From NCBI GenBank assembly GCA_964499205.1, contig CAZCJX010000004.1, positions 653 to 64,652 of the forward strand: DNA of 64,000 bases. The letters run 5' to 3'. The notes beneath the pieces were generated by a model. That model made no database searches and was not told where the DNA came from. It worked only from the letters and a program-made list of their open reading frames with translations. The position numbers were made by a program, and so were the translations under genes. The number at the start of each line of letters is the position of its first letter. Position 1 is the first letter of the stretch. This DNA comes from an uncultured Actinomycetes bacterium (GTDB lineage Bacteria; Chloroflexota; Dormibacteria; Aeolococcales; Aeolococcaceae). Shown here piece by piece: positions 1-64,000 of the stretch.

Positions 1-1
1 C

Positions 2-277
2 GACGACCCGCCGCTGGCGTCCGCGTCGGTCCCCGGCAACGGCAAGTACGGGGCGTCGCTCACCTTCGACGGCAGCGGATCGAGCAGTCCCGACACCACC
101 ATCGCCAGCTGGAGCTGGAGCTTCGGCGACGGCACCACGGCGAGTGGCAGGGTGGTGTCGCACACCTACACGCAAGCCACGCCCGGCAGGTCCCTCTTCG
201 TCTGGACGCTGACGGTGACCGACTCGTTCGGCCGCACCGACAGCACCAGCGGGACCATCAAGGTCACGCCTGCCTAG
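2..277 (+). CDS. C-terminal fragment of a PKD-domain protein. The start lies upstream of the window.
   Basis: The frame beginning at nt 2 is open to TAG at 275-277. The translation ...SWSWSFGDGTTASGRVVSHTYTQATPGRSLFVWTLTVTDSFGRTDSTSGTIKVTPA has the WxFGDG...HxY signature of PKD/Ig-like domains. GC3 is high. Confidence 0.5.
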   Translation, partial: DDPPLASASVPGNGKYGASLTFDGSGSSSPDTTIASWSWSFGDGTTASGRVVSHTYTQATPGRSLFVWTLTVTDSFGRTDSTSGTIKVTPA

Positions 278-355
278 ACCGAGCCGGGTGCCGAGGGGCG
301 TCGCGACCTGGACCCTTGCGGCGCCCCTCCTACTCCCCTGCCACGCGCGGGAACC

Positions 356-1288
356 TCACGCGCGCGGGAGCAGAAACGCGGTCAGCGTGCGGTTGAGCAG
401 GTCGGCGCGCTCCCACTGCAGGAAATGCCCGGCGCCGGGAACGACGAAGGGACCGACGCAGCCGGGAAACGCCACCGCCATGCGCTCGGGGAACTGCCGC
501 GGCACCACGTGGTCCTCGGGCCCGTAGAGCACCACGGTGGGGACATGCACCGGTTCGAACATGCGCGGGATCTCCACCACCGGGCGGCGGCCGCAGACGA
601 ACTCGTAGATGCCCCAGGAGTGGCGCAGCTTCTCGGCGTCGAGGAACGGCTCGACCATGAAGTCGACGGCGGCGGGGGTGAACGAGCCGGGCGCGGCCCA
701 GAAGCGGTGGCCGTAGAACTCGGCGACGTAGCGGCGCCGCTTCTCAGGGGTGTGGAGCTCGGCGATGAGCGCGTCGGCGTCGCTGCCCTGGCGGACGAAG
801 TAGTCGGCGGCGGGCCGCATCTCGCGGGGCGGGTCGTCGGGGATGCCGGCGGCGCGGTAGGCGTCGTCGAGGCTGGGCGGCACGGTGTTGAAGAGCACCA
901 TGCGCTCCACCAGCGGGCTGAAGCGCAGCGCGAGGTCGATGGCCACCACGCCGCCGAGGTCGCCGCCGGACACGTCGCAGCGGGTGTGGCCGAGCACCTC
1001 GGTGAGCAGCGCGTGCATGTCGCGGCCGTAGGCGGCGGGGTCGTAGCGGCCGTCGGGGGCGAGGCCCGAGGCGCCGAAGCCGCGCAGGTCGGGGACGATC
1101 ACCTCGAAGCCGGCGGCGGCCAGCGGAGCGACATTGCGCCACCAGATGCGCATCGTCTCGGGATAGCCGTGCAGCAGCAGCAGCGGGCGCCCGCCGGCGC
1201 CCTCGCGCAGGTAGCCGATGCGCACGCCGGTGGAGAGGTCGGCGTGGTGCACCGCGAAGCGGTTGGGGTCGAGGTCGGCGTCGCTCAT
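356..1288 (-). CDS. Alpha/beta-fold hydrolase, epoxide hydrolase / haloalkane dehalogenase-like.
   Basis: Translation carries HGYPE...RIWW near the N-terminus and a nucleophile elbow GGDLGG. Length (~310 aa) suits the family. The ORF extends to 1360, but that start overlaps the MarR operator palindrome. I chose the internal Met (MSDADL...) at 1288. An alternative Met sits at 1315. Confidence 0.8.
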   Translation of the reverse strand: MSDADLDPNRFAVHHADLSTGVRIGYLREGAGGRPLLLLHGYPETMRIWWRNVAPLAAAGFEVIVPDLRGFGASGLAPDGRYDPAAYGRDMHALLTEVLGHTRCDVSGGDLGGVVAIDLALRFSPLVERMVLFNTVPPSLDDAYRAAGIPDDPPREMRPAADYFVRQGSDADALIAELHTPEKRRRYVAEFYGHRFWAAPGSFTPAAVDFMVEPFLDAEKLRHSWGIYEFVCGRRPVVEIPRMFEPVHVPTVVLYGPEDHVVPRQFPERMAVAFPGCVGPFVVPGAGHFLQWERADLLNRTLTAFLLPRA

Positions 1289-1353
1289 GTCGGCAGGCGG
1301 CGAATGGAACCACATCGCCGGGGGTTGCGGCCGGACCGGGAGGTGGCGTATAG

Positions 1354-1366
1354 TTAGCATAGCTAA
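1354..1366. promoter_or_regulatory. Inverted repeat TTAGC-ATA-GCTAA in the divergent hydrolase/marR promoter region; candidate MarR operator.
   Basis: Perfect 5-bp arms with a 3-nt spacer, seen directly in the sequence. It is AT-rich in a 72% GC background and sits 6 nt upstream of the marR start codon. Confidence 0.4.
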
Positions 1367-1371
1367 TCACT

Positions 1372-1875
1372 ATGGGAACCTCAGAGACACCCCGCAGCCC
1401 GGTCCGGAGCAGGAACGCAGCCGGTGGCGGCAGCGCCACGCTCGGCGTCGACGCGCACGACGTCGCCAACCGGCTGCGCCCCGTGCTGCTCCAGCTCAAC
1501 CGCCACCTCCGCCGTGAGACCCACGCGCTGGGCCTGACCAGCGGCCAGGTCACCGTGCTCAGCCACATCCGCACCTCGCCGGGCATCGGCGTCAACGAGC
1601 TGGCCGCGCGGGAGGGGATGTCGGCGCCGAGCATGTCGGGACACGTCGACCGGCTCGAGTCGGGCGGCTTCGTCGAGCGGCTGCGCGCCGAGACGGGTGA
1701 CCGCCGCCGGGTCGGCCTGACCATCACCAAGGCGGGCGTGCGCGCCCTCGACGACGTGCGCCGCCGCCGCACCGCCTGGCTGTCGCGCCGCCTGGAGATC
1801 CTCGATCCCGCCGACCTGGCCCGCGTCGACGCCGCCATCGAGTCCCTGGCACGGCTCATGGAGGTGCAGCCGTGA
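1372..1875 (+). CDS. MarR-family transcriptional regulator.
   Basis: 167 aa. The winged-HTH core reads LTSGQVTVLSHIRTSPGIGVNELAAREGMSAPSMSGHVDRLESGGFVERLRAETGDRRRVGLTITKAG. Its stop overlaps the next gene start (GTGA). Confidence 0.9.
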   Translation: MGTSETPRSPVRSRNAAGGGSATLGVDAHDVANRLRPVLLQLNRHLRRETHALGLTSGQVTVLSHIRTSPGIGVNELAAREGMSAPSMSGHVDRLESGGFVERLRAETGDRRRVGLTITKAGVRALDDVRRRRTAWLSRRLEILDPADLARVDAAIESLARLMEVQP

Positions 1876-3188
1876 GCGCCATGCAGGTGCTGACGCACGC
1901 GCGCACCTTCGACAGCCTGCGCAAGCACCGCAACTACCGGCTCTACTTCGGCGGCCAGGTGGTCTCGGTGACCGGCACCTGGGTGCAGAACGTCGCCCAG
2001 GCCTGGCTGGTGGTGGTGCTGAGCCACTCCTCCCCGCTCGCCGTCGGCGTCCTCGCCGCCTGCCAGTTCGGACCCTACGCCCTGCTCGGCCTGCTCGGCG
2101 GCGTCGCCGTCGATCGCCTCGACTACCGCAGGACGCTGCTCTTCACCCAGAGCGCGATGATGGCCACCGCCGCGGTGCTCGGCGTGCTCTCGTTGACCGG
2201 CGTGGCCCAGGTGTGGATGGTCGACGCCATCGCCGCCGGCAACGGCCTGGTGCTGGTGCTCGACACCCCGGCGCGGCAGTCGTTCACCATCCAGATGGTG
2301 GGGCGCAGGGAGCTGCCCAACGCGGTGGCGCTCAACTCCTCGCTGTTCAACGCCTCACGCATCATGGGCCCCGGCCTGGGCGGGCTGATCATCGCCACCG
2401 CCGGCGTCGGCGTCTGCTTCCTGATCAACGCGGTGAGCTTCATCGCGGTGATCGCCGGGCTGATGATGATGCACCCCTCGGAGTTCCACCCGGTGCAGCG
2501 TGCCGACCGCAGCACCTCGATGCTGGCCGGCATGAAGCAGGGCCTGGGCTACGCGCGCAACACGCCGCGCGTCCGCCTCATCCTCCTGATGATGCTGGTT
2601 GTTGCCACCATCGGCGTGAACTTCAACGTCATGCTGCCGGTGCTGGCCCGCGTCACCCTGCACAGCGGCGCCGAGGTGTTCGGCCTGCTCAGCGCCAGCT
2701 TCGGCGGCGGGGCGCTGGCCGGCGCGCTGGTGGCGGCGTCGATGTCACGGGCGCCGATACGGGTGCTGATCCTCGCCGCCGGCGGCTTCGGGCTCTTCGA
2801 GATGCTGCTCGCCTTCCAGACCACCACGCCGGGGGCGATCATCGCCCTGGCCCTGGTCGGGGTCTGCTTCACGCTCTACACCGCCAACAGCAACTCCACG
2901 CTGCAGCTGGCCGTGCCCGACCAGCTCCGCGGCCGGGTGATGGCCCTCTACGCCTACGTCTTCTTCGGCACCGCCCCGCTGGGCGGCCTGCTCGCCGGCT
3001 GGCTGGCCGACACCGGCGGGACCCGGCTCGCCTTCCTCGTCGCCGGGGCGGCGGGGGTGGTGATGTCGACCTACGGGCTGCTGCGCACCGGCGGCGCCCA
3101 GAACCTGCGCACCCGGCTCTCGCAGCGGCGGCGGCGGCGGCGCGAGACCTTCGACATCCCCGGCGGCACCGCCGTGCCACGGGAGTAG
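1872..3188 (+). CDS. MFS transporter, DHA3/EntS-like efflux pump.
   Basis: 438 aa with about 12 predicted TM helices and a typical MFS N-terminal region (RNYRLYFGGQVVSVTGTWVQNVAQAWLV). It is translationally coupled to marR. Confidence 0.9.
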   Translation: MSAMQVLTHARTFDSLRKHRNYRLYFGGQVVSVTGTWVQNVAQAWLVVVLSHSSPLAVGVLAACQFGPYALLGLLGGVAVDRLDYRRTLLFTQSAMMATAAVLGVLSLTGVAQVWMVDAIAAGNGLVLVLDTPARQSFTIQMVGRRELPNAVALNSSLFNASRIMGPGLGGLIIATAGVGVCFLINAVSFIAVIAGLMMMHPSEFHPVQRADRSTSMLAGMKQGLGYARNTPRVRLILLMMLVVATIGVNFNVMLPVLARVTLHSGAEVFGLLSASFGGGALAGALVAASMSRAPIRVLILAAGGFGLFEMLLAFQTTTPGAIIALALVGVCFTLYTANSNSTLQLAVPDQLRGRVMALYAYVFFGTAPLGGLLAGWLADTGGTRLAFLVAGAAGVVMSTYGLLRTGGAQNLRTRLSQRRRRRRETFDIPGGTAVPRE

Positions 3189-3267
3189 CCCCCGAAGGCA
3201 CCCCCGGCCTCCCGGCTCGAACCTGTGCCCATTGCTATCATGAGTGCCTACATTGGAGGTGTAGCTC

Positions 3268-3513
3268 ATGACCGATCGCGAGGGCGACGCCCTGGAGCGG
3301 GCCGCCACTGAGCTGGATCCCGGCGAGAGCGCCGAGGAGAAGGCGCGCCGGCTCCGGCCCGAGCTGGAGAAGTCCGCCAGCGAGAGCGAGGCCAAGGAGG
3401 ACCAGGACCTGAGGTCGGACAGCGCCGCCCCCGAGCGGGCGTCCGAGGGTGTCGCCGAGCACGAGCGCGACATGGTTCGCCGCGGCTTCGAGAAGGAAGG
3501 CCCGCCCGAGTGA
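3268..3513 (+). CDS. Small acidic hypothetical protein (81 aa).
   Basis: GGAGG Shine-Dalgarno 8 nt upstream of ATG. GC3 is high. The product is rich in Glu/Asp/Ala with no recognisable domain. A GC hairpin follows. Confidence 0.45.
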   Translation: MTDREGDALERAATELDPGESAEEKARRLRPELEKSASESEAKEDQDLRSDSAAPERASEGVAEHERDMVRRGFEKEGPPE

Positions 3514-3520
3514 TCGCCGC

Positions 3521-3555
3521 GCCGGCCCGGTGGGTTGCGTGCCCGCCGGGCCGGC
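3521..3555. terminator. GC-rich hairpin between convergent genes; candidate bidirectional terminator.
   Basis: GCCGGCCCGG (3521-3530) pairs with CCGGGCCGGC (3546-3555). It lies between the stop of the 3268-3513 gene and the stop of the LuxR gene. Confidence 0.4.
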
Positions 3556-3573
3556 TCGCGGCGCGAGCGCCGC

Positions 3574-4665
3574 TCAGCGGCCCCGCAGCAGCGCCAGCAG
3601 CTCGGCCTGGGAGTGCACGTCGAACAGGCTGTAGATGGCGGCGAGGTGGTTGCGCACCGTCCCCGCGCTGAGGAAGAGGTCCTGGGCGATGGTGGGGACG
3701 CGGTCGCCGGCGAGCAGCCGGATGAGGATCTGCCACTGGCGGCTGGAGAGGCGGTTGAGCTCGGGGTGCTCGCTGGCCGAGGGCAGCCGCTCGATCCCCT
3801 CGATGAACCCCGCGCCGCGCAGCTCGGCCACGATGTGCTGCAGCCGCGTCTCCAGGTCGCTGAGCCGGGCGGCGGCGGGCAGCGACTCCTCTGCCTGGTG
3901 GGGCAGCAGCACGAAGCCCACCGGCGGCGGGTCGTCGGCGGTGAGCGGCACCAGGGCGATGACGAGGGGCACCCAGGTGCCGCTCTCGTGGCGCAGCCGC
4001 ACCTTGCGGCAGACGATCTCGCCCACGGCGGCCTCGGCCGCCGCCCTGAGCAGGCCGCCGGCGTCGTCGGGGTGGGCCAGGGCGATCAGGGGGAGACCGA
4101 TGTAGTCCTCCTGGGTGCCGCCCAGGAGGGTGGGCATCTCCGAGCTCACCGAGACGATCCGCCACTGCGCGTCGGCGGTGCCGACCACCAGGGGCTCCAC
4201 CCACACCAGCGGTCCCAAGCGGCGGCCCCTCTCGTCGGCGGGCACCAGCAGCACGACCGCCGAGCGCATGCCGTCGAGGTCGACGGCGCGGGTCCAGTTG
4301 AGCACCTCGTGCACCTTCCCCCGGGCATCGATGAGGCGCCGCCTGGCGCGGTAGGCGTCGACGTTGCCGGCGCTCAGTGCCTCCAGCGAGTGCCGCACCG
4401 CTGCCTGGTCCTCGAAGCCGATCAGCTCCCACCAGAGGCGGCCGGTCACGGCGTCGAGGGCGAGGCCGGCCAGCTCCGCCGCCGCCTGGTTGGCGGCGAC
4501 GATCCGAGCCTCGGGCAGGGTGATGACAGCGGCGGCAATGTCGAGCGACTGCAGCGCCTGGTGGTGCACCAGGGAGGCGCCGGCGAGCAGCTCGGTGCGC
4601 AGCGCAGCGCGCTGTTCCGGCCGCGGCCCGGCCCCGTTCTCCGGCGGCACGCTGCTCCCTGTCAT
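3574..4665 (-). CDS. LuxR-family transcriptional regulator with N-terminal PAS-like sensor region.
   Basis: The C-terminal HTH reads LSSRQWQILIRLLAGDRVPTIAQDLFLSAGTVRNHLAAIYSLFDVHSQAELLALL, the GerE/LuxR signature. The N-terminal ~280 aa are PAS-like. Confidence 0.8.
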   Translation of the reverse strand: MTGSSVPPENGAGPRPEQRAALRTELLAGASLVHHQALQSLDIAAAVITLPEARIVAANQAAAELAGLALDAVTGRLWWELIGFEDQAAVRHSLEALSAGNVDAYRARRRLIDARGKVHEVLNWTRAVDLDGMRSAVVLLVPADERGRRLGPLVWVEPLVVGTADAQWRIVSVSSEMPTLLGGTQEDYIGLPLIALAHPDDAGGLLRAAAEAAVGEIVCRKVRLRHESGTWVPLVIALVPLTADDPPPVGFVLLPHQAEESLPAAARLSDLETRLQHIVAELRGAGFIEGIERLPSASEHPELNRLSSRQWQILIRLLAGDRVPTIAQDLFLSAGTVRNHLAAIYSLFDVHSQAELLALLRGR

Positions 4666-4812
4666 CCGCGCCGATTACGCTACACGCCAGTCCCGGTTTG
4701 CGCGAGAGGGTTCCTGTCCGTTTGGCGCCTGGCAGAAAACAGCGCCATGTCACAGGGCAGATGACGCACTGTCGGAGCGGGGTTCGCCGGACTCGCGCAA
4801 GACTGCAAAGCA

Positions 4813-6585
4813 ATGGGAGGCTCGAAAGACAATGCGTGGGGCCTGCTCGCGCGCATCGCACGGGTGCGCTGGGCGGCCCTCGCGCTGGCCGCATCGTATG
4901 CCGTGTTCGGCCGGGCGCCCGGCACCTCACCGGTCTGGCTGGTGGCCGGCGTCGTGCTGGCGACTGCACTCAACGGCGCAGTCACCCTGCACACCCGCCT
5001 GCCCCGCCTGACCCCCGGCGCGATGGCGGCGGCCACCGTGGCGGCCGACTGCCTGTGGATCGCCGCCGCGGCCGTGGTGGTCAACACCACCCAGCCCGGC
5101 CTCACCCCGGTGATCGGCGCCATCGCGCTGAGCTCCGAGTGCGCGCTGCTCTGGGGCTGGCAGGGCGCGGCGGGGTCGCTGGGCCTCGCCGTGGGCGGCC
5201 TGCTCGGGGTGGGGCTGGTGCAGCGGCACCACCTGGTCGGTCTCGACGGCGGCAGCAGCCTGGTCCACCAGGCGGCCGCCGTGGCGGTGTCGGCGGCCTT
5301 CGCCGCGGTCGCCTCGGCAGTGCTGCGCGAGCAGGGCGGGCAGCTCGTCGACCAGTCGGCGGCGCTGGCCCGGCACGCCCGCACCGACCACCTCACCGGG
5401 CTGGCCAACGACCTCGCCCTGCGCGAGGCGGTCGAGGCCCTGGGCGCGGCGCCGTACGGTCTGCTGCTGGTCGACGTCGACGGCATGCGTTCCACCAACG
5501 TGGTCTACGGGCACCAGGCGGGCGACGAGATGCTGCTGGCCATCGCCCGGGTGCTGCTGGCGCTGTGCCGCCCCGGCGACCTCGCCGTGCGCCTCGGCGA
5601 GGACGAGTTCGTGCTCCTGCTGCCAGGCGCCGGCAAGGCGCGGGCCGAGGCGCTGGCCGAGAAGCTGCGCCTGGCGGTGCAGGGGGTGGCCGTGTCGGCC
5701 GGCGACGTGCGGATCTGCGCCGGGGTGGCCTGGAGCGCCGGCGACGACGGCGTCGATGCCGTGCTGGCGCGCGCCGACGACGCGCTCTTCGCCGCCAAGG
5801 CGCGCGGCGGCGATCTCGTGGTCACCCAGGGCGAGGCGAGCGGCGCCGGGCGGCGGCGCTGGCGCTCGGCGGTGGAGTCGGTGCTCGGCTCCGACCGGGG
5901 CGTCTACCCCGTCTACCAGGCGATCGTGCGCGTCGAGGACGGATGCCCCACCGGCTGGGAGGCGCTGAGCCGGCCGCTCGACTGGCCCGCCGACGCCGGT
6001 GTCGAGGGGATGTTCCTCACCGCCCACCGCATGGGTCGCGGCCGCGACCTCGACTGGCGCTGCCGCCGCAACGCGCTCTCCGAGGCGTCGCGCCTGCCCG
6101 GCGACCTCTACGTCAACGTCAACCTCGGCGCCCTGGCCGACCCGGTGCACGACGTCGACCAGATGCTGCTGCTCTGCGATTGGGCCAAGCGCAACCCGAG
6201 CAGCGTGGTGCTGGAGCTGAGCGAGCGCGACGCCGTCCCCGACCTCGACCGCCTGCGCCGCGTCCTGGCCGGCTACCGCGACGCCGGCTTCCGGGTCGCC
6301 GTCGACGACGTCGGGCAGGGGCAGACCACGCTGGAGCTGCTGCTGGCGGTGCGCCCCGAGTTCGTCAAGCTGGCCCAGCCGCTGGTGCAGGCGGCGCGGG
6401 TGGACACCACGGCGCGGTCGGGGGTGAGCGCCATGGTCGGCTTCGCCCACGACACCGGCGCGGCGGTGGTGGCCGAGGGGGTCGAGGATGACGCCGACCG
6501 CGCCCTCTGCGCCGACACGCGCATCGACCTGGCCCAGGGGTGGCTGTTCGGCCGTCCCCAGCCGGCCGACCGTCTGGCCGGCTGA
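4813..6585 (+). CDS. Membrane-anchored GGDEF-EAL protein (c-di-GMP turnover). The GGDEF motif is degenerate (RLGEDEF).
   Basis: The N-terminus has about 5 TM helices. The GGDEF domain runs HLTGLAN...LLLVDVDGMRSTNVVYGHQAGDEML...RLGEDEFVLLL. The EAL domain has VYQAIV...ELSERD...DDVGQG. It is divergent from the PAS-LuxR gene. Confidence 0.85.
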   Translation: MGGSKDNAWGLLARIARVRWAALALAASYAVFGRAPGTSPVWLVAGVVLATALNGAVTLHTRLPRLTPGAMAAATVAADCLWIAAAAVVVNTTQPGLTPVIGAIALSSECALLWGWQGAAGSLGLAVGGLLGVGLVQRHHLVGLDGGSSLVHQAAAVAVSAAFAAVASAVLREQGGQLVDQSAALARHARTDHLTGLANDLALREAVEALGAAPYGLLLVDVDGMRSTNVVYGHQAGDEMLLAIARVLLALCRPGDLAVRLGEDEFVLLLPGAGKARAEALAEKLRLAVQGVAVSAGDVRICAGVAWSAGDDGVDAVLARADDALFAAKARGGDLVVTQGEASGAGRRRWRSAVESVLGSDRGVYPVYQAIVRVEDGCPTGWEALSRPLDWPADAGVEGMFLTAHRMGRGRDLDWRCRRNALSEASRLPGDLYVNVNLGALADPVHDVDQMLLLCDWAKRNPSSVVLELSERDAVPDLDRLRRVLAGYRDAGFRVAVDDVGQGQTTLELLLAVRPEFVKLAQPLVQAARVDTTARSGVSAMVGFAHDTGAAVVAEGVEDDADRALCADTRIDLAQGWLFGRPQPADRLAG

Positions 6586-6644
6586 CCTCGTACGATCCCC
6601 AGTCGCAGCGCGCCAATCCCCGCCAGTTGGAAGGAGCAGAGATC

Positions 6645-8588
6645 GTGAGCGAGCCGTTCGCCTGGACACCGACGCCGGAGCAGGTGGCCCAGAGCCGGCT
6701 GCGTGGCTTCCTCGACAAGCTGGGCTGCGCCGACCTCGCCGCCTTGCAGGCGCGCGCCCGCGACGACGTCGACGGGTTCTGGGAGGCGGTGGTCGACGAC
6801 ATCGGCATCGGCTGGTCGCGCCGCTTCGACCGCGTCCACGACGCTTCCGAGGGCATCGCCTGGACGCGCTGGTGGATCGGTGGCCGGCTCAACCTCGCCG
6901 CCAACGCGGCTGACCGGCACGCCGCGGCGACGCCCGGCAAGCCGGCGGTGATCTGGGAGGGCGACGACGGCGAGGTGCGCACCCTGACGTTCGCGCAGCT
7001 TGCGGCAGAAACGTCGCGCGCCGCGGGGGCGCTGCGCGCGCTGGGCGTCGGCCCCGGCGACGCCGTCGGGCTCTGCATGCCGATGATCCCCGAGACGGTG
7101 GCGCTGTTCCTCGCCTGCGCCAAGCTGGGCGCGGTGGTGGCGCCGCTGTTCAGCGGCTACGGCGCCGGCGCGATCAGCAGCCGCATGGCCGACTGCGACG
7201 CCAAGGTGCTCTGCGTCAGCGACGGCTTCCTGCGCCGCGGCCAGCCGGTGCTGCTCAAGCAGGTCGCCGACGAGGCGGCGGAGTCGATCCCCACGCTGCG
7301 GCACATCCTGGTGGTGCGCCGCCTCGGCGACCGCGCGACGGTCGCGATGCAGCCGGGCCGGGACGCCTGGTACGACGAGCTCTGCGCGCAGCAGGCCGAC
7401 CACCTCGACGCGCACGACACCGCCGCCGACGACCCCTTCATGCTGATCTACACCAGCGGCACCACGGGCCGTCCCAAGGGAACGGTGCACGTGCAGGGCG
7501 GCTTTCCGATCAAGGCGACGCACGACATGGCCCACTGCTTCGATGTGCGGCCGTCGGATCGCCTGCTCTGGGTCACCGACATCGGCTGGATGATGGGCCC
7601 CTGGGCGATCATCGGCACGCTGACCATCGGCGCCACGCTGGTGATCTACGAGGGCACGCCCGACCACCCCGGGCCCGACCGGCTCTGGTCGGTGGCATCG
7701 CGCCACGGGGTCACCGTGCTCGGCGTCGCACCCACGGTGGTGCGCGCGCTGATGCGCCACGGCAACGACCCGGTGCATGCGCACGACCTCTCCGCGCTGC
7801 GCATCCTCGGCTCCAGCGGCGAGCCCTGGAACCCCGACCCCTGGCGGTGGTTCCTCGACGAGGTGGGCGGCGGCCGCTGCCCGATCATCAACTACAGCGG
7901 CGGCACCGAGGTCAGCGGCGGCATCCTCTGCGGCAACGTGCTGGGGCCGATGCGGCCGTGCAGCTTCAGCGGACCCTGCCCAGGCATGGACGCGGAGGTG
8001 TACGACGAGAACGGCAACCCGGTGCGCGGCGCCGTCGGCGAGCTGGTGGTGCGCCGCCCCTGGCCGGGCATGACCCGCGGCTTCTGGCGCGACCCGCAGC
8101 GCTACCTCGACACCTACTGGTCGCGCTGGCCCGACACCTGGGTGCACGGCGACTGGGCGGAGGTCGACGAGGGCGGCCTCTGGTACATCCGGGGACGCTC
8201 CGACGACACCATCAAGGTGGCCGGCAAGCGGCTCGGCCCCGCCGAGGTGGAGTCGGCGCTGGTGGCGCACGCCGCGGTGGCCGAGGCGGCCGCCATCGGG
8301 GTGCCCGACCCGCTCAAGGGCGAGGCGCTGGTGGCGTTCGTCGTGTTGCGGCCACAGGTGGCAGATACGCCGGAGCTGCGCAGCGAACTGGGCGCCTGCA
8401 TCACCGCCGAGCTGGGCAAGGCGCTGGCGCCCAAGGCGGTGGAGGTGGTCGCCGAGCTGCCCAAGACGCGCAACGCCAAGGTGCTGCGCCGGGTGGTGCG
8501 CGCCGTCTACCTGGGCAACGACCCCGGCGACCTCTCCTCGCTGGAGAACCGCACCGCCCTCGACGCGCTGGGCGCGGTGCGCCGCTGA
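6645..8588 (+). CDS. AMP-forming acyl-CoA synthetase, acetoacetyl-CoA synthetase / acetate-CoA ligase family.
   Basis: YTSGTTGRPKG (AMP-binding motif I), YSGGTE, and a C-terminal KTRNAKVLRR lysine motif. GTG start at 6645 with a GGAAGGAG Shine-Dalgarno. The ORF's upstream extension overlaps the previous gene. Confidence 0.85.
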   Translation: MSEPFAWTPTPEQVAQSRLRGFLDKLGCADLAALQARARDDVDGFWEAVVDDIGIGWSRRFDRVHDASEGIAWTRWWIGGRLNLAANAADRHAAATPGKPAVIWEGDDGEVRTLTFAQLAAETSRAAGALRALGVGPGDAVGLCMPMIPETVALFLACAKLGAVVAPLFSGYGAGAISSRMADCDAKVLCVSDGFLRRGQPVLLKQVADEAAESIPTLRHILVVRRLGDRATVAMQPGRDAWYDELCAQQADHLDAHDTAADDPFMLIYTSGTTGRPKGTVHVQGGFPIKATHDMAHCFDVRPSDRLLWVTDIGWMMGPWAIIGTLTIGATLVIYEGTPDHPGPDRLWSVASRHGVTVLGVAPTVVRALMRHGNDPVHAHDLSALRILGSSGEPWNPDPWRWFLDEVGGGRCPIINYSGGTEVSGGILCGNVLGPMRPCSFSGPCPGMDAEVYDENGNPVRGAVGELVVRRPWPGMTRGFWRDPQRYLDTYWSRWPDTWVHGDWAEVDEGGLWYIRGRSDDTIKVAGKRLGPAEVESALVAHAAVAEAAAIGVPDPLKGEALVAFVVLRPQVADTPELRSELGACITAELGKALAPKAVEVVAELPKTRNAKVLRRVVRAVYLGNDPGDLSSLENRTALDALGAVRR

Positions 8589-8589
8589 C

Positions 8590-10239
8590 ATGGCGGGCGG
8601 GGGGCGGCGAGTTCTGGCCGGAGATGGCAGCAAGCTGAGGGCGGCACCGCGCCGCGTCCCGCTCGCCGGCAGCGAGCGGCTGCCCCTGGCGGGCGCGGTG
8701 GCGGTGGGACCAGCCGCCGCCGAGCAGCGCCTCGAGGTCACCCTGCGCCTGCGCCCGCGCGCGCCGCTGCCCGACATGACCGACGTGGGCACCAGCGACG
8801 CCCCGCTCACCCGCCAGCAGCTCGGCGAGCGCCACGGCGCCGAGGTGGCCGACGTCGGCCGGGTCGAGGCCTTCGCCCGCGAGCACTCCCTCGACGTCGT
8901 CGCCGCCCGTCCCGCCCAGCGCGCCGTGGTGCTGGGCGGGAGCACCGCCGCGCTGTCGCGCGCCTTCGGGGTGCGGCTGGAGCGCTGGGAGCACGCCGGC
9001 GGCAGCTACCGCGGACGCGTCGGCCCCCTGCACCTCCCACCTGCGCTGGCCGGCGCCGTCGAGGGCGTGTTCGGCCTCGACGACCGCCCCCAGGCGCAGC
9101 CGCACTTCCGCCGCCGCGCCACACACCCGGTCCGCAAGCATGAGGCAAAGGGCGGCTTCACCCCGCCGCAGGTCGCCCGCCTCTACGGCTTCCCCCACCA
9201 CCTCGACGGTAGCGGCGAGACCCTGGCCCTGCTCGAGGTCAGCGGCGGCTACCGCCGCGACGACCTCGACGCCTACTTCGCCCAGCTGCGCCTGCCCACC
9301 CCGCGCATCGTCGAGGTGTCCGTCGACGGCGCGGCCAACACGCCCGCCGGCGACCCCGACTCCGACGACAGCGAGGTGCTGCTCGACATGGAGGTGGCCG
9401 GCGGCGCGGCGCCGGGGGCGCGACTGGCCGTGTACTGGGCGCCCAACACCGAGCGCGGCTTCATCGATGCGCTCACCGCGGTGGTGCACGACACCACCCT
9501 GGCGCCGTCGGTGCTCAGCATCAGCTGGGGCTCCGCCGAGGGGACCTGGACGCGCCAGGCGATCCACGCCCTCGACGGCCTCTGCCACGCCGCCGCCGCG
9601 GTCGGCGTCACCGTGCTCGCCGCCTCCGGCGACAACGGCTCGCACGACGGGGTCCACGACGGCCGCGCCCACGTCGACTTCCCGGCGTCGAGCCCCTACG
9701 TGCTCGCCTGCGGCGGCACCACCCTGCACCTCCACCGCGACGGCGCCCTCGCCGCCGAGGCGGCATGGAACGACGGCCCCCACCACGGCGCCACCGGGGG
9801 CGGCATCAGCGAGGTCTTCGCCGCCGTGCCGCCTTGGCAGCGGGCTGCCGACCCGCCGCCCTGCGCCAACCCGCCGCACGGCAGCGGCCGCGGCGTCCCC
9901 GACGTCAGCGCCGCCGCCGACCCCGACACCGGCTACTGCGTGCGCGTCGACGGTGTCGACACGGTGCTCGGCGGCACCAGCGCCGTCGCCCCGCTCTGGG
10001 CGGCGCTGATCGCTCGGGCCAACCAGCGCCACGGCCGGCCGCTGGGCTGGGTCACCCCGCTGCTCTACTCACCCGAGGTGGCCGCCACCGCCCTGCGCGA
10101 CGTGTCGACCGGCAGCAATGGCGCCTACCAGGCTCGCCAGGGGTGGGACGCCTGCACCGGGCTGGGCACCCCGCGCGGCGACCGCATCGTCGACGCGCTG
10201 GTCGCGGTCAGGCGGCGAGCGGCTCCGCGGCCAGCTTAG
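8590..10239 (+). CDS. Peptidase S53 (sedolisin/kumamolisin-like) with N-terminal pro-domain.
   Basis: Pro-kumamolisin-like activation region (LTRQQLGERHGAEVADVGRVEAFAREHSLDV). The catalytic region has SGDNGS and the GGTSAVAPLWAALIA serine motif. Its ATG overlaps the stop of the CoA ligase. Confidence 0.85.
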   Translation: MAGGGRRVLAGDGSKLRAAPRRVPLAGSERLPLAGAVAVGPAAAEQRLEVTLRLRPRAPLPDMTDVGTSDAPLTRQQLGERHGAEVADVGRVEAFAREHSLDVVAARPAQRAVVLGGSTAALSRAFGVRLERWEHAGGSYRGRVGPLHLPPALAGAVEGVFGLDDRPQAQPHFRRRATHPVRKHEAKGGFTPPQVARLYGFPHHLDGSGETLALLEVSGGYRRDDLDAYFAQLRLPTPRIVEVSVDGAANTPAGDPDSDDSEVLLDMEVAGGAAPGARLAVYWAPNTERGFIDALTAVVHDTTLAPSVLSISWGSAEGTWTRQAIHALDGLCHAAAAVGVTVLAASGDNGSHDGVHDGRAHVDFPASSPYVLACGGTTLHLHRDGALAAEAAWNDGPHHGATGGGISEVFAAVPPWQRAADPPPCANPPHGSGRGVPDVSAAADPDTGYCVRVDGVDTVLGGTSAVAPLWAALIARANQRHGRPLGWVTPLLYSPEVAATALRDVSTGSNGAYQARQGWDACTGLGTPRGDRIVDALVAVRRRAAPRPA

Positions 10240-11248
10240 GAGCAACCACCGGACCGGCGGCGGGGCCGCTGTCGAGCTTGACCGCCTTGCGGCGGCGCAT
10301 CCAGAGGACGGCGCCGAAGAGGGCGAAGGGCACCATCTGCAAGTCGATCAGCACCGCCAGCGCACCGGCGTGGGCGGAGTTGACGCCGGCGTGGGCGAGC
10401 AGCCCGACCAGCACGCCCTCGCGCAGGCCGAGGCCGTTCATCGAGAAGGGCGCCAGGGTGGCCAGCAGGGTGACCGGGATGGCCACCGCGAACAGGCTCC
10501 AGTCGGCGTGGATGCCCAGCGCCTTGGCGAAGATGGCCAGGGCGCAGAGGTTGATGCCCCAGCCGGCGGCGCCGATGAGCATCGACTGGACGAGCACGCG
10601 GGGCACCCGGCGGTAGGCGCGGAAGGCGCCGGTGAAGGGGTGCAGGCCGTTGGCGATGCGCTTGCGGTAGCGGGAGTCGTGGCCGCGCATGCGGCGGACG
10701 ACGCGGTCGGCGCCCAGTGCCAGCACCCAGGCGACCACCATGGCGACAGCGAAGACGCAGGCGCCGGCCACCCCGGCCGGGCCCAGCCAGGCGCGCAGCA
10801 GGACCGCGCCGGCCACGCCCCAGGCGGCCATGCCCAGGGTGCCGGCCATGCGGCTGCCGGCCAGCGAGGCCAGGGCGTGGCCGTGGCCGGTGACCTTGCC
10901 CACCTCGACGGCGCGCAGCGCGTCACCGCCGACGCCGGCGGGGAGCACCTGGCCGACGAAGAGGCCCTGGAGGTACCAGGAGGAGAGCGACGACCAGGCC
11001 AGGCGGTGGCCGGTGCCGCGCAGCAGCACGCCCCACTCCAGCACCGACGACATCAGGGCCAGCGCGGTCAGCGCCAGTCCCAGCGAGGCCCATCCCACGT
11101 TGGCGTCGGCGAGGCCGCGGGCGGCCTTCTGGACGTCGATGCTGTGCAGGAGGATGGCCACTCCCGCGACGGTGCCGCCGAGGCGGACCAGGGGAGAACG
11201 GAGACCGGCCCGGGTCATCCGGCGAAGCTTGGCTGTCACGTCCTGCAT
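10208..11248 (-). CDS. Polytopic membrane protein, lysylphosphatidylglycerol-synthase-TM / flippase-like (UPF0104) family.
   Basis: Eight or more TM helices, from a positive-inside K/R-loop pattern. Start chosen at the Met (MQDVTAKL) preceded by AGGAAG. The longer ORF start at 11311 would overlap the upstream gene. Confidence 0.7.
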   Translation of the reverse strand: MQDVTAKLRRMTRAGLRSPLVRLGGTVAGVAILLHSIDVQKAARGLADANVGWASLGLALTALALMSSVLEWGVLLRGTGHRLAWSSLSSWYLQGLFVGQVLPAGVGGDALRAVEVGKVTGHGHALASLAGSRMAGTLGMAAWGVAGAVLLRAWLGPAGVAGACVFAVAMVVAWVLALGADRVVRRMRGHDSRYRKRIANGLHPFTGAFRAYRRVPRVLVQSMLIGAAGWGINLCALAIFAKALGIHADWSLFAVAIPVTLLATLAPFSMNGLGLREGVLVGLLAHAGVNSAHAGALAVLIDLQMVPFALFGAVLWMRRRKAVKLDSGPAAGPVVAPKLAAEPLAA

Positions 11249-11303
11249 TCCACTTCCTGGAGATGCCGATGGATCGGCGATTGGCCGGGACGCGGCGCGG
11301 TTG

Positions 11304-12062
11304 TCACCCATCGCAACGTCCCGTCACAACACTGTCTTGCGAGCCCAGCGCGGCGCGCATCTCGACCACCCGGTCGGTGGTCAGCCAGTCGACCCCGCAG
11401 GCCGACATGCGGCGGGCGGCGGAGGCGGAGTTGACCGTCCAGGCGGCCACCGGCAGGTCGAGCCGGCGGGCGGCGGCAACCAGCGCAGGGGTCACCGCCC
11501 AGCGGTCGACGGTGAAGCCGGCGGCGCCCACCGCGGCGGCGAGGCGGTCGAGCCGGGCGGGGAGCAGCGAGCGCAGGGCGCAGGCGGCGATGCGGCGGGC
11601 GCCCTCGCCGCGGCCCGGCGCCACGTGGGGCAGGCTGCGCCAGCGCGGCGCGCGCGGCGCTCGGGCGCGCAGCGTGGTGAGCGCGTCGCGGTCGTCGCTG
11701 CAGACCCACCAGCGGTCGGGGTCGTGGCGCTGGCCCAGCCAGTCGCCCAGGGCGCCGGCGTCGGCGGCGTGCTTGAGGTCGACCAGCACCGGGACGGTGC
11801 CGGTTTGGAGCACCTCGGCGGCCTCGTCGAGGGTGAGCACCTCGGGGTCCTCGCGGCGGACCGCGTCGAGGTCGGCGGTGGCCACGGGGCGGCCGGAGGG
11901 GAGGGTCCGATCGTGCCTCAGGAGGAGGGTCCCTCCGGCCTCGCGGCACACGTCGATCTCGATGCAGTCGACGTGCAGCCGCTCACCGAGGGCGAGCGTC
12001 TGGCGGGTGGGGGACCCGCCGGGCCGGTCTCCCGCGAGACCGGCGTGTCCGATGTAGCGCAC
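11304..12062 (-). CDS. Glycerophosphodiester phosphodiesterase (GDPD) family protein.
   Basis: The N-terminus GHAGLAG...CIEIDVCR...DGTLLLRHD matches the GDPD HR...E...D/H catalytic region. Confidence 0.7.
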   Translation of the reverse strand: MRYIGHAGLAGDRPGGSPTRQTLALGERLHVDCIEIDVCREAGGTLLLRHDRTLPSGRPVATADLDAVRREDPEVLTLDEAAEVLQTGTVPVLVDLKHAADAGALGDWLGQRHDPDRWWVCSDDRDALTTLRARAPRAPRWRSLPHVAPGRGEGARRIAACALRSLLPARLDRLAAAVGAAGFTVDRWAVTPALVAAARRLDLPVAAWTVNSASAARRMSACGVDWLTTDRVVEMRAALGSQDSVVTGRCDG

Positions 12063-12123
12063 CTGCCCGGCATCATCGCAGGCCGGGCTTAAAGGCCGCG
12101 TCGCGCCGAGATCAGAGGTGTGT

Positions 12124-12570
12124 TCAGGCCGGTGAAGCGGGGTTGAGCCGGATGTACCAGCGCATCGTCGCTTCGGTGGCCAGCGCGCCCTCGGCGTCGT
12201 GCAGGGTGACCTGGACGTCGAAGCGGGCGCGACCCTGGGTCTCCAGCTCGGCGCGCACCCGCTCCACCTCCTCCGGGGTGACCACCGCCACCGCCGTGGC
12301 GTCGCCGCGGACGGGGCGCTTGTAGGCGAGCTGGGCGCCCTGGGCCAGGGGCGTGGCGCGACCGAGCAGGTCGAGGAAGGCGCTGCTCACTGCCGCACCG
12401 CTGACCGCCTCGACCAGGCTGAACTGGGCGCCGGCGTGCATGGTGCCGACGTGGTTGCCCACCTCCGGCCGCGACTCCAGCGCGCCGGTGGCGCGTCCCC
12501 CGTCCATCGCCGTGATGCGCACGCCGAGCATCGCGTTGTAGGGCATCTGCTCGATGCCGCCGCGGATCAT
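12124..12570 (-). CDS. Hotdog-fold thioesterase (PaaI/YigI family).
   Basis: Only the C-terminal 149 aa of the 727-aa track ORF look genuine: MIRGGIEQMPYNAMLGVRITAMDGG...GTMHAGAQFSLVEA, typical of the PaaI family. The upstream part of the ORF overlaps the malic enzyme gene in another frame. Confidence 0.75.
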   Translation of the reverse strand: MIRGGIEQMPYNAMLGVRITAMDGGRATGALESRPEVGNHVGTMHAGAQFSLVEAVSGAAVSSAFLDLLGRATPLAQGAQLAYKRPVRGDATAVAVVTPEEVERVRAELETQGRARFDVQVTLHDAEGALATEATMRWYIRLNPASPA

Positions 12571-12710
12571 CTCGGCGACGGACGACTGCTGCTGGACCAC
12601 GCGTGTGCACCTCGTTGCGACGCTCTGCTCACCCCGACCGCGACCATTGTCGCTCGCTGGCCTTGTCGGACTCCCCGCGTTCGTGTGACTGCCGGGCAAC
12701 GGCCGCCGGC

Positions 12711-13946
12711 TCAGGCCACCAGCGGCGAGGCGCTGAGGCGCTGCAGCTCGGTGCGCAGCTCGCCCAGGTCGCGCGGGGAGCGGGCCAGTCCCTCGGCCAT
12801 GGCGGCGTCGGCGACGGCCAGGGCGACGGCGCCGGCGACGCCGGGAGCCAGCGGCGAGGGGACGACGATGCCGCGGCTGAGGTCGGCGACGTCGATGCAC
12901 TCGGCGATGGCCCGCGCCGCGGCGCGCTTCATGCCCTCGCTGATGCGCCGTGCCCGCACGTCGAGGGCGCCGCGGAAGATGCCGGGGAAGGCGAGCACGT
13001 TGTTGATCTGGTTGGGGTAGTCGCTGCGGCCGGTGGCGACGATCGCGGCGCCGCCGGCGCGGGCGTCGTCGGGGAGGATCTCGGGGTTGGGGTTGGCCAT
13101 GGCGAAGACCACGCAGTCCTGGTGCATGGTGCTGACCATTCCCGCGGTGACCAGCCCGGCGCCGCTCAGCCCGATGAAGACGTCGGCGTCGTAGATGGCG
13201 TCGTCGAGCCCGCCGGCGATCTCCCGCGGGTTGGTGCGCTCCGCCATCTCCTGCTTGTGCGGCGGCAGCTCGCCGCGCGAGAGGCTGATGCAGCCGCGCG
13301 AGTCGACCAGCACGATGTCCTCGACGCCGCGGTCGAGCAGGATCTTGGCGCAGGCGATGCCCGCCGCCCCGGCGCCGTTGATGACCACGCGCAGGCTGAG
13401 GATGTCGCGCCCCAGCGCGCGCGCCGCGTTCTCCAGCGCGGCGAGGACGACCACCGCGGTGCCGTGCTGGTCGTCGTGGAAGATGGGGATGTCGCACTCG
13501 GCCTGCAGCCGCTCCTCCAGGGCGAAGCACTTGGGGGCGGCGATGTCCTCGAGGTTGACGCCGCCGAAGGTGGGCACCAGGTTGCGCACGATGGTGGCGA
13601 TGGTCTCGACGTCCTGCGACTCGATGCAGATGGGGAAGGCGTCGATGCCGGCGAAGGTCTTGAAGAGCAGCGCCTTGCCCTCCATCACCGGCATCGCGGC
13701 CCGCGCGCCGATGTTGCCGAGGCCGAGCACCGCGCTGCCGTCGCTGACCACGGCAACCAGGTTGTTGCGCGCGGTGTAGACGTCGACCAGTGACGGGTCG
13801 TCGGCGATGGCCCGGCAAGGGGCGGCGACGTGGGGGGTGTAGGCGAGGCTGAGGTCGCGCGTGTCGTGCAGCGCCACCTTGGGGGAGACGGCGATCTTGC
13901 CCTTGCGGGCGGCGTGGTAGGCGAGCGCGTCGTCCTCGAGACTCAT
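12711..13946 (-). CDS. NAD(P)-dependent malic enzyme (small, MaeB-type without phosphotransacetylase domain).
   Basis: LAYTPHVAAPC, DGSAVLGLGNIG, PVMEGKALLFK and GAGAAGIACAKIL motifs. Start at Met MSLEDDALAYHA (411 aa). The upstream 49 codons of the ORF are low-complexity. Confidence 0.9.
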   Translation of the reverse strand: MSLEDDALAYHAARKGKIAVSPKVALHDTRDLSLAYTPHVAAPCRAIADDPSLVDVYTARNNLVAVVSDGSAVLGLGNIGARAAMPVMEGKALLFKTFAGIDAFPICIESQDVETIATIVRNLVPTFGGVNLEDIAAPKCFALEERLQAECDIPIFHDDQHGTAVVVLAALENAARALGRDILSLRVVINGAGAAGIACAKILLDRGVEDIVLVDSRGCISLSRGELPPHKQEMAERTNPREIAGGLDDAIYDADVFIGLSGAGLVTAGMVSTMHQDCVVFAMANPNPEILPDDARAGGAAIVATGRSDYPNQINNVLAFPGIFRGALDVRARRISEGMKRAAARAIAECIDVADLSRGIVVPSPLAPGVAGAVALAVADAAMAEGLARSPRDLGELRTELQRLSASPLVA

Positions 13947-13996
13947 GGGAACCGAGGAGTGTAGCGGGCGCCCGAACGACCCCGGCGCCGGCCGGC

Positions 13997-15139
13997 TCAG
14001 CTCGGCAGGACGACGAAGGCGAGGTCCACGGGGGTGAGCGGCTGCACAGTGAACTGGTAGGCGGGGCCGTCCTGGCCGACGGTGGTGGTCCAACTGCCCT
14101 GCTCGTAGAGCTCGACCACGTAAGGGCCGCCGACGGGCACGTCGCCGATGGTGAAGTCGCCGCGGCTGTCGGTGGTGGCGTAGTAGTAGGGGCCGCTGGT
14201 CTGGTAGGCGCTGCCCACCTGGTGGAAGTGGCTGCCCAGGCGCACGTCGAGGTGGGCCACCGGGGTGCTGCCGCGCACCACCGTGCCGGTGACCGACTGC
14301 GGGGCACGCAGCAGGGAGCGGGCGGTGCGCGCCTGGCTGGTGTCGCCGAAGTCGGTGACCAGGCGCTGCAGGTCGGTGAGCGCCTGGGCCTGGTCGTGCG
14401 CCTGCAGCGCCTCCTGGCCGGCGGCGAGCAGGGCGCGGGGCAGCAGCGCGTGGGCCTGCGAGGCCTCGGGACCGCTGCCCGCCTGGCGCACCACGTCGTC
14501 GAGGGCGAGCACCGCCTGGGCGGCCTGGCCGCGGTCGAGCAGCATGCCTGCCGCCTTGAGCGCGTAGCCGGGGCGGAGTTGCTCCGCCTGGGCGGCGACG
14601 TCGGCGGGCGGGTCGTTGTCGCGCAGCTGGTCGAGGCGGTGCAGGGCGACGTCCCAGTGGCCGCCCTTGGCCTGCGCCCTGGCGTCGGTCAGCGCGATCT
14701 CGCCGTGGGCGCGCTGCGCGTCGGGCTGGGGGAGGACGACGCCGGGCAGGGTGGCGGCGTTCTCCAGCAGCGCCAGCGCGTCGGCGGCGCGGCCTCGGGC
14801 GGCCAGCCAGCCGGCCCAGAGCACGGCGCTGCGGCCGGCCTCGGCGGGGGCGGCGTCGATGGTGCCGCGGGCGAAGAGCATGAGCACCCCGCCGCGCTGC
14901 TCGACGGCGCGGTCGACGGCGATGGCCTCGTCGAAGTGGCCCTGGCTGCGCAGGTCGGCGACCTGCGACTGGGCGCTGCCCATCGCCGCCATGCCGCCCA
15001 GCTCAAGCCCGGTGAAGCCGAGCACCGGCGCCACCAGCAGGCCGACCACGACCGCCCGCCGGTTGGAGCCGCGCGACGGCGGCGGCGGGGCGGAGACCAC
15101 GACCCGCGAGCTGGTGACGACGGGTGGGTCGGCGGCCAC
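13997..15139 (-). CDS. Hypothetical membrane-anchored protein with helical repeats and a C-terminal beta-sandwich (carboxypeptidase-regulatory-like) domain.
   Basis: One N-terminal TM helix (AVVVGLLVAPVLGFTGL), an Ala/Leu-rich helical repeat region, and a C-terminal VVRGSTPVAHLDVRLG...GDFTIGDVPVGGPYVVEL segment resembling a CarboxypepD_reg fold. Its start is 4 nt after the proC stop. Confidence 0.55.
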   Translation of the reverse strand: MAADPPVVTSSRVVVSAPPPPSRGSNRRAVVVGLLVAPVLGFTGLELGGMAAMGSAQSQVADLRSQGHFDEAIAVDRAVEQRGGVLMLFARGTIDAAPAEAGRSAVLWAGWLAARGRAADALALLENAATLPGVVLPQPDAQRAHGEIALTDARAQAKGGHWDVALHRLDQLRDNDPPADVAAQAEQLRPGYALKAAGMLLDRGQAAQAVLALDDVVRQAGSGPEASQAHALLPRALLAAGQEALQAHDQAQALTDLQRLVTDFGDTSQARTARSLLRAPQSVTGTVVRGSTPVAHLDVRLGSHFHQVGSAYQTSGPYYYATTDSRGDFTIGDVPVGGPYVVELYEQGSWTTTVGQDGPAYQFTVQPLTPVDLAFVVLPS

Positions 15140-15143
15140 CTGC

Positions 15144-16037
15144 TCAGCGCTCCCGCCTGGGTCGGGGAGCGGCGGCGCCCTCGTCGCCCTCCAGCTGGGC
15201 CTCGATCTGCACGGTGCGCTCGAAGGCGGCCCACACCGCGTCGCTCACCACGGTGCGCAGCTTGCCCCGCTCCAGCTCGTACATCGCTGCCGCCGTGGTG
15301 CCGCCCGGCGAGGTCACCATGTCGCGCAGCTCGGCGATGTGCAGCCCGCTCTGCAGCGCGAAGGCCGCCGACCCCTGCATGGTGTCGAGCACCAGCTCGC
15401 GGGCGAGGTGGCGGGGGAAGCCGAGGTGCACCGCGGCGTCGACCAGCGCCTCGATGAACAGGAAGATGTAGCTCGGCCCGGTGCCGCTGACCGCGGTGGC
15501 CATGGCCACCTGGCGCTCGTGGTGCACCTCGAACTCGCGGCCCAGCGCGCTGAGCATGCCGCGGGTGCGCGCCTTGCCCTCCTCGGTCACCGATTCGGTG
15601 GCGTACCAGACGGTGACGCCCTGGGCGATCTGCGCCGGCGTGTTGGGCATGGCGCGGACCACCGCGGGATGGTCGAGGCCGGCGCCGAGGGCGTGGGTGC
15701 TGGCGCCGGCGACCACGCTGACCACCAGCTGCTGCGGGGTGAGCACGCCGCGCAGCTCGGGCATCACCTCGGGGAGCACCTGCGGCTTGACCGCCAGCAG
15801 CACCACGTCGGCGCCGCGCGCCGCCTCGGCGTTGTCGTCGGTGACGGTGACGGCGTGGGCCTGCCGGAGCGCCTGGCGGCGTTCCTCGCGGGGGTGCGAG
15901 CAGGTCACCTGCTGCGGCTCGACCAGCCCCTCGCGGAGCAGGCCGGCGAGCATGCTCTCGGCCATCACGCCGGTGCCGACGATGCCGACGCGCGCGTCGC
16001 GCAGGGGATTGGTGCCCACGGGGCCGCAGCGTGCCAT
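15144..16037 (-). CDS. proC: Pyrroline-5-carboxylate reductase.
   Basis: Rossmann GxGxxA (VGIVGTGVMAE). The central motif and C-terminal dimerisation domain (MVTSPGGTTAAAM) are diagnostic of ProC. Confidence 0.9.
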   Translation of the reverse strand: MARCGPVGTNPLRDARVGIVGTGVMAESMLAGLLREGLVEPQQVTCSHPREERRQALRQAHAVTVTDDNAEAARGADVVLLAVKPQVLPEVMPELRGVLTPQQLVVSVVAGASTHALGAGLDHPAVVRAMPNTPAQIAQGVTVWYATESVTEEGKARTRGMLSALGREFEVHHERQVAMATAVSGTGPSYIFLFIEALVDAAVHLGFPRHLARELVLDTMQGSAAFALQSGLHIAELRDMVTSPGGTTAAAMYELERGKLRTVVSDAVWAAFERTVQIEAQLEGDEGAAAPRPRRER

Positions 16038-16074
16038 ATGGCGCGTGCTGCGCGCTCTCGCGCGCGCCCGCAGG

Positions 16075-17001
16075 CTAGGCGCCGAAGAGGTTGCCGGGCA
16101 GGCCGGGCGCGTTGGGATCGACGGCCGGCTTGCTGACGGTGATCTTGGCGCCGTAGTCGCTGAAGCGGTCGGTGCCGTTGATCTTCATCAGCATCGAGCC
16201 GCTGATGCTGCCGAGCTGGCTGCCGGTGCCCAGCTTGCCGCCGTACTGCTGCATCAGCAGCGACATGAACTTGCCCATGTCGATGGCCATGGTCATGTCG
16301 GTGACGACCGCCTCGACGCGCCCGTCGACGTCGCGGACGTAGACGTCGAGCCCGCCATCCTTGACGGTGAACACGTCCTTGAGCAGCTGGGTGATCTGCT
16401 GGATCGCCGAGGCGCCGGAGCCGGAGCCGGTGATCTTGTCGAGCTGGTCCTGGATGTAGTTGGCGCCGAAGTTGGCATGGAGGTGCTCGACGCGCTGGCC
16501 GTCGTGGACGGTGGCGCCGAGGTCCTTGACGTCGACGGCGCCGGTGAGCAGCCGCTTGATGTCGCTGGGCGAGGCGTTGACGCCCTCCAGGTTGAGCGAC
16601 CCGGCGTCGGCGTACTTGCCGTCGTTGTTCATCGAGATGTAGTAGTGCCCGTCGTAGAGGACCACGGCCATCTGCTTCTTCTCGCCCGCGACGGAGATGC
16701 TCATGGTCATGCCGACCCGCTGCGGGTCCTGGACCTCGCCCTTGCCGTCCATGCTGAAGTTCTTCATGGCGCTGGTCATGGCGTCGAGCATGGTGGCGGG
16801 CATGCCCTGCACGCCGCTGGCGTCGACCGACATGTCGGCGGTCATGGCCATGCGGTAGGACTCACCGGTGACCTTGGTGCTGGCCAGCTGGATGATCTGC
16901 TCTGGCGTCTTTCCCTGCAGCACGCTGGTGGCGCCGCCGCAGGCGGTGGCGAGGAGGGCGGCGCTGAGGCCGCCGAGGGCGAGCTTGGCCAGGTGGCGCA
17001 T
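16075..17001 (-). CDS. Lipoprotein of unknown function.
   Basis: Lipobox LLATAC after a Met (MRHLAKLALGGLSAALLATACGG). The mature part is Met/Gly/Asp-rich. Start chosen at the Met preceding the signal peptide. The ORF extends further upstream. Confidence 0.7.
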   Translation of the reverse strand: MRHLAKLALGGLSAALLATACGGATSVLQGKTPEQIIQLASTKVTGESYRMAMTADMSVDASGVQGMPATMLDAMTSAMKNFSMDGKGEVQDPQRVGMTMSISVAGEKKQMAVVLYDGHYYISMNNDGKYADAGSLNLEGVNASPSDIKRLLTGAVDVKDLGATVHDGQRVEHLHANFGANYIQDQLDKITGSGSGASAIQQITQLLKDVFTVKDGGLDVYVRDVDGRVEAVVTDMTMAIDMGKFMSLLMQQYGGKLGTGSQLGSISGSMLMKINGTDRFSDYGAKITVSKPAVDPNAPGLPGNLFGA

Positions 17002-17148
17002 GGGAAGAGGTGTCTCCATAGGGTGGGAGTCCGGGGGTGTCCGCGGGTGAACCATACATCGCTCCCGGCGCAGTGAACGGGTGGGTTGCTGCTGCAACGG
17101 TGACGAATCGGTATCGGGCGGCCGCGCCAGCCGCTACGCTGCGGCCTG

Positions 17149-18677
17149 ATGGTCGTGCTCGACGGGTCCCCGCTGGCGGTGGCCGACGTGGTCGCGGTGG
17201 CCCGGCACGGCGAGGCGGTCACGCTCAGCGACGCGGCCCGCGAGCGGATGGCCCCGGCCCGCGCGCTGGTCGACCGGCTCGACGCCTCCGACGACGTGGT
17301 CTACGGGGTCACCACCGGGTTCGGCGCGCTGGCCGACCGGGCCATCTCCGCCGCCGATCGCGTCACCCTGCAGCGCGCCGTGGTGCGCAGCCACGCCGCG
17401 GGGGCGGGACCGGCGCTGCCCGCGGAGGTGGTGCGCGGCATGCTGCTGCTGCGGGCACGCACGCTGTGCGCGGGGTATTCGGGGGTGCGCGCCGAGCTGG
17501 TCGAGGCGATGCTGGCGCTGCTGCGCAGCGGGGTGGTGCCGTGGGTGCCGGAGCACGGGTCGCTGGGGGCGTCGGGCGACCTGGCGCCGCTGGCCCACGC
17601 CGCCGCCTGCCTGCTCGGCGAGGGGTGGGCGATGGGCCCGAACGGTGCGCCGGTCGAGGCCATGCAGGCGCTGCACGCGCACGGGCTGGCACCCGCGACC
17701 GTGGGCGTGAAGGAGGGGCTGGCGCTGATCAACGGCAGCGACGCCATGGCGGCGACGCTGGCGCTGGCGGTGTTCGACGTCGCCGAGCTGCTCACCGTGG
17801 CCGACTGCTCCTGCGCCATGAGCGTCGAGGCGCTGCTGGGCACGGAGCGCGCCTTCGACGCCGACGTGGTGGCGCTGCGGCCGTCACCGGGGCAGCGCGA
17901 CTCGGCGGCCAACCTGCGCGCCCTGCTGCGTGACAGTCCCATGGTGGCGTCGCATCGCGCCTCGCACCACGCGGTGCAGGACGCCTACTCGCTGCGCTGC
18001 GCGCCGCAGGTGCACGGCGCGGCGCGCGACGTGCTGGGCTTCGCCCGCAGCGTGGTCGAGCGCGAATTGGCCAGTGTTGTCGACAACCCGCTGGTCATGG
18101 TGGAGCGCGGCGAGGTGGTGAGCAGCGGCAACTTCCACGCCCAGGCGCTGGGCTACGCGGCCGACATGCTGGCCTCGGTGTGCGCCGACGTCGCCTCGAT
18201 CAGCGAGCGGCGCGTCGACCGGCTGGTCGACCCGGCCCGGTCGCGCGGGCTGCCGGCGTTCCTCACCCGCAACCCCGGCGTCAACAGCGGGCTGATGATC
18301 GCCCAGTACACCGCGGCCGCCTGCGTCACCGCGCTGCGCGCCGCGGCGGCGCCGATCGCGGTGCAGAGCGTGCCGGTCAGCGCCGGGCAGGAGGACCACG
18401 TCTCGATGGGCTTCACCGCGGCGATGCGGACCCGGCGATCGGTCGAGGACCTGCGGCGCGTGCTCGCCGTCGAGGCGATGTGCGCGGCGCAGGCGCTGGA
18501 ATTGCGCGCACCGCTGCGGCCCGCCCCCGCCACCGGCGCGCTGCTGCGCTCGCTGCGCACCCGGGTGCCGGCGCTGGAGGAGGACCGCGTCCTCGCCGGC
18601 GACCTGCGGGCGGCCGAGGAGTGGCTGCGTGACGGGGCGTGGCGCGCGGCGGCGGGCGAGGTGGTGGAGGCGCTGGC

Positions 18678-18681
<4 letters not shown>
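17149..18681 (+). CDS. hutH: Histidine ammonia-lyase.
   Basis: MIO-forming ASG in [14 protein letters not shown], and a full-length HAL fold. It is the first gene of an overlapping hut operon. Confidence 0.95.
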
Positions 18682-20341
<1,660 letters not shown>

Positions 20342-20345
<4 letters not shown>

Positions 20346-21265
20346 GCGCCCGCGACTGGCTCGCCGCCGGCGGCCCGCCACCCTGGGACGTCGCGGTGCT
20401 CGGCGCGCCGGTGTCGCACGCCTCGATCAGCGCCTCGCGGGCCCACACCACGCCGCCCGCCTTCCGCGCCGCGCTGCAGCGCTTCGCCACCTACGACGGC
20501 GAGCACGACGTCGACCTCGCCGGCCTGCGCGTCGGCGACTACGGCGACGTCGAGAACGACCTCGACGGCGACGTCCGCGCCGCCCAACGCCGCATCGAGG
20601 CGGCGATGATCGACGCAGCCGCCGAGGCGTCGCACGTTGTGGTCATCGGCGGCGACAACTCGCTGACCGCGCCGGCGATGCGCGGGGTGGCGCTCGGCTC
20701 GCTGGGCGACGGCTGGGGGCTGCTCACCTTCGACGCCCACCACGACGTGCGCGACCCGCGCTCCTACGGCGGCCCGCGCAACGGCACGCCGGTGCGCGAG
20801 CTGATCGAGGCCGGCCTGCCCGGCAACCGCGTCGCCCAGGTCGGCCTGCACGGCTTCGCCAACTCCCGCGAGCACCACGGCTGGGCGCGCGAGCAGGGTG
20901 TGCACATGCGCCGCGCCAGCCAGGTGCGCGCCGGTGGCATCACCTCGGTGCTCGACAGCGCGCTGACCGCGCTGGAACGCTGCGGCGCCGAGCGCATCTA
21001 CGTCGACGTCGACATGGACGTGCTCGACCGCAGCTTCGCCCCCGCCTGCCCGGCGTCGATGCCCGGCGGCCTGTGCCCAGCGGACCTGCAGGAGGCGCTG
21101 TTCGTGCTCGGCGGCGACGCGCGTGTCGTCGCCGTCGACCTCACCGAGGTGGACGCGGAGGCGGACATCGCCGGGATCACCGTGCGCACCATGTGCTCGG
21201 TGTTCCTGTCCTACTGCGCCGGGGTGGCGCACCGGCTGCGCCTGCAGCGCGAGGCGGCGGGGTGA
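20342..21265 (+). CDS. hutG: Formimidoylglutamase (arginase-fold).
   Basis: Arginase-family metal ligands GGDNS...DAHHD...[12 protein letters not shown] overlap with the hutU stop. Confidence 0.85.
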
Positions 21266-22482
21266 CCGCGGCCACCCTGGTGGTGCGCGGCATCGGAGAG
21301 CTGGCCACCTGCGACGCCACGCACGGCGACGCACCCGGCGTGGTCCGCGGTGCGGCGGTCGCGGCTGCCGGCCCCGTGATCACCTACGTCGGACCGGAGA
21401 GCGGGTTGGGCGAGCTGGAGATCGACGCCGGCGCGGTGGAGGTCGACGCGCGCGGCATGGCGGCGATCCCCGGGTTCGTCGATTCGCACACGCACATCGT
21501 GTGGCTGGGCGACCGCGCCGCCGAGTTCGCGCAGCGTGCGGCAGGAACGTCGTACGAGGAGATCGCGGCCGGCGGCGGCGGGATCATGGCCACGGTGCGG
21601 GCGACGCAGCGCGGGTCGCTGGAGCAGCTGGTTGCTGCGGCACGGGAGCGTGCGGCGCGGATGCTGCGCCTCGGCACCACCACCTGCGAGGCGAAGAGCG
21701 GCTACGGCCTGGCCCACGACGCCGAGATGCGCCAGCTCGAAGCCGCCCGCGAGCTGCATGCCGATCCCGACCTGCCCGACGTCGTCGCCACCTACCTGCC
21801 GCTGCACGCCGCACCGCCCGACACGGAGCGCGCGGCCTTTGTCGAGTCGGTGTGCGCGGAGGGGATTCCACGCGCCGCCAGGCTGGCGCGCTTCGCCGAC
21901 GCCTTCTGCGACGCCGGCGCCTACACCGTGGCCGAATGCGCGCAGCTCCTCGCCGCCGCCCGCGCGGCCGGCATGCGGCCCAAGCTCCATGCCGAGCAGC
22001 GCGCCCACACCGGCGCCACCCGGCTGGCCGCCCGGGCCGGCGCCGTCTCCGCCGACCACCTGGAACACGCCGACGACGCCGACCTCCGCGCCCTCGCCGC
22101 GGCCGGCACCGTCGGCGTCATCCTCCCCGGCGCCTCACTGGTGCTCGGCGACCCTCCCCCACCCGGCCGCCGCCTCCTCGACGCCGGCGCCACCGTGGCC
22201 GTCGCCACCGACTGCAACCCCGGCACCTGCTACAGCGAGTCGATGCCCCTGATGCTCTCGCTCGCCGTCGCCCTCGCCGGCCTCACCCCCGCCCAGGCCC
22301 TGGTCGCCGCCACCGCGGGCGGCGCCGCGGCGCTGGCGCTGCGCGACCGCGGGGTTCTCCGCGAGGGCATGCGCTGCGACCTCTGCATCCTCGACTCACC
22401 GCGCTGGCTCGACGTCGCCTACCACCTCGGCGCAAATCCCGTCGCCACGGTCATCCTCGGCGGCCGCGTCGTCGCCGGCTGA
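21262..22482 (+). CDS. hutI: Imidazolonepropionase.
   Basis: GFVDSHTHIVWLG, KLHAEQ and ATDCNPGT motifs. GTG start overlapping the hutG stop. The long upstream ORF extension is out of context. Confidence 0.95.
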   Translation: MTAATLVVRGIGELATCDATHGDAPGVVRGAAVAAAGPVITYVGPESGLGELEIDAGAVEVDARGMAAIPGFVDSHTHIVWLGDRAAEFAQRAAGTSYEEIAAGGGGIMATVRATQRGSLEQLVAAARERAARMLRLGTTTCEAKSGYGLAHDAEMRQLEAARELHADPDLPDVVATYLPLHAAPPDTERAAFVESVCAEGIPRAARLARFADAFCDAGAYTVAECAQLLAAARAAGMRPKLHAEQRAHTGATRLAARAGAVSADHLEHADDADLRALAAAGTVGVILPGASLVLGDPPPPGRRLLDAGATVAVATDCNPGTCYSESMPLMLSLAVALAGLTPAQALVAATAGGAAALALRDRGVLREGMRCDLCILDSPRWLDVAYHLGANPVATVILGGRVVAG

Positions 22483-22542
22483 CCGGCGCACCATGCTTCT
22501 GGCAGCAACACGAACCGAATTCCTCGGAGGCTTCGCACCGAC

Positions 22543-23823
22543 ATGGCCGCTTCCCCGACGACCGTGGCGCTGATCGCCGACCGGCTCATCGACGGCACCG
22601 GACGCGACCCGGTGCCCGACGCGGTGGTGGTGTGGGAGGGGGCCAGGCTGGTGGCGGCGGGATCGCGCCGGGAAGTGAGCGTTCCCGACGGCGCCGAGGT
22701 GATCGAGGGCGACGACCTCACCGTCATGCCCGGCCTCATGGACATGCACGTCCACCTCGCCATGCAGACCGGCATGGACCTGCTGCGCATCATGATGTCG
22801 CCGCGCTCCTTCACCCTGATGCACGCCATCCCGCACAGCGCGGCGACGCTGCAGGCCGGCTTCACCACCGTGCGCGACGCGGGCGGCACGCCGGCGGGGG
22901 TGCGCATGGCGGTGGAGCGGGGCTTCTTCAGCGGGCCGCGCATGCACCTCTCGGTGTCGATCCTCTCCCAGACCGGCGGCCACGCCGACCCGATGATGCC
23001 CTGCGGCTGCGAGCTGTTCATCGACGCCACGCCGCTCGACATCCCGCACGGCCGCGTCGACGGCGCCGACGAGATGCGCCGCCGCGTCCGCGAGGTGCTG
23101 CGCGCCGGTGCCGACAACATCAAGCTCTGCACCAGCGGTGGCGTGCTCTCCCCCGGCGACCTGCCCGACACGCCGCAGTTCACCGTCGAGGAGATCGCCG
23201 CCGCGGTGTACGAGGCGGGCGTGCACGGCAAGCACGTGCTCGCCCACGCGATGTCGGCCCAGGGCATCAAGAACGCCCTGCGCGGCGGCGTGCGCAGCAT
23301 CGAGCACGGCTGCCTGCTCGACGAGGAGGGCATCGCGCTGATGCGCGAGAAGAACGCCTACCTGGTGCCGACGCTGGTGGCGCCGCGCGACGTCGCCGCC
23401 ATCGCCGAGCGCAACCCCGCGCAGATCCCCGCCGAGATGGTCGACAAGGCGCGCCGCGTCGGCGCCGTGCACATGGAGCGCTTCCGCGCCGCCGTCGAGG
23501 CCGGCGTGCAGGTGGCGCTGGGCACCGACGTCGGCGTCGGCGAGCACGGCAGCAACGCGCGCGAGCTGGCGCTGATGGTCGAGGGCGGCATGACGCCGAT
23601 GCAGGCGCTGGTCGCGGCCACCGCGACGCCGGCGCGCCTGCTCGGGCAGCAGGATCGGCTCGGCACGCTGGAGGCGGGCAAGCTCGCCGACGTCGTCGCC
23701 GTGCAGGGCGATCCGCTCGCCGACATCGCCCTGGTCGCCGACCCCGCGCGGGTGCGCGTCGTGGTCAAGAACGGCGAGGTGGTGCGCCAGACCATCGCCA
23801 GTGTGGGCGCGCCGGCGAGCTAG
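22543..23823 (+). CDS. Amidohydrolase-family metal-dependent hydrolase (COG1228-like).
   Basis: The LMDMHVHL HxH metal-binding motif. The length and a C-terminal ...LADVVAVQGDPLADI segment are typical of the amidohydrolase superfamily. GGAGG Shine-Dalgarno 9 nt upstream. Confidence 0.85.
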   Translation: MAASPTTVALIADRLIDGTGRDPVPDAVVVWEGARLVAAGSRREVSVPDGAEVIEGDDLTVMPGLMDMHVHLAMQTGMDLLRIMMSPRSFTLMHAIPHSAATLQAGFTTVRDAGGTPAGVRMAVERGFFSGPRMHLSVSILSQTGGHADPMMPCGCELFIDATPLDIPHGRVDGADEMRRRVREVLRAGADNIKLCTSGGVLSPGDLPDTPQFTVEEIAAAVYEAGVHGKHVLAHAMSAQGIKNALRGGVRSIEHGCLLDEEGIALMREKNAYLVPTLVAPRDVAAIAERNPAQIPAEMVDKARRVGAVHMERFRAAVEAGVQVALGTDVGVGEHGSNARELALMVEGGMTPMQALVAATATPARLLGQQDRLGTLEAGKLADVVAVQGDPLADIALVADPARVRVVVKNGEVVRQTIASVGAPAS

Positions 23824-23842
23824 CCAGCCGCCCCAGTTGCGG

Positions 23843-24316
23843 TCAGATCCGGCAGGAAGCCAGGCCCCGCTTGACCAGGTACTGCTGGTGGTACTCCTCG
23901 GCCGGCCAGAACTGCTGCGCGGGCAGGATCTCGGTCACCACCGGCCGCGGCGACGACGCGGCGACGCGCGCCTTCACCTCGGCGGCGACGGCCGCCTGCT
24001 GGTTGTCGTGGGTGAAGATCGCCGAGCGGTACTGGGTGCCCACGTCGGGTCCCTGGCGGTTCAGCTGGGTGGGGTCGTGCAGGGTGAAGAAGTGCTCCAC
24101 CAGGGTGCGGTAGCTGACCTGCTCGGGATCGAAGTCGACCTCGACGGCCTCGGCATGGCCCGTCCGGTCGGTGCACACGTCCTCGTAGCTGGGACGCTCA
24201 GTGGTGCCGCCTGTGTAGCCGACGCGCGTGTCGGTGACGCCGGGGATGTTGCGGAAGTCCACCTCGACGCCCCAGAAGCAGCCGGCAGCGAAGGTCGCCT
24301 TGCTCATGCGCGCCAC
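23843..24316 (-). CDS. msrA: Peptide methionine-S-sulfoxide reductase.
   Basis: GCFWG catalytic motif (ATFAAGCFWGVEVDF). 157 aa. Confidence 0.95.
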   Translation of the reverse strand: MARMSKATFAAGCFWGVEVDFRNIPGVTDTRVGYTGGTTERPSYEDVCTDRTGHAEAVEVDFDPEQVSYRTLVEHFFTLHDPTQLNRQGPDVGTQYRSAIFTHDNQQAAVAAEVKARVAASSPRPVVTEILPAQQFWPAEEYHQQYLVKRGLASCRI

Positions 24317-24323
24317 TTTACGG

Positions 24324-25274
24324 CTACGCCGCCGGCTTGGCGACCCCCGCGTCGGTGGCGAACTGCTGCAGCGACTCGCCGCCGACCACCTCGACGCGGG
24401 GCAGGGCGAGGCGCCCGTCCCAGCTCTCGGGCAGCCCGTTTCCCAGGGCCACGGCGTCGTCGTAGCCGGCGGCCTGCACCGCCGCCATGGCGGTCGCGTC
24501 GAAGGTGCCGTAGGGGTAGGCGAAGTCGCGCACCGGCTGGCCGGTCAGCGCCCGCAGGGTGTCGCCGGAGCGGGTCACCTGGTCGGCGACGGCCGCAGCG
24601 GGCTGCCGGGTGAGGTCGAGGTGGTCGACGGTGTGCGCTCCGATGCGCACCCCGGCGGCGGCGACGGTGCGCAGGCTGCCGGCGGTGAGGTAGCCGGGGC
24701 GGCCGAGGAAGCCGGGCACGGCGAACAGGGTGGCGCAGAGATGGTCGCGCTGCAGCACCGGCAGGGCGTTGAAGGCGAAGTTGTCGTAGCCGTCGTCGAA
24801 GGTGAGGACAACGGGGTGGCTGGGCAGGGCCAGCTCGCCGTGCAGGGCGGCGACCACGTCGTGGAGGGTGACGGCGTGGGCGCCGGAGCGGCGCAGCAGG
24901 TCCATCTGGGCGGCGAACTGCTCGGGCGTCACCGAGAGGCGCTGGCCCAGCACGTCGCCGGGGGTGCGGTCGGTGCGCACGTAGTGGTAGGCGAGGATGG
25001 GCACGTGCAGGGCGCCGAGGCCGCTGCCGCCGGGTGCGGAGCGCCCGCTGGGCTCGTCGCCGTGGTGCCGCGGCACCAGGTTGGTGCAGAGCGGTTGGGG
25101 TTGGGGGGTGGCCAGCCGGCCCTCGGGCACCGCGCCGGTCTCGGGGAGCACCGCGCCGGTCCGGGGGGCCGGGCCTCCGGCGTCACCCGCGGTGGCCAGC
25201 GCTCCGCCCGCGGCGAGCAGGGCGGCGGCGAGGACGAGGGCAGACTGACGAACCGGAGAGAGCACGCGCAGCAC
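24324..25274 (-). CDS. Secreted polysaccharide deacetylase (NodB/CE4 domain).
   Basis: Signal peptide. LTFDDGY (TFDDG motif), HTVDH and other NodB blocks. It is paralogous to the gene at 56768-57886. Confidence 0.85.
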   Translation of the reverse strand: MLRVLSPVRQSALVLAAALLAAGGALATAGDAGGPAPRTGAVLPETGAVPEGRLATPQPQPLCTNLVPRHHGDEPSGRSAPGGSGLGALHVPILAYHYVRTDRTPGDVLGQRLSVTPEQFAAQMDLLRRSGAHAVTLHDVVAALHGELALPSHPVVLTFDDGYDNFAFNALPVLQRDHLCATLFAVPGFLGRPGYLTAGSLRTVAAAGVRIGAHTVDHLDLTRQPAAAVADQVTRSGDTLRALTGQPVRDFAYPYGTFDATAMAAVQAAGYDDAVALGNGLPESWDGRLALPRVEVVGGESLQQFATDAGVAKPAA

Positions 25275-25330
25275 GCTGCCTCCGTCGTGAATCTGACTGC
25301 AACGCTGTCACTCTACATGACAGCGTTGGA

Positions 25331-26716
25331 TCAGGTCATGAGGAAGTAGGCGGCGCAGGCGGCGTCGATGAGGTCGTGGTCGAGGCGCGGCGGGCGCTGA
25401 CGGAACTTGGCGGCGTGGACCACGTGCTTGAGGATGTCGCGGGGATGCACGCCGCGGTAGGGGCGCACCGGGTCGACCGAGCGGTACCACGTGTCGAGCA
25501 GGTAGTCGATGGCGGCGTCGTCGTAGGGGATCTCGGCGCCGGCGCACGCCGACGCCCAGATGGCGCGGAACTGCGCGTCGTCGGGGTCGGGCACGGCCAC
25601 CTTGAAGTGCAGCCGGCGCAGGAAGGCCTCGTCGACCAGCGCGGTGGGCTCGAGGTTGCTCGACAGCACCAGCATGCAGACGAAGGGCACGGTGATGCTG
25701 GTGCCGGCGCGGGCCAGGTTGAGGTGGTCGTAGCCGCGCTCCAGCGGCACGATCAGGCGGTTGAGGAAGTTCTGCGGCGAGATCGCCGCCTGGCGGCCGA
25801 AGTCGTCGACCAGGAAGACGCCGCCGTTGGCCTTCATCTGCACGCTGGCCTCGTAGTAGCCGAGGGTGCGGTCGAAGCCGAGCATCAGCATGTCGGGGGT
25901 CAGCTCGCCGCCGACGGCGACGGCGGGGCGCTCGCAAAGCACCCAGCGCCGGTCGTGCGGCGGCAGCTCGGCGCGGTGGGGCAGGTGGTGGATGGGGTCG
26001 AAGAGGCGGATCACCTGGCCCTGGATGGTCAGCGCGTAGGGCACGAACTGGGGCGGGCCCATCAGGCGGCAGAGCGTCTCGGCGATGCTGGTCTTGCCGT
26101 TGCCGGGCGCGCCGTAGATGAACAGGGTGTGGCGCTCGTTGACGGCGGGCCCGAGGGTGAGCAGCGTCTCCTCGGTGAGCTTGAGGTGGCTCAGCGCGGC
26201 GCGCAGCTCGTCGAGGCTGACGTGGTGCGGGCGCGCGGAGTCGCGGTTGGTGACCTCGCAGTACACCTCGAAGGGAACCGGCACGGGACCGATGTACTGG
26301 TTGATGTCGAGCAGGTCGCGGGCGCGGTCGCGGCCCTGGCCGGTGATCATGTAGGCCATCGACGCGCCGATGTCCTCGTCGGGCAGCAGCGCCGCGCCCG
26401 AGACGCTGTCGCGGAAGCCGGCGGACTGCACCCAGCCCTGGTCGGACAGCGGCTTGAGCACCTGCGACACGAACATCCACGGCACGCAGGCGCGGTGGGC
26501 GATGTCGCGGCCCACCATGGTGCCGTTGAAGTACAGCAGCTTGAGGACGATGTCGGAGACCAGCGTCTCGGGGACGCCGAGGTCGGCCCAGCTGCGCGGC
26601 GGCGGGGGGTAGGCGGGGATGCCGTGCGTGGCGGGCGGGGCGCTCGGGGCAGCAGGCGCGGACGCAGGGGCGGGAAGGCTCACCCGGCCGATTCTGCGGG
26701 CCGCCCGGGCCGGCAT
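25331..26716 (-). CDS. AAA+ ATPase of the DnaC/IstB-like clade with a ~260-aa N-terminal domain of unknown function.
   Basis: Walker A GAPGNGKTSIAE, Walker B VFLVDDFG, and a sensor-1 VLSSN. The N-terminal region is Pro/Ala-rich with no recognisable similarity. The start is uncertain. I took Met 58 of the track ORF so as not to overlap yyaL. Confidence 0.6.
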   Translation of the reverse strand: MPARAARRIGRVSLPAPASAPAAPSAPPATHGIPAYPPPPRSWADLGVPETLVSDIVLKLLYFNGTMVGRDIAHRACVPWMFVSQVLKPLSDQGWVQSAGFRDSVSGAALLPDEDIGASMAYMITGQGRDRARDLLDINQYIGPVPVPFEVYCEVTNRDSARPHHVSLDELRAALSHLKLTEETLLTLGPAVNERHTLFIYGAPGNGKTSIAETLCRLMGPPQFVPYALTIQGQVIRLFDPIHHLPHRAELPPHDRRWVLCERPAVAVGGELTPDMLMLGFDRTLGYYEASVQMKANGGVFLVDDFGRQAAISPQNFLNRLIVPLERGYDHLNLARAGTSITVPFVCMLVLSSNLEPTALVDEAFLRRLHFKVAVPDPDDAQFRAIWASACAGAEIPYDDAAIDYLLDTWYRSVDPVRPYRGVHPRDILKHVVHAAKFRQRPPRLDHDLIDAACAAYFLMT

Positions 26717-26807
26717 TCGCCCATGTGACACCCCCGTGCCGCGGTGTCCAGAACACCGTTGCAGGGCCGTCGCGGCGGCGTGAGTCCGGGAGATTCCTTG
26801 CGGATCC

Positions 26808-28844
26808 TCAGGCGCGCGCGACGAGCAGGGCGCGCAGCTCCTCCGGCGTGGTGACGGGTCGCTCGCAGGCGAAGTTGCGGCAGACATAGGCCGCAGCCCG
26901 GCCGTCGACGGGAGTGCGGTCGGCCATCAGCGGCACGCCGTCGGCATGGCCCCAGGCGAGCACGCGCGCGGGGTCGAAGTCGGCGGCGACGGTGTGAAGC
27001 AGCGCCTGGGTGTCGCCGGCGTCGGGCGCGCCGGCGATGGCGACCTCGCGCAGCGGGGTGACGGCGAGCTCCAGCGCCCAGGCAAGGTTGCCCAGTGCCA
27101 GCGGGCTGCGCACGACCGCCGGCGCCAGCGGGCTGATCACCGAGAGCGCGGCATCGTGCCAGCGCGCGTCGCCGGTGTAGGCGTGGAGGCGCAGCATGGC
27201 GTGCGCGGCGATCGACTGTCCCGCAGGAACCGCGTTGTCGTCGATCGACCTGGGGCGCACCAGCAGCGGCTCGGCGTCGAGCGCGGTGTCATAGAAGCCG
27301 GCGACGGGGTCGTGGAAGCGCTGCAGCATGTCGTTGCCGAGTCGCAGTGACTCGGTGAACCAGCGCGGGTCGCCGGTGGCCTGATAGAGGGTGAGCAGCG
27401 CGTCGGCGAGGAAGGCGACGTCCTCGAGGAACCCGGTGATCTTGGCGCTGCCGTCCTTCCAGGTGCGCAGCACCACGCCGTCGCGGGTGAGGTGATGATG
27501 GAGGAACTGCGCGCAGGTCGTCGCGACGTCGACGTAGTCGCTGCGCTGCAGTGCGGCGGCGGCTTCGGCGAAGGCGGCGAGCATCATCGCGTTCCACGCG
27601 GTGATCACCTTGTCGTCGCGGCCGGGGTGGACGCGCCGCTCGCGCGACTCGTATAGGCGAGCGCGAATCGCGTCGACGCGCTGCTGCAAGGTTGCTGCGT
27701 CAACGTCGAGTGCGGCGGCCACCTGCTCCAGCGGGTAGGGCAGCGAGAGCACCGTCGCGCCGTGCTCGAAGTTGCCTCCCTCGGTGACGCCGAAGACGCG
27801 GGCGGCGAGTGCGGCATCGTCGTCGTCGCCCAGCGCGTCGCGCAGCTGCTGCGGCGTCCAGACGAAGAACCTGCCCTCCTCGCCCTCGCTGTCGGCGTCC
27901 TGCGTCGAGGCGAAGCCGCCGCCGGGCAGGCGCATCTCGCGCACCACGTAGTCGAGCGTCTCCTCGACGACGCGGCGCCAGCGCGCGTCACCGGTGAGCT
28001 GGTACGCGTGCAGGTACACGGGAACCAGCTGCGCGTTGTCGTAGAGCATCTTCTCGAAGTGCGGCACCGCCCAGCGGCTGTCCACGCTGTAGCGGTGGAA
28101 GCCGCCGCCGACGTGGTCGTAGATGCCGCCGCGGGCCATGCGGTCGAGGGTGATCAGCGCGGCGTCGAGCAGCGCGCTGTCGCCGGTGGCGCGGTGGCGG
28201 CGCAGCAGCACGTCGATCGCCGCGGAGTGGGGAAACTTGGGCGCGCCCTCGCCGAAGCCGCCGTTGCGCCGGTCGGTCTGCTCGGCGAGGACGCGTGCCG
28301 CCTGGTCGATCTGCTCCACGGTAGGCGCGGCGCCGCCGTGCAGCCGCGGCGGGGTGAGCGCCTGGCGCAGCTGCTCGCCCGCCTGGGCGACGGCGTCCTT
28401 GCGGTTGTGATACGCGTCTGCCGCGGCGCGCAGCACAACGGGGAAGCCGCGCATGCCGCCGCGATCCGCCGGCGGGAAGTAGGTGCCGCCGAAGTAGGGA
28501 ACGCCCTGCGGGGTGAGGAACACGGTCATCGGCCAGCCGCCGCTGCCGGTCATCGCCTGCACCGCCTGCATGTAGACGCCGTCGACGTCGGGGCGTTCCT
28601 CGCGGTCCACCTTGATGTTGACGAACAGCTGGTTCATCAGCGCGGCGATCTCGGGATTCTCGAACGACTCGTGGGCCATCACGTGGCACCAGTGGCAGGC
28701 GCTGTAGCCGACGCTGAGCAGGACGGGCCGGTCGCTGCGGCGCGCCTCGGCGAAGGCCGCTTCGCCCCAGGGCCACCAGTCGACCGGGTTGTCGGCGTGC
28801 TGCAGCAGGTAGGGGCTGGTCTCCTGCGCCAGGCGGTTCGACAT
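26808..28844 (-). CDS. Thioredoxin-domain protein YyaL (DUF255, with C-terminal N-acylglucosamine-2-epimerase-like alpha/alpha toroid).
   Basis: [35 protein letters not shown]...CHWCHVM (CxxC) is the defining N-terminus of this family. About 680 aa. Confidence 0.9.
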
Positions 28845-28927
28845 GGCCGCCACGCTACCGCAGCGGGGCAGGGGGACGCCGCTAAGCGGCGCCCCCCCTC
28901 TCCCCCAATCGTCAGATCATGCCTCCG

Positions 28928-29443
28928 TCAGTTCGGCGGCACGATGGGTGGTGGGGTCCGGACCGGCGACGCCGTGTTCGGGCACCCAGGCTGCGGGCAC
29001 CCCTCGAAGTTGCCGTCCCAGCCGCGGAAGAACGTGCCGTCGTTGGCGTTGTAGGCCATCGCGTACCACGTCGCAGCGTCGCCCGCCTCCGATGTGGACG
29101 GGATCTGGGGCGTGAGGATCAGCAGCCAGCACAGGCAGGTCCAGCCGTCGACGGGGCTGCTCATGCTGGCCAGGTAGGCGGCATCGAACGTTGCCGGGCC
29201 GTTGCCCGCGGTGTACGTCTGCTCGACCGACTCGACGCTGACCACTCCCGCCGGTGGGGTCATCACCTCCGAAGCCGTGATGTCGAAGTAGTTGAGCTTC
29301 GACTGGACGTCCGTCGGCAACGGTCCGAGGACAGGAGCCGACTGGGCGTGCCCGCGGGCGGTGCCGTGGGTCACCGCCAGAGTGACTCCGCTTGCCACGC
29401 CAAGGGCGGCCAGTGCGGCGAGGCCAACTCGCAATCGCTTCAT
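28928..29443 (-). CDS. Secreted hypothetical protein (171 aa).
   Basis: Signal peptide MKRLRVGLAALAALGVASG. GGGAAGGGAGAG Shine-Dalgarno. High GC3. Begins 15 nt after the stop of the upstream secreted gene. Confidence 0.55.
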   Translation of the reverse strand: MKRLRVGLAALAALGVASGVTLAVTHGTARGHAQSAPVLGPLPTDVQSKLNYFDITASEVMTPPAGVVSVESVEQTYTAGNGPATFDAAYLASMSSPVDGWTCLCWLLILTPQIPSTSEAGDAATWYAMAYNANDGTFFRGWDGNFEGCPQPGCPNTASPVRTPPPIVPPN

Positions 29444-29457
29444 GTCTCTCCCTTCCC

Positions 29458-30210
29458 TCAGTGCGGACATGCCTTGTCGTTGATGGCGACCATTGAGCCG
29501 CCGTTGTAGTTGGCCCGGTTGGTGAAGGAGGGCGTTCCACCCTGGGTCGGGTTGAACGTCTTCCAGCTGCCGCCGCTCCCGCGGGGCCACCAGTAGTGGA
29601 TGTCGTTGAACGTCTCGGACGGCCCAGCATAGCCACCGGGCATCTGGCTGGACAGAGTGTGGATCTCGCCCGAGACCTCGCCCATGGTCAACTGGCCATC
29701 GGGGATCACCCAGCCGTCGTGGCCGAGGTACTGGTTGTTGGCGTAGTAGGTGAAGGGGAACTGGCTGGCGTACGGGTTGTAGTTGACCGTGTAGTAATAG
29801 CTGTTGCCCAGCGGCAGGGCGTTGAACAGCTGCGTGCTCCAGGTGTACTGGCTGCCCGTCCACCAGCCGACCTGGGTGAATGTGTATCGCTGGCCGTAGG
29901 CCTTCTCCATCCAGCCGACCTGCGCATAGATGTGCGGGTCGTTGGCCTTCTGCAGCATCACCCACGCGGTGGTCTCCACGCGGTTTGGCTGCACCCACGG
30001 CGAGTAGTCGAAGATCTGGGCGTACATGCCGCCCCCCAGGCCGGACGTGTCGCCCGACCAGGCCGCGTAGCGGTTGCCGTCGTCTGCGCGGTTCGGCCAG
30101 CAACCCATGCCGTCGCCCGACGCGGCGACGGGCGCGACGGGAAGCAGCGCGGCTGCCACCACGACGGCGCCGACGGCGGCGTACAGGCGTGTTCGTAGGT
30201 TCCGGTGCAT
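29458..30210 (-). CDS. Secreted hypothetical protein rich in Trp/Tyr/Asn/Gly (250 aa); possibly a small beta-rich hydrolase.
   Basis: Signal peptide MHRNLRTRLYAAVGAVVVAAALLPVAPVAAS, with a GGAGGG Shine-Dalgarno. The aromatic/Gly/Asn-rich composition resembles small jelly-roll secreted enzymes, with no motif-level assignment. Confidence 0.6.
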   Translation of the reverse strand: MHRNLRTRLYAAVGAVVVAAALLPVAPVAASGDGMGCWPNRADDGNRYAAWSGDTSGLGGGMYAQIFDYSPWVQPNRVETTAWVMLQKANDPHIYAQVGWMEKAYGQRYTFTQVGWWTGSQYTWSTQLFNALPLGNSYYYTVNYNPYASQFPFTYYANNQYLGHDGWVIPDGQLTMGEVSGEIHTLSSQMPGGYAGPSETFNDIHYWWPRGSGGSWKTFNPTQGGTPSFTNRANYNGGSMVAINDKACPH

Positions 30211-30612
30211 TGCCGATTGAGCCCTCCCTGGCTGTCGGGTCCGTGACTGGCGATGGGGTGCGCGGTGCGGTGAGTGGGGAGTGCATTGGTTGAGAGTGGG
30301 CCGCCGGCATGCGGACCGGCGGCCCGGTTGAGAAGGAAGGGATTGAGCTGCCAGCTCGAAATCCGGATCGCCAGCGCGGCACCTCACTCCCGCCTCGTGC
30401 GCCCTCCCGCCGTGTCGCGGACCGTCCGCTCGGTGCTGTCGCGACCGGTCCGCGGACGTCCAGGACGGCCCGGCGCGTGCCCAGAAGCTTGAACCGCAGG
30501 CGTCTGCCCGGCTAGGCAGTGTGCCCAAGCAAGTCTGTCACCGAGAAACAAGGGTGTTGAGGACCTTGGCTGGTCAGCGGGCGGCCGCCGCGCCCGGCTA
30601 CACTGTCCCGCC

Positions 30613-31086
30613 GTGCCCCAGCTCACACCTGTGTCAGATGTCATGACCCGTGACGTCCGCACCGTCCGGGTCGAGGACCCGGTGGAGGCGGCCGTCGACA
30701 TCGTGGTGGAGATGCGGGTCACCGGCGTGCCGGTGGTGGACGACGGCGACCGCTGCGTCGGGGTGGTCACCGAGTCGGACATCCTCGGCAAGCGCGGCAC
30801 CACCTGCGGCGACATCATGACCGCCGACGCCGTCACCGTCGAGGAGACGGTGCCGCTGGCCGAGGCCGCCGAGATCATGCTCACCCGCCGCATCCGCCGC
30901 CTGCCCGTGGTGCGCAGCGACGGCACGCTGGTCGGCCTGGTCACCCGCATGGACCTGGTGCGCTATTTCGGACAGACCCGCTGGACCTGCGAGTGGTGCG
31001 GTCACAGCGAGCGTGGACTGCGGCCGCCCAACGCCTGCCCCTCCTGCGGCGGCGAGAGCTGGCGGTTCAGCGTGGAGGCGAGATGA
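30613..31086 (+). CDS. CBS-domain pair protein with C-terminal zinc ribbon.
   Basis: Two CBS repeats (DVMTRDVRTV..., IMTADAVTV...) and C-terminal CEWCGH...CPSCGG. Confidence 0.85.
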   Translation: MPQLTPVSDVMTRDVRTVRVEDPVEAAVDIVVEMRVTGVPVVDDGDRCVGVVTESDILGKRGTTCGDIMTADAVTVEETVPLAEAAEIMLTRRIRRLPVVRSDGTLVGLVTRMDLVRYFGQTRWTCEWCGHSERGLRPPNACPSCGGESWRFSVEAR

Positions 31087-32219
31087 CCGTCGTGGCTGCC
31101 AAGGGTGGGTTGGAGGGGGTGGTCGCCGGCGCCAGCGCGCTGTGCGACATCGACGGGCGCACCGGGCGGTTGCTCTACTGCGGGTACGACATCGTCGACC
31201 TCGCCGCCCACTCGTCGTTCGAGGAGACGGCCTTCCTGCTGTGGCACGGCGAATTGCCCGGCGCCGCGGAGCTCGAGGCGCTGCGCCGCGAGCTGCGCGC
31301 CGAGATGGAGCCGCACCCGACGGTGTGGGACGTCGCGCGCGCGGCGGGTCCTGAGGCCAATCCCATGGCGGTGCTGCGCACCCAGGTCTCCCTGCTCGGC
31401 GCGCTCGACGCCGACGCCGGCGACAACTCCGAGGCGGCCAACCGCCGCAAGGCGGCGCGACTGGTGGCCCAGACCGGCACGCTGGTGGCCGGCACCGAGC
31501 GGATCCAGCAGGGCCTCGATCCCGTCGCGCCCCGGCCGGACCTCGACCTCGCCGCCAACTTCCTGCACATGCTGCGCGGCCGTCCCGCCGGCGACGAGGA
31601 GGTGCGCACCTTCGACGTCGCCCTGGTACTTCATGCCGAACATGGCATGAACGCGTCGACCTTCGCGGCGCGCGTCACCGCGGCGACGCTGTCGGACATG
31701 CACTCGGCGATCACCAGCGCCATCGGTGCCTTGAAGGGCCCGCTGCACGGCGGTGCCAACGAGCGCGTCATGGAGCTGCTCCGCGAGCTGCCCTCGGTCG
31801 AGGCGACCCCGAGCGCGGTGCACGAGATGCTGGAGCAGAAGCGGCGGATCATGGGCTTCGGCCACCGGGTGTACCGCACCGAGGACCCGCGCGCCACCAT
31901 CCTGCGCGAGTTCTCCCGCCGCGTCGGGGAGCGCGCCGGCGACACCCGCTGGTACGAGCTGACCCGCGCCGTCGAGCAGGCGGTGCTGGCGGAGAAGGGC
32001 CTGTATCCCAACGTCGACCTCTACTCCGCGTCGACGTACACCTCGCTGGGCATCCCGCAGCGCATCTTCACGCCGATCTTCGCGGTCAGCCGCATGGCGG
32101 GCTGGACGGCCAACGTCATCGAGCAGCACCGCGACAACCGGCTGATCCGGCCCGACTCCGACTACATCGGCCCGGCCCCGCGCGACTACGTGGCGGTGGA
32201 GATGCGCTCCGGGGCATAG
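31083..32219 (+). CDS. Citrate synthase, short form (citrate / 2-methylcitrate synthase family).
   Basis: GFGHRVY (catalytic His), HAEHGMNASTF, LKGPLHGGAN. ATG overlaps the CBS gene stop (ATGA). Confidence 0.9.
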   Translation: MTVVAAKGGLEGVVAGASALCDIDGRTGRLLYCGYDIVDLAAHSSFEETAFLLWHGELPGAAELEALRRELRAEMEPHPTVWDVARAAGPEANPMAVLRTQVSLLGALDADAGDNSEAANRRKAARLVAQTGTLVAGTERIQQGLDPVAPRPDLDLAANFLHMLRGRPAGDEEVRTFDVALVLHAEHGMNASTFAARVTAATLSDMHSAITSAIGALKGPLHGGANERVMELLRELPSVEATPSAVHEMLEQKRRIMGFGHRVYRTEDPRATILREFSRRVGERAGDTRWYELTRAVEQAVLAEKGLYPNVDLYSASTYTSLGIPQRIFTPIFAVSRMAGWTANVIEQHRDNRLIRPDSDYIGPAPRDYVAVEMRSGA

Positions 32220-32857
32220 AGCGCGGCGACCCAGGTGAAGGGCTGGGCCACGCCCGCCGGGGTGTGGTGCACCTCGCGGCGCACGGCGACAACCTCGAAG
32301 CCGTCGCCGAGCAGCGCCATGATGCCGTCGGCGTCGTAGTGCTGCACCGGCAGGCCGGAGCAGTGGTCGGGCGCGCCGGGAGCGAAGGCGCCGATGATGG
32401 CGTGGCCCCCGGGGTACAGCGCGGCGCGCAGGGTCTGCAGGTAGCGCTCGCGGTCCTCGCGGTCGACGAGGAAGTGCAGCATGGCGCGGTCGTGCCACAG
32501 GTCGTAGTGGCGTTCCGGCTTCCAGCTGAGCACGTCAGCGAGCGCCCAGCGCGCTGCGCGCTCGCCGGCGCGCTGCCGCGCCGCCGCCAGCGCAGTCGCC
32601 GAGATGTCGAGCACGGTGATGTCGCTGTAGCCGCGCTCGCACAGCGCGTCGACCAGCGTGGAGCCGCCACCACCGATGTCGAGGATGGCGGCGTCGTGCG
32701 GCAGGTCGATGAAGGCGATGAGCTGCAGCGAGACCACCGGCGAGGCCTGGTGCCAGCTGAGGTCGGCGACGCCCCGGGCGCGGGCGTACACGGCGTCCCA
32801 GTGGCGCCGCTGGTCGTCGGCGTCGCCGGCGTCGTCGGCGGTGGGAGGAAGTGCCAT
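32186..32857 (-). CDS. Class I SAM-dependent methyltransferase.
   Basis: AILDIGGGGSTLVDAL (motif I), DITVLDIS and an acidic motif II. Only the C-terminal 223 aa of the track ORF are genuine. Confidence 0.8.
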   Translation of the reverse strand: MALPPTADDAGDADDQRRHWDAVYARARGVADLSWHQASPVVSLQLIAFIDLPHDAAILDIGGGGSTLVDALCERGYSDITVLDISATALAAARQRAGERAARWALADVLSWKPERHYDLWHDRAMLHFLVDREDRERYLQTLRAALYPGGHAIIGAFAPGAPDHCSGLPVQHYDADGIMALLGDGFEVVAVRREVHHTPAGVAQPFTWVAALYAPERISTAT

Positions 32858-32910
32858 GGCTGCTGTCCACCTTGCCCCGCGCGGGCGGGCCGCGCAAGGG
32901 CCGTCCGGCC

Positions 32911-33796
32911 TCATCGCAGCAGGCGGAGCAGCCCGCCGACCGCCGCGGCGCCGCCGGCGAGGGTGACCAGGGCGATGCCCAGCCAGCTCCTGCGCAGCGT
33001 CGCGTCGCTGTAGGCCGGGGGCGTCGGGAGGGCGCGCAGGTGGTGCACCCAGAGGCCGTCGGAGGTGCCGGCGTAGATGGCGGCAGTGCGGGGATCGGTG
33101 GCCACGGCCAGGACGTGGTCGGGCAACCCGGGGCCGGCGCGGATCCAGTCGTTGCCGCCGTCGAGGCTCTCCAGCACCGAGTAGCCGTCGGTGCCCATGT
33201 AGACGGTGTTGCTGAGGGGCTGGGTGTCGAACGCGGCCAGCGCGGTGATGCGCGGCGGGCCGGCGGTGAGGCCCTGGGGAAGCAGCAGCAGGGCGCGGGC
33301 CCAGTGGCCGTCGGCGCCGCGGCGCCAGGCGACGTTGTCGCGGTCTGCGGCGACCACCACGCCGGGCAGGGAGGCGGGGGCGGCGAGCAGGGTGTAGCCG
33401 GACTCGGGGCCGCCGGTGGGCGTCATCGGCGGGCTGCCGGGGTCGGCGTGCCAGGTGCCGGTGGAGTCGTAGCGGCCGATGCGGCCGCCGATCTCCCGCC
33501 ACGGCGATCGCGGCACGCCGGCGAAGGGTGAGGCGCTGCCGGCGCCGGCGACGTGCCAGGTGCGGCCGCCGTCGTTGGACAGCTGCTGCACGCCCGCCAC
33601 GGTGGCCTCGATCGTGCCACCACTGGCACGAACTCCGGCGACGGGCGCTCCGGCGAAGGCGACGCGCACCCACCACGGTTGTGGGGACGGCGTGGGCGCC
33701 GGCGCCGGCGTTGCCGTTGCCGCCCTGCCCGGCAGCGGTGCCGCGAGGAACGCCAGCGCGGCGAGCGCCGCCGCGGCGCAGAGCCGGCGCACGCGG

Positions 33797-33807
<11 letters not shown>
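32911..33807 (-). CDS. Secreted BNR/Ycf48-like beta-propeller protein with C-terminal membrane anchor.
   Basis: Signal peptide (MATDRVRRLCAAAALAALAFLAAPLPG). Repeated SxDGGxTW-type BNR motifs (SNDGGRTWH, SLDGGNDW). C-terminal TM helix. Starts 7 nt after the CPBP gene stop. Confidence 0.6.
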
Positions 33808-36045
<2,238 letters not shown>

Positions 36046-36079
36046 GCTCGCGTCGGTACAGCGCGCGTAGCGTGGGGGC

Positions 36080-36487
36080 ATGTCCCAGCCGAAGACCCGC
36101 CTTCGCGACAAGGTCCGCACCCTCGCCGCCGGCCCCAACTTCGCAGCCGTCACCACGCTGCTGCCCTCGGGGCGGTTCCAGACCCAGCCGATGTGGGTCA
36201 CCAGCGACGACGAGTTCGTCTACATCAACACGGAGGTGCACCGCACCAAGTTCAAGAACGTCCAGCGCGATCCGCGCATGACGGTGATGATCTGGAGCCA
36301 CGAGAACCCCTACCAGTACGCCGAGGTGCGCGGCCGCGTGGTCGAGACCACTCTCGGCGAGCCGGCGCGCCGGATGATCGACGAGCTCTCCCAGAAGTAC
36401 AACGGCCGTCCCTACCCGCCCGAGGCGATCCACAGCGAGCGCGTGATCCTCAAGGTCGCCGCCGAGACCCAGCACACCTCGGGCTGA
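36080..36487 (+). CDS. PPOX-class (pyridoxamine-5'-phosphate-oxidase-fold) probable F420-dependent enzyme.
   Basis: 135 aa. The AAVTTLLPSGRFQTQPMWV...MTVMIW pattern is typical of the actinobacterial Rv1155-like family. Confidence 0.85.
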   Translation: MSQPKTRLRDKVRTLAAGPNFAAVTTLLPSGRFQTQPMWVTSDDEFVYINTEVHRTKFKNVQRDPRMTVMIWSHENPYQYAEVRGRVVETTLGEPARRMIDELSQKYNGRPYPPEAIHSERVILKVAAETQHTSG

Positions 36488-36536
36488 GGCCTCAGCGCGG
36501 CGCGGTCGAATGCCGCGGGCCCCCGACGCGCGGCCG

Positions 36537-36556
36537 TTATGAGATTATTCTCATAA
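36537..36556. promoter_or_regulatory. AT-rich 8-bp inverted repeat TTATGAGA-TTAT-TCTCATAA immediately upstream of the fic start.
   Basis: Perfect arms, seen directly. It is a sharp AT island in a GC-rich genome and ends 1 nt before the GTG at 36558. Confidence 0.4.
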
Positions 36557-36557
36557 C

Positions 36558-37685
36558 GTGCTCGACCGCCTGCACATGGCCCCCAGCCCCCTCCCGCGCC
36601 ACCTCGCAGAACGGGTCGCCGAGACCCACACCTGGCTCGACGAGGTGGCGGCAGAGGAGCGTGCGCTGGCACCCTGGACCGGCACGTTGAGGCGAGTCAT
36701 GGGTGCCCGCGTGGTGGGTGCTTCGACCGCCATCGAGGGGTTCTCAGCAACTCATCAGGACACGGTGCGGCTCATCGAGGGGCAGAGGTCTGCGGCGGCA
36801 CCGCCGGAAACCGAGGAGGCGATTCGGGATTACCGCCGAGCCATGGATCGCGTCGCCGGGCTTGCGGTCGACACCGAGTTCGAATGGCGTCCGTCGGTGG
36901 TCCGCGATCTCCATTTCCTGGTGACCGCGGGAAGTCGGCGCAGCCAGCCCGGGAGATGGCGCGATGAGGAGGTCCACGTGCGCCGCGGTGCGGACGCTAT
37001 TCCATACCAGGCACCGCCGGCTGACGACGTGCCCCGCCTCATGCGCAGTGCTGCCGAGTACCAGTCATGCAGCGACGACGACGCACTGATCCGCGCCGCC
37101 ATGGTGCAACTGCACGTGGCCGCGGTGCACCCGTTCCTCGACGGCAACGGCCGCACGGCTCGGGTGCTGCAGTCGCTGGTGCTGGCACGGGCTCGGCTGC
37201 TGCCCCTCGACGTCTGCTCCATCGAGACGTACCTCGCCGCCAACACCGATCAGTACTACGCGGCGCTGCGCACCACCAACGGCGTGCATCGGCTCGGTGG
37301 CGCCGAGTACTACGATCCAACGCGGAGCGCCGTTCCCTGGCTCGAGTTCTGCCTCGAGGCGCACATCGAAAGCAGCAAGGCACTCGCCGAGGAGATGCGG
37401 ACGGCCCGGAGGCGCACGACATTCTGTCGTGACCTGGCACGTCGCCATGGCCTTCCAGATCGGATCGCGCAGGTGCTCGACCAGGCACTGGTCGAGCTGC
37501 CAATCAGCAACGAAAGCCACCGGCAACGGCAGAACGTTTCCATGCCGATGGCCACCAAGGACCTGGGGTCCCTGGTCGACCTCGGTCTCCTGCGACGGCT
37601 CGGCGCCGGCAGGTCGACGCGCTACGAGGCCTCGCCACGGCTCAGAGCGATGTGGCGAAGAGCCGAGCGGGCTCGTCCCGACTAG
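36558..37685 (+). CDS. Fic/Doc-family protein (probable AMPylase) with C-terminal winged-helix region.
   Basis: Canonical Fic motif HPFLDGNGRTARV. GTG start. An alternative ATG lies at 36576. About 370 aa. Confidence 0.85.
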   Translation: MLDRLHMAPSPLPRHLAERVAETHTWLDEVAAEERALAPWTGTLRRVMGARVVGASTAIEGFSATHQDTVRLIEGQRSAAAPPETEEAIRDYRRAMDRVAGLAVDTEFEWRPSVVRDLHFLVTAGSRRSQPGRWRDEEVHVRRGADAIPYQAPPADDVPRLMRSAAEYQSCSDDDALIRAAMVQLHVAAVHPFLDGNGRTARVLQSLVLARARLLPLDVCSIETYLAANTDQYYAALRTTNGVHRLGGAEYYDPTRSAVPWLEFCLEAHIESSKALAEEMRTARRRTTFCRDLARRHGLPDRIAQVLDQALVELPISNESHRQRQNVSMPMATKDLGSLVDLGLLRRLGAGRSTRYEASPRLRAMWRRAERARPD

Positions 37686-38149
37686 ACCGCCGAGGCGCGC
37701 AGGGCTTCGAGCACCTCGTCGGCGTGGCCGGCGGGCTTGACGTTCTCCCACACGCGCTCGATGGCCCCGTTGGGACCGATGAGGAAGGTGGTGCGGAGGA
37801 TGCCCATGTACTTGTGCCCGTTGTACTCGCGCTCGCCCCAGACGCCGTAGGCCTCCAACGCCACGTGCTCGGGATCGGCGACCAGGGTGAAGGGGATGCC
37901 GAGCTTCTCGACCCAGGCGTCGTGCGACGCGACGTCGTCGCCGCTCACGCCGACGACGACGGCGTCGAGGTCCTCGATGGTCTTGGCTTCGTCACGGAAG
38001 CCCTGTGCTTCGATCGTTCAACCAGGGGTGTCGTCTTTGGGATAGAACCAGAGCACCACCCGCCGGCCGCGCAGGTCGGAGAGCTTCAGGGTGCCGCCGC
38101 CGTTGGTGGGCAGCTCGAAGTCGGGGGCGAGGTCGCCGGCGCGCGGCAT
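37682..38149 (-). CDS. bcp: Peroxiredoxin Bcp/PrxQ with an in-frame TGA at the peroxidatic-cysteine codon. Candidate selenoprotein, or a pseudogene.
   Basis: Two track ORFs ([14 protein letters not shown]...[10 protein letters not shown], and [12 protein letters not shown]...) are in the same frame. They are separated only by the TGA at 38018-38020. The read-through gives [20 protein letters not shown], matching the Bcp PxDxTPGCT motif with Sec at the Cp position. Confidence 0.6.
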
Positions 38150-38160
38150 GGTGGTCGGGC

Positions 38161-40242
38161 TCACGACGCGGCCGCCGCGTGTTCCTTGGAGTGCGCTTCG
38201 ATGAGGGGCTGCGCGATGTGCGCGGGCACCTCCTCGTAATGCGACGTCGCCATGGAGTAGCGCCCGCGCCCCTGGGTGGCGGCGCGGAGGTCGATGGGGA
38301 AGGTGTACATCTCGGCGAGAGGCACTTGTGCGGTCACCTCGGTGCGGCCGTCGCCGATGGGGTTCATGCCCCCGACGCGGCCGCGCTTGGCGTTCAGGAT
38401 ACCGATCACATCGCCCATCAGTCGTTCGGGGACGACGACGTGCACGTCCATGATGGGTTCGAGCAGCACCGGGTGGGCCTCCTGCACGGCGCGGCGCATG
38501 GCCATCGAGCCGGCGATCTGGAAGGCGATGTCCTTGCCGTCGACGGGATGGGTCGAGCCGTCGACCAGGCGCACCTTGACGTCGACGATGGGATAGCCGG
38601 CGACGGCGCCCTGCTCCATGGTCTGCTTCACGCCCTTCTCCACCGAGGGGCGGAACTGCTGGGGGATGGAGCCGCCGAAGATCTTGTCCTCCCACTCGTA
38701 GCCGCTCCCGCGGGGCAGCGGCTCGATCTCGATGGTGCAGTCGCCGTAGAGCCCGGCGCCGCCCGACTGCTTCTTGTACTTGTTGGCGATCCTGGCGGTG
38801 CCGGTGATGGTCTCGCGGTAGGCGACCTTGGGGACCGACAGGGTGGCGTCGACGCCGTACTTGCGCTTGATCCGCTCCAGCGCGACGTCGAGGTGCACGT
38901 CGCCGAGGCCGTGCAGCACCTGCTCCTTGGTGACCTCGTCGCGCTCCATCGAGAAGGTCGGGTCCTCCTCGGCGTAGCGCTGCAGCGCCGAGTTGATCTT
39001 GTCCTCGTCGCCCTTGGTCCTGGCGTGCACCGCCATGGCGTACAGCGGCGCCGGGTACTCGATGGGCGGCATCTTCACCGGCGCCGACTTGTCGCACAGC
39101 GTGTCGCCGGTCATGGTGACCGCCAGCTTGGTGGCGACGCCGATGTCGCCGGCGACGATCTCGCCCGCTTGGACGATCTGCTTGCCCATCGGCTGGCCGA
39201 GCTGGGCGAGCCGCTCCTCGACGCCGCGATTGGCATTCAAAGGATGCGTGTCGGGCCGCACCGCGCCGCGCAGCACCCGGAAGTAGGTGATCTTGCCGAA
39301 GGGGTCGATGGTCGACTTGAAGACGTGCGCCACCAGCGGCCCCGCGGGATCGCACTCGATCTCGATCTCGCCACCCTTGGCATCAACTGCCTGGTGCACG
39401 CGCTCCTTGGGCGAGGGCAGGTAGCGGTTGATGCAGTCGAGGATGAACGAGGCGCCCTTCTCCTGCAGCGCCGCCGCGGGGACGATGGGCACGAGGCTGC
39501 CGCGCAGCGCCGCGGTGTGCATCGCCGCGTGCACCTCGTCGTCGGTGAGCTCGGTGCCCTCGAGGTACTTCTCCAGCAGCGCGTCGTCGGTCTCGGCAGC
39601 GGCGTCGACCAGGGCGCTGTGCGCCCGCTCGATCTCCTCGCGATGGTCCTCGGGGAACTCACCGTCGACCAGCCTGCCGCCGTCGAACTGGTGGGCCCGG
39701 TCGTTGACCAGGTCGACCAGGCCGCGGAACTGCTCGTGCGACCCGATCGGCACCGCGACGGCGATCGCCTTGCGGCCGAAGGCTTCGCGGATGGCGTCGA
39801 CGGTGGCCTCGTAGGAGACGTTCTCCTTGTCCATCTTGTTGACCACGATCAACGCCGGCAGCCCCGCGGCGGCGATGCGCTCCCAGGCAAGCTCCGCGCC
39901 CACGGGCACCTCGGTGCCCGCCGACCCGGCGCTGACCACCAGGATCGCCGCGTCGGCGGCGGCCAGCGCCTGTGACACCTCGCCGGCGAAGTCCTGGAAC
40001 CCCGGGGTGTCAATGAGGTTGATGCGCACGTCCATCCAATCGCAGTGCGCCACCGCGGCGGAGATGGAGATCGAGCGCTTCTGCTCCTCCGGCTCGTGGT
40101 CGAGGATCGACGTGCCCTGGTCGGTCGAGCCGAGGCGCTGGGTGGCGCCGGCGGTGTGGAGCAGTGCTTCGCACAGCGACGTCTTGCCGTCGTGGCTGTG
40201 GCCGAGGACGGCGACGCAGCGGATGCGGTCTGGCGTGGGCAT
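38161..40242 (-). CDS. Elongation factor G paralogue (EF-G2-like translational GTPase).
   Basis: G1 motif [17 protein letters not shown], and full EF-G domains II-V. 693 aa. Its stop is 11 nt before the bcp start. Confidence 0.9.
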
Positions 40243-40251
40243 GGGCTCTTC

Positions 40252-40292
40252 TCCGACCAACCAACCAACCAGGGGGCACCAACCAACCGGTG
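40252..40292. repeat. (CCAA)n microsatellite in a divergent promoter region, two blocks separated by AGGGGGC.
   Basis: The sequence reads ctccgACCAACCAACCAACCagggggcACCAACCAACCgg. It lies between the EF-G2 start (minus strand) and the lipoprotein start (plus strand). On the EF-G2 mRNA it reads GGTTGG repeats in the 5' UTR. Confidence 0.5.
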
Positions 40293-40308
40293 CGATCCGG
40301 GTTGCCAA

Positions 40309-40820
40309 TGGTAGCCGCTATGGTTGGGCCGCTTCCCATGCTCCTCCCTCGCCTGCTCGCGGCCGCGCTGGCCGGCGCCATCCTGGTCGCCTGCGGCGGT
40401 GACAGCCCCACCCCGCCCTGCACGCCGCAGCCCTCCCCGTCGCCCCCCGTGGCCACCACCGGACAGCTCACCGCCAGCGCCGACAAGGCGACGGTGCCGA
40501 GCGGCGGCGCGGTGCTCGCCAGCGTTCGCGCCGTCGGCCCGCTCCACTACCAGGCCCCCTGCGACGCACCGCTCGACCTCATCGTCGTCGACCGCACCGA
40601 CATCCACGTCGACTCCGTCTCACCCCCGGCGCCCAAGGGCACGCCGTGCGGCGCGGTGACTCTCGGCGCGGGGCAGAGCGCGGAGTACGACGTGCTGTGG
40701 AACTCCGATCCCACCCTGCCGCCCGGGCCGTACCGGCTGGTGCTGGGGCTGGGGGACCAACCGCAGCTGGTGCTGCAGGTGCAGCTCGGCATCCTGCCGA
40801 CCTCCTGCGCCAACCGCTGA
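40309..40820 (+). CDS. Lipoprotein of unknown function.
   Basis: Lipobox LAGAILVACGG, then a Pro/Ser-rich linker and a ~120-aa domain with four Cys. The start is ambiguous (ATG 40309 or 40339). Confidence 0.6.
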
Positions 40821-40826
40821 AGCGCC

Positions 40827-41666
40827 TCAGCGCCGCTCGGGCTTCTCTGCCACCACCAGCAGTGAGTGCGACAGCCCGGTAGCGCGGTAGCGGGTCCAGC
40901 CGTCGTAGACGGCGCGCACCTGCAGGCCGGCGCGCGCGAACAGCGGGGCGACCTCCTCCAGGGCGGTGAAAGCGCCGGTGGTCTGCTGCACGCGCACCCC
41001 GTCGTCGAGGATGGCGATCTCGCGGAGGACGTAGGTGCGCGCCGAGTCGTCGTAGGTGGCGTCGGTGAGGAGGAGGTGGCGGCGGTCGCTGAGGATGGAG
41101 AAGGGGACGAACTCCCAGGCGCTGAGGCGGCCGGGCGGCTGGTCGGGGCGGACGCGCAGCTCGGCGACGAGGCGGCCGCCGGGGCGCAGGGCTGCGGCGA
41201 GGCGGCGCAGCACCGTGGCCTGCTGGCTGCGGCGGAAGGCTTCGAGGATGAAGTAGATGAGCAGCACGCAGTCGAATTGCTCGCGGTACTCCAGGGTGCG
41301 CAGGTCGGCGCGCCGGAAGGTGGCGTCGACGCGGGCGTCGCGGGCCAGGGTGCGGGCGTGGCGGAGCACCGGGTCGCCGACGTCGACGCCGGTCACCGTG
41401 TACCCGAGTCGGGCGAGGCGCACCGCGTACAACCCCGGCCCGCAGGCGGCGTCGAGCACGGCGGCGGGGGCGGCGGGCATGAGGCGGAGCAGGCGGCGGA
41501 TGTGGCGCTCGACGACGTGCAGCCGGCGCGAGGCGCCGTCGTGGGACTGGTCGAGGTGCTCGCGCAGGACGCGCCGCGACACCTCGGGATCGCTCCAGTC
41601 GAGCTCGAAGCGATGGTCGAAGGGGATGGGCCAGTCCGGCAGCGCGCCGGGCCGCAGCGGTCGCAT
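40827..41666 (-). CDS. Class I SAM-dependent methyltransferase.
   Basis: LDAACGPGLYAVRLARLG (motif I), VTGVDVGD, and CVLLIYFILEAF post-I/II motifs. Start at Met MRPLRPG. The upstream ORF part is not supported. Confidence 0.8.
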   Translation of the reverse strand: MRPLRPGALPDWPIPFDHRFELDWSDPEVSRRVLREHLDQSHDGASRRLHVVERHIRRLLRLMPAAPAAVLDAACGPGLYAVRLARLGYTVTGVDVGDPVLRHARTLARDARVDATFRRADLRTLEYREQFDCVLLIYFILEAFRRSQQATVLRRLAAALRPGGRLVAELRVRPDQPPGRLSAWEFVPFSILSDRRHLLLTDATYDDSARTYVLREIAILDDGVRVQQTTGAFTALEEVAPLFARAGLQVRAVYDGWTRYRATGLSHSLLVVAEKPERR

Positions 41667-41706
41667 GGAACGCGGAGAGTACGCGGTCGAGGACAATGTC
41701 CCGCCG

Positions 41707-42333
41707 ATGGGCAATGCCGTCACGACCTTCGTGCAGAACCACGGCGTCCTCGCCGTCTTCGTGCTGATGCTGGCGGAGAGCTGCGGCATCCCCTTCCCAT
41801 CGGAGGTCACCATGCCGCTGGCGGGATACCTGGCCCAGGCCGGGCACATCTCGCTGACCGGGGCGATCGCCGCCGGCGTGGTCGGCAACTTGGCCGGCTC
41901 GCTGATCGCCTACTGGCTCGCCGCGCAGTTCGGCGAGGCGCTGCTGCTCGGACCGGGCCGCTACGTCGGCATCCGCCGCTCCCACCTCGAGCTCGCCGAG
42001 CGCTGGTTCCAGCGCCACGGGCTGCTCGCCGTGTTCGTGGGCCGGCTGCTCCCCGTGGTGCGCACCTACGTGTCGTTCCCCGCCGGGCTGGCCCGCGTCG
42101 ACCTGCTGCGCTTCTCGGTGCTCACCGTCGCCGGGGTGCTGCCCTGGTGCATCGCGCTGACCGCCGCGGGCTATGCGGTGGGGGCCAGCTACGACCGCAT
42201 CTCCGGGCCGATCGAGAAGGTGGCCATCGTCATCGCCGTGCTGGTGGTGGTGCTGGTGGTGGCCTGGATCGTGCGCGGCCGGCGGACGGCGGCGGCGCGC
42301 GACCGGCGCGCGGCTGACGGCGAATTGTCGTAG
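41707..42333 (+). CDS. DedA-family membrane protein (SNARE-associated / TVP38 domain).
   Basis: VFVLMLAESCGIPFPSEV signature and GRLLPVVRTYVSFPAG motif. 208 aa. Confidence 0.85.
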   Translation: MGNAVTTFVQNHGVLAVFVLMLAESCGIPFPSEVTMPLAGYLAQAGHISLTGAIAAGVVGNLAGSLIAYWLAAQFGEALLLGPGRYVGIRRSHLELAERWFQRHGLLAVFVGRLLPVVRTYVSFPAGLARVDLLRFSVLTVAGVLPWCIALTAAGYAVGASYDRISGPIEKVAIVIAVLVVVLVVAWIVRGRRTAAARDRRAADGELS

Positions 42334-42380
42334 CATTACGACAGGAGCACGCCAACACCAGCCGGAGCGCCGCACACGCC

Positions 42381-43058
42381 ATGGCCGCCATCCCCGTCCT
42401 CGACCGCGAGCACTTCAGCGACCGCGCCGAGCAGTTGGAGGCGACCAGCCGGCGGCTGGCCGGTGAGGCGGAGATCCCCGCCGACGTCTGGCAGCTGGTC
42501 GACACCATCGCCGACGAGGTGTTGGCGATCTCGCGGGACGACCTGGCCCGCATGGACCCGTACCTCTTCCTCGCCCTGCAGCAGGGCGCGCTGGCCGCGT
42601 ACCGCGCCATGCACGAGCCCGACCCCGCCAGCGAGCGGCGCCAGCTGCGCATCGGCCTGGAGCGGATGCGCCAGGCGCTGCGCGACGTCGCCGAGGAGGC
42701 GCCGGTGCGCGACGCGCGGCCGGCCAAGGAGGTGGCCCGCTGGCTGGCCGACACCCTGCACGTCTCCCAGGCGGCGCTGGCCGAGCTGGCCGGCACCGCG
42801 CCGCGGACCTTCCAGCGCTGGATCAGCGCCCAGGACGCGAGCGCGCCGCAGGGCGAGGAGGAGCGGCGCCTGCGGACCGTGGCCCGTATCGCCAACCAGC
42901 TGCGCCACGCGCTGAGCGGTCCCGGGGTGCTCGCCTGGTTCCGGCGTCCCCGACCGGAGCTGCAGGGACGCTCCCCCGCCGAGCTGCTCGCCGACCCGCT
43001 GGCCACGCCCGACCTGCTGGCTCTGGCCGCCGCGGCGCGGTCGAGCAACGCGGCGTAG
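42381..43058 (+). CDS. Xre/MbcA/ParS-like antitoxin (DUF2384 C-terminal domain) with an N-terminal extension.
   Basis: The C-terminal RLRTVARIANQLRHALSGPGVLAWFRRPRPELQGRSPAELLADP matches the toxin-neutralising domain of Res-Xre / MbcA antitoxins. It ends 27 nt before the RES gene. Confidence 0.8.
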   Translation: MAAIPVLDREHFSDRAEQLEATSRRLAGEAEIPADVWQLVDTIADEVLAISRDDLARMDPYLFLALQQGALAAYRAMHEPDPASERRQLRIGLERMRQALRDVAEEAPVRDARPAKEVARWLADTLHVSQAALAELAGTAPRTFQRWISAQDASAPQGEEERRLRTVARIANQLRHALSGPGVLAWFRRPRPELQGRSPAELLADPLATPDLLALAAAARSSNAA

Positions 43059-43085
43059 CGGCGGTCGGTCGGACGCCGCCGAGCC

Positions 43086-43709
43086 TTGCCGCGCGAGGTC
43101 GTCGCCTATCGCCTGGCCGCCTGGGACACGCCGTTCTGGGTCAACGCCAACCGCTCGTCGGGACGCTACAACCGCGCCGGCGTGGCGGCGACGCAGTACC
43201 TCTGCCTGCATCCCCTCGGCCCGTGGGCGGAGTACATGCGCCGCGAGTCGCTGCGCACTGCGGACGACATCGCCGAGGTTCGGCAGCGCATCTGGGCTGC
43301 GCGCGTGGTGTTGCCCGACGACGCCGGCGAGGCGGTGCTCAACTTCGCCACCGCGCGCTCGTTCGGTCTCGAACCGCGTGCTCTGGTGGCCGACGACCAC
43401 GACGCCTGCCAGCGGTTCGCCGAGCGCTGGCGCGGCGAGCATCCCGGCGGAGTGCTGCGGGTGCCCAGCGCGGCGCTGCCGGGCACGCAGAACCTGGTGC
43501 TGTTGGGCCCGCGGCTGCTGGTCGACTACCAGGTGGCGCTGTGGGACGGCGACCTCGACGTGCCCGCCGCGGTGATCGCCGACCGCGCGCAGCCGCCGGC
43601 GTCGCTGCTGCCGTTGGTGCGGCATCGCGGCATGGCCCATGCGGAATACGAGGCGTGGCGGCGCGGGCGCGCCTTCGTGTTCAGCGAGCCGGCGTTTCCC
43701 ACGCCCTGA
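43086..43709 (+). CDS. RES-domain toxin (NAD+-targeting, MbcT/ParT/Res-like).
   Basis: R-E-S triad context: GRYNRAG (Arg), PLGPWAEYM (Glu), VPSAALPGTQNLVL (Ser). It starts with AYRL like family members. Confidence 0.85.
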   Translation: MPREVVAYRLAAWDTPFWVNANRSSGRYNRAGVAATQYLCLHPLGPWAEYMRRESLRTADDIAEVRQRIWAARVVLPDDAGEAVLNFATARSFGLEPRALVADDHDACQRFAERWRGEHPGGVLRVPSAALPGTQNLVLLGPRLLVDYQVALWDGDLDVPAAVIADRAQPPASLLPLVRHRGMAHAEYEAWRRGRAFVFSEPAFPTP

Positions 43710-43724
43710 GGTGGCGCGGGCGCT

Positions 43725-44951
43725 CTATGCGAGCGGGATCACCTCGACCACGGTGCCCTGCTCGACGCGCGTGCCCTCCGCCGGCAGCGCGATCAGGCAG
43801 TCGGCGATCACCAGCGAGCGCATGATCCCCGAGCCCTGCGGCCCGGTCAGCCGCACCCCCGGCAGCTCGCCGTGCTGCACCTCGGTGAGCACGCCGCGGT
43901 GGAACGTCTCCAGCCCCTCGGGCTTCTCCATGTCCTCTAGGGCACGCGCCGCGATCCGCCGGCGGTGCACCTCGGTCGCGCCCTGCAGCGCCAGCACCGC
44001 GGGACGAGCGAACAGCTCGAAGGTCACCTGCGAGCTCACCGGGTTGCCGGGCAGGCCGATGAACGGCACGCCCTGCGCCTGGCCGACGGCGAGCGGCTTG
44101 CCGGGGCGCATGGCCACCCGCCAGAAGTCCATGCTGCCCATCTCGTCGACGACGTCGCGGACGTGGTCGTGGTCGCCCATGCTGACGCCGGCGCTGCTCA
44201 CGATCAGGTCACACCTGGCAGCTTCTCCCAGGGCGCGGCGCAGGTCGACCACGGTGTCGCGGGCGATGCCGATGCGCACCGGCTCGCCGCCCGCCTCGCG
44301 CACCGCCGCGGCGATGGCCACCGCGTTGCTGTCGACGATCTGCCCGGGGCCGGGCTCGCGGTCGACGTCGACCAGCTCGTCGCCGGTGGACACCACGGCG
44401 ACGCGCGGGCGGCGGGTGACCTCCAGCCAGGGATTGCCCAATGCGGCGCAGGCGGCGAGGTCGGCGGGGCGGAGGCGGCGGCCGGGGCTGAGGATCTCGT
44501 CGCCGGGGTTCATGTCCTCGCCCGCGCGGCGCACGTTGGTGCCATAGCTGACAGCAACGCTGATGCGCACGCGCTCGCGGCCGCTGTCGGTGTCCTCGTA
44601 GCGGACCACCGCGTCGGCGCCCTCGGGCAGCGGGGCGCCGGTCATGATGCGCATCGCCGTGCCGCGCTGCAGGGCGCGTCCCGGCGCGGCGCCGGCGCGC
44701 GATTCGCCGACAACGGGCAGCTCGATCGGGTTGTCCGGGCTGGCGTTCTCGGTGTCGCGGGCGCGCACGGCGTAGCCGTCCATGCCGGAGTTGTCGAACG
44801 GCGGCAGGGTGCGGCGGCTGACCACCTGCATCGCCAGCACCCGGCCGAGCGCCTCGGTGAGGGCGACGCGCTCGGTGCGCAGCGGGCGAATGGCGGCGAG
44901 GATGCGGTGCTGCGCCTGGCTGACCGTCTGCATGGGCGCGACCGTGGCCAT
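43725..44951 (-). CDS. moeA: Molybdopterin molybdenumtransferase.
   Basis: PPFDNSGMDGYAV, GDELV, GLPGNPVS and MoeA domain order. The upstream ORF extension is Arg-rich junk. Confidence 0.9.
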   Translation of the reverse strand: MATVAPMQTVSQAQHRILAAIRPLRTERVALTEALGRVLAMQVVSRRTLPPFDNSGMDGYAVRARDTENASPDNPIELPVVGESRAGAAPGRALQRGTAMRIMTGAPLPEGADAVVRYEDTDSGRERVRISVAVSYGTNVRRAGEDMNPGDEILSPGRRLRPADLAACAALGNPWLEVTRRPRVAVVSTGDELVDVDREPGPGQIVDSNAVAIAAAVREAGGEPVRIGIARDTVVDLRRALGEAARCDLIVSSAGVSMGDHDHVRDVVDEMGSMDFWRVAMRPGKPLAVGQAQGVPFIGLPGNPVSSQVTFELFARPAVLALQGATEVHRRRIAARALEDMEKPEGLETFHRGVLTEVQHGELPGVRLTGPQGSGIMRSLVIADCLIALPAEGTRVEQGTVVEVIPLA

Positions 44952-44956
44952 GGCCG

Positions 44957-45966
44957 CTACTGCTGCGCCTCGGCCTGCAGCGCCGCGGCGAAGACGCGCC
45001 TGGCCTCGCTCGGGTCGCCGGGGCGCGCGGTCGGCAGGTCGACGCCGTAGCGCAGGCGGTTGGCGGCGTAGACGGCGCGCAGGGCAGGCACGGGGACGCC
45101 GTGCGAGTCGGCGCGGCGCACCACGTCGCCGAGCAGCACCTCGAGCTCGCTGTCGCGGCCGGCGGCGAGGTCGCGGTGCAGCGAGGAGCGACCCTCGGGG
45201 TCGGTGCTGGCGACGCCCTGGGCGACCACCTCGACCAGCCCGGGGTCGACGGGCACCCCCTCGGCGACGGCGACCTGGCGCACCTCCTCGACCAGGGTGC
45301 GGAAGGTCTGCATCATCTCGGGCAGCTCGCGGAACTCGCCCACGGTGCGCCCGGTCAGCGCGGTGATGCCGCTCAGCGGGGCGAGCAGGCAGAGCTTCTC
45401 CCAACAGACGCGGCGCCCGTCCTCGTCGGCGGCGGCGAGGAGGCCGGCGGCGGACCAGCGCCGGGCGATCTCGACGGCGCGCTGGTGCAATGCGTCGTCG
45501 GGGCTGTCGAGCGGGCCGAAGCGGTAGAGCCGGGGACCGCCGAGGACCTTGACCACGCCGGGCTCCTCGAGGTGGCTGAAGATGTAGACGCTGCCGGCCA
45601 GCACCCGGCCGGGCGCGGCGCCGGCCAGCGGGCCGTCGAGGTGGACCACCCCGTTCTGCACCGCCAGGGCCACGGCGTTGTCCTGGCAGCGGGCCAGGTA
45701 CGCGGGAAGGTCGGCGGCGAGCTGGGCGAGGCTGGCGTGCTTGACGGCGAGCACCACGACGGCGGCGGCAGGCGCGTCGTCGAGGCTGCGCGCGACCTCG
45801 ACGCGGGCGGGCGGAGCCTCGGGGCGCTGCGGGTCGTCGAGGCGCAGGCCGCCGCGCTCGATGGCGTCGGCGTGGGCACCGCGGGCGACCACGGCGACGT
45901 CGAGCCCGCCGGCGGCGAGCACCGCGGCGAGGTAGCCCCCGACGCCCCCGGGTCCGACGACGAGGC
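44957..45966 (-). CDS. 2-dehydropantoate 2-reductase (ketopantoate reductase, PanE/ApbA family).
   Basis: The N-terminal Rossmann VVGPGGVGGYLAAVL and a C-terminal ApbA_C region. Its stop is 5 nt after the moeA start. Confidence 0.85.
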
Positions 45967-46064
45967 AGTCAGCCATAGGACTGCTGAGCATAGGGCGCGG
46001 CGCCGCGCGGGTGCCGTCTGGCGGCGGTGCTGCTTTCTCCGAGGCGTCCTTGGCGCTGAGCGCG

Positions 46065-46277
46065 CTAGGACATGTCCACCCAGGGCGACTGCTCGCCACC
46101 CTCGGTGCTCTCGTCCTCGGAGCGCTGGCGGTAGCGCTCGGCCACCATCTTGTAGGCGACGTTCTTGGGCAGCCCGAGCTTGACCAGGGACTTGACCTCG
46201 TCGGCCATCACCTTGTCACGCGCCGTCTCGATGGCGGCGATGACGTCGTCGATGTGGACCGGGGCACGCTTTGCCAT
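46065..46277 (-). CDS. Small hypothetical protein (70 aa).
   Basis: MAKRAPVHIDDVIAAIETARDKVMADEVKSLVKLGLPKNVAYKMVAERY..., with good GC3. No domain assignment. The upstream ORF portion was discarded. Confidence 0.4.
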   Translation of the reverse strand: MAKRAPVHIDDVIAAIETARDKVMADEVKSLVKLGLPKNVAYKMVAERYRQRSEDESTEGGEQSPWVDMS

Positions 46278-46369
46278 ACGGTCGTGCAGTCTACCACCGC
46301 CCTGTCGAACCCAATCCTGAGCCGCGGGCACGCGGCGCCAGGTCGGTCCTCCCGCATACTTGGAGCTCG

Positions 46370-47731
46370 ATGGCCTACCTTCCCAACACGGACGCCGACC
46401 GGCGTTCGATGCTCGATGCCGTGGGGGCCAGCCGCATCGAGGACCTCTTCTCCTCCGTCCCCGCACAGCTCCTCGACCCGCGCCTCGACCTCCCCCCGGC
46501 CCTCTCCGAACAGGAGCTGGTTGCCGACCTGGAGCGGCTCGCCGCCCGCAACCGTCCGCTGAGCGCCTGGGAGTCGTTCCTCGGCGCGGGCGTGTATCGC
46601 CGCTTCATCCCGGCCATCGTCAAGGGCACGATCTCCCGCCCCGAGTTCTACACCGCGTACACGCCGTACCAGGCGGAGGCGTCGCAGGGGACACTGCAGA
46701 CGATCTTCGAGTTCCAGTCGATGATCTGCGCGCTGACCGGCATGGACGTGGCCAACGCCTCGCTCTACGATGGCGCCACCGCGGCGGCCGAGGCGTTGAT
46801 GCTGGCGGTGACACATACCGGGCGCAAGCGCGTCGCGGTGAGCGCCGCGGTGCATCCCGAAGCGCTACGCGTCATCGAGACGTATGCGCAGGGGCGCGGG
46901 GTCGCCGTCGACGTCGTCGCGCACCGCGACGGCGTCACCTCGCTCGACGACGTGCGCGCCACGCTGAACGAGCAGCACGCCGGGCTCATCGTCGCCCAGC
47001 CGTCGTTCTTCGGTTGCCTCGAAGAGCTGGCGCCGCTGGCCGACGCCGCGCATGCGGTGGGCGCGCTGGCCATCGCGTCCGTCGATCCCATCGCCTGTAC
47101 GGTGCTGGTGCCGCCCGGTGAGGCGGGCTTCGACGTCGCCGTCGGCGAGGGGCAGCCGCTAGGCATTCCCGCGTCGTACGGCGGCCCGCACGTGGGCTTC
47201 ATGGCCACGCGCGACGCGCTGGTGCGGCGCCTGCCGGGACGGCTGGTCGGCATGAGCGTCGACCATCGCGGACGGCGTGCGTACACGCTGACGTTGCAGG
47301 CGCGCGAGCAGCACATCCGCCGCGAGAAAGCGACCAGCAACATCTGCACCAACCACGCGCTGATGGCGCTGGCGGCGACGATCTACATGGCCCAGATGGG
47401 CGCGGGCGGGATGCGCGCCGTCGCCGAGGTGAGCGCGCAGCGCGCCCACGTGCTGGCGCAGCGGCTGGCCGCCCTGCCGGGATTCTCGGTGGCGTTCGAC
47501 CGGCCGTTCCTCTGGGAGTTCACCCTGCGCGTGCCCGGTGAGGCGGCGCTGCTCGCCGAGCACATGCGCGAGAGCGGCATCATCGCGGGGCTGCCGCTGG
47601 GCGGCGGCGACCCGTCGCTGCACGACGCGCTGCTGGTGTGCTGTACCGAGATGACGCCGCCAGCGGCGATCGACCACTACGTCGACACCGCGCGGCGATT
47701 CGCCGAGCTGCCCCAGGAGGTGCGGGCATGA
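46370..47731 (+). CDS. gcvPA: Glycine dehydrogenase (decarboxylating) subunit 1.
   Basis: ATG with GGAG Shine-Dalgarno. YTPYQAEASQGTLQ and other P-protein N-terminal-half blocks. Confidence 0.95.
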   Translation: MAYLPNTDADRRSMLDAVGASRIEDLFSSVPAQLLDPRLDLPPALSEQELVADLERLAARNRPLSAWESFLGAGVYRRFIPAIVKGTISRPEFYTAYTPYQAEASQGTLQTIFEFQSMICALTGMDVANASLYDGATAAAEALMLAVTHTGRKRVAVSAAVHPEALRVIETYAQGRGVAVDVVAHRDGVTSLDDVRATLNEQHAGLIVAQPSFFGCLEELAPLADAAHAVGALAIASVDPIACTVLVPPGEAGFDVAVGEGQPLGIPASYGGPHVGFMATRDALVRRLPGRLVGMSVDHRGRRAYTLTLQAREQHIRREKATSNICTNHALMALAATIYMAQMGAGGMRAVAEVSAQRAHVLAQRLAALPGFSVAFDRPFLWEFTLRVPGEAALLAEHMRESGIIAGLPLGGGDPSLHDALLVCCTEMTPPAAIDHYVDTARRFAELPQEVRA

Positions 47732-49326
47732 GCACCGGCGACTGCCAGCCGACCACCCCGCCCGAGGACGGCGCGACGGTGGACGCCGCTGTTCCAGCCG
47801 TGAATGGCCAGAAGTCGGCGGTGCAGCCCGGAGCCGGCGGCACCGTCGCCGCCCGCACGGTGGAGGCCGCCTGGGCCGGCGACGAGCCGCTGGTCTTCGA
47901 GCTGAGCAGCGACTACGACGGCGGCCCGCGCACCGTCGCCGCCGGCGTCGAGGCGCCACCGCTGGCCGAGCTGCTGCCGGCGTCGGCGCTGCGCACCTCG
48001 GCGCCCACCGTTCCCGCGGTGCCCGAAGCGGTGCTGGCGCGCCACGTCGGTCGCCTGGCCCGGCGCAACCATCACCTGCACCACGGCATCTACCCGCTCG
48101 GCTCCTGCACGATGAAGTACAACCCGGTGGTCGACGAGCAGCTCGCCTCGCTCGACGGCTTCGCCTCGCTGCATCCCTACCAGGACGACAGCGACGCCCA
48201 GGGCGCCCTGGAGGTGATGTGGGAGCTGGAGCGCATGCTCTGCACCGTCACCGGCATGGCCCGCATGTCGCTGCAACCCGCCGCCGGCGCGCACGGCGAG
48301 TGGACCGGGCTGCGCATGATCCAGGCCTACCACGCCGCGCACGGCGACACCCACCGCACCCGCGTGCTGGTTCCCGACAGCGCGCACGGCACCAACCCCG
48401 CCTCCGCGGCGCTGACCGGCATGGAGGTGGTGACGGTCAAGTCCAACCACGACGGCACCGTCGACGTCGAGGACTTCAAGGCCCACCTCGACTCCAGCGT
48501 TGCGGCCATCATGCTGACCAACCCCAACACGCTCGGCGTGTTCGAGAAGGACATCCTGGAGATCGCGCGCGCCGCGCACCAGGCGGGCGCGCTGCTCTAC
48601 TACGACGGCGCCAACCTCAACGCGCTGGTCGGGGTGGCGCGGCCCGGCGACATGGGCTTCGACGTCGTCCACCTCAACCTGCACAAGACGTTCTCGACCC
48701 CGCACGGCGGCGGCGGCCCGGGCAGCGGACCGGTGGGCGTGGCGGAGTCGCTGGTCGACTTCCTGCCCGTGCCGACCGTGGAGAAGCGCGACGGCGGGTT
48801 CGTCCTCGACCACGACCGTCCCCGGTCGATCGGCAAAGTGCGTTCCTACTACGGCAACTTCGGCATGCTGGTGCGCGCCTACGCGTACATCCGGGCCTAC
48901 GGCGACACCCTGCCCCAGGTGGCGCGCGACGCCGTGCTCAACGCGCGCTATCTCCAGGCGCGCCTGGCGCCGCTGTTCCCCATGGCGGTGGACACGCCGT
49001 GCCTGCACGAGTTCGTCGCCTCGACCCAGGGCGGGCGCGTCGCCGGGCTGCGCGCCGTGGACGTGGCCAAGCGGATGATCGACTACGGCGTCTACCCGCC
49101 GACGGTGTACTTCCCCACTACGGTGCACGAGGCGCTGATGTTCGAGCCAACCGAGACCGAATCCAAGCAGAGCCTGGACCAGCTGGCCGACATCTGCGCG
49201 GCGATCGTCAACGAGGCGGAGCGCGACCTCGCCTTCGTGCAGGCGGCGCCGCACAATGCGCCGGTGGAGCGCGTCGACGAGGTGCAGGCGGCGCGCCGGC
49301 CGGTGCTGCGCTGGAAGCTCCAGTGA
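47728..49326 (+). CDS. gcvPB: Glycine dehydrogenase (decarboxylating) subunit 2.
   Basis: ATGA overlap with gcvPA. PLP region NLHKTFSTPHGGGGPG. It has an unusual ~50-aa low-complexity N-terminal extension before the conserved EPLVFELS. Confidence 0.95.
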   Translation: MSTGDCQPTTPPEDGATVDAAVPAVNGQKSAVQPGAGGTVAARTVEAAWAGDEPLVFELSSDYDGGPRTVAAGVEAPPLAELLPASALRTSAPTVPAVPEAVLARHVGRLARRNHHLHHGIYPLGSCTMKYNPVVDEQLASLDGFASLHPYQDDSDAQGALEVMWELERMLCTVTGMARMSLQPAAGAHGEWTGLRMIQAYHAAHGDTHRTRVLVPDSAHGTNPASAALTGMEVVTVKSNHDGTVDVEDFKAHLDSSVAAIMLTNPNTLGVFEKDILEIARAAHQAGALLYYDGANLNALVGVARPGDMGFDVVHLNLHKTFSTPHGGGGPGSGPVGVAESLVDFLPVPTVEKRDGGFVLDHDRPRSIGKVRSYYGNFGMLVRAYAYIRAYGDTLPQVARDAVLNARYLQARLAPLFPMAVDTPCLHEFVASTQGGRVAGLRAVDVAKRMIDYGVYPPTVYFPTTVHEALMFEPTETESKQSLDQLADICAAIVNEAERDLAFVQAAPHNAPVERVDEVQAARRPVLRWKLQ

Positions 49327-49904
49327 CGGCGGCCGCATCGGACCTCGACGCCCTGCGCGCCGAGCTGCACGCGCTGCTCTACGAGCGGTCCTTCCGGTTC
49401 GGCGACTTCGTCCTGCGCAGCGGCCGGCGCAGCGACTTCTACTTCGACGGCAAGCAGGTCACCCTCGACGGGCGCGGCCTCTACCTCGTCTCGCGCCTGA
49501 TCCTGCAGCGCTGCCATGAGCTCGGCGTCAGCGCCGTGGGCGGCATGACGCTGGGCGCCGACCCCATCGCCGCGGGTGTCGCCGCCCTGAGCGGTGCCGA
49601 GGATGCCACGCCGCTGCAGGCCTACATCGTCCGCAAGGAGGTGAAGGACCACGGCACCGGCAAGCCCATCGAGGGCCCCGCGCTGCAAGCCGGGCAGCGC
49701 GTCGCGCTGGTCGAGGACACCATCACCACCGGCGGGGCCGTGCTGCAGGCGTACGACCGCGTCCTCGAGACCGGCGCGGAGGTGGTCGAGGCGATCGTCA
49801 TCGTGGACCGCGAGGAGGGCGGCCGCGAGGCCCTCGCCGAGCGCGGCCTGCCCCTGCACGCGCTGTTCCGCCGCAGCGAGTTCCCCGCCCCCGCGCGCAC
49901 CTAG
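49323..49904 (+). CDS. pyrE: Orotate phosphoribosyltransferase.
   Basis: GTG start overlapping the gcvPB stop (GTGA). PRPP-binding VALVEDTITTGGAV. 193 aa. In the track it appears only as the tail of a long out-of-frame ORF. Confidence 0.9.
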   Translation: MTAAASDLDALRAELHALLYERSFRFGDFVLRSGRRSDFYFDGKQVTLDGRGLYLVSRLILQRCHELGVSAVGGMTLGADPIAAGVAALSGAEDATPLQAYIVRKEVKDHGTGKPIEGPALQAGQRVALVEDTITTGGAVLQAYDRVLETGAEVVEAIVIVDREEGGREALAERGLPLHALFRRSEFPAPART

Positions 49905-50104
49905 CTTTCGGAGCGGCGGGAGGCTCTCGCCGGCTACTACGGCGTCTCCGGAAGTGGAGTTGGCGCACCAGCTACTCGCCGAGCAGAGGGTGGTAACGCG
50001 CTGGGCAAGAGGATGACCGCAGGGGGGCACAGCGGAGAGAGTCCGCCGGACTAGGCCGCCCTGACCTGGTGCGCTCCCCGTGGCAGACTTGGCGGCGCAC
50101 CGCC

Positions 50105-50425
50105 ATGGCCGATCCCTCCCCGCCGCGCCGCACCCCCGGCGGCTACGTCCCGCCGCAGCTGCTGCGCCCGCGCCCGCCGGCGGGCAACGGCCATGACCCC
50201 GAGCGGCCCCTCAACCTGAGCCGCTCCGCGTGGGAGGACATCGACGAGGAGGATGCCCAGCGCGTGTCCGCCGAGCGCGTCCGCTTCCAGCGCGTCGCGG
50301 AGATCGATGATGTGGCGCAGGTCCGCGCCTCGGGGCGGCCGTCCCGCGCGGTGCTCGTCGGGGTGCTGATCGTCGTCGCCGCCGTCGTGCTGGCGGTGAT
50401 GCTGTACCGGATGGCCCCGCCGTAG
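50105..50425 (+). CDS. Hypothetical protein with C-terminal TM anchor.
   Basis: High GC3, a Pro/Arg-rich N-terminus, and a C-terminal hydrophobic helix VLVGVLIVVAAVVLAVML. No homology signal that I recognise. Confidence 0.4.
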   Translation: MADPSPPRRTPGGYVPPQLLRPRPPAGNGHDPERPLNLSRSAWEDIDEEDAQRVSAERVRFQRVAEIDDVAQVRASGRPSRAVLVGVLIVVAAVVLAVMLYRMAPP

Positions 50426-50509
50426 CGAGGCCATCCGGCCAGTTCCCCTTGTTCCCTGCCCCCTGCTTCCGCCCCCTGGGTGCGAGCGCGCTTGGCGCTC
50501 AGACGTTGC

Positions 50510-53500
50510 TCAGCTGCTCAGCGAGCACGTCGCGGAGGTGTATCCACTACCGGTCGCGGTGACCGTGGCCGACTTGTTGGCGGCAGTCGCTGTCACGCTG
50601 AACGAACCGGTCGGCGAGCCGGTCGACTGCAGCGAGGCGCTCGTCGGTCCCGGGGTCGTGTTGAGGTTGAAGTGGGAGGCGTCCGTGCCGGTCAGATTGA
50701 TGGTGAACGGGAAGCCGGGGCTCTGGTAGGTCGCCGGGTTGCCGTACGTGTCGTTGGCGATGGTCACCGTCGACGTCCACGTGTGTCCGTTGCTCAGGGC
50801 GCCGGGGCAGGCGGTGGTGAACGAGAGGCTGCTCGCCGCAGAGTTGATGAACACGGTGCCCGAGCCGGTGTGCGACGGCGACTGCGTGTCGGTCGCGGTC
50901 AGGGTCTGCGTGCCGGCGTGGTACAGGGTCGCCTGCAGTGTCGTGGTGGCGACACCGCTGCTGAAGCTGACCGTGCCCGCCGGCAACGTCGGCGCGTGGC
51001 CGCTGGGGCTGTTCGCCGGGCCGCTCCAGTTGATCGTCTGGTTGCTGGCGGTGTAGGTGGTGACGGTGTTGCCGTACTGGTCCTGCGCGGTCAGCGTCAC
51101 GCTGAACGCCGATCCCGCGTTCTGCGGCCCCGCCATGCTGACGCCGTACTTGGAGAGAGCGCCAGCGGTGTTGGTCATGGCATAGGTGACCGAGGTCAGG
51201 CCGGTCGCCGAGGCGGTCACGTTGTAGCTGCCCGTCGTGGTGTTGGCGGTGAAGGTGGAGGACGTCGCCCGACCGTTGCTGCCGGTGGTTGCCGTGGTCG
51301 TCGCGGTGCCGTTGGCGAAGGTGCCGGAGGCGCCCGACGACGGAGCCGTGAAGGTCACGGTCACACCCGACACGGGGTTGCCGTAGGTGTCCGACACGGA
51401 TGCCACCAGGGGGTTGGCGAAGGCGGTGCTGACGGCCGCCGACTGCGGTGAGCCGGAGAACGCGGCCAGGGTGGTCGCCGTCCCCGCGTTGTTGGTCAGG
51501 GAGAAGGTGACCGTGTTGGTCCCCGTGGCGCTCGCCGACACCGTGTAGCTGCCCGACGTCGTGTTGGCGGTGAACGTCGAGGACGTGGCACGACCGTTGC
51601 TGGCGGTGCTCGCCGTCGTGGTCGCGGTGCTGGTGTTGGCGAAGGTCCCGGACGCTCCCGACGCGGGCGCGGTGAAGGTCACCGTCGCACCCGAGACGGC
51701 GTTGCCGTAGGTGTCGACCACGGAGGCGACGAGCGGGTTGGTGAAGGCCGTCGCCACTGTGGCCGACTGCCCGGAGCCGGAGACCACGGCGATCGTCTTC
51801 GCCGCGGCTGCGGTGTTGGTCATCGAGAAGGTGACGGTGTTGGTTCCCGACGCGCTCGCCGACACGGTGTAGCTGCCGGCGGCCGTGTTGGCGGTGAACG
51901 TCGAGGACGTGGCCCGGCCGTTGCTGCCGGTGCTCGCCGTCGTCGTCGCCGTGCTGTTGGCGAAGGTGCCGGATGCGCCCGACGCGGGCGCGGTGAAGGT
52001 CACCGTCACACCGGACACGGGGTTGCCGTACGTGTCGGACACCGACGCCACCAGGGCGCTGCCGAAGGCGGTGTTGACGGTCGTCGACTGCGGAGAACCG
52101 GAGAACACGGCGATGGTCGACGCCGATCCGGAGGTGTTGGTCAGGGAGAAGGTGACCGTGTTGGTGCCCGCGGCGTTCGCCGACACCGTGTAGGTGCCCG
52201 CGGTGGTGTTGGCGGTGAACGTCGAGGAGGTGGCCTGGCCGCTCGCGTTGGTGGTCGCGGTCGTGGTCGCCGTGCTGTTGGCGAAGGTGCCGGACGCGCC
52301 GGACGCGGGCGCGGTGAAGGTCACCGTCGCGCCCGATACCGGGTTGCCGTAGGTGTCGACCACCGAGGCGACCAGCGGATTGCCGAAGGCCGAGGCGACC
52401 GCGGTCGACTGGTTCGACCCGGAGACGACGGCGAGCGTCTTCGCCGCGCCTGCCGTGTTAGTCAGGGAGAAGGTGACGGTGTTTGTGCCCGCGGCGCTCG
52501 CTGACACCGTGTACGCCCCCGCGGTCGTGTTGGCGGTGAACGCCGACGACGTGGCCTGACCGCTGGCGTTACTGCTCGCCGTCGTGGTCGCACTGCTGTT
52601 GGCGAAGGTCCCCGATGCACCCGACGCGGGCGCGGTGAAAGTGACGGTCACACCCGACACCGGGTTGCCGTACGCGTCCACCACCGACGCCACCAGGGGA
52701 TTGGTGAACGCGGTATTGACGGTTGCCGACTGACCCGAACCCGACACCACCGCCGCAGTCTGGGCTGCCGCCGCGTTGACGGTGAAGGTCACCGACCCGG
52801 TCACGCCGGTCGCGGCGGAGTCGGTCGCGGTCAGGGCGTTGCTGCCCGCGGCGTAGGCGGTGAAGGTCGAGGAGGGCGACGCGACGCCGTTGCTGAAGGT
52901 CACGGCGCTCGAGGGGTACGAGGGCGCATGGCCGGAGGGGCTGTTGGCCAGGCCCGACCACGTCAGCGTCTTCGCGCCGGTGTAGGTGGTGTCGGTGGAG
53001 CCGTTCACCTTGGCGGTGATGGTGTTGACGGTGATCGCGGTGCCGGCGGTGTACGGCGAGGCCGAGAGCGCGATGGTGAACGACGGCGTCGAGGTCGTCG
53101 CCGAGGTGGTGATGGCGCTGCTCTGCCAGTTGGAGAGAACGGCCATGACCGAATAGGCATAGGTGGTACCGGCGGTCAGGCCGGTGTCCTGGCAGGAGGT
53201 CACGGTCGAGGCCACCGTGCAGACGGTGGTGGCGGTGCCGGGGCTGGTCCGCGTCACCTTGTACTGCGCGCCGGTGAGCTGGGTTGTCGGAAGCGTCCAG
53301 CCAACGGTGATCGCGCCGCTGCCGTTGACGGTTGCGGTGGGCGTGGTCGGCGCGGACAGGCTGGCGGCGACGGCCTGCGCCTGGTTGCCGCCCGGGTTGA
53401 GGACAGTGATGGTCCAGAAGGCGAGACCGGCGACCGCGCCGGCCACCAGCAGTCCACCGGCGACGAGAAGTGCGCGACGCAGCAGCGCAGCGCGGAGCCA

Positions 53501-53530
53501 GATGGTGCGGACAGCGACCTGTGCGCTCAC
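50510..53530 (-). CDS. Large cell-surface protein (1005 aa) with N-terminal signal anchor and six or more tandem bacterial Ig-like repeats; putative adhesin or fibre-associated protein.
   Basis: GTG start overlapping the upstream gene stop (GTGA). N-terminal TM LLRRALLVAGGLLVAGAVAGLAFW. The repeats read ...VVSGSGQSATV..FTNPLVASVVDTYGNPVSGATVTFTAPASGASGTFAN...YTVSASA.GTNTVTFSLTN. Confidence 0.85.
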   Translation of the reverse strand: MSAQVAVRTIWLRAALLRRALLVAGGLLVAGAVAGLAFWTITVLNPGGNQAQAVAASLSAPTTPTATVNGSGAITVGWTLPTTQLTGAQYKVTRTSPGTATTVCTVASTVTSCQDTGLTAGTTYAYSVMAVLSNWQSSAITTSATTSTPSFTIALSASPYTAGTAITVNTITAKVNGSTDTTYTGAKTLTWSGLANSPSGHAPSYPSSAVTFSNGVASPSSTFTAYAAGSNALTATDSAATGVTGSVTFTVNAAAAQTAAVVSGSGQSATVNTAFTNPLVASVVDAYGNPVSGVTVTFTAPASGASGTFANSSATTTASSNASGQATSSAFTANTTAGAYTVSASAAGTNTVTFSLTNTAGAAKTLAVVSGSNQSTAVASAFGNPLVASVVDTYGNPVSGATVTFTAPASGASGTFANSTATTTATTNASGQATSSTFTANTTAGTYTVSANAAGTNTVTFSLTNTSGSASTIAVFSGSPQSTTVNTAFGSALVASVSDTYGNPVSGVTVTFTAPASGASGTFANSTATTTASTGSNGRATSSTFTANTAAGSYTVSASASGTNTVTFSMTNTAAAAKTIAVVSGSGQSATVATAFTNPLVASVVDTYGNAVSGATVTFTAPASGASGTFANTSTATTTASTASNGRATSSTFTANTTSGSYTVSASATGTNTVTFSLTNNAGTATTLAAFSGSPQSAAVSTAFANPLVASVSDTYGNPVSGVTVTFTAPSSGASGTFANGTATTTATTGSNGRATSSTFTANTTTGSYNVTASATGLTSVTYAMTNTAGALSKYGVSMAGPQNAGSAFSVTLTAQDQYGNTVTTYTASNQTINWSGPANSPSGHAPTLPAGTVSFSSGVATTTLQATLYHAGTQTLTATDTQSPSHTGSGTVFINSAASSLSFTTACPGALSNGHTWTSTVTIANDTYGNPATYQSPGFPFTINLTGTDASHFNLNTTPGPTSASLQSTGSPTGSFSVTATAANKSATVTATGSGYTSATCSLSS
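50980..52770 (-). repeat. Six near-identical ~291-294-bp coding tandem repeats (Ig-like domains) inside the 50510-53530 gene.
   Basis: Protein repeats of ~97 aa with more than 80% identity. The nucleotide blocks (e.g. gtgaaggtcaccgtc...ggttgccgtaggtgtc) recur with this period. Confidence 0.8.
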
Positions 53531-54015
53531 TTGTGCACCGTCAGGGTGACCGGGATGGAGAACGTCGCGCCCTGGCAGCCGCTGGAGGACGTGGTGCCCA
53601 TCGACGCAGCGCCGGGCAGGTGCACCAGCGACGAGCCGTTCGGCACGGTGATGCTGAGTCCGCTCTGGTTGGTGAAGGTCACACCGGTCGTGGTGCAGCC
53701 GGTGTGGCCGCTGTCAGCGGTGATCGCGCCGTTGCCGCTGACGCTGATCAGCGTCACCGCGTAGGCGTTGGGGTTGCTCAGCCGCAGGATGACGTCAGCG
53801 GTGCCACCCGGCTGCAGCGACGAGGTCGGCGCATCGCCGCCGGCGAACGCAACCACCGTCACGGCCTGCGGGGTTCCCGTTGCGGCCGAACCCGATCCCG
53901 AGCCGCTGGTGCGCCAGTAGGCGAGTGCACCGACGGCGGTGACGGCGAGCGCGGCGACGGCGGCGGCGGCCGCGATGCGGCGGCGCGCTGTCAGCAGCGA
54001 GCGAATGTGCTTCAT
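53527..54015 (-). CDS. Small secreted protein A with TasA/camelysin-type (SipW-cognate class) signal peptide and a conserved C-terminal two-Cys domain.
   Basis: N-terminus MKHIRSLLTARRRIAAAAAVAALAVTAVGALAYWRTSG (K/R-rich, hydrophobic, then a G..AYW/F motif). The C-terminal GCTTTG...SGCQGATFSIPVTL is shared with genes B and C. Its ATG overlaps the gene B stop (ATGA). Confidence 0.7.
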   Translation of the reverse strand: MKHIRSLLTARRRIAAAAAVAALAVTAVGALAYWRTSGSGSGSAATGTPQAVTVVAFAGGDAPTSSLQPGGTADVILRLSNPNAYAVTLISVSGNGAITADSGHTGCTTTGVTFTNQSGLSITVPNGSSLVHLPGAASMGTTSSSGCQGATFSIPVTLTVHK

Positions 54016-55379
54016 CAGTTGGCCTTGGCGGCGGTGCCGCTGAAGGTGAAGGAGAACGCCGCCCCCTTGCAGGCGTCCTGGTTGGTCGAGAGGTCGAGCA
54101 TCTGGATCTGCGGCCACTGCGCGGTGGGCACGCCGAGGCTCTGCAGCGACGCGGTGCCGTTGCCGGGGATCACCACCGTGGCGGTGAGGCCCTGCGACAC
54201 CACCACGTTGGTGGGGCCGTCGCAGCCCGCGTCGGGTTGGCCGCTGATCGTCGTCTGGTGCATCACGGTGATGGTCACCGAGGTCACCCGGATGGCGAAG
54301 TTGTACGGGTTGGTGAAGGTGAGGTTCATCGGCCGGATCGCGCCCGGGTAGAGGGGCTGGGGGACCGTGCCGCTGATCGGGAAGGTCTTCTTGTCGACGA
54401 TGGTCCACGGATACGACGTGGGACCACTGGCGTTGCTCGCCGCGTCCACGGCGCGGACCGCGAAGGTGTGGTCGGCGACGCTGAGTTTGCTGTAGCTCGC
54501 CGGCGAGGTGCACGCGGTGAACGCGGCGCCGTCGAGGCTGCACTGCAGGGTCGCGCCCGACTCGCTGTCGGCGAAGGCGAACGTGGCCGACGTGTCGTTG
54601 GTGGGATTGTCAGGTCCCGAGGAGATGGTCGGCGCCGGCGGCGCCACCGTGTCGACGGTGAATGTCGACGTTGTCGGCGAGCCCGCCGGGGTGGTGTTGC
54701 CCAGCGTGTCGGTGGCGCGCACGTGCACCGTGTATGCGCCGTCGGCAGGGCGGGCCAGCGCGTACTTCCAGCTGGTCGTGCCCGACGCAGCGTTGTACAT
54801 CTCGCTCGCGCTGCCGAAGGCGGATCCGTTCCAGTACATGCCGCTCGACGCCTGCCGGACGGAGACCTGCACCGCGCTGACGCCGGTGGCGTCGCTCGCG
54901 GTTCCGCAGATGCCCGGCGTCGCGCCGCATCCGGTGCTCCACGCGGTGGCGTTCTCAGCGCCGCCGTTGGCGGGGAAGGTCACCGAGGTCGTCGGCGCGG
55001 TGGTGTCGACCGTCCAGGTCGCGGTGGCGGGGCTGCTGGGACCGCTACCCGTCACCTGCGCGGTCACCGCGAAGAGGTGGTTGCCATCCGCCAGGCCCGT
55101 GTAGGTCTTGGGGCTGGCGCACGCGGCGGGCGCTGCACCGTCCAGCGAGCACTGGTAGGTGACGCCGCTCTGCGTGTCGGTGAAGGAGAACGTCGCGCTC
55201 GTCGATGTGGTCGGGCTCGAGGGCCGCGACGTGATCGACGGTGCCGGCGGCGGTGCTACGGATTTGGCGAACGCCGCCTCGTACAGCACGGTGCCTCCGA
55301 CGGCTACGCCCACAGTCGTGATGAAGGCCACGTTGATGGTGGTCTTGGTCACGACTGTCCCCCACGGGGTCCTGGGCAT
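54015..55379 (-). CDS. Secreted protein B (454 aa): TasA-type signal peptide, two Ig-like domains, and a C-terminal two-Cys domain paralogous to A and C.
   Basis: GAGGAG Shine-Dalgarno. N-terminus MPRTPWGTVVTKTTINVAFITTVGVAVGGTVLYEAAF. Two copies of the SATFxFxD..SG.TxQCSLDGAA..AC.SP..Y..L..G.H.F.V.A.D domain. C-terminal NQDACKGAAFSFTF. Confidence 0.75.
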   Translation of the reverse strand: MPRTPWGTVVTKTTINVAFITTVGVAVGGTVLYEAAFAKSVAPPPAPSITSRPSSPTTSTSATFSFTDTQSGVTYQCSLDGAAPAACASPKTYTGLADGNHLFAVTAQVTGSGPSSPATATWTVDTTAPTTSVTFPANGGAENATAWSTGCGATPGICGTASDATGVSAVQVSVRQASSGMYWNGSAFGSASEMYNAASGTTSWKYALARPADGAYTVHVRATDTLGNTTPAGSPTTSTFTVDTVAPPAPTISSGPDNPTNDTSATFAFADSESGATLQCSLDGAAFTACTSPASYSKLSVADHTFAVRAVDAASNASGPTSYPWTIVDKKTFPISGTVPQPLYPGAIRPMNLTFTNPYNFAIRVTSVTITVMHQTTISGQPDAGCDGPTNVVVSQGLTATVVIPGNGTASLQSLGVPTAQWPQIQMLDLSTNQDACKGAAFSFTFSGTAAKAN

Positions 55380-55430
55380 CGAGGTCTCCTCAACCCGCGT
55401 ACGCGGGCACTGCGAATCTGAAATGGAGGC

Positions 55431-55455
55431 GGAGGGGCGCGCGCGGCGCCCCTCC
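55431..55455 (-). terminator. GC-rich hairpin (10-bp stem) 20 nt downstream of the gene C stop; candidate intrinsic terminator or attenuator between gene C and gene B.
   Basis: GGAGGGGCGC-gcgcg-GCGCCCCTCC, a perfect palindrome, followed on the minus-strand mRNA by gccuccaUUUcagaUUcg. A second palindrome CCCGCGTACGCGGG lies at 55394-55407. Confidence 0.4.
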
Positions 55456-55475
55456 ACTCAGCGATGTGCCAGGAC

Positions 55476-55937
55476 CTAGTTGCTGGTCAGGTTCAGCGTG
55501 ATGGTGGCGCCCTTGCACGCGTCCTGGCTGTTCACCATGTCGTTCGCGTACACGAGAGTTCCACTGCCGGTGAGCGCATAGCCGGTCGAGTTGTGCGGCA
55601 CCACGGTGTTCGACGTCACGTCGGCCATCGAGAAGTCACTGACCGCACAGGTGCTGTGCGAGCTGTCGACGCTCACGCTGGCGAGGTGAATGGTCTGGAC
55701 CTCGAGATTGGTCGCGCCGCCGTTGTCGGCGGTGAAGCTGACCGTCTCCGAGCCACCCGGGTAGATACCAGCGGGGAAGCTGGCGTGCAGAACGATGGTG
55801 CCGTTGCTGCTCGCCGCGTTGGCAGAGCCAGTACCGGCACCGGTGGTCGTCCAGTACGCGTAGGCGACGACTCCGCCGATTCCCACCGTGGCGATCGCTG
55901 CCGCGGCAGCGATCTTCTTCCGAGAGATGAAACCCAT
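55476..55937 (-). CDS. Small secreted protein C (153 aa) with TasA/camelysin-type signal peptide; likely the first and most highly expressed gene of the operon.
   Basis: AGGAGCAGGA Shine-Dalgarno. N-terminus MGFISRKKIAAAAAIATVGIGGVVAYAYWTTTG matches the KK...GGxxAYF/W pattern. C-terminal NSQDACKGATITLNL is shared with A and B. Confidence 0.75.
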   Translation of the reverse strand: MGFISRKKIAAAAAIATVGIGGVVAYAYWTTTGAGTGSANAASSNGTIVLHASFPAGIYPGGSETVSFTADNGGATNLEVQTIHLASVSVDSSHSTCAVSDFSMADVTSNTVVPHNSTGYALTGSGTLVYANDMVNSQDACKGATITLNLTSN

Positions 55938-56309
55938 GATCCTGCTCCTGCGCCCCTGGTTTTTGTGAGTCGGTGGGACAGGGACGCGGCCCCACCCGCT
56001 TGCTGTGGGCCCATTCCACAGCCCCGTACCCCGTGGGGGCAACGAAGCGGCGAAAAGGGTTGTGCAGTCACGTCAAGGTGACGACGTGTGACTGAACGCC
56101 TGATGGCACCGTGACCTTGCGGTTTCGTTCGCATCCGGTGCGTGGCGAGCCTCCACCGCGCCGCGACGGCGATGTGCAACTGTAAAGATCGTCTGCAGTT
56201 ATCGCCACATCGCCGTCATCATTTCAGAGGTGTCAGCACCCGTCCCCTGATGCGACGGCCCGGCGCCGACCCGCGGGGGACAGATCGGTTAGCCTGCGCA
56301 ACCAACGCC

Positions 56310-56777
56310 ATGCCCTTCTTCCGCCGCACCCCCAAGCCACCCGCGCCGCTCGCGGAGTTCACCGTGGGGCTGCGCGACAACCGCGTGGTGGTGGGCGCGG
56401 CGGAGCCGGGCGTCGCCCAGCTCGATGAGCTGCGCGACTACGTCGGGTCGGTCACCGGGCACGCCGCAGCGTCACCCGGCGGGCGCGATCCCGTGGCGGT
56501 GCTCAACGCCAAGATGGACTTCGCCGAGCTGGTCGACGACACCGCGTCAACCGTGACGCTGGTGTTGGAGGAGCTGGTGCAGCGGGGCATCGTCGATGCC
56601 GGCGCGGTCCCGCGCGAAGCGGAGCTGCCGCCCTTGCCGCAGCAGTCCAGCACCTACGAGTACATCCAGGCCGCGTACGCGCGCGCGCAGGCGCGCATGC
56701 GCTGGTTGGACGAGGCCAACGCGGTGCTGCGCGAGAGCGGCGTTGCCCTGCTGCCGCCGGCGCCGCCTCAGGAGTAG
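56310..56777 (+). CDS. Hypothetical cytoplasmic protein.
   Basis: High-GC3 ORF. Start chosen at Met MPFFRRTPKPP. The 5' part of the track ORF is low-complexity. No recognisable domain. Confidence 0.4.
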   Translation: MPFFRRTPKPPAPLAEFTVGLRDNRVVVGAAEPGVAQLDELRDYVGSVTGHAAASPGGRDPVAVLNAKMDFAELVDDTASTVTLVLEELVQRGIVDAGAVPREAELPPLPQQSSTYEYIQAAYARAQARMRWLDEANAVLRESGVALLPPAPPQE

Positions 56778-57886
56778 AGGCGGGCGCCCGTCCACTCCGA
56801 CGCGATCAGCGGGTGCGGCGAGGCCGACGGCGTCGCCGACGGCGTCGCGGGCGGCGACCCGCTGGCGTAGGGCGAGGCGGCGAACTGGGCGAGCAGCCGG
56901 TTGATCTCCGCCACCGGCATGCCGAAGAGCGCCTTGTGGGCGAAGGACTGCAGCGCGTCCGTGCCGCCGACGCGGTAGCGCGGCCAGGCGTAGGGGTCCG
57001 ACGCGTAGAGCTCGGCGCCGCTGTCGGTGGTCACCGCGTCGCTGAACCCGTCGGCCTGCACCAGCTTCTCGACGGCTGCGTCGTAGCTGCCGTAGGGGTA
57101 GGCGAAGTCGCTGATGTGGTGGCCGACCAGCGCCTCGAGCTGCTGGTGGCTGACCTCGATCTGGGTCTTGGCATAGGAGAGCGGCACGCCGGCCAGGGCA
57201 ACGTGGTTGACCGTGTGCACCCCGACCACCATGCCGGCGGCGTCCACCTGGCGCACCTGGTCGGCGGTCATGTACCCGTTCTTGCCGAGGAAGCCGCTGA
57301 CCACGAAGACCGTGCCCACCAGCCCGTCCTGCACCAGCACCGGCGTCGCCCTGGTGGCGAAGTTCATGTAGCCGTCGTCGAAGGTGAGGATCACCGAGCG
57401 CGGCGGCAGGGCATGGCCGCTGTGCAGTGCAGCCAGCGCGTCGGAGAGGGTCACGGTGTGGGCCCCGACGAAGTGCAGGAAGGCCATCTGCTGGGCGAAG
57501 TGCTGCGGCGTCACCGAGAGGTTGAAGCCGACGGTGTCGCTGGCGACCGGGTTCACCCGGATGTAGTGGTAGAGCAGGATCGGCAGGAGGATGTGCGGCC
57601 CCCGCGGTCCGGTCGCGGCCGGGCCGGCGGCGAGCTGGGTGGACGGTGTCGGCGTCGACGTCGGATCGACGAAGGGGCCGATGTCGTCCTCGGGCGTTCC
57701 CACTGGGCTCGGCCTCGGCGTGGGCGCAGGGCGCAGCACCACGGCGCGCTGCGGCGGACTCACGCGCTGCACCGTCACCGCGGCGGCGGCGGTGGCCACG
57801 ATGAGGAGGGCGAGGGGAATGGCTGCGCGGCGCCAGGTGGACCGGGAGGTGGGACGCCGGCCGCGCCGGAGATCCATGCGCCGCAT
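56768..57886 (-). CDS. Membrane-anchored polysaccharide deacetylase (NodB/CE4), paralogue of 24324-25274.
   Basis: N-terminal signal anchor (AIPLALLIVATAAAAV). ILTFDDGY, HTVNH, and the shared LPILLYHYIR block with the other deacetylase. Only the C-terminal 372 aa of the track ORF are used. Confidence 0.85.
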   Translation of the reverse strand: MRRMDLRRGRRPTSRSTWRRAAIPLALLIVATAAAAVTVQRVSPPQRAVVLRPAPTPRPSPVGTPEDDIGPFVDPTSTPTPSTQLAAGPAATGPRGPHILLPILLYHYIRVNPVASDTVGFNLSVTPQHFAQQMAFLHFVGAHTVTLSDALAALHSGHALPPRSVILTFDDGYMNFATRATPVLVQDGLVGTVFVVSGFLGKNGYMTADQVRQVDAAGMVVGVHTVNHVALAGVPLSYAKTQIEVSHQQLEALVGHHISDFAYPYGSYDAAVEKLVQADGFSDAVTTDSGAELYASDPYAWPRYRVGGTDALQSFAHKALFGMPVAEINRLLAQFAASPYASGSPPATPSATPSASPHPLIASEWTGARLYS

Positions 57887-58000
57887 TCTACGGACTGCCC
57901 GGAGTCCCCGGGCGACATCGGGCAGGATCCGACTGAAAGACCTCGCGGCGCGGCGCGGTCCTCTACCGGTGCAGGCCCACCGGTTTGGAGTTGTTGCCGC

Positions 58001-61000
58001 ATGCGCCGAGCTGCGCGTTTGGTCGCCCTGTTCACCGTCGTCGCCGCCTCGGGCGCGGCCGCTTCCGCCGCCGGAGCCGTGCCCGGCGCGACGCCGTCCC
58101 AGCCGACAGCCACGCCTGGCCGCACCGCCGCCCAAGCCGCGGCTGCTGCCCGCCAGGCCCTCGCCACGCCCACCCCCGCGGCGCTGGCCACCGCGCTGCG
58201 CCAGGCGAGCACCGCGTCGCGCCCGCAGTCCTGCCCCCCCGTCCCCGCCGACCAGGGCGGCCCCGACGGCGAGCCGGTCACCGCGCGCGGCGCCTTTCCC
58301 TGGCCCGCACCGCCCGCCGGCGTCGACCCCACCCAGTACCAGCGCTACGACCACACCCCGCGGCAGCAGCCCCCGCTGCGCCCGGCCAACTGGAGCAACG
58401 GCGGCGCCGACTGGAAGCTGACCAGCGCCCGCACCACCGACCCGACCGTCGCCATGAACCCACAGGAGCTCTGCGGCGTCGAGGGCAACAGCGTCGACCA
58501 GGCCTGGCAGGTGGCCACCGGCCGCCCCACCACCGTCATCGCCGTGCTCGACTCCGGCATCGAGTGGTGCAGCAGCGGAGTTGTAGACAAGATCTACATC
58601 AACCGTAACGCCCTGCCGCTGCCCGAGAACGCCGCCGGCCTGACCAAGCCGCAGCTGGCCGCGCAGGGCGCTCACTTCCTCGACAGCGATGCCTACGACC
58701 TCAACGACGACGGCGTCGTCAACGTCGAGGACTACGCCCACGACCCGCGGGTCACCCAGCATCCCTTCTTCTGCGGCGGCTTCGTTTCGCCCAAGGACCT
58801 GATCACCGCCTTCACCCCGCTAGGCCTGGAGTCGCCGGCCGGCTTCACCGAGGCCATCGCGGGCTGGAACTTCCTCGACAACAGCAACGATCCCTACGAC
58901 GACGTCCACTACGACCACGGCACCGGCGAGGCCCACGACTCCGGTGGCGCCGCCAACTCGACAGACGACGTCGGCGCCTGCCCCAACTGCATGATCCTGC
59001 CGGTGCGCGTCGGCGACAGCTTCATCGCCTTCGGCAACGACTTCGCCCAGGGCGTGCTCTTCGCCGTCGACAGCGGCGCCACGGTGATCCAGGAGGCGCT
59101 GGGCACGCTCGACGTCACCACGACGGCGCGCGAGGCCGTGGACTACGCGCAGGCGCACGGCGTGCCCATCGTGGCCAGCGCCGCCGACGAGGAGGCGGCG
59201 CACCACAACCTGCCCTCGGTGCTTCCGCACACCATCGTGGTCAACAGCACCACGCATTACCTCGACCAGGGCGGCCAGGCGCTGCAGTACCCGCAGAGCT
59301 ACCTGTATCTCAACGGCTGCACCAACTTCGGCGCCAACATCGCCGTCACCGTGGAGAGCTCCAGCTGCTCCTCGGAGGCGACGGGGAAGACCGGCGGCAT
59401 CGTCGGCCTGCTCGAGTCGGCGGCGAGCGACGCGGTGTCGCGGGGAATGCTGCAGCCGTATCCCGGGCTGCGCAACGGTGCCGGTGCCGCCGTGCCGCTG
59501 TCGGCCAACGAGGTGCAGCAGCTGGTCACCATGAACGCCGACGACGTCGACTTCGCCACCGCCGCGCCCCCGTACGGTCCGCCGGACAACTACGCGGTCG
59601 TCTCGCCGGTGCCGACGACCCGCTACCCGACCACGCCGGGCTTCGACATCTACACCGGCTACGGCCGCATCAATGCGGCGAGCATCCTGCAGCGCCTGGC
59701 CTCCGGTGACATCCCGCCGGAGGCGAGCATCGACAGCCCCACCTGGTTCGACACCGTGCCGACAACGGGGACGCTGAAGGTCACCGGCATGGTTGCCGCG
59801 GTGCGCGCGTCGTCGTACACGTACGCGGTGCAGGTGGCCAGGGGCGAGGCCGACTCCGGATGGGTGACGGTGGCCAACGGCAGCGGCAGCAGGCCCTTCC
59901 ACGGCACCCTGGCGTCGATCAGCGGCGCGCAGATCGCCGCGCTGTTCCCGCCCACCACCGACTTCAGCAGCGGCCCCGTTTCGGTGGCGGGACGGCCGGA
60001 CTCGGAGAAGTTCGGCTTCACCGTGCGGGTGGTGGTGACCGACAACGCGGGCCGCACCGGCATGGATCGCCGCACCGACTACCTGCACGACGACTCCACG
60101 CTGCTCGCGGGCTTCCCCAAGCACTTCGGCGGCTCGGTCGACGCCGCGCCCGCGCTGGCGCCGATCGGCCCCAACGGCACCAACGCGCTGCTGGTCACCA
60201 CCGCCGACGGCGACATCCATGCCTACATGCCCGACGGCAGCGAGCTGCCCGGCTGGCCGGTGCACACCGCGACGCTCGACTACCACAGCGGTGAGCCGGC
60301 CTTCCGCCACGGCAGCGGCGTGGCGCCGCCGCACGGCACCATCATCGGCGGCATCGCCGCGGGCGACCTGGCCAGCGCGCACGGCAGCGCTCTCGACGTC
60401 GTCGCCGCCGATGTGACCGGGCGCGTCTACACCTGGGACGCGCACGGCCGCATGCTGCCCGGCTTCCCGGTGCGCACGCTGCCGCAGTACTCCGGCCCGG
60501 CGGTGCGCGACCCGCACAACCGCGTGCTGCGCGGCGTCTTCGCCGCACCGGTTCTGGCCGATCTCGACAGCAACGGCAGCCTCGACGTGGTCGCCGCGGC
60601 GATGGATCGCCATCTCTACGCCTGGCACGCGGACGGCACGCCGGTGAGCGGCTACCCGTTGGAGGTGGTCGACCGCCGCATGGTGCAGTCGATCGACCCG
60701 AACACCGGCAAGGTCACCTACCCGCCGGGATCGCCGGTGATGCAGGGCACCAAGATGATCGACAGCCCGGCGGTGGGCTCGCTCGACGGCAACGGCAAGC
60801 TCTCGCTGGTGGTGGGCACCAACGAGGAATATGCCGGCACGCCCAACGTCAGCACGGCGAGCCCGGGCGCGTACGCGGTGGGGCAGATCCCCATCCTCAA
60901 CGGCGCCAACAGCCGTGTCTATGCCTTCAGCAACACGGGGCAGCTGCGCAGCGGCTGGCCGGTGGCCATCGGCGACTACGAGGGCGGCCTGCTGCCCGAC

Positions 61001-61867
61001 GTCGGCGACGGCACCGGCAACAGTCCCGCCCTGGCCTCGGTGAACGGCGACGGCTCGCTGCAGGTCGGCGTCATCACCACCGTCGGTCCCGGCTACGTGC
61101 TCAACGCCGACGGCAGCTCGTTCTTCGGCAACGGTCCCGACGGCAAGCCGCGCGTGCTCGGCATGGAGGCGCCGGGGCCGCTCTCCAACTCGCCCGACCA
61201 TCCCTCCCTGCCGGCGCTCGGCGCGCCGATCTTCGCGCCGCTCGGCCCGGCCGCGCCGGGGGTCAGCTTCGTCAGCCCCGCCGCCAGCGCCGAGAAGGCG
61301 CTCGACGCCGCACTGCCCGCCGACCAGCATCCCCACGACAACCAGCTCGACGCGTGGAACCTCACCACCGGCGAGTACCAGGCCGCCTTCCCCCAGGTGA
61401 TGGGAGAGCTGCAGTTCTTCGTCCAGCCGCTCGTGGCCAATGTCGGCGGAAACAGCGCAGGGCCGTACGTGGTTGAGGGCTCGGCGCTGGCCGACCTGCG
61501 TGCCATCGACGCCACCGGGCAGGAGGCGCCCGGCTTCCCCAAGTTCACCGGTGGCTGGCTGGTCAACAGCCCGACATTCGGCGCCTGGGGATCGCTGGGC
61601 AAACAGGTGCTGGTGAGCGGCACGCGCGAGGGCATGCTCTTCGCCTGGAGCACGGCCACCGACGCCTGCGCATCGAGCGGGCCGTGGGCGCGCAGCCACC
61701 ACGACCTCTGGAACACCAACAACCTGCAGACCGCTGACGCGCCGCAGTTCCACTGCGCCACGCCAGTGGGCGGTCTGCCGGTGCCGGTGCCGCTGCCGTC
61801 GCTGCCCGTGGCGGGGTTGGGGCCGGGCGCCGCGGTGCTGCCGCAGACGCGCGGACTGCTGCGATGA
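58001..61867 (+). CDS. Large secreted subtilase-like (S8-like) protein with C-terminal FG-GAP/VCBS beta-propeller repeats (1288 aa).
   Basis: GGAG Shine-Dalgarno. Signal peptide MRRAARLVALFTVVAASGAAASAAGA. Asp box VIAVLDSGIE and His box DHGTGEAH. FG-GAP-like repeats (DLDSNGSLDVVAA, SLDGNGKLSLVVG, SVNGDGSLQVGV). I could not place a canonical GTSxAxP serine motif. Confidence 0.75.
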   Translation: MRRAARLVALFTVVAASGAAASAAGAVPGATPSQPTATPGRTAAQAAAAARQALATPTPAALATALRQASTASRPQSCPPVPADQGGPDGEPVTARGAFPWPAPPAGVDPTQYQRYDHTPRQQPPLRPANWSNGGADWKLTSARTTDPTVAMNPQELCGVEGNSVDQAWQVATGRPTTVIAVLDSGIEWCSSGVVDKIYINRNALPLPENAAGLTKPQLAAQGAHFLDSDAYDLNDDGVVNVEDYAHDPRVTQHPFFCGGFVSPKDLITAFTPLGLESPAGFTEAIAGWNFLDNSNDPYDDVHYDHGTGEAHDSGGAANSTDDVGACPNCMILPVRVGDSFIAFGNDFAQGVLFAVDSGATVIQEALGTLDVTTTAREAVDYAQAHGVPIVASAADEEAAHHNLPSVLPHTIVVNSTTHYLDQGGQALQYPQSYLYLNGCTNFGANIAVTVESSSCSSEATGKTGGIVGLLESAASDAVSRGMLQPYPGLRNGAGAAVPLSANEVQQLVTMNADDVDFATAAPPYGPPDNYAVVSPVPTTRYPTTPGFDIYTGYGRINAASILQRLASGDIPPEASIDSPTWFDTVPTTGTLKVTGMVAAVRASSYTYAVQVARGEADSGWVTVANGSGSRPFHGTLASISGAQIAALFPPTTDFSSGPVSVAGRPDSEKFGFTVRVVVTDNAGRTGMDRRTDYLHDDSTLLAGFPKHFGGSVDAAPALAPIGPNGTNALLVTTADGDIHAYMPDGSELPGWPVHTATLDYHSGEPAFRHGSGVAPPHGTIIGGIAAGDLASAHGSALDVVAADVTGRVYTWDAHGRMLPGFPVRTLPQYSGPAVRDPHNRVLRGVFAAPVLADLDSNGSLDVVAAAMDRHLYAWHADGTPVSGYPLEVVDRRMVQSIDPNTGKVTYPPGSPVMQGTKMIDSPAVGSLDGNGKLSLVVGTNEEYAGTPNVSTASPGAYAVGQIPILNGANSRVYAFSNTGQLRSGWPVAIGDYEGGLLPDVGDGTGNSPALASVNGDGSLQVGVITTVGPGYVLNADGSSFFGNGPDGKPRVLGMEAPGPLSNSPDHPSLPALGAPIFAPLGPAAPGVSFVSPAASAEKALDAALPADQHPHDNQLDAWNLTTGEYQAAFPQVMGELQFFVQPLVANVGGNSAGPYVVEGSALADLRAIDATGQEAPGFPKFTGGWLVNSPTFGAWGSLGKQVLVSGTREGMLFAWSTATDACASSGPWARSHHDLWNTNNLQTADAPQFHCATPVGGLPVPVPLPSLPVAGLGPGAAVLPQTRGLLR

Positions 61868-64000
61868 GCAGGCCGCGGGTCGCGATCGCTTTGGCCACGC
61901 TGTTCCTCGCTGCGGCAACCACCGTCCCCGCCGGCGCGGCCGTCCTCGGCACAGCGCGCACCGACGGCCACGCGCTCGGCGGCTCGACGGCGGTCTGGAA
62001 CCTCGACACCGATCCCACCGCGTCCGGCCGCGCCGCGACAAGCGCGTCCAGCGGCGCGCGCAGCACCAACGGCAACACCCACACCACCTTCGCCGTCGGC
62101 GCCGCCTCCGTCGACATCACCCCGCCGCCCTACACCGTCGCCTCCGACGCCGCCTTCACCCCGTTCTGCGGCACCACGCCGCAGCAGGTCGCCCAGCTCT
62201 GGCCCGGCAAACGCCTCTTCGCCTTCGAGAAGCCCTACGTCGACCTCCTCGGCAGCGGCCGCTGGGCCCCCGGCGACCCCTTCTGCGACGCCGACCACAC
62301 CGGCCGTTACGAGGCGCCCTACATCGCCGGCGGCAGCGGCGCCAACCGCTGGCCCACCTCCGCCGACGCCGGCGATCCCATCACCGCGCAGGCGGTGGTC
62401 TTCGTCCTCGGCCACCAGCGCGTCGCCCTGGTCAGCGTCGACTCCATCGGGCTGTTCAACGTCACCGCCGACGCCATCCGCGCCCAGGCGCACGCGCTCA
62501 ACCCGCGCATCGGCGACATCCACGTATCGAGCACCCACGACGAATCGGCGCCGGATCCCATCGGCCTGTGGGGCCCGGACACCACGGACACGCTGGGCAG
62601 CAACCCGCTGCCGGTCGGCGTCAGCAGCGGCGTCGACGAGTACTACATGGCCTTCCTCGCCCAGCAGGCCGGCGCCGCAGTAGCGCGTGCCGACGCCGCC
62701 GCGCGTCCCGCCGCACTGCGCCTGGCGGTGGCGCCGCTGCCCTCCAATGTGCAGAGCTGCTGGTCCTCGTACCCGTACATCGACGACCAGCACATCCCCG
62801 TCATGCAGGCCGTCGAGGCCACCACCGGGCGCGTACTCATGACCCTGGTCAACGCCAACACCCACGTCGAGTCGCTGGCCTTCAGCCACTCGCCCGCGTA
62901 CCAGGGCATGCTCAGCGGCGACTGGCCCGGGCACATGCGTACGCACCTCGAGCAGCAGTGGCCGGGCAGCGTCGCGGTCGAGCTCACCGGCCTGGTGGGC
63001 AGCGTCGAGACGCCCACCGTGTACGAGCCCGAGTCGACGCGCGTTGTGGACATTCCCGGCCAATTCCACGGCGTCCGCGGCAACCCCGACGGCTGCTCCA
63101 GCGTCTATCCCGAGCCGCAGGGCGCAACGCCGGTGAGCGACGCGCACCAGTTCCTCGAAGCCTACGGCGCCTCGGTCGCCGACGACGTGATCGCCACCCT
63201 GGCCACCGCGCCGGCGCCGATCGTCCCCAGCTCGCTGCGCTCGCAACAGCAGTCGCTCTGCGTGCAGCTGGAGAACCAGCTGTTCGTCGCCGCCTTCGCC
63301 GCGCGGCTGTTCCCCGACCGTCCCGCCTACGCCGACCCAACCTGCACCGTTGGAGCGTCGTTCTCACCCGCGCCCGCGCCGCCGTACGCGCTGCCGCCGG
63401 GCACCGCGTACATGCCCAATGGGACGTGGCTCAAGACCGACGTCGGCGTGCTCACCGTCGGGCCCGCGCAGCTCGCCTACTCGCCCGGCGAGGTGTTCCC
63501 CTTCACCGAGATCCGCGGCGCCATCGACCCGCGCACCATGCCCTTCCCCACCGACTGCTACAACCCCCAGACCGACGACTACTGGTGCGGCAACCCGCTG
63601 CCGATGACGCCGTTCGTCGCGGCGCAGATGACCACGCCGTACCGCTTCCAGGCCGGACTCGGCGAGGACATGATCGGCTACCTCTTCCCGCCGGGAAACT
63701 ACGTCGGCGCCGACCAGACGCAGACCCAGGAGAACCCCTGGTTCGCGTACCAGGTGGCCAAGGGCGGCACCGACCACGACCGCTTCGGCCACGGCCACGC
63801 CGACGACGCCGAGTCGGCCGGCCCGCACGCCGGGCTGACCATCACCGAGGCGCTCAGCGCCCTGCTGCGCCGCGACGGCGCCGGCGACCGGGTGGTGCCC
63901 GGCATGTTCGTCGACGCGTCGGGCGCCCTGTCCGACTCGCCCTTCGCCGGGCCGGGCTTCGCCGGCGCGGTGGGCGTCGAGGTGGTGGCGCCGGACGGCT
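61864..64000 (+). CDS. Secreted hypothetical protein, 5' part only (more than 712 aa; runs off the window). Possibly a hydrolase.
   Basis: ATGA overlap with the stop of the subtilase-like gene. Signal peptide MSRPRVAIALATLFLAAATTVPAGAAVLG. An uninterrupted high-GC3 frame runs to the window end. It is not in the ORF track because no stop is reached. It contains HGHADD and several Cys pairs. Confidence 0.55.
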   Translation, partial: MSRPRVAIALATLFLAAATTVPAGAAVLGTARTDGHALGGSTAVWNLDTDPTASGRAATSASSGARSTNGNTHTTFAVGAASVDITPPPYTVASDAAFTPFCGTTPQQVAQLWPGKRLFAFEKPYVDLLGSGRWAPGDPFCDADHTGRYEAPYIAGGSGANRWPTSADAGDPITAQAVVFVLGHQRVALVSVDSIGLFNVTADAIRAQAHALNPRIGDIHVSSTHDESAPDPIGLWGPDTTDTLGSNPLPVGVSSGVDEYYMAFLAQQAGAAVARADAAARPAALRLAVAPLPSNVQSCWSSYPYIDDQHIPVMQAVEATTGRVLMTLVNANTHVESLAFSHSPAYQGMLSGDWPGHMRTHLEQQWPGSVAVELTGLVGSVETPTVYEPESTRVVDIPGQFHGVRGNPDGCSSVYPEPQGATPVSDAHQFLEAYGASVADDVIATLATAPAPIVPSSLRSQQQSLCVQLENQLFVAAFAARLFPDRPAYADPTCTVGASFSPAPAPPYALPPGTAYMPNGTWLKTDVGVLTVGPAQLAYSPGEVFPFTEIRGAIDPRTMPFPTDCYNPQTDDYWCGNPLPMTPFVAAQMTTPYRFQAGLGEDMIGYLFPPGNYVGADQTQTQENPWFAYQVAKGGTDHDRFGHGHADDAESAGPHAGLTITEALSALLRRDGAGDRVVPGMFVDASGALSDSPFAGPGFAGAVGVEVVAPDG

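What the first reader, a model, noticed from the sequence alone, without database searches (positions are those of the whole stretch)
37682..38160. Bcp/PrxQ peroxiredoxin with in-frame UGA at the peroxidatic cysteine and a SECIS-like hairpin: candidate selenoprotein.
- The two adjacent track ORFs are in the same frame, interrupted only by TGA at 38018-38020.
- That TGA sits exactly where Bcp/PrxQ peroxiredoxins carry the peroxidatic Cys: [10 protein letters not shown]-[UGA]-TIEAQGFRD versus the canonical [20 protein letters not shown].
- UGA at the catalytic Cys of a redox enzyme is the classical signature of selenocysteine. Sec-containing Prx-like proteins are an established bacterial selenoprotein family.
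- On the mRNA a hairpin follows 15 nt after the UGA: GGCUUC-CGUGAC-GAAGCC, with an alternative GAAGC-ACAGG-GCUUC. It places a G-U dinucleotide in the apical loop at +23/+24, the position conserved in bacterial SECIS elements.
- The resolving Cys five residues downstream is Gln here.
- The alternative is a nonsense pseudogene of bcp.
Basis: partly seen in the sequence, partly recalled or inferred. Interest (0 to 1): 0.8.

Follow-up and report, generated by a model that had tools for sequence, protein, structure and literature searches.

The report
Selenocysteine peroxiredoxin (Bcp/PrxQ) gene
This is almost certainly a real gene for a peroxide-detoxifying enzyme that reads a UGA stop codon as the rare amino acid selenocysteine; the enzyme family is already known to do this, so the news is only that it occurs in a little-studied soil phylum and is mis-annotated as two fragments.

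Summary
A 155-codon minus-strand ORF (38149-37682) is a Bcp/PrxQ peroxiredoxin with one in-frame TGA (38020-38018) at the peroxidatic-Cys position (PxxxTxxU).

The selenoprotein reading is strongly supported:
- The TGA is kept in 10 orthologs from independent assemblies, two of them Candidatus Dormiibacterota MAGs.
- The 108-112 codons after the TGA stay open and evolve under purifying selection (dN/dS 0.10-0.35 at dS 0.28-0.74).
- A 6-bp hairpin lies 15 nt after the UGA (37985-38002, loop CGUGAC). It pairs in all 10 orthologs, with compensatory changes at two pairs.
- The hairpin meets all four published bacterial SECIS constraints and is absent from the two closest Cys orthologs.
- Codons rare in this genome cluster around the TGA.
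- TGA is otherwise an ordinary stop here.

The selenocysteine machinery could not be checked. Nothing of it lies in the 64 kb window or in the related loci.

Peroxiredoxin (COG1225/Bcp, TxxU) is an established bacterial selenoprotein family. This is therefore a new member of a known kind. Its distinguishing points are the lineage and the absence of any cysteine (a "1-Sec" form).

The parts
37682..38149 (-). Complete coding sequence of the Sec-containing Bcp/PrxQ peroxiredoxin. It has 155 codons: ATG at 38149-38147, Sec-UGA at codon 44, and stop TAG at 37684-37682.
   Evidence: Translation. Pfam PF00578 at E=3e-38. NCBIfam NF006960 at 144 bits against a cutoff of 140. PDB Bcp hits. Orthologs have the same length and frame.
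38018..38020 (-). In-frame UGA read as selenocysteine (U44), at the peroxidatic position of the PxxxTxxC motif. The motif residues are P37 at 38041-38039 and T41 at 38029-38027.
   Evidence: TGA sits at the same codon in L001, L002, L003, L083, L084, L085, L166, L167, L168 and L169. It aligns with the Cys of solved Bcp structures. TGA ends 16 of 23 ordinary genes in the window.
37985..38002 (-). Bacterial SECIS core. It is a 6-bp stem (mRNA nt 19-24 paired with 31-36, counting U of UGA as 1) with a 6-nt apical loop CGUGAC at 37996-37991. The loop G-U is at 37995-37994.
   Evidence: All pairs form in 10 orthologs, and two pairs show compensatory changes. None of 500 shuffles reached the observed pairing or covariation score. 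RNAalifold predicts the same helix independently. The hairpin energy is -7.8 kcal/mol alone and the region folds at -12.7. Cys orthologs L082 and L086 lack the 3' arm.
37974..38013 (-). Possible lower stem of the SECIS: UCGA at nt 8-11 paired with UCGA at nt 44-47, enclosing the core hairpin. Support is weak.
   Evidence: It appears in the MFE and RNAalifold structures. Three of its four pairs form in only 8 of 10 orthologs, with no covariation. Both arms encode Ile-Glu, so protein constraint may explain the match.
38021..38026 (-). Rare-codon context immediately 5' of the UGA: CCU GGU. In window genes CCU is 3.1% of Pro codons and GGU is 5.1% of Gly codons.
   Evidence: Codon usage over 10,242 codons. 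GGU before the UGA is kept in all 10 clade orthologs, whereas the Cys orthologs use GGG or GGC. Further rare codons follow the UGA: GAA 6.6%, GCA 3.7%, CGU 3.2%.
37793..37795 (-). Codon for Arg119, the conserved active-site arginine of peroxiredoxins.
   Evidence: It aligns with the Arg of GIERSTFLI in 5enu and 5iox. It lies 75 codons downstream of the UGA, so the enzyme can only be active if the UGA is read through.
38161..40245 (-). EF-G paralog gene ending 11 nt upstream of the bcp start codon. It is probably co-transcribed. It is context only, not part of the recoding device.
   Evidence: NCBIfam NF009381 at 842 bits; the SelB model TIGR00475 scores only 44 against a cutoff of 242. The EF-G then bcp order is kept in Sec and Cys orthologs alike.

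Best explanation
The two adjacent ORFs are one gene for a selenocysteine-containing Bcp/PrxQ-type peroxiredoxin. The organism is a high-GC soil bacterium closest to Candidatus Dormiibacterota MAGs.

**Recoding (inferred from the anatomy).** During translation the UGA at codon 44 is not read as stop. The hairpin 15 nt downstream, with a 6-bp stem and loop CGUGAC presenting G-U, acts as a bacterial SECIS. It recruits SelB·GTP·Sec-tRNA(Sec), which inserts selenocysteine.

**Product (inferred).** The 155-residue protein carries the active site P37-x3-T41-x2-U44 plus R119. It reduces peroxides through a selenolate to selenenic acid cycle.

**Recycling (inferred).** The protein has no resolving Cys; position +5 is Gln and there is no other Cys. 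The selenenic acid must therefore be recycled by an external thiol reductant, thioredoxin or a low-molecular-weight thiol, as in 1-Cys peroxiredoxins.

**What is shown and what is not.**
- Shown here: the conserved UGA, the covarying hairpin, purifying selection on the downstream part, and family membership.
- Inferred only: Sec rather than another residue at the UGA, SelB dependence, peroxidase activity, and the identity of the reductant.
For: 1. **Position of the UGA.** It sits at the peroxidatic-Cys codon of a protein that otherwise passes the Bcp models.
2. **Conservation of the UGA.** The same TGA occurs in 10 orthologs from independent assemblies at roughly 77-93% amino-acid identity. 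These include two GTDB species representatives labelled Candidatus Dormiibacterota and JGI contigs of 1.03 Mb and 614 kb.
3. **Downstream part is under selection.** There are no further stops or frameshifts in the 108-112 codons after the TGA. dN/dS there is 0.10-0.35 at dS 0.28-0.74.
4. **Hairpin.** Stem 19-24/31-36 is paired in all 60 sequence-by-pair cells. Pair 21:34 is CG six times, GC three times and AU once. Pair 20:35 is GC four, GU four and AU two. None of 500 shuffles reached this, and sliding the partners by one to three columns dropped pairing to 10-57%. RNAalifold finds the same helix.
5. **Published bSECIS constraints (PMC13188914, Fig 2A) are all met.** The loop is 6 nt (allowed 3-9). 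The stem is 6 bp (allowed 4-16). G is in loop position 2, followed by U. The UGA-to-loop spacing is 21 nt (allowed 16-37). The region MFE is -12.7 and the hairpin alone is -7.8 kcal/mol (limit -7.5).
6. **Cys orthologs lack the hairpin.** L082 (75% identity) and L086 carry TGC and do not have the 3' arm.
7. **Rare codons.** Six codons, each at most 6.6% of its family, cluster within 14 codons around the UGA and are largely conserved (each kept in 7-10 of the 10 orthologs). This points to selection at the RNA level.
8. **TGA is a normal stop here.** It ends 16 of 23 window genes, so the code is not reassigned genome-wide.
9. **Wider family.** Sixty of the Bcp loci fetched from other phyla also carry TGA at this codon. 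Most of these show a downstream hairpin at about the same distance, though not in every fold.
10. **Literature.** Peroxiredoxin (COG1225 Bcp, motif TxxU) is listed as an established bacterial selenoprotein family (PMC9312934, PMC13188914, PMC1794560).
Against: - **No Sec machinery found.** No selA, selB, selD or tRNA-Sec lies in the 64 kb window or in any related flank. The rest of the genome could not be reached, so the Sec trait of this organism is inferred, not shown.
- **Stability alone is unremarkable.** The z-score against shuffles is -0.86, and 34 of 200 shuffles fold at least as well.
- **No Rfam match.** No Rfam family matches the region.
- **Loop constrained by protein.** The loop sequence encodes the conserved Phe-Arg-Asp motif, so part of its conservation reflects the protein.
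- **Limited depth.** Covariation rests on 10 related sequences and two pairs.
- **No literature link.** No paper in the searchable library links Dormibacterota with selenocysteine.
Confidence: 0.9

Rival explanations
1. The gene is a nonsense pseudogene of bcp. TGC or TGT mutated to TGA, translation stops after 43 residues, and the rest is decaying.
For: - Gene callers split the locus into a 43-aa ORF and an 88-aa ORF.
- No Sec machinery was seen in the available sequence.
Against: - The same TGA is kept in 10 diverged orthologs.
- dN/dS downstream is 0.10-0.35 at dS up to 0.74, with no second stop or indel.
- The essential Arg119 is conserved.
- A covarying hairpin and a rare-codon cluster sit exactly at the TGA.
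Confidence: 0.02
2. The UGA is read through, but not as selenocysteine. Possibilities are near-cognate or suppressor decoding as Cys or Trp stimulated by the hairpin, or Cys delivered by a Sec-like pathway.
For: - Sequence alone cannot name the inserted residue.
- The Sec machinery is unverified in this lineage.
- The position needs a Cys-like nucleophile, and Cys would also work.
Against: - The hairpin fits the SelB-type bSECIS model in loop size, G-U placement and spacing (PMC13188914).
- The same codon is TGA in many Bcp genes from lineages whose labels match groups listed as selenoprotein-rich, such as Geobacteraceae and Deltaproteobacteria (PMC1794560).
- To my knowledge no bacterial system is known that inserts Cys at a single UGA with a local hairpin; this was not checked here.
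- TGA is the main stop codon of this genome.
Confidence: 0.06
3. The TGA is an assembly or sequencing artefact, or two separate small proteins are really made: an N-terminal 43-residue peptide and a C-terminal 88-residue fragment.
For: Public gene calls list both fragments as separate proteins.
Against: - The TGA recurs in NCBI MAGs, JGI metagenomes and Logan assemblies from different samples.
- Neither fragment holds a complete thioredoxin fold or both catalytic residues.
- The 68 codons between the TGA and the GTG start of the downstream ORF are conserved in frame.
Confidence: 0.02

Closest known systems
Sec-containing peroxiredoxin family of bacteria ("Peroxiredoxin (Prx)", COG1225 Bcp / PF00578, motif TxxU; example WP_011365628.1; PMC9312934, PMC13188914, PMC1794560)
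   Same: - The domain is the same.
- Sec replaces the peroxidatic Cys in PxxxTxxU.
- The SECIS lies inside the coding region just after the UGA.
- Cys homologs are abundant.
- TGA forms from Geobacteraceae, Deltaproteobacteria, Binatia, Acidobacteriota, Planctomycetales and Fimbriimonadales came up in my own scans.
   Different: - The lineage here matches Candidatus Dormiibacterota MAGs, a phylum I could not find linked to Sec in the literature.
- 50 of the 60 TGA forms keep the resolving Cys (U-x4-C). This clade has Gln there and no Cys at all.
- The SECIS sequence differs from those of the other clades.
PrxU, the experimentally shown Sec-peroxiredoxin of Eubacterium acidaminophilum (Sohling et al. 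2001, cited in PMC9312934; NCBIfam NF040737 peroxi_PrxU)
   Same: It is a peroxiredoxin with Sec at the peroxidatic position.
   Different: It belongs to a different Prx subfamily. The window protein scores 55 bits against a cutoff of 270 on the PrxU model, while it passes the Bcp model.
E. coli fdhF SECIS and the consensus bacterial SECIS model (bSECISearch; PMC13188914, Fig 2A)
   Same: - It is a stem-loop immediately 3' of the UGA.
- A small apical loop has G then U near its 5' side.
- The spacing falls within 16-37 nt.
   Different: - There is no sequence similarity to the fdhF element.
- The GU is at +26/+27, against +23/+24 in fdhF (U of UGA = 1; the fdhF numbering is from my own knowledge).
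- No bulged U is evident.
- SelB binding is not tested.
1-Cys type Bcp/PrxQ peroxiredoxins (Cys orthologs P0001-P0004 of the same clade, CTIEAQ/CTIEAK)
   Same: - Same clade and same gene neighbourhood, downstream of the EF-G paralog.
- Same lack of a resolving Cys at +5.
   Different: They use TGC and have no SECIS hairpin. L082 keeps only the 5' half, including the rare CGU codon.

Membership tests
Bcp/PrxQ peroxiredoxin (PF00578 AhpC-TSA; NCBIfam NF006960) | Thioredoxin-fold AhpC/TSA domain scoring above the curated cut-offs | tested here: met
   PF00578 scores 131 bits against a cutoff of 26. NF006960 scores 144 against 140. Solved Bcp structures match at E=5e-34 to 1e-28 over residues 8-154. 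All tests used Cys substituted for the UGA.
Bcp/PrxQ peroxiredoxin (PF00578 AhpC-TSA; NCBIfam NF006960) | Active-site motif PxxxTxxC plus the conserved Arg | tested here: met
   P37-KDD-T41-PG-U44 and R119 align with the motif residues of 5enu and 5iox. Sec stands in place of Cys.
Bcp/PrxQ peroxiredoxin (PF00578 AhpC-TSA; NCBIfam NF006960) | Resolving Cys five residues after the peroxidatic residue (defines the atypical 2-Cys subgroup only) | tested here: not met
   The residue is Gln49 and there is no Cys anywhere in the protein. The same holds for all 10 clade orthologs and their Cys relatives. This places the protein in the 1-Cys-type subgroup, not outside the family.
Bcp/PrxQ peroxiredoxin (PF00578 AhpC-TSA; NCBIfam NF006960) | Thiol-dependent peroxidase activity | not testable with these tools
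   This needs an enzyme assay.
Bacterial selenoprotein family Peroxiredoxin (TxxU) | In-frame UGA aligned with a conserved catalytic Cys of homologs (Sec/Cys pair) | tested here: met
Bacterial selenoprotein family Peroxiredoxin (TxxU) | UGA-containing homologs in other organisms, with the region after the UGA conserved as protein | tested here: met
   Ten clade orthologs plus about 50 TGA forms from other phyla. dN/dS downstream is 0.10-0.35.
Bacterial selenoprotein family Peroxiredoxin (TxxU) | bSECIS meeting the consensus model: loop 3-9 nt, stem 4-16 bp, G in the first two loop positions, 16-37 nt from the UGA, MFE at or below -7.5 kcal/mol | tested here: met
   The loop is 6 nt (CGUGAC), the stem 6 bp, the spacing 21 nt, and the energies -7.8 (hairpin) and -12.7 (region) kcal/mol. 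Covariation is shown. The criteria come from PMC13188914.
Bacterial selenoprotein family Peroxiredoxin (TxxU) | Sec-decoding machinery (selA, selB, selC, selD) in the same genome | not testable with these tools
   None lies in the window or in any flank.
Bacterial selenoprotein family Peroxiredoxin (TxxU) | Selenium actually incorporated at the UGA | not testable with these tools
   This needs 75Se labelling or mass spectrometry.
PrxU-type Sec-peroxiredoxin (NCBIfam NF040737) | Score above the equivalog cut-off | tested here: not met
   The score is 55.5 bits against a cutoff of 270.
Rfam RNA families (all 4227 models searched) | Covariance-model match at or near the gathering score | tested here: not met
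   No hit at gathering score in the window. Only chance-level hits to unrelated families appear in 37920-38070.

The most novel reading that the evidence does not exclude
The most novel reading not excluded has three linked parts.
- Candidatus Dormiibacterota, a soil phylum with no selenocysteine link in the literature I could search, has the Sec-decoding trait.
- It uses that trait for a Cys-free "1-Sec" Bcp, whose selenenic acid must be resolved by an external thiol.
- The SECIS inside the coding region visibly shapes the protein. Residue 55 switches among Ala, Val, Ser and Leu, and residue 50 switches Gly to Asp, in step with base pairing.

A far less likely tail (about 2%) is that read-through here does not use SelB, for instance through the co-transcribed EF-G paralog. 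The same EF-G then bcp order in the Cys orthologs argues against that.
Probability: 0.5. Interest if true: 0.4.

Novelty: new member of a known kind. Interest (0 to 1): 0.3.

Why it matters
- **Annotation.** The gene is called as two truncated "peroxiredoxin Q/BCP" ORFs in public gene sets. The clusters for the two fragments hold 17 and 7 near-identical members. Read correctly, it restores a full antioxidant enzyme.
- **Biology of the lineage.** It implies that this lineage depends on selenium and carries the full Sec machinery. That is a testable prediction for Dormibacterota genomes.
- **SECIS evolution.** The locus is a clean small example of an RNA element embedded in a coding sequence constraining both codon choice and amino-acid choice.
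- **Limits.** It does not change what is known about selenoproteins in general.

Tried and rejected
Pair 13:21 is broken in 4 of 7 orthologs and shows no covariation. Rejected.
- **Rfam search for a SECIS.** Nothing at gathering score. The permissive search gave only chance hits such as EAV_LTH and H19.
- **Stability as evidence.** The z-score is -0.86, which is uninformative in this 73% GC sequence.
- **Search for Sec machinery.**
  - ARAGORN found no tRNA in the window or in 11 related loci.
  - Pfam scans of 40 window ORFs found no SelA, SelB or SelD domains.
  - tblastn with E. coli SelA, SelB and SelD against all fetched loci hit only an unrelated SelD next to a Cys-form bcp in L015, plus weak hits to other proteins in unrelated Cys-form loci. 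In the loci fetched later it hit only the GTPase domain of the EF-G paralog.
- **EF-G paralog as a hidden SelB.** Rejected. It passes the EF-G model NF009381 at 842 bits, while the SelB model scores 44 against 242. It also precedes the Cys orthologs.
- **Other selenoprotein genes.** A scan for in-frame TGA with coding signal on both sides found only bcp in the window and the 10 related loci scanned.
- **Literature link between Dormibacterota and Sec.** None found.
- **Look-up of the full-length protein written with U.** The tool refuses U.
Full report
**1. The observation**

- On the minus strand an ATG at 38149 opens a 155-codon frame ending at TAG 37684-37682. It has one internal stop, TGA at 38020-38018.
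- With Cys at that codon the protein matches PF00578 AhpC-TSA (E=3e-38) and passes the NCBIfam Bcp equivalog NF006960 (144 bits against 140).
- It aligns over residues 8-154 with solved Bcp structures. The TGA falls opposite their peroxidatic Cys, and Arg119 falls opposite the catalytic Arg.
- The protein has no cysteine at all. The usual resolving position (+5) is Gln.
- The upstream neighbour is an EF-G paralog whose stop codon lies 11 nt before the bcp ATG. A Fic-domain gene converges from downstream.

**2. Is the TGA real and conserved?**

- A protein search showed full-length Cys homologs at up to 75% identity. It also showed a 91-residue C-terminal fragment at 93% identity.
- That fragment's contig (L001) carries the same gene, split by TGA at the same codon.
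- The single genome scan returned two Candidatus Dormiibacterota MAGs as nearest relatives, and both have the TGA. The single metagenome scan added three more.
- Exact look-ups showed that public gene sets hold the window's 43-aa and 88-aa pieces as separate proteins. Their clusters have 17 and 7 members, which JGI names "peroxiredoxin Q/BCP".
- Two of those members lie on contigs of 1.03 Mb and 614 kb with the same gene order.
- In total 10 orthologs from independent assemblies carry the TGA. Each has an uninterrupted 108-112 codon frame after it.
- Neighbouring genes are 78-94% identical to the window's. This places the window in the lineage of the MAGs labelled Dormiibacterota.

**3. Pseudogene or recoding?**

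- Nei-Gojobori estimates for the part after the TGA give dN/dS of 0.10-0.35 at dS 0.28-0.74 among the TGA-bearing orthologs. That is similar to, or tighter than, the part before it.
- A dead 3' part would drift towards dN/dS of 1 and collect stops and indels. None is seen.
- TGA ends 16 of 23 ordinary genes in the window, so the code is not reassigned genome-wide.
- A scan for other in-frame TGAs with coding signal on both sides found only this one, in the window and the 10 related loci scanned.

**4. The RNA element**

- Counting the U of UGA as 1, nt 19-24 (GGCUUC) pair with nt 31-36 (GAAGCC) around the loop CGUGAC. In window coordinates this is 38002-37985.
- Across 10 orthologs every pair forms. 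Pair 21:34 is C-G six times, G-C three times and A-U once. Pair 20:35 is G-C four times, G-U four times and A-U twice.
- None of 500 shuffles reached the observed pairing or covariation score. Sliding the partners by one to three columns dropped pairing to 10-57%.
- RNAalifold recovers the helix on its own.
- The covarying positions link a synonymous site (the third base of Gly50) with the first base of codon 55. The amino acid there changes among Ala, Val, Ser and Leu in step with the RNA. In L167 and L169 a Gly50 to Asp change (GGC to GAC) keeps pairing because position 35 is U.
- The element meets the four published constraints of the bacterial SECIS model as quoted in PMC13188914 (Fig 2A):
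  - loop of 6 nt;
  - stem of 6 bp;
  - G in loop position 2, followed by U;
  - 21 nt between the UGA and the loop, with energies of -7.8 kcal/mol for the hairpin and -12.7 for the region.
- The two closest Cys orthologs lack the 3' arm.
- Codon usage adds an independent signal. CCU, GGU, GAA, GCA, CGU and GAA are each 3-7% of their codon families in this genome. All lie within 14 codons around the UGA and are largely conserved (each kept in 7-10 of the 10 orthologs).
- Weak points:
  - Thermodynamic stability alone is not unusual (z = -0.86).
  - No Rfam family matches.
  - Part of the loop's conservation follows from the Phe-Arg-Asp motif it encodes.

**5. What could not be shown**

- The Sec machinery was not found in any sequence I could reach.
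- There is no tRNA in the window or in the related loci.
- None of 40 window ORFs has a SelA, SelB or SelD domain.
- tblastn with E. coli SelA, SelB and SelD found nothing relevant.
- The window is 64 kb of a 74-kb MAG contig. The rest of the genome is out of reach with these tools.
- The identity of the inserted residue and its SelB dependence are therefore inferences from the anatomy.

**6. Comparison with what is known**

- Reviews list "Peroxiredoxin (Prx), COG1225 (Bcp)/PF00578, motif TxxU" among the prokaryotic selenoprotein families with an experimentally verified member (PMC9312934, PMC13188914).
- A 2006 survey already counted 12 such genes and five independent Cys-to-Sec conversions (PMC1794560).
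- My own scans agree. Sixty of the fetched Bcp loci have TGA at this codon. They come from Acidobacteriota, Deltaproteobacteria, Geobacteraceae, Binatia, Planctomycetales and Fimbriimonadales. Most show their own hairpin at a similar distance, though not in every fold.
- That proportion is inflated, because one of the scan patterns was WFYPKDDT.
- The gene is not a PrxU-type protein (55 bits against 270).
- Three things differ here:
  - the lineage, since no paper in the searchable library links Dormibacterota with Sec;
  - the complete absence of cysteine, where 50 of the 60 TGA forms keep U-x4-C;
  - a clade-specific SECIS sequence.

**7. Verdict**

I put about 0.9 on a true Sec-containing Bcp/PrxQ.
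- The gene is a new member of a known selenoprotein family, so interest is modest (0.3).
- Its practical value is correcting a recurrent split-gene annotation. It also predicts that these soil bacteria carry selABCD and depend on selenium.

Noticed in passing
window 38161-40245 (-); also L082 355-2430, L166 7909-9990, L167 7902-9983: An EF-G paralog (NF009381, 842 bits) ends 11 nt before the bcp start codon. The EF-G then bcp order is kept throughout the clade, in Sec and Cys forms alike. This suggests an operon pairing a translation GTPase paralog with a peroxiredoxin. Why they are paired is unexplained.
   Followed up: partly
codon 34 of bcp, window 38050-38048 (-); all fetched Bcp loci: The residue 10 positions before the peroxidatic site is Trp in 59 of 60 TGA forms but in only 3 of 62 Cys forms, which mostly have Tyr. 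The sample is biased, because one scan pattern was WFYPKDDT, so an unbiased test is needed.
   Followed up: partly
L082 2600-2660 (Cys ortholog, Logan SRR34153336): This TGC ortholog keeps the 5' half of the SECIS (GGAUUCCGUGAC, including the rare CGU codon) but has lost the 3' arm. In a neighbour-joining tree it sits next to the Sec form L002, inside the Sec clade (52% bootstrap). This looks like a recent Sec-to-Cys reversal.
   Followed up: partly
window 37930-37964 (-): A second, longer hairpin (GUCGUCGUCG...CGACGACGUC) lies 57-91 nt after the UGA. It is built from complementary Val (GUC) and Asp (GAC) codons of the [10 protein letters not shown] motif. It gave a chance Rfam hit (EAV_LTH, E=0.021). 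It lies outside the 16-37 nt SECIS range and is probably a by-product of codon usage.
   Followed up: no
window 37682-38149 (-) in public gene sets: Gene callers split this gene into a 43-aa ORF and an 88-aa ORF. The 90%-identity clusters of the two pieces hold 17 and 7 members, many named "peroxiredoxin Q/BCP" by JGI. The selenoprotein is being missed systematically.
   Followed up: yes
window 50510-53530 (-): This 1006-aa ORF carries Big_1 and CarboxypepD_reg repeats. Its antisense frame also looks coding, with GC3 above 0.9 and TAG roughly every 53 or 106 codons, which mirrors the repeat period.
   Followed up: no
window 42381-43709 (+): A RES-domain gene (43086-43709) is preceded by a 225-aa ORF with no Pfam match. 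This may be a RES/Xre-type toxin-antitoxin pair. L167 has a similar pair at 4628-5784.
   Followed up: no
window 36558-37685 (+); L167 10555-11616: A Fic-domain gene follows bcp. In the window and in L083 it is convergent, and its stop overlaps the bcp stop by 4 nt. In L167 and L168 a different, co-directional Fic gene occupies the spot. The site downstream of bcp appears variable.
   Followed up: no

Follow-up and report, generated by a model that had tools for sequence, protein, structure and literature searches.

A conserved cluster of secreted Ig-like proteins in Actinomycetota suggests a sortase-independent surface fibre

The filaments known from Gram-positive bacteria are sortase pili, type IV/Tad pili and TasA-type fibres. 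In the pap and fim operons the major-subunit gene is placed first and is followed by a stem-loop, which raises its relative expression. An 'aromatic clamp' has been described in filaments joined by donor-strand complementation (DSC), where it is represented by W2 of AbpX (bioRxiv 10.64898/2026.01.04.697558). A donor-only cap beside the major subunit is found in archaeal threads (Saci_0405; PMC9715654), and TapA provides a further precedent for such a cap near the major subunit TasA (PMC10151520).

The gene cluster analysed here is located in a 64,000 nucleotide stretch of DNA (the window), and all features described below lie on its minus strand. A motif shared by the gene products, together with the layout of the genes, suggests a sortase-independent surface fibre.

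The gene cluster and its products

The four genes of the first-pass annotation are present as C (55476..55937, 153 aa), B (54015..55379, 454 aa), A (53527..54015, 162 aa) and D (50510..53530, 1006 aa), and open reading frame calls, GC3 and independent gene calls all agreed with this assignment. GC3 was 0.86 for C and 0.86-0.93 across the four, typical of real genes in a window of 72% GC. Gene callers on identical metagenome contigs generated the same products of 153, 454 and 162 aa; the large fourth gene was also called, running past the end of each contig. C is preceded by AGGAG 8 nt upstream of its start ATG, and the start and stop codons of B, A and D overlap. The GTGA coupling of A to D was confirmed, the GTG start codon of D overlapping the stop codon of A. 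The start of A overlaps the stop of B by 1 nt at a TGATG junction, and not at the ATGA originally read. C, B, A and D are real, co-transcribed genes. Their neighbours encode proteins of the Polysacc_deac_1 and Peptidase_S8 families, in agreement with the flanking deacetylase and subtilase-like genes first described. Regular-expression searches detected no signal peptidase I (box-B motif) or sortase (TLxTC motif) in the window and no LPXTG inside the genes, as had been noted; C, B, A and D are also without a C-terminal anchor, and no anchoring mechanism for the cluster proteins was evident.

C and A have in common with the B C-terminus (about residues 332-454, 54018..54386) an Ig-like domain of about 110 aa with two cysteines. 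This paralogy, proposed from the first inspection, was substantiated by BLASTP (C against A, E=4e-7; C 47-151 against B 332-447, E=2e-4) and by Jackhmmer, which converged on the same ~175 ORFs in related loci from each of three queries, C, A and the C-terminal part of B. Homologues of C numbered 292; C141 is invariant and C97 at least 90% conserved, and two conserved cysteines fit with an extracytoplasmic protein. The core family amounts to about 4,000 clusters at 50% identity, no model for it was found in Pfam or NCBIfam, and its members are labelled "hypothetical protein" in RefSeq. The cluster proteins belong to a large actinobacterial family of secreted, Ig-like proteins, so far without a name. 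Upstream of the core, B comprises a signal/anchor sequence, a Pro/Ser/Thr linker and two Ig domains of the OmpL47-type/Big_13 kind, matching the two Ig-like domains first reported. D was correctly recognized as a large Ig-repeat surface protein; it has a signal peptide, an fn3 domain and five Big_1-type repeats. The core domain is absent from D and was found in 0/51 D-like proteins.

The C, B, (A), D cluster is kept in ~80 loci from Solirubrobacterales, Gaiellales, Acidimicrobiia, Frankiales and Micrococcaceae; its recurrence across the Actinomycetota extends to cultured Arthrobacter and Paenarthrobacter. Within 10-kb flanks of 80 loci no conserved neighbour was detected besides the family itself, signal peptidases and sortases included. 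Three classes of protein separate cleanly: those with motif and core (C and A types, 94 members), core only with long Ig N-terminal parts (B type, 57 members), and motif plus FN3/Ig repeats without a core (D type). A crude ORF filter recovered the B and D pair in no more than 36 of the 58 loci whose flanks were long enough.

The N-terminal motif and the hairpin after gene C

In the motif, AxA|[YF]W leads into a Gly/Ser-rich strand. In C the signal peptide (residues 1-27, 55857..55937) has a K/R-rich n-region and a hydrophobic stretch, and ends in AYA before the predicted signal peptidase I (SPase I) cleavage point. The conserved N-terminal strand that follows in the gene C product reads YWTTTGAGTGSA; residues 28-42 (55812..55856, YWTTTGAGTGSANAA) form the proposed donor strand. 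W29, G35 and G37 are invariant, making the motif the best-conserved stretch of C, and conservation reaches at least 90% at Y28, T30, G33 and A42. The site in A is ALA|YWRTSGSGSGSA; the conserved strand of A (residues 33-47, 53875..53919) aligns with the C motif and was also picked up by a motif scan. A-type proteins, present in Arthrobacter and other loci, make up a subfamily that has a consensus of its own. The site in D is GLA|FWTITV..., within a segment (residues 38-58, FWTITVLNPGGNQAQAVAASL, 53357..53419) that is conserved in D-like proteins of other loci.

The first-pass annotation had assigned a G-x-x-AY(W/F) motif to C, B and A, which holds for C and A only; the motif of D had been overlooked. 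The 57 B-type proteins in related loci have a plain signal/anchor N-terminus and no [YF]W, and their core starts at profile position about 37-51, past the strand region, compared with 1-11 for C and A types. B stands apart from the other subunits in lacking the motif, which D shares. An AxA-like site is also present in B, which may be released.

The same motif had been taken for a SipW-type signature. Among 142 motif ORFs, position -3 was Ala in 130 and position -1 was Ala in 138, with Tyr or Phe at +1 and Trp at +2. Judged by these residues, the motif is a canonical SPase I site and not a SipW-specific signature.

A 12-bp GC-rich hairpin (55429..55457) was found on folding the 96-nt spacer after gene C and begins 19 nt past the C stop. 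A strong GC hairpin 3' of the C gene was seen in nearly all loci. In 70 related loci the equivalent hairpins differed in sequence and had a median dG of -32 kcal/mol, compared with -19.7 kcal/mol within the gene that follows (Wilcoxon p=8e-11), and a median z of -5 against shuffles. The hairpin is a putative attenuator or mRNA-stabilising stem setting C above B, A and D, and its conservation suggests that C, the predicted major subunit, is made in excess.

A proposed donor-strand fibre and the alternatives

These data are read, tentatively and with slightly less than even confidence, as a chaperone-free donor-strand fibre in which C forms the shaft, A is a minor subunit, and B and D cap opposite ends. 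All four proteins would be exported, and ordinary SPase I would cut C, A and D after AxA, freeing the conserved N-terminus of [YF]W and a Gly/Ser/Thr-rich strand. The freed strand would insert into the Ig-like core of an adjacent subunit by DSC. C has both strand and core and so would be able to polymerise into the shaft; it would be in excess because the hairpin 3' of its gene attenuates read-through. A would serve as a minor or adaptor subunit with strand and core. B, with a core and no strand, would be an acceptor only, closing one end of the fibre. D, with a strand and no core, would be a donor only, closing the opposite end and displaying about 900 residues of FN3/Ig repeats, likely as an adhesin. 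In this scheme we infer that the proteins are cleaved, that strands are exchanged and that subunits polymerise, and also how the fibre is oriented relative to the cell. The fibre or adhesin system first envisaged, with a major subunit, accessory subunits and a large Ig-repeat protein, draws support from the conserved gene set, the hairpin and the three classes. The roles given to its subunits need revision.

An aromatic residue at position 2 of the predicted mature chain matches the 'aromatic clamp' of DSC filaments, which supports the fibre reading. AlphaFold2 (AF2) predicted C as a beta-sandwich (pLDDT 81), with residues 32-40 as a strand of that sandwich in the single chain (pLDDT about 72-76). 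The D motif had a pLDDT of 44-54 against >92 for the FN3/Ig domains and was not confidently packed on them; that D keeps the motif without a core, at lower pLDDT than in C, argues for a role in trans. Against DSC, Gly occupies alternate positions of the proposed donor strand, whereas the strands of known DSC pilins are amphipathic and hydrophobic, and in the monomer the N-terminal strand may be a simple cis A-strand. The limited recovery of the B and D pair, the lack of an evident anchor and the possible release of B also weigh against the fibre reading.

Such a cis strand would also suit a non-polymerising surface complex or coat of secreted or membrane-anchored Ig-like proteins, in which the shared AxA[YF]W...GSGSA would otherwise be a processing, sorting or glycosylation signal. 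This explanation is less likely, though several observations favour it: the core fold is a generic Ig-like sandwich, AF2 places the C strand in cis, and assembly machinery is not conserved nearby. Actinobacterial protein O-mannosyltransferases modify regions resembling the Thr/Ser/Gly-rich segment, and a weak PMT_2-like gene adjoins one related cluster (L001, E=0.0019). However, a coat leaves unexplained the motif without a core in D, the core without a motif in B and the hairpin pointing to excess C, and B too ought to carry the segment if its function were purely one of sorting.

Divergent TasA/camelysin (Peptidase_M73) fibres, served by a dedicated SipW-type peptidase encoded elsewhere in the genome, are much less probable. 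The labels 'TasA/camelysin-like' and 'SipW-cognate' had been applied at the outset, and neither was upheld. Against a PF12389 cut-off of 22.5 bits, C gave 10.5 bits (E=0.53) in the wrong region, and A and B gave no match. Seven of 37 family members matched PF12389 weakly; only P0108 passed, with 25.2 bits over residues 5-96, which include the signal peptide. Profile alignment by hhalign with the TasA family gave probabilities of 43.7-59.5% at full length, with the known TasA cleavage point (A27|A28) opposite A27|Y28 of C and F29 opposite W29, mature TasA beginning AF.... Mature-only profiles gave 1.7% (reversed-sequence controls, 0.2%), and this fall from 59.5% on removal of the signal peptides indicates that the resemblance to TasA rests on the signal peptide. 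Signal-peptide-based Peptidase_M73 matches are not to be taken as TasA homology. TasA was absent from a profile search of PDB sequences and from fold searches, and a TasA-type jelly-roll fold was not supported; the core measures ~110 aa, compared with ~210 aa for the TasA jelly-roll. TIGR04088 and TIGR04089 gave no match at E<=1 for C, B, A, D or nine relatives, Paenarthrobacter included, and, with an ordinary AxA site and no signal peptidase in the window or conserved in the 80 loci, the proteins need no SipW. No kinship of C, B, A and D with TasA or camelysin could be demonstrated.

Sortase-dependent or type IV-type pilus components are extremely improbable, effectively refuted by the lack of sorting signals: a sortase gene lies 2 kb upstream in one related locus (L003), the only one near any of 80 loci, and one family member has a weak N_methyl match (0.0015), but the four proteins and the window are without the sortase features sought above, N_methyl had no match on window proteins, and the motif sits after the hydrophobic segment in C with no G|FxxxE, unlike class III (prepilin) signals.

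If the cluster makes a filament, another type would be added to those of Gram-positive bacteria. The family is spread through soil Actinomycetota, from Solirubrobacterales to Arthrobacter, and fibres could have possible roles in soil aggregation, biofilm formation and root colonisation. Arthrobacter and Paenarthrobacter are genetically tractable and, since they can be cultivated and carry the family, the idea is directly testable.

Comparison with known systems

The TasA/TapA fibres of Bacillus subtilis (PF12389; PDB 5OF1, 8AUR) share with the cluster a monoderm host, secreted subunits whose N-terminal signal is cleaved (in the cluster, by prediction) to leave an aromatic as second residue of the mature chain, a small operon in which the major subunit is accompanied by a larger accessory protein of similar N-terminus, and, as proposed for the cluster, N-terminal donor-strand assembly without chaperone or usher. 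They differ in that homology between mature domains is undetectable (hhalign, 1.7%), the ~110-aa two-Cys Ig-like sandwich contrasts with a jelly-roll of ~210 aa, sipW is absent in or near the cluster, and core-only B has no counterpart in the TasA system.

Archaeal threads resemble the cluster in pairing a major subunit, Saci_0406, with a neighbour without an acceptor site, donor-only Saci_0405 (PMC9715654). In the threads and the AbpA/AbpB bundling pili, as predicted for the cluster, processing falls to the generic signal peptidase and the locus encodes no peptidase of its own (PMC9245690); the subunits are Ig-like or beta-rich. They belong to another domain of life and gave no sequence or fold match among the matches listed; the cluster gave no evidence of isopeptide bonds or N-glycosylation, and its proposed cap is a multi-Ig protein of 1,006 aa.

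Chaperone-usher pili (Fim/Pap) also have polymerising subunits with an N-terminal extension and an incomplete Ig fold, an acceptor-only adhesin and a terminator, and the cluster shares their arrangement of a first-placed major-subunit gene and a stem-loop. It involves no periplasm, chaperone or usher, and its large adhesin-like protein is the proposed donor, not an acceptor. Actinobacterial sortase pili (SpaA, FimA) come from the same phylum, in operons of one major and minor Ig-like-domain subunits, but the cluster lacks LPXTG, pilin motif and sortase, and any linkage would be non-covalent.

It is possible, although rather less likely than not, that the cluster represents a previously unrecognised, phylum-wide, sortase-independent and chaperone-free donor-strand pilus of Actinomycetota, built from an Ig-like subunit of ~110 aa with two Cys and an N-terminal AxA↓[YF]W strand, and from acceptor-only and donor-only end subunits, and of an origin independent of TasA, archaeal threads and chaperone-usher pili.

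Gene content and predicted expression of the cluster

The candidate surface-fibre cluster is made up of four minus-strand ORFs, gene C (55476–55937), gene B (54015–55379), gene A (53527–54015) and gene D (50510–53530). GC content of the window is ~72% and GC3 in the four genes was between 0.86 and 0.93, comparable to that of established genes, for instance gcvPB (0.93); the second-position GC of the four is raised because the encoded proteins are rich in Thr, Ala, Ser and Gly. When identical metagenome contigs were annotated with independent gene callers, the 153-, 454- and 162-aa products were the same, and the large fourth gene following the last of these was truncated by the contig end. Long plus-strand ORFs within D and B (50730–51056, 51873–52193 and 54496–55104; GC3 0.93–0.96) are antisense-frame artefacts of the high-GC coding sequence and a potential pitfall for gene calling.

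Ribosome-binding sites (AGGAG/GAGGAG) precede C and B. Gene B overlaps with A, and A with D. The GTGA overlap between A and D described in the first-pass annotation was confirmed; the ATGA proposed for B/A was not, the sequence there reading TGATG. The 96-nt spacer between C and B contains a perfect 12-bp GC stem (55429–55457, minus strand), 19 nt past the C stop codon. Equivalent hairpins were found in nearly every related locus (L003–L084, from a genome scan), with differing sequences and equally strong stems. Over 70 related loci, the hairpin in the 110 nt following the first C-type gene had a median dG of −32 kcal/mol, against −19.7 for a window of the same size within the next gene (Wilcoxon p=8e-11), a paired comparison that is independent of shuffle design. 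With shuffles that preserved composition, the median z was −5 and 55 of the 70 loci beat all 15; the z-scores are approximate, as the shuffle was not strictly dinucleotide-preserving. The hairpin has no clear T-tract and was therefore missed by a simple consensus terminator scanner; it was revealed by direct folding. Together with the overlapping B/A/D junctions, the hairpin points to excess production of C, as would be expected of a shaft subunit.

Shared core and N-terminal motif

The paralogy previously proposed for C, A and the C-terminal domain of B was borne out by BLASTP (C vs A, E=4e-7; C vs the B C-terminus, E=2e-4), and jackhmmer searches of the related loci seeded with C, A or the B C-terminus converged on the same ~175 ORFs; the three therefore belong to one domain family. 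This core of ~110 aa was covered by no Pfam or NCBIfam model in scans of C, B, A, D and their relatives, and Paenarthrobacter orthologues are named 'hypothetical protein' in RefSeq. A word-indexed search returned 292 homologues, and an exhaustive profile search 3,973 clusters at 50% identity with E<=1e-3 (1,528 with E<=1e-10). The two Ig-like domains recognized earlier in B were detected as OmpL47-type/Big_13 domains besides the core, and D proved to be an Ig-repeat protein as described, with fn3 and five Big_1-type repeats.

The best-conserved stretch of the C family, ...AYA YWTTTGSGTGTA..., includes the invariant residues W29, G35 and G37. The corresponding motif reads ALA YWRTSGSGSGSA in A and GLA FWTITV... 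in D, and the element is also present in D-like proteins of other loci. Among 142 ORFs, position −3 was Ala in 130 and −1 Ala in 138, followed by Tyr or Phe at +1 and Trp at +2. The AxA, by its sequence a canonical signal peptidase I site, follows the usual K/R-rich n-region and a hydrophobic h-region ~19 residues long. The [YF]W element was absent from all B-type proteins of the related loci; the first-pass annotation, which had assigned the motif to C, A and B, was thus correct for C and A, wrong for B, and had overlooked D. One Paenarthrobacter B-type protein (L046, 10470–11336) has a signal sequence ending in a lipobox-like LGAC, where its orthologues have LGAS; in some strains a lipid anchor on B is possible.

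When the core alone (C residues 46–153) was used as query, 173 ORFs were found. Motif and core occurred together in 94 (C/A types), and 57 were B types, in which a longer Ig-containing protein lacks the motif and has the core at its C-terminus. The remaining 22 were evenly split between short ORFs lacking the motif (11) and motif-bearing ORFs with long N-terminal parts (11), the latter probably calls that extend too far. Matches to the profile began at positions ~37–51 in B types, directly past the strand region, and at 1–11 in C/A types. All 51 D-like proteins lacked the core. A crude ORF filter, applied to the 58 loci whose flanks were long enough, gave a B-type gene in 44, a D-type gene in 47 and both in 36.

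The AF2 model of C (alignment A1; pLDDT 81) is a nine-strand beta-sandwich in which the conserved N-terminal segment forms strand 32–40 with pLDDT ~72–76, the core exceeding 90. In the model of D residues 1–260 the FN3 and Ig domains exceed 92 and the motif region (31–50) reaches 44–54; the motif is therefore not confidently packed on D itself.

Distribution and neighbourhood

The genome scan yielded 80 related loci, from Solirubrobacteraceae, Gaiellales, Acidimicrobiia, Frankiales/Jatrophihabitans, Pseudonocardiales, Nocardioidaceae, Agrococcus and many cultured Arthrobacter, Paenarthrobacter and Pseudarthrobacter strains. Carriers include Paenarthrobacter aurescens TC1, Arthrobacter sp. 21a14 (CP192487) and the MAG OY969568. 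The gene order C-type, B-type, sometimes A-type, then D-type recurred throughout. Three or four tandem C/A-type paralogues were present in some Gaiellaceae and fen MAG loci (L014 and L015), and a subtype in which AYW is replaced by AYF or AYAYF points to diversification of subunits inside a single cluster. Two C-type genes lie on contigs assigned to non-actinobacterial MAGs, a Thermoplasmata archaeon (L019, 4.3 kb) and a Chloroflexi MAG (L081, 11 kb); at 72% GC each contig resembles the actinobacterial loci, and the two are therefore probably mis-binned rather than horizontally transferred. A Bifidobacterium breve MAG contig (L069, 58% GC) carries one gene of the C type and one of the D type, the latter 767 aa in length; its GC appears compatible with Bifidobacterium, and the system may therefore also be present in gut Actinomycetota. 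The single match in a plasmid collection, an unannotated Arthrobacter megaplasmid, was uninformative.

All-vs-all clustering of ~3,800 flank ORFs of the related loci gave no further conserved neighbours; no signal peptidase and no sortase was conserved beside the cluster, and response-regulator and kinase genes were lineage-specific. A six-frame regex scan of the window likewise found no signal peptidase I, sortase or LPXTG motif in real genes, in agreement with the first-pass annotation. Only in L003 was a sortase gene (7061–7909) present near the cluster, 2 kb upstream and divergently oriented, with two small unannotated ORFs in between; the small flanking proteins of the window, L001 and L003 matched no Pfam family. 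In L001 a 665-aa protein adjoining the cluster (6315–8312) gave a weak match to PMT_2 (protein mannosyltransferase-like, E=0.0019), and a link to O-glycosylation of the Thr/Ser-rich subunits is possible. Upstream in the window (56768–61867), the deacetylase and subtilase-like genes noted earlier were recovered in independent calls as a secreted polysaccharide deacetylase (PF01522, Polysacc_deac_1, 311 aa) and a 1,288-aa Peptidase_S8 protein, neither kept beside the cluster in other lineages. Downstream, two adjacent long plus-strand ORFs (46271–49326) look by eye like split subunits of glycine dehydrogenase (gcvP). In the window there was no match to any Rfam family, the glycine riboswitch included, and no tRNA.

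Relation to TasA and donor-strand fibres

The cluster had been described as TasA/camelysin-like with SipW-cognate signals. Among the Pfam and NCBIfam models, neither a TasA, SipW-signal or pilin family nor TIGR04088/04089 was recovered for these four proteins and their relatives; C matched Peptidase_M73 with E=0.53 in the wrong region. Weak Peptidase_M73 matches were present in seven of 37 relatives, with one of them (P0108) alone above the cut-off (25.2 bits, residues 5–96), and PF12389 was unmatched by most C-family members. A TasA query confirmed against PDB 8AUR and 5OF1 was used to collect the family, of which 32 members were aligned. Full-length C-family and TasA profiles compared by hhalign gave a suggestive 43.7% or 59.5% probability in two runs, with the TasA cleavage point A27|A28-F29 lined up with A27|Y28-W29 of C. 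After removal of both signal peptides this fell to 1.7%, over 23 columns around PGx...F.x.N.G (reversed-sequence controls, 0.2%); the resemblance is therefore mainly that of the signal peptides, and homology to TasA was rejected. TasA, AbpA and pilins were absent from both Foldseek lists for the C model (best match E=0.033), and the C-family profile gave only chance matches to PDB sequences (E at least 0.77). Neither membership of the TasA/camelysin family nor dependence on SipW is supported.

Quite possibly, the cluster encodes a donor-strand-type fibre, a tentative reading in which we infer every assembly step. C would be the polymerising subunit, with strand and core, and A a minor subunit of the same kind; B would contribute a core only, and D a strand only, its long Ig-repeat body being suited to adhesion. 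What speaks most for this reading is that D has retained the motif but not the core, and B the core but not the motif. Against it stand the alternate-Gly strand, which is atypical of donor strands, and the lack of a visible anchoring mechanism. We consider less probable the main rival, a surface complex that does not polymerise and whose motif would be a processing or sorting element, or a strand acting in cis.

No description of the C family was found in the literature on TIGR signal models, TasA-like proteins and Actinomycetota donor-strand pili. One preprint notes that Actinomycetota TasA homologues cluster with Bacillus TasA (bioRxiv 10.64898/2026.01.04.697558). The cluster represents an unannotated protein family with predicted donor-strand-type fibre logic. 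In the donor-strand filaments of archaea and monoderm bacteria (TasA, AbpA, AbpX, threads), a signal peptidase uncovers an N-terminal strand, which is then used to complete the fold of the subunit that follows, with the aromatic at position 2 serving as a clamp (PMC9245690; bioRxiv 10.64898/2026.01.04.697558). The donor-only neighbour proteins Saci_0405 (PMC9715654) and TapA (PMC10151520) are caps or nucleators. The cluster has exactly the parts needed for a polar donor-strand fibre.
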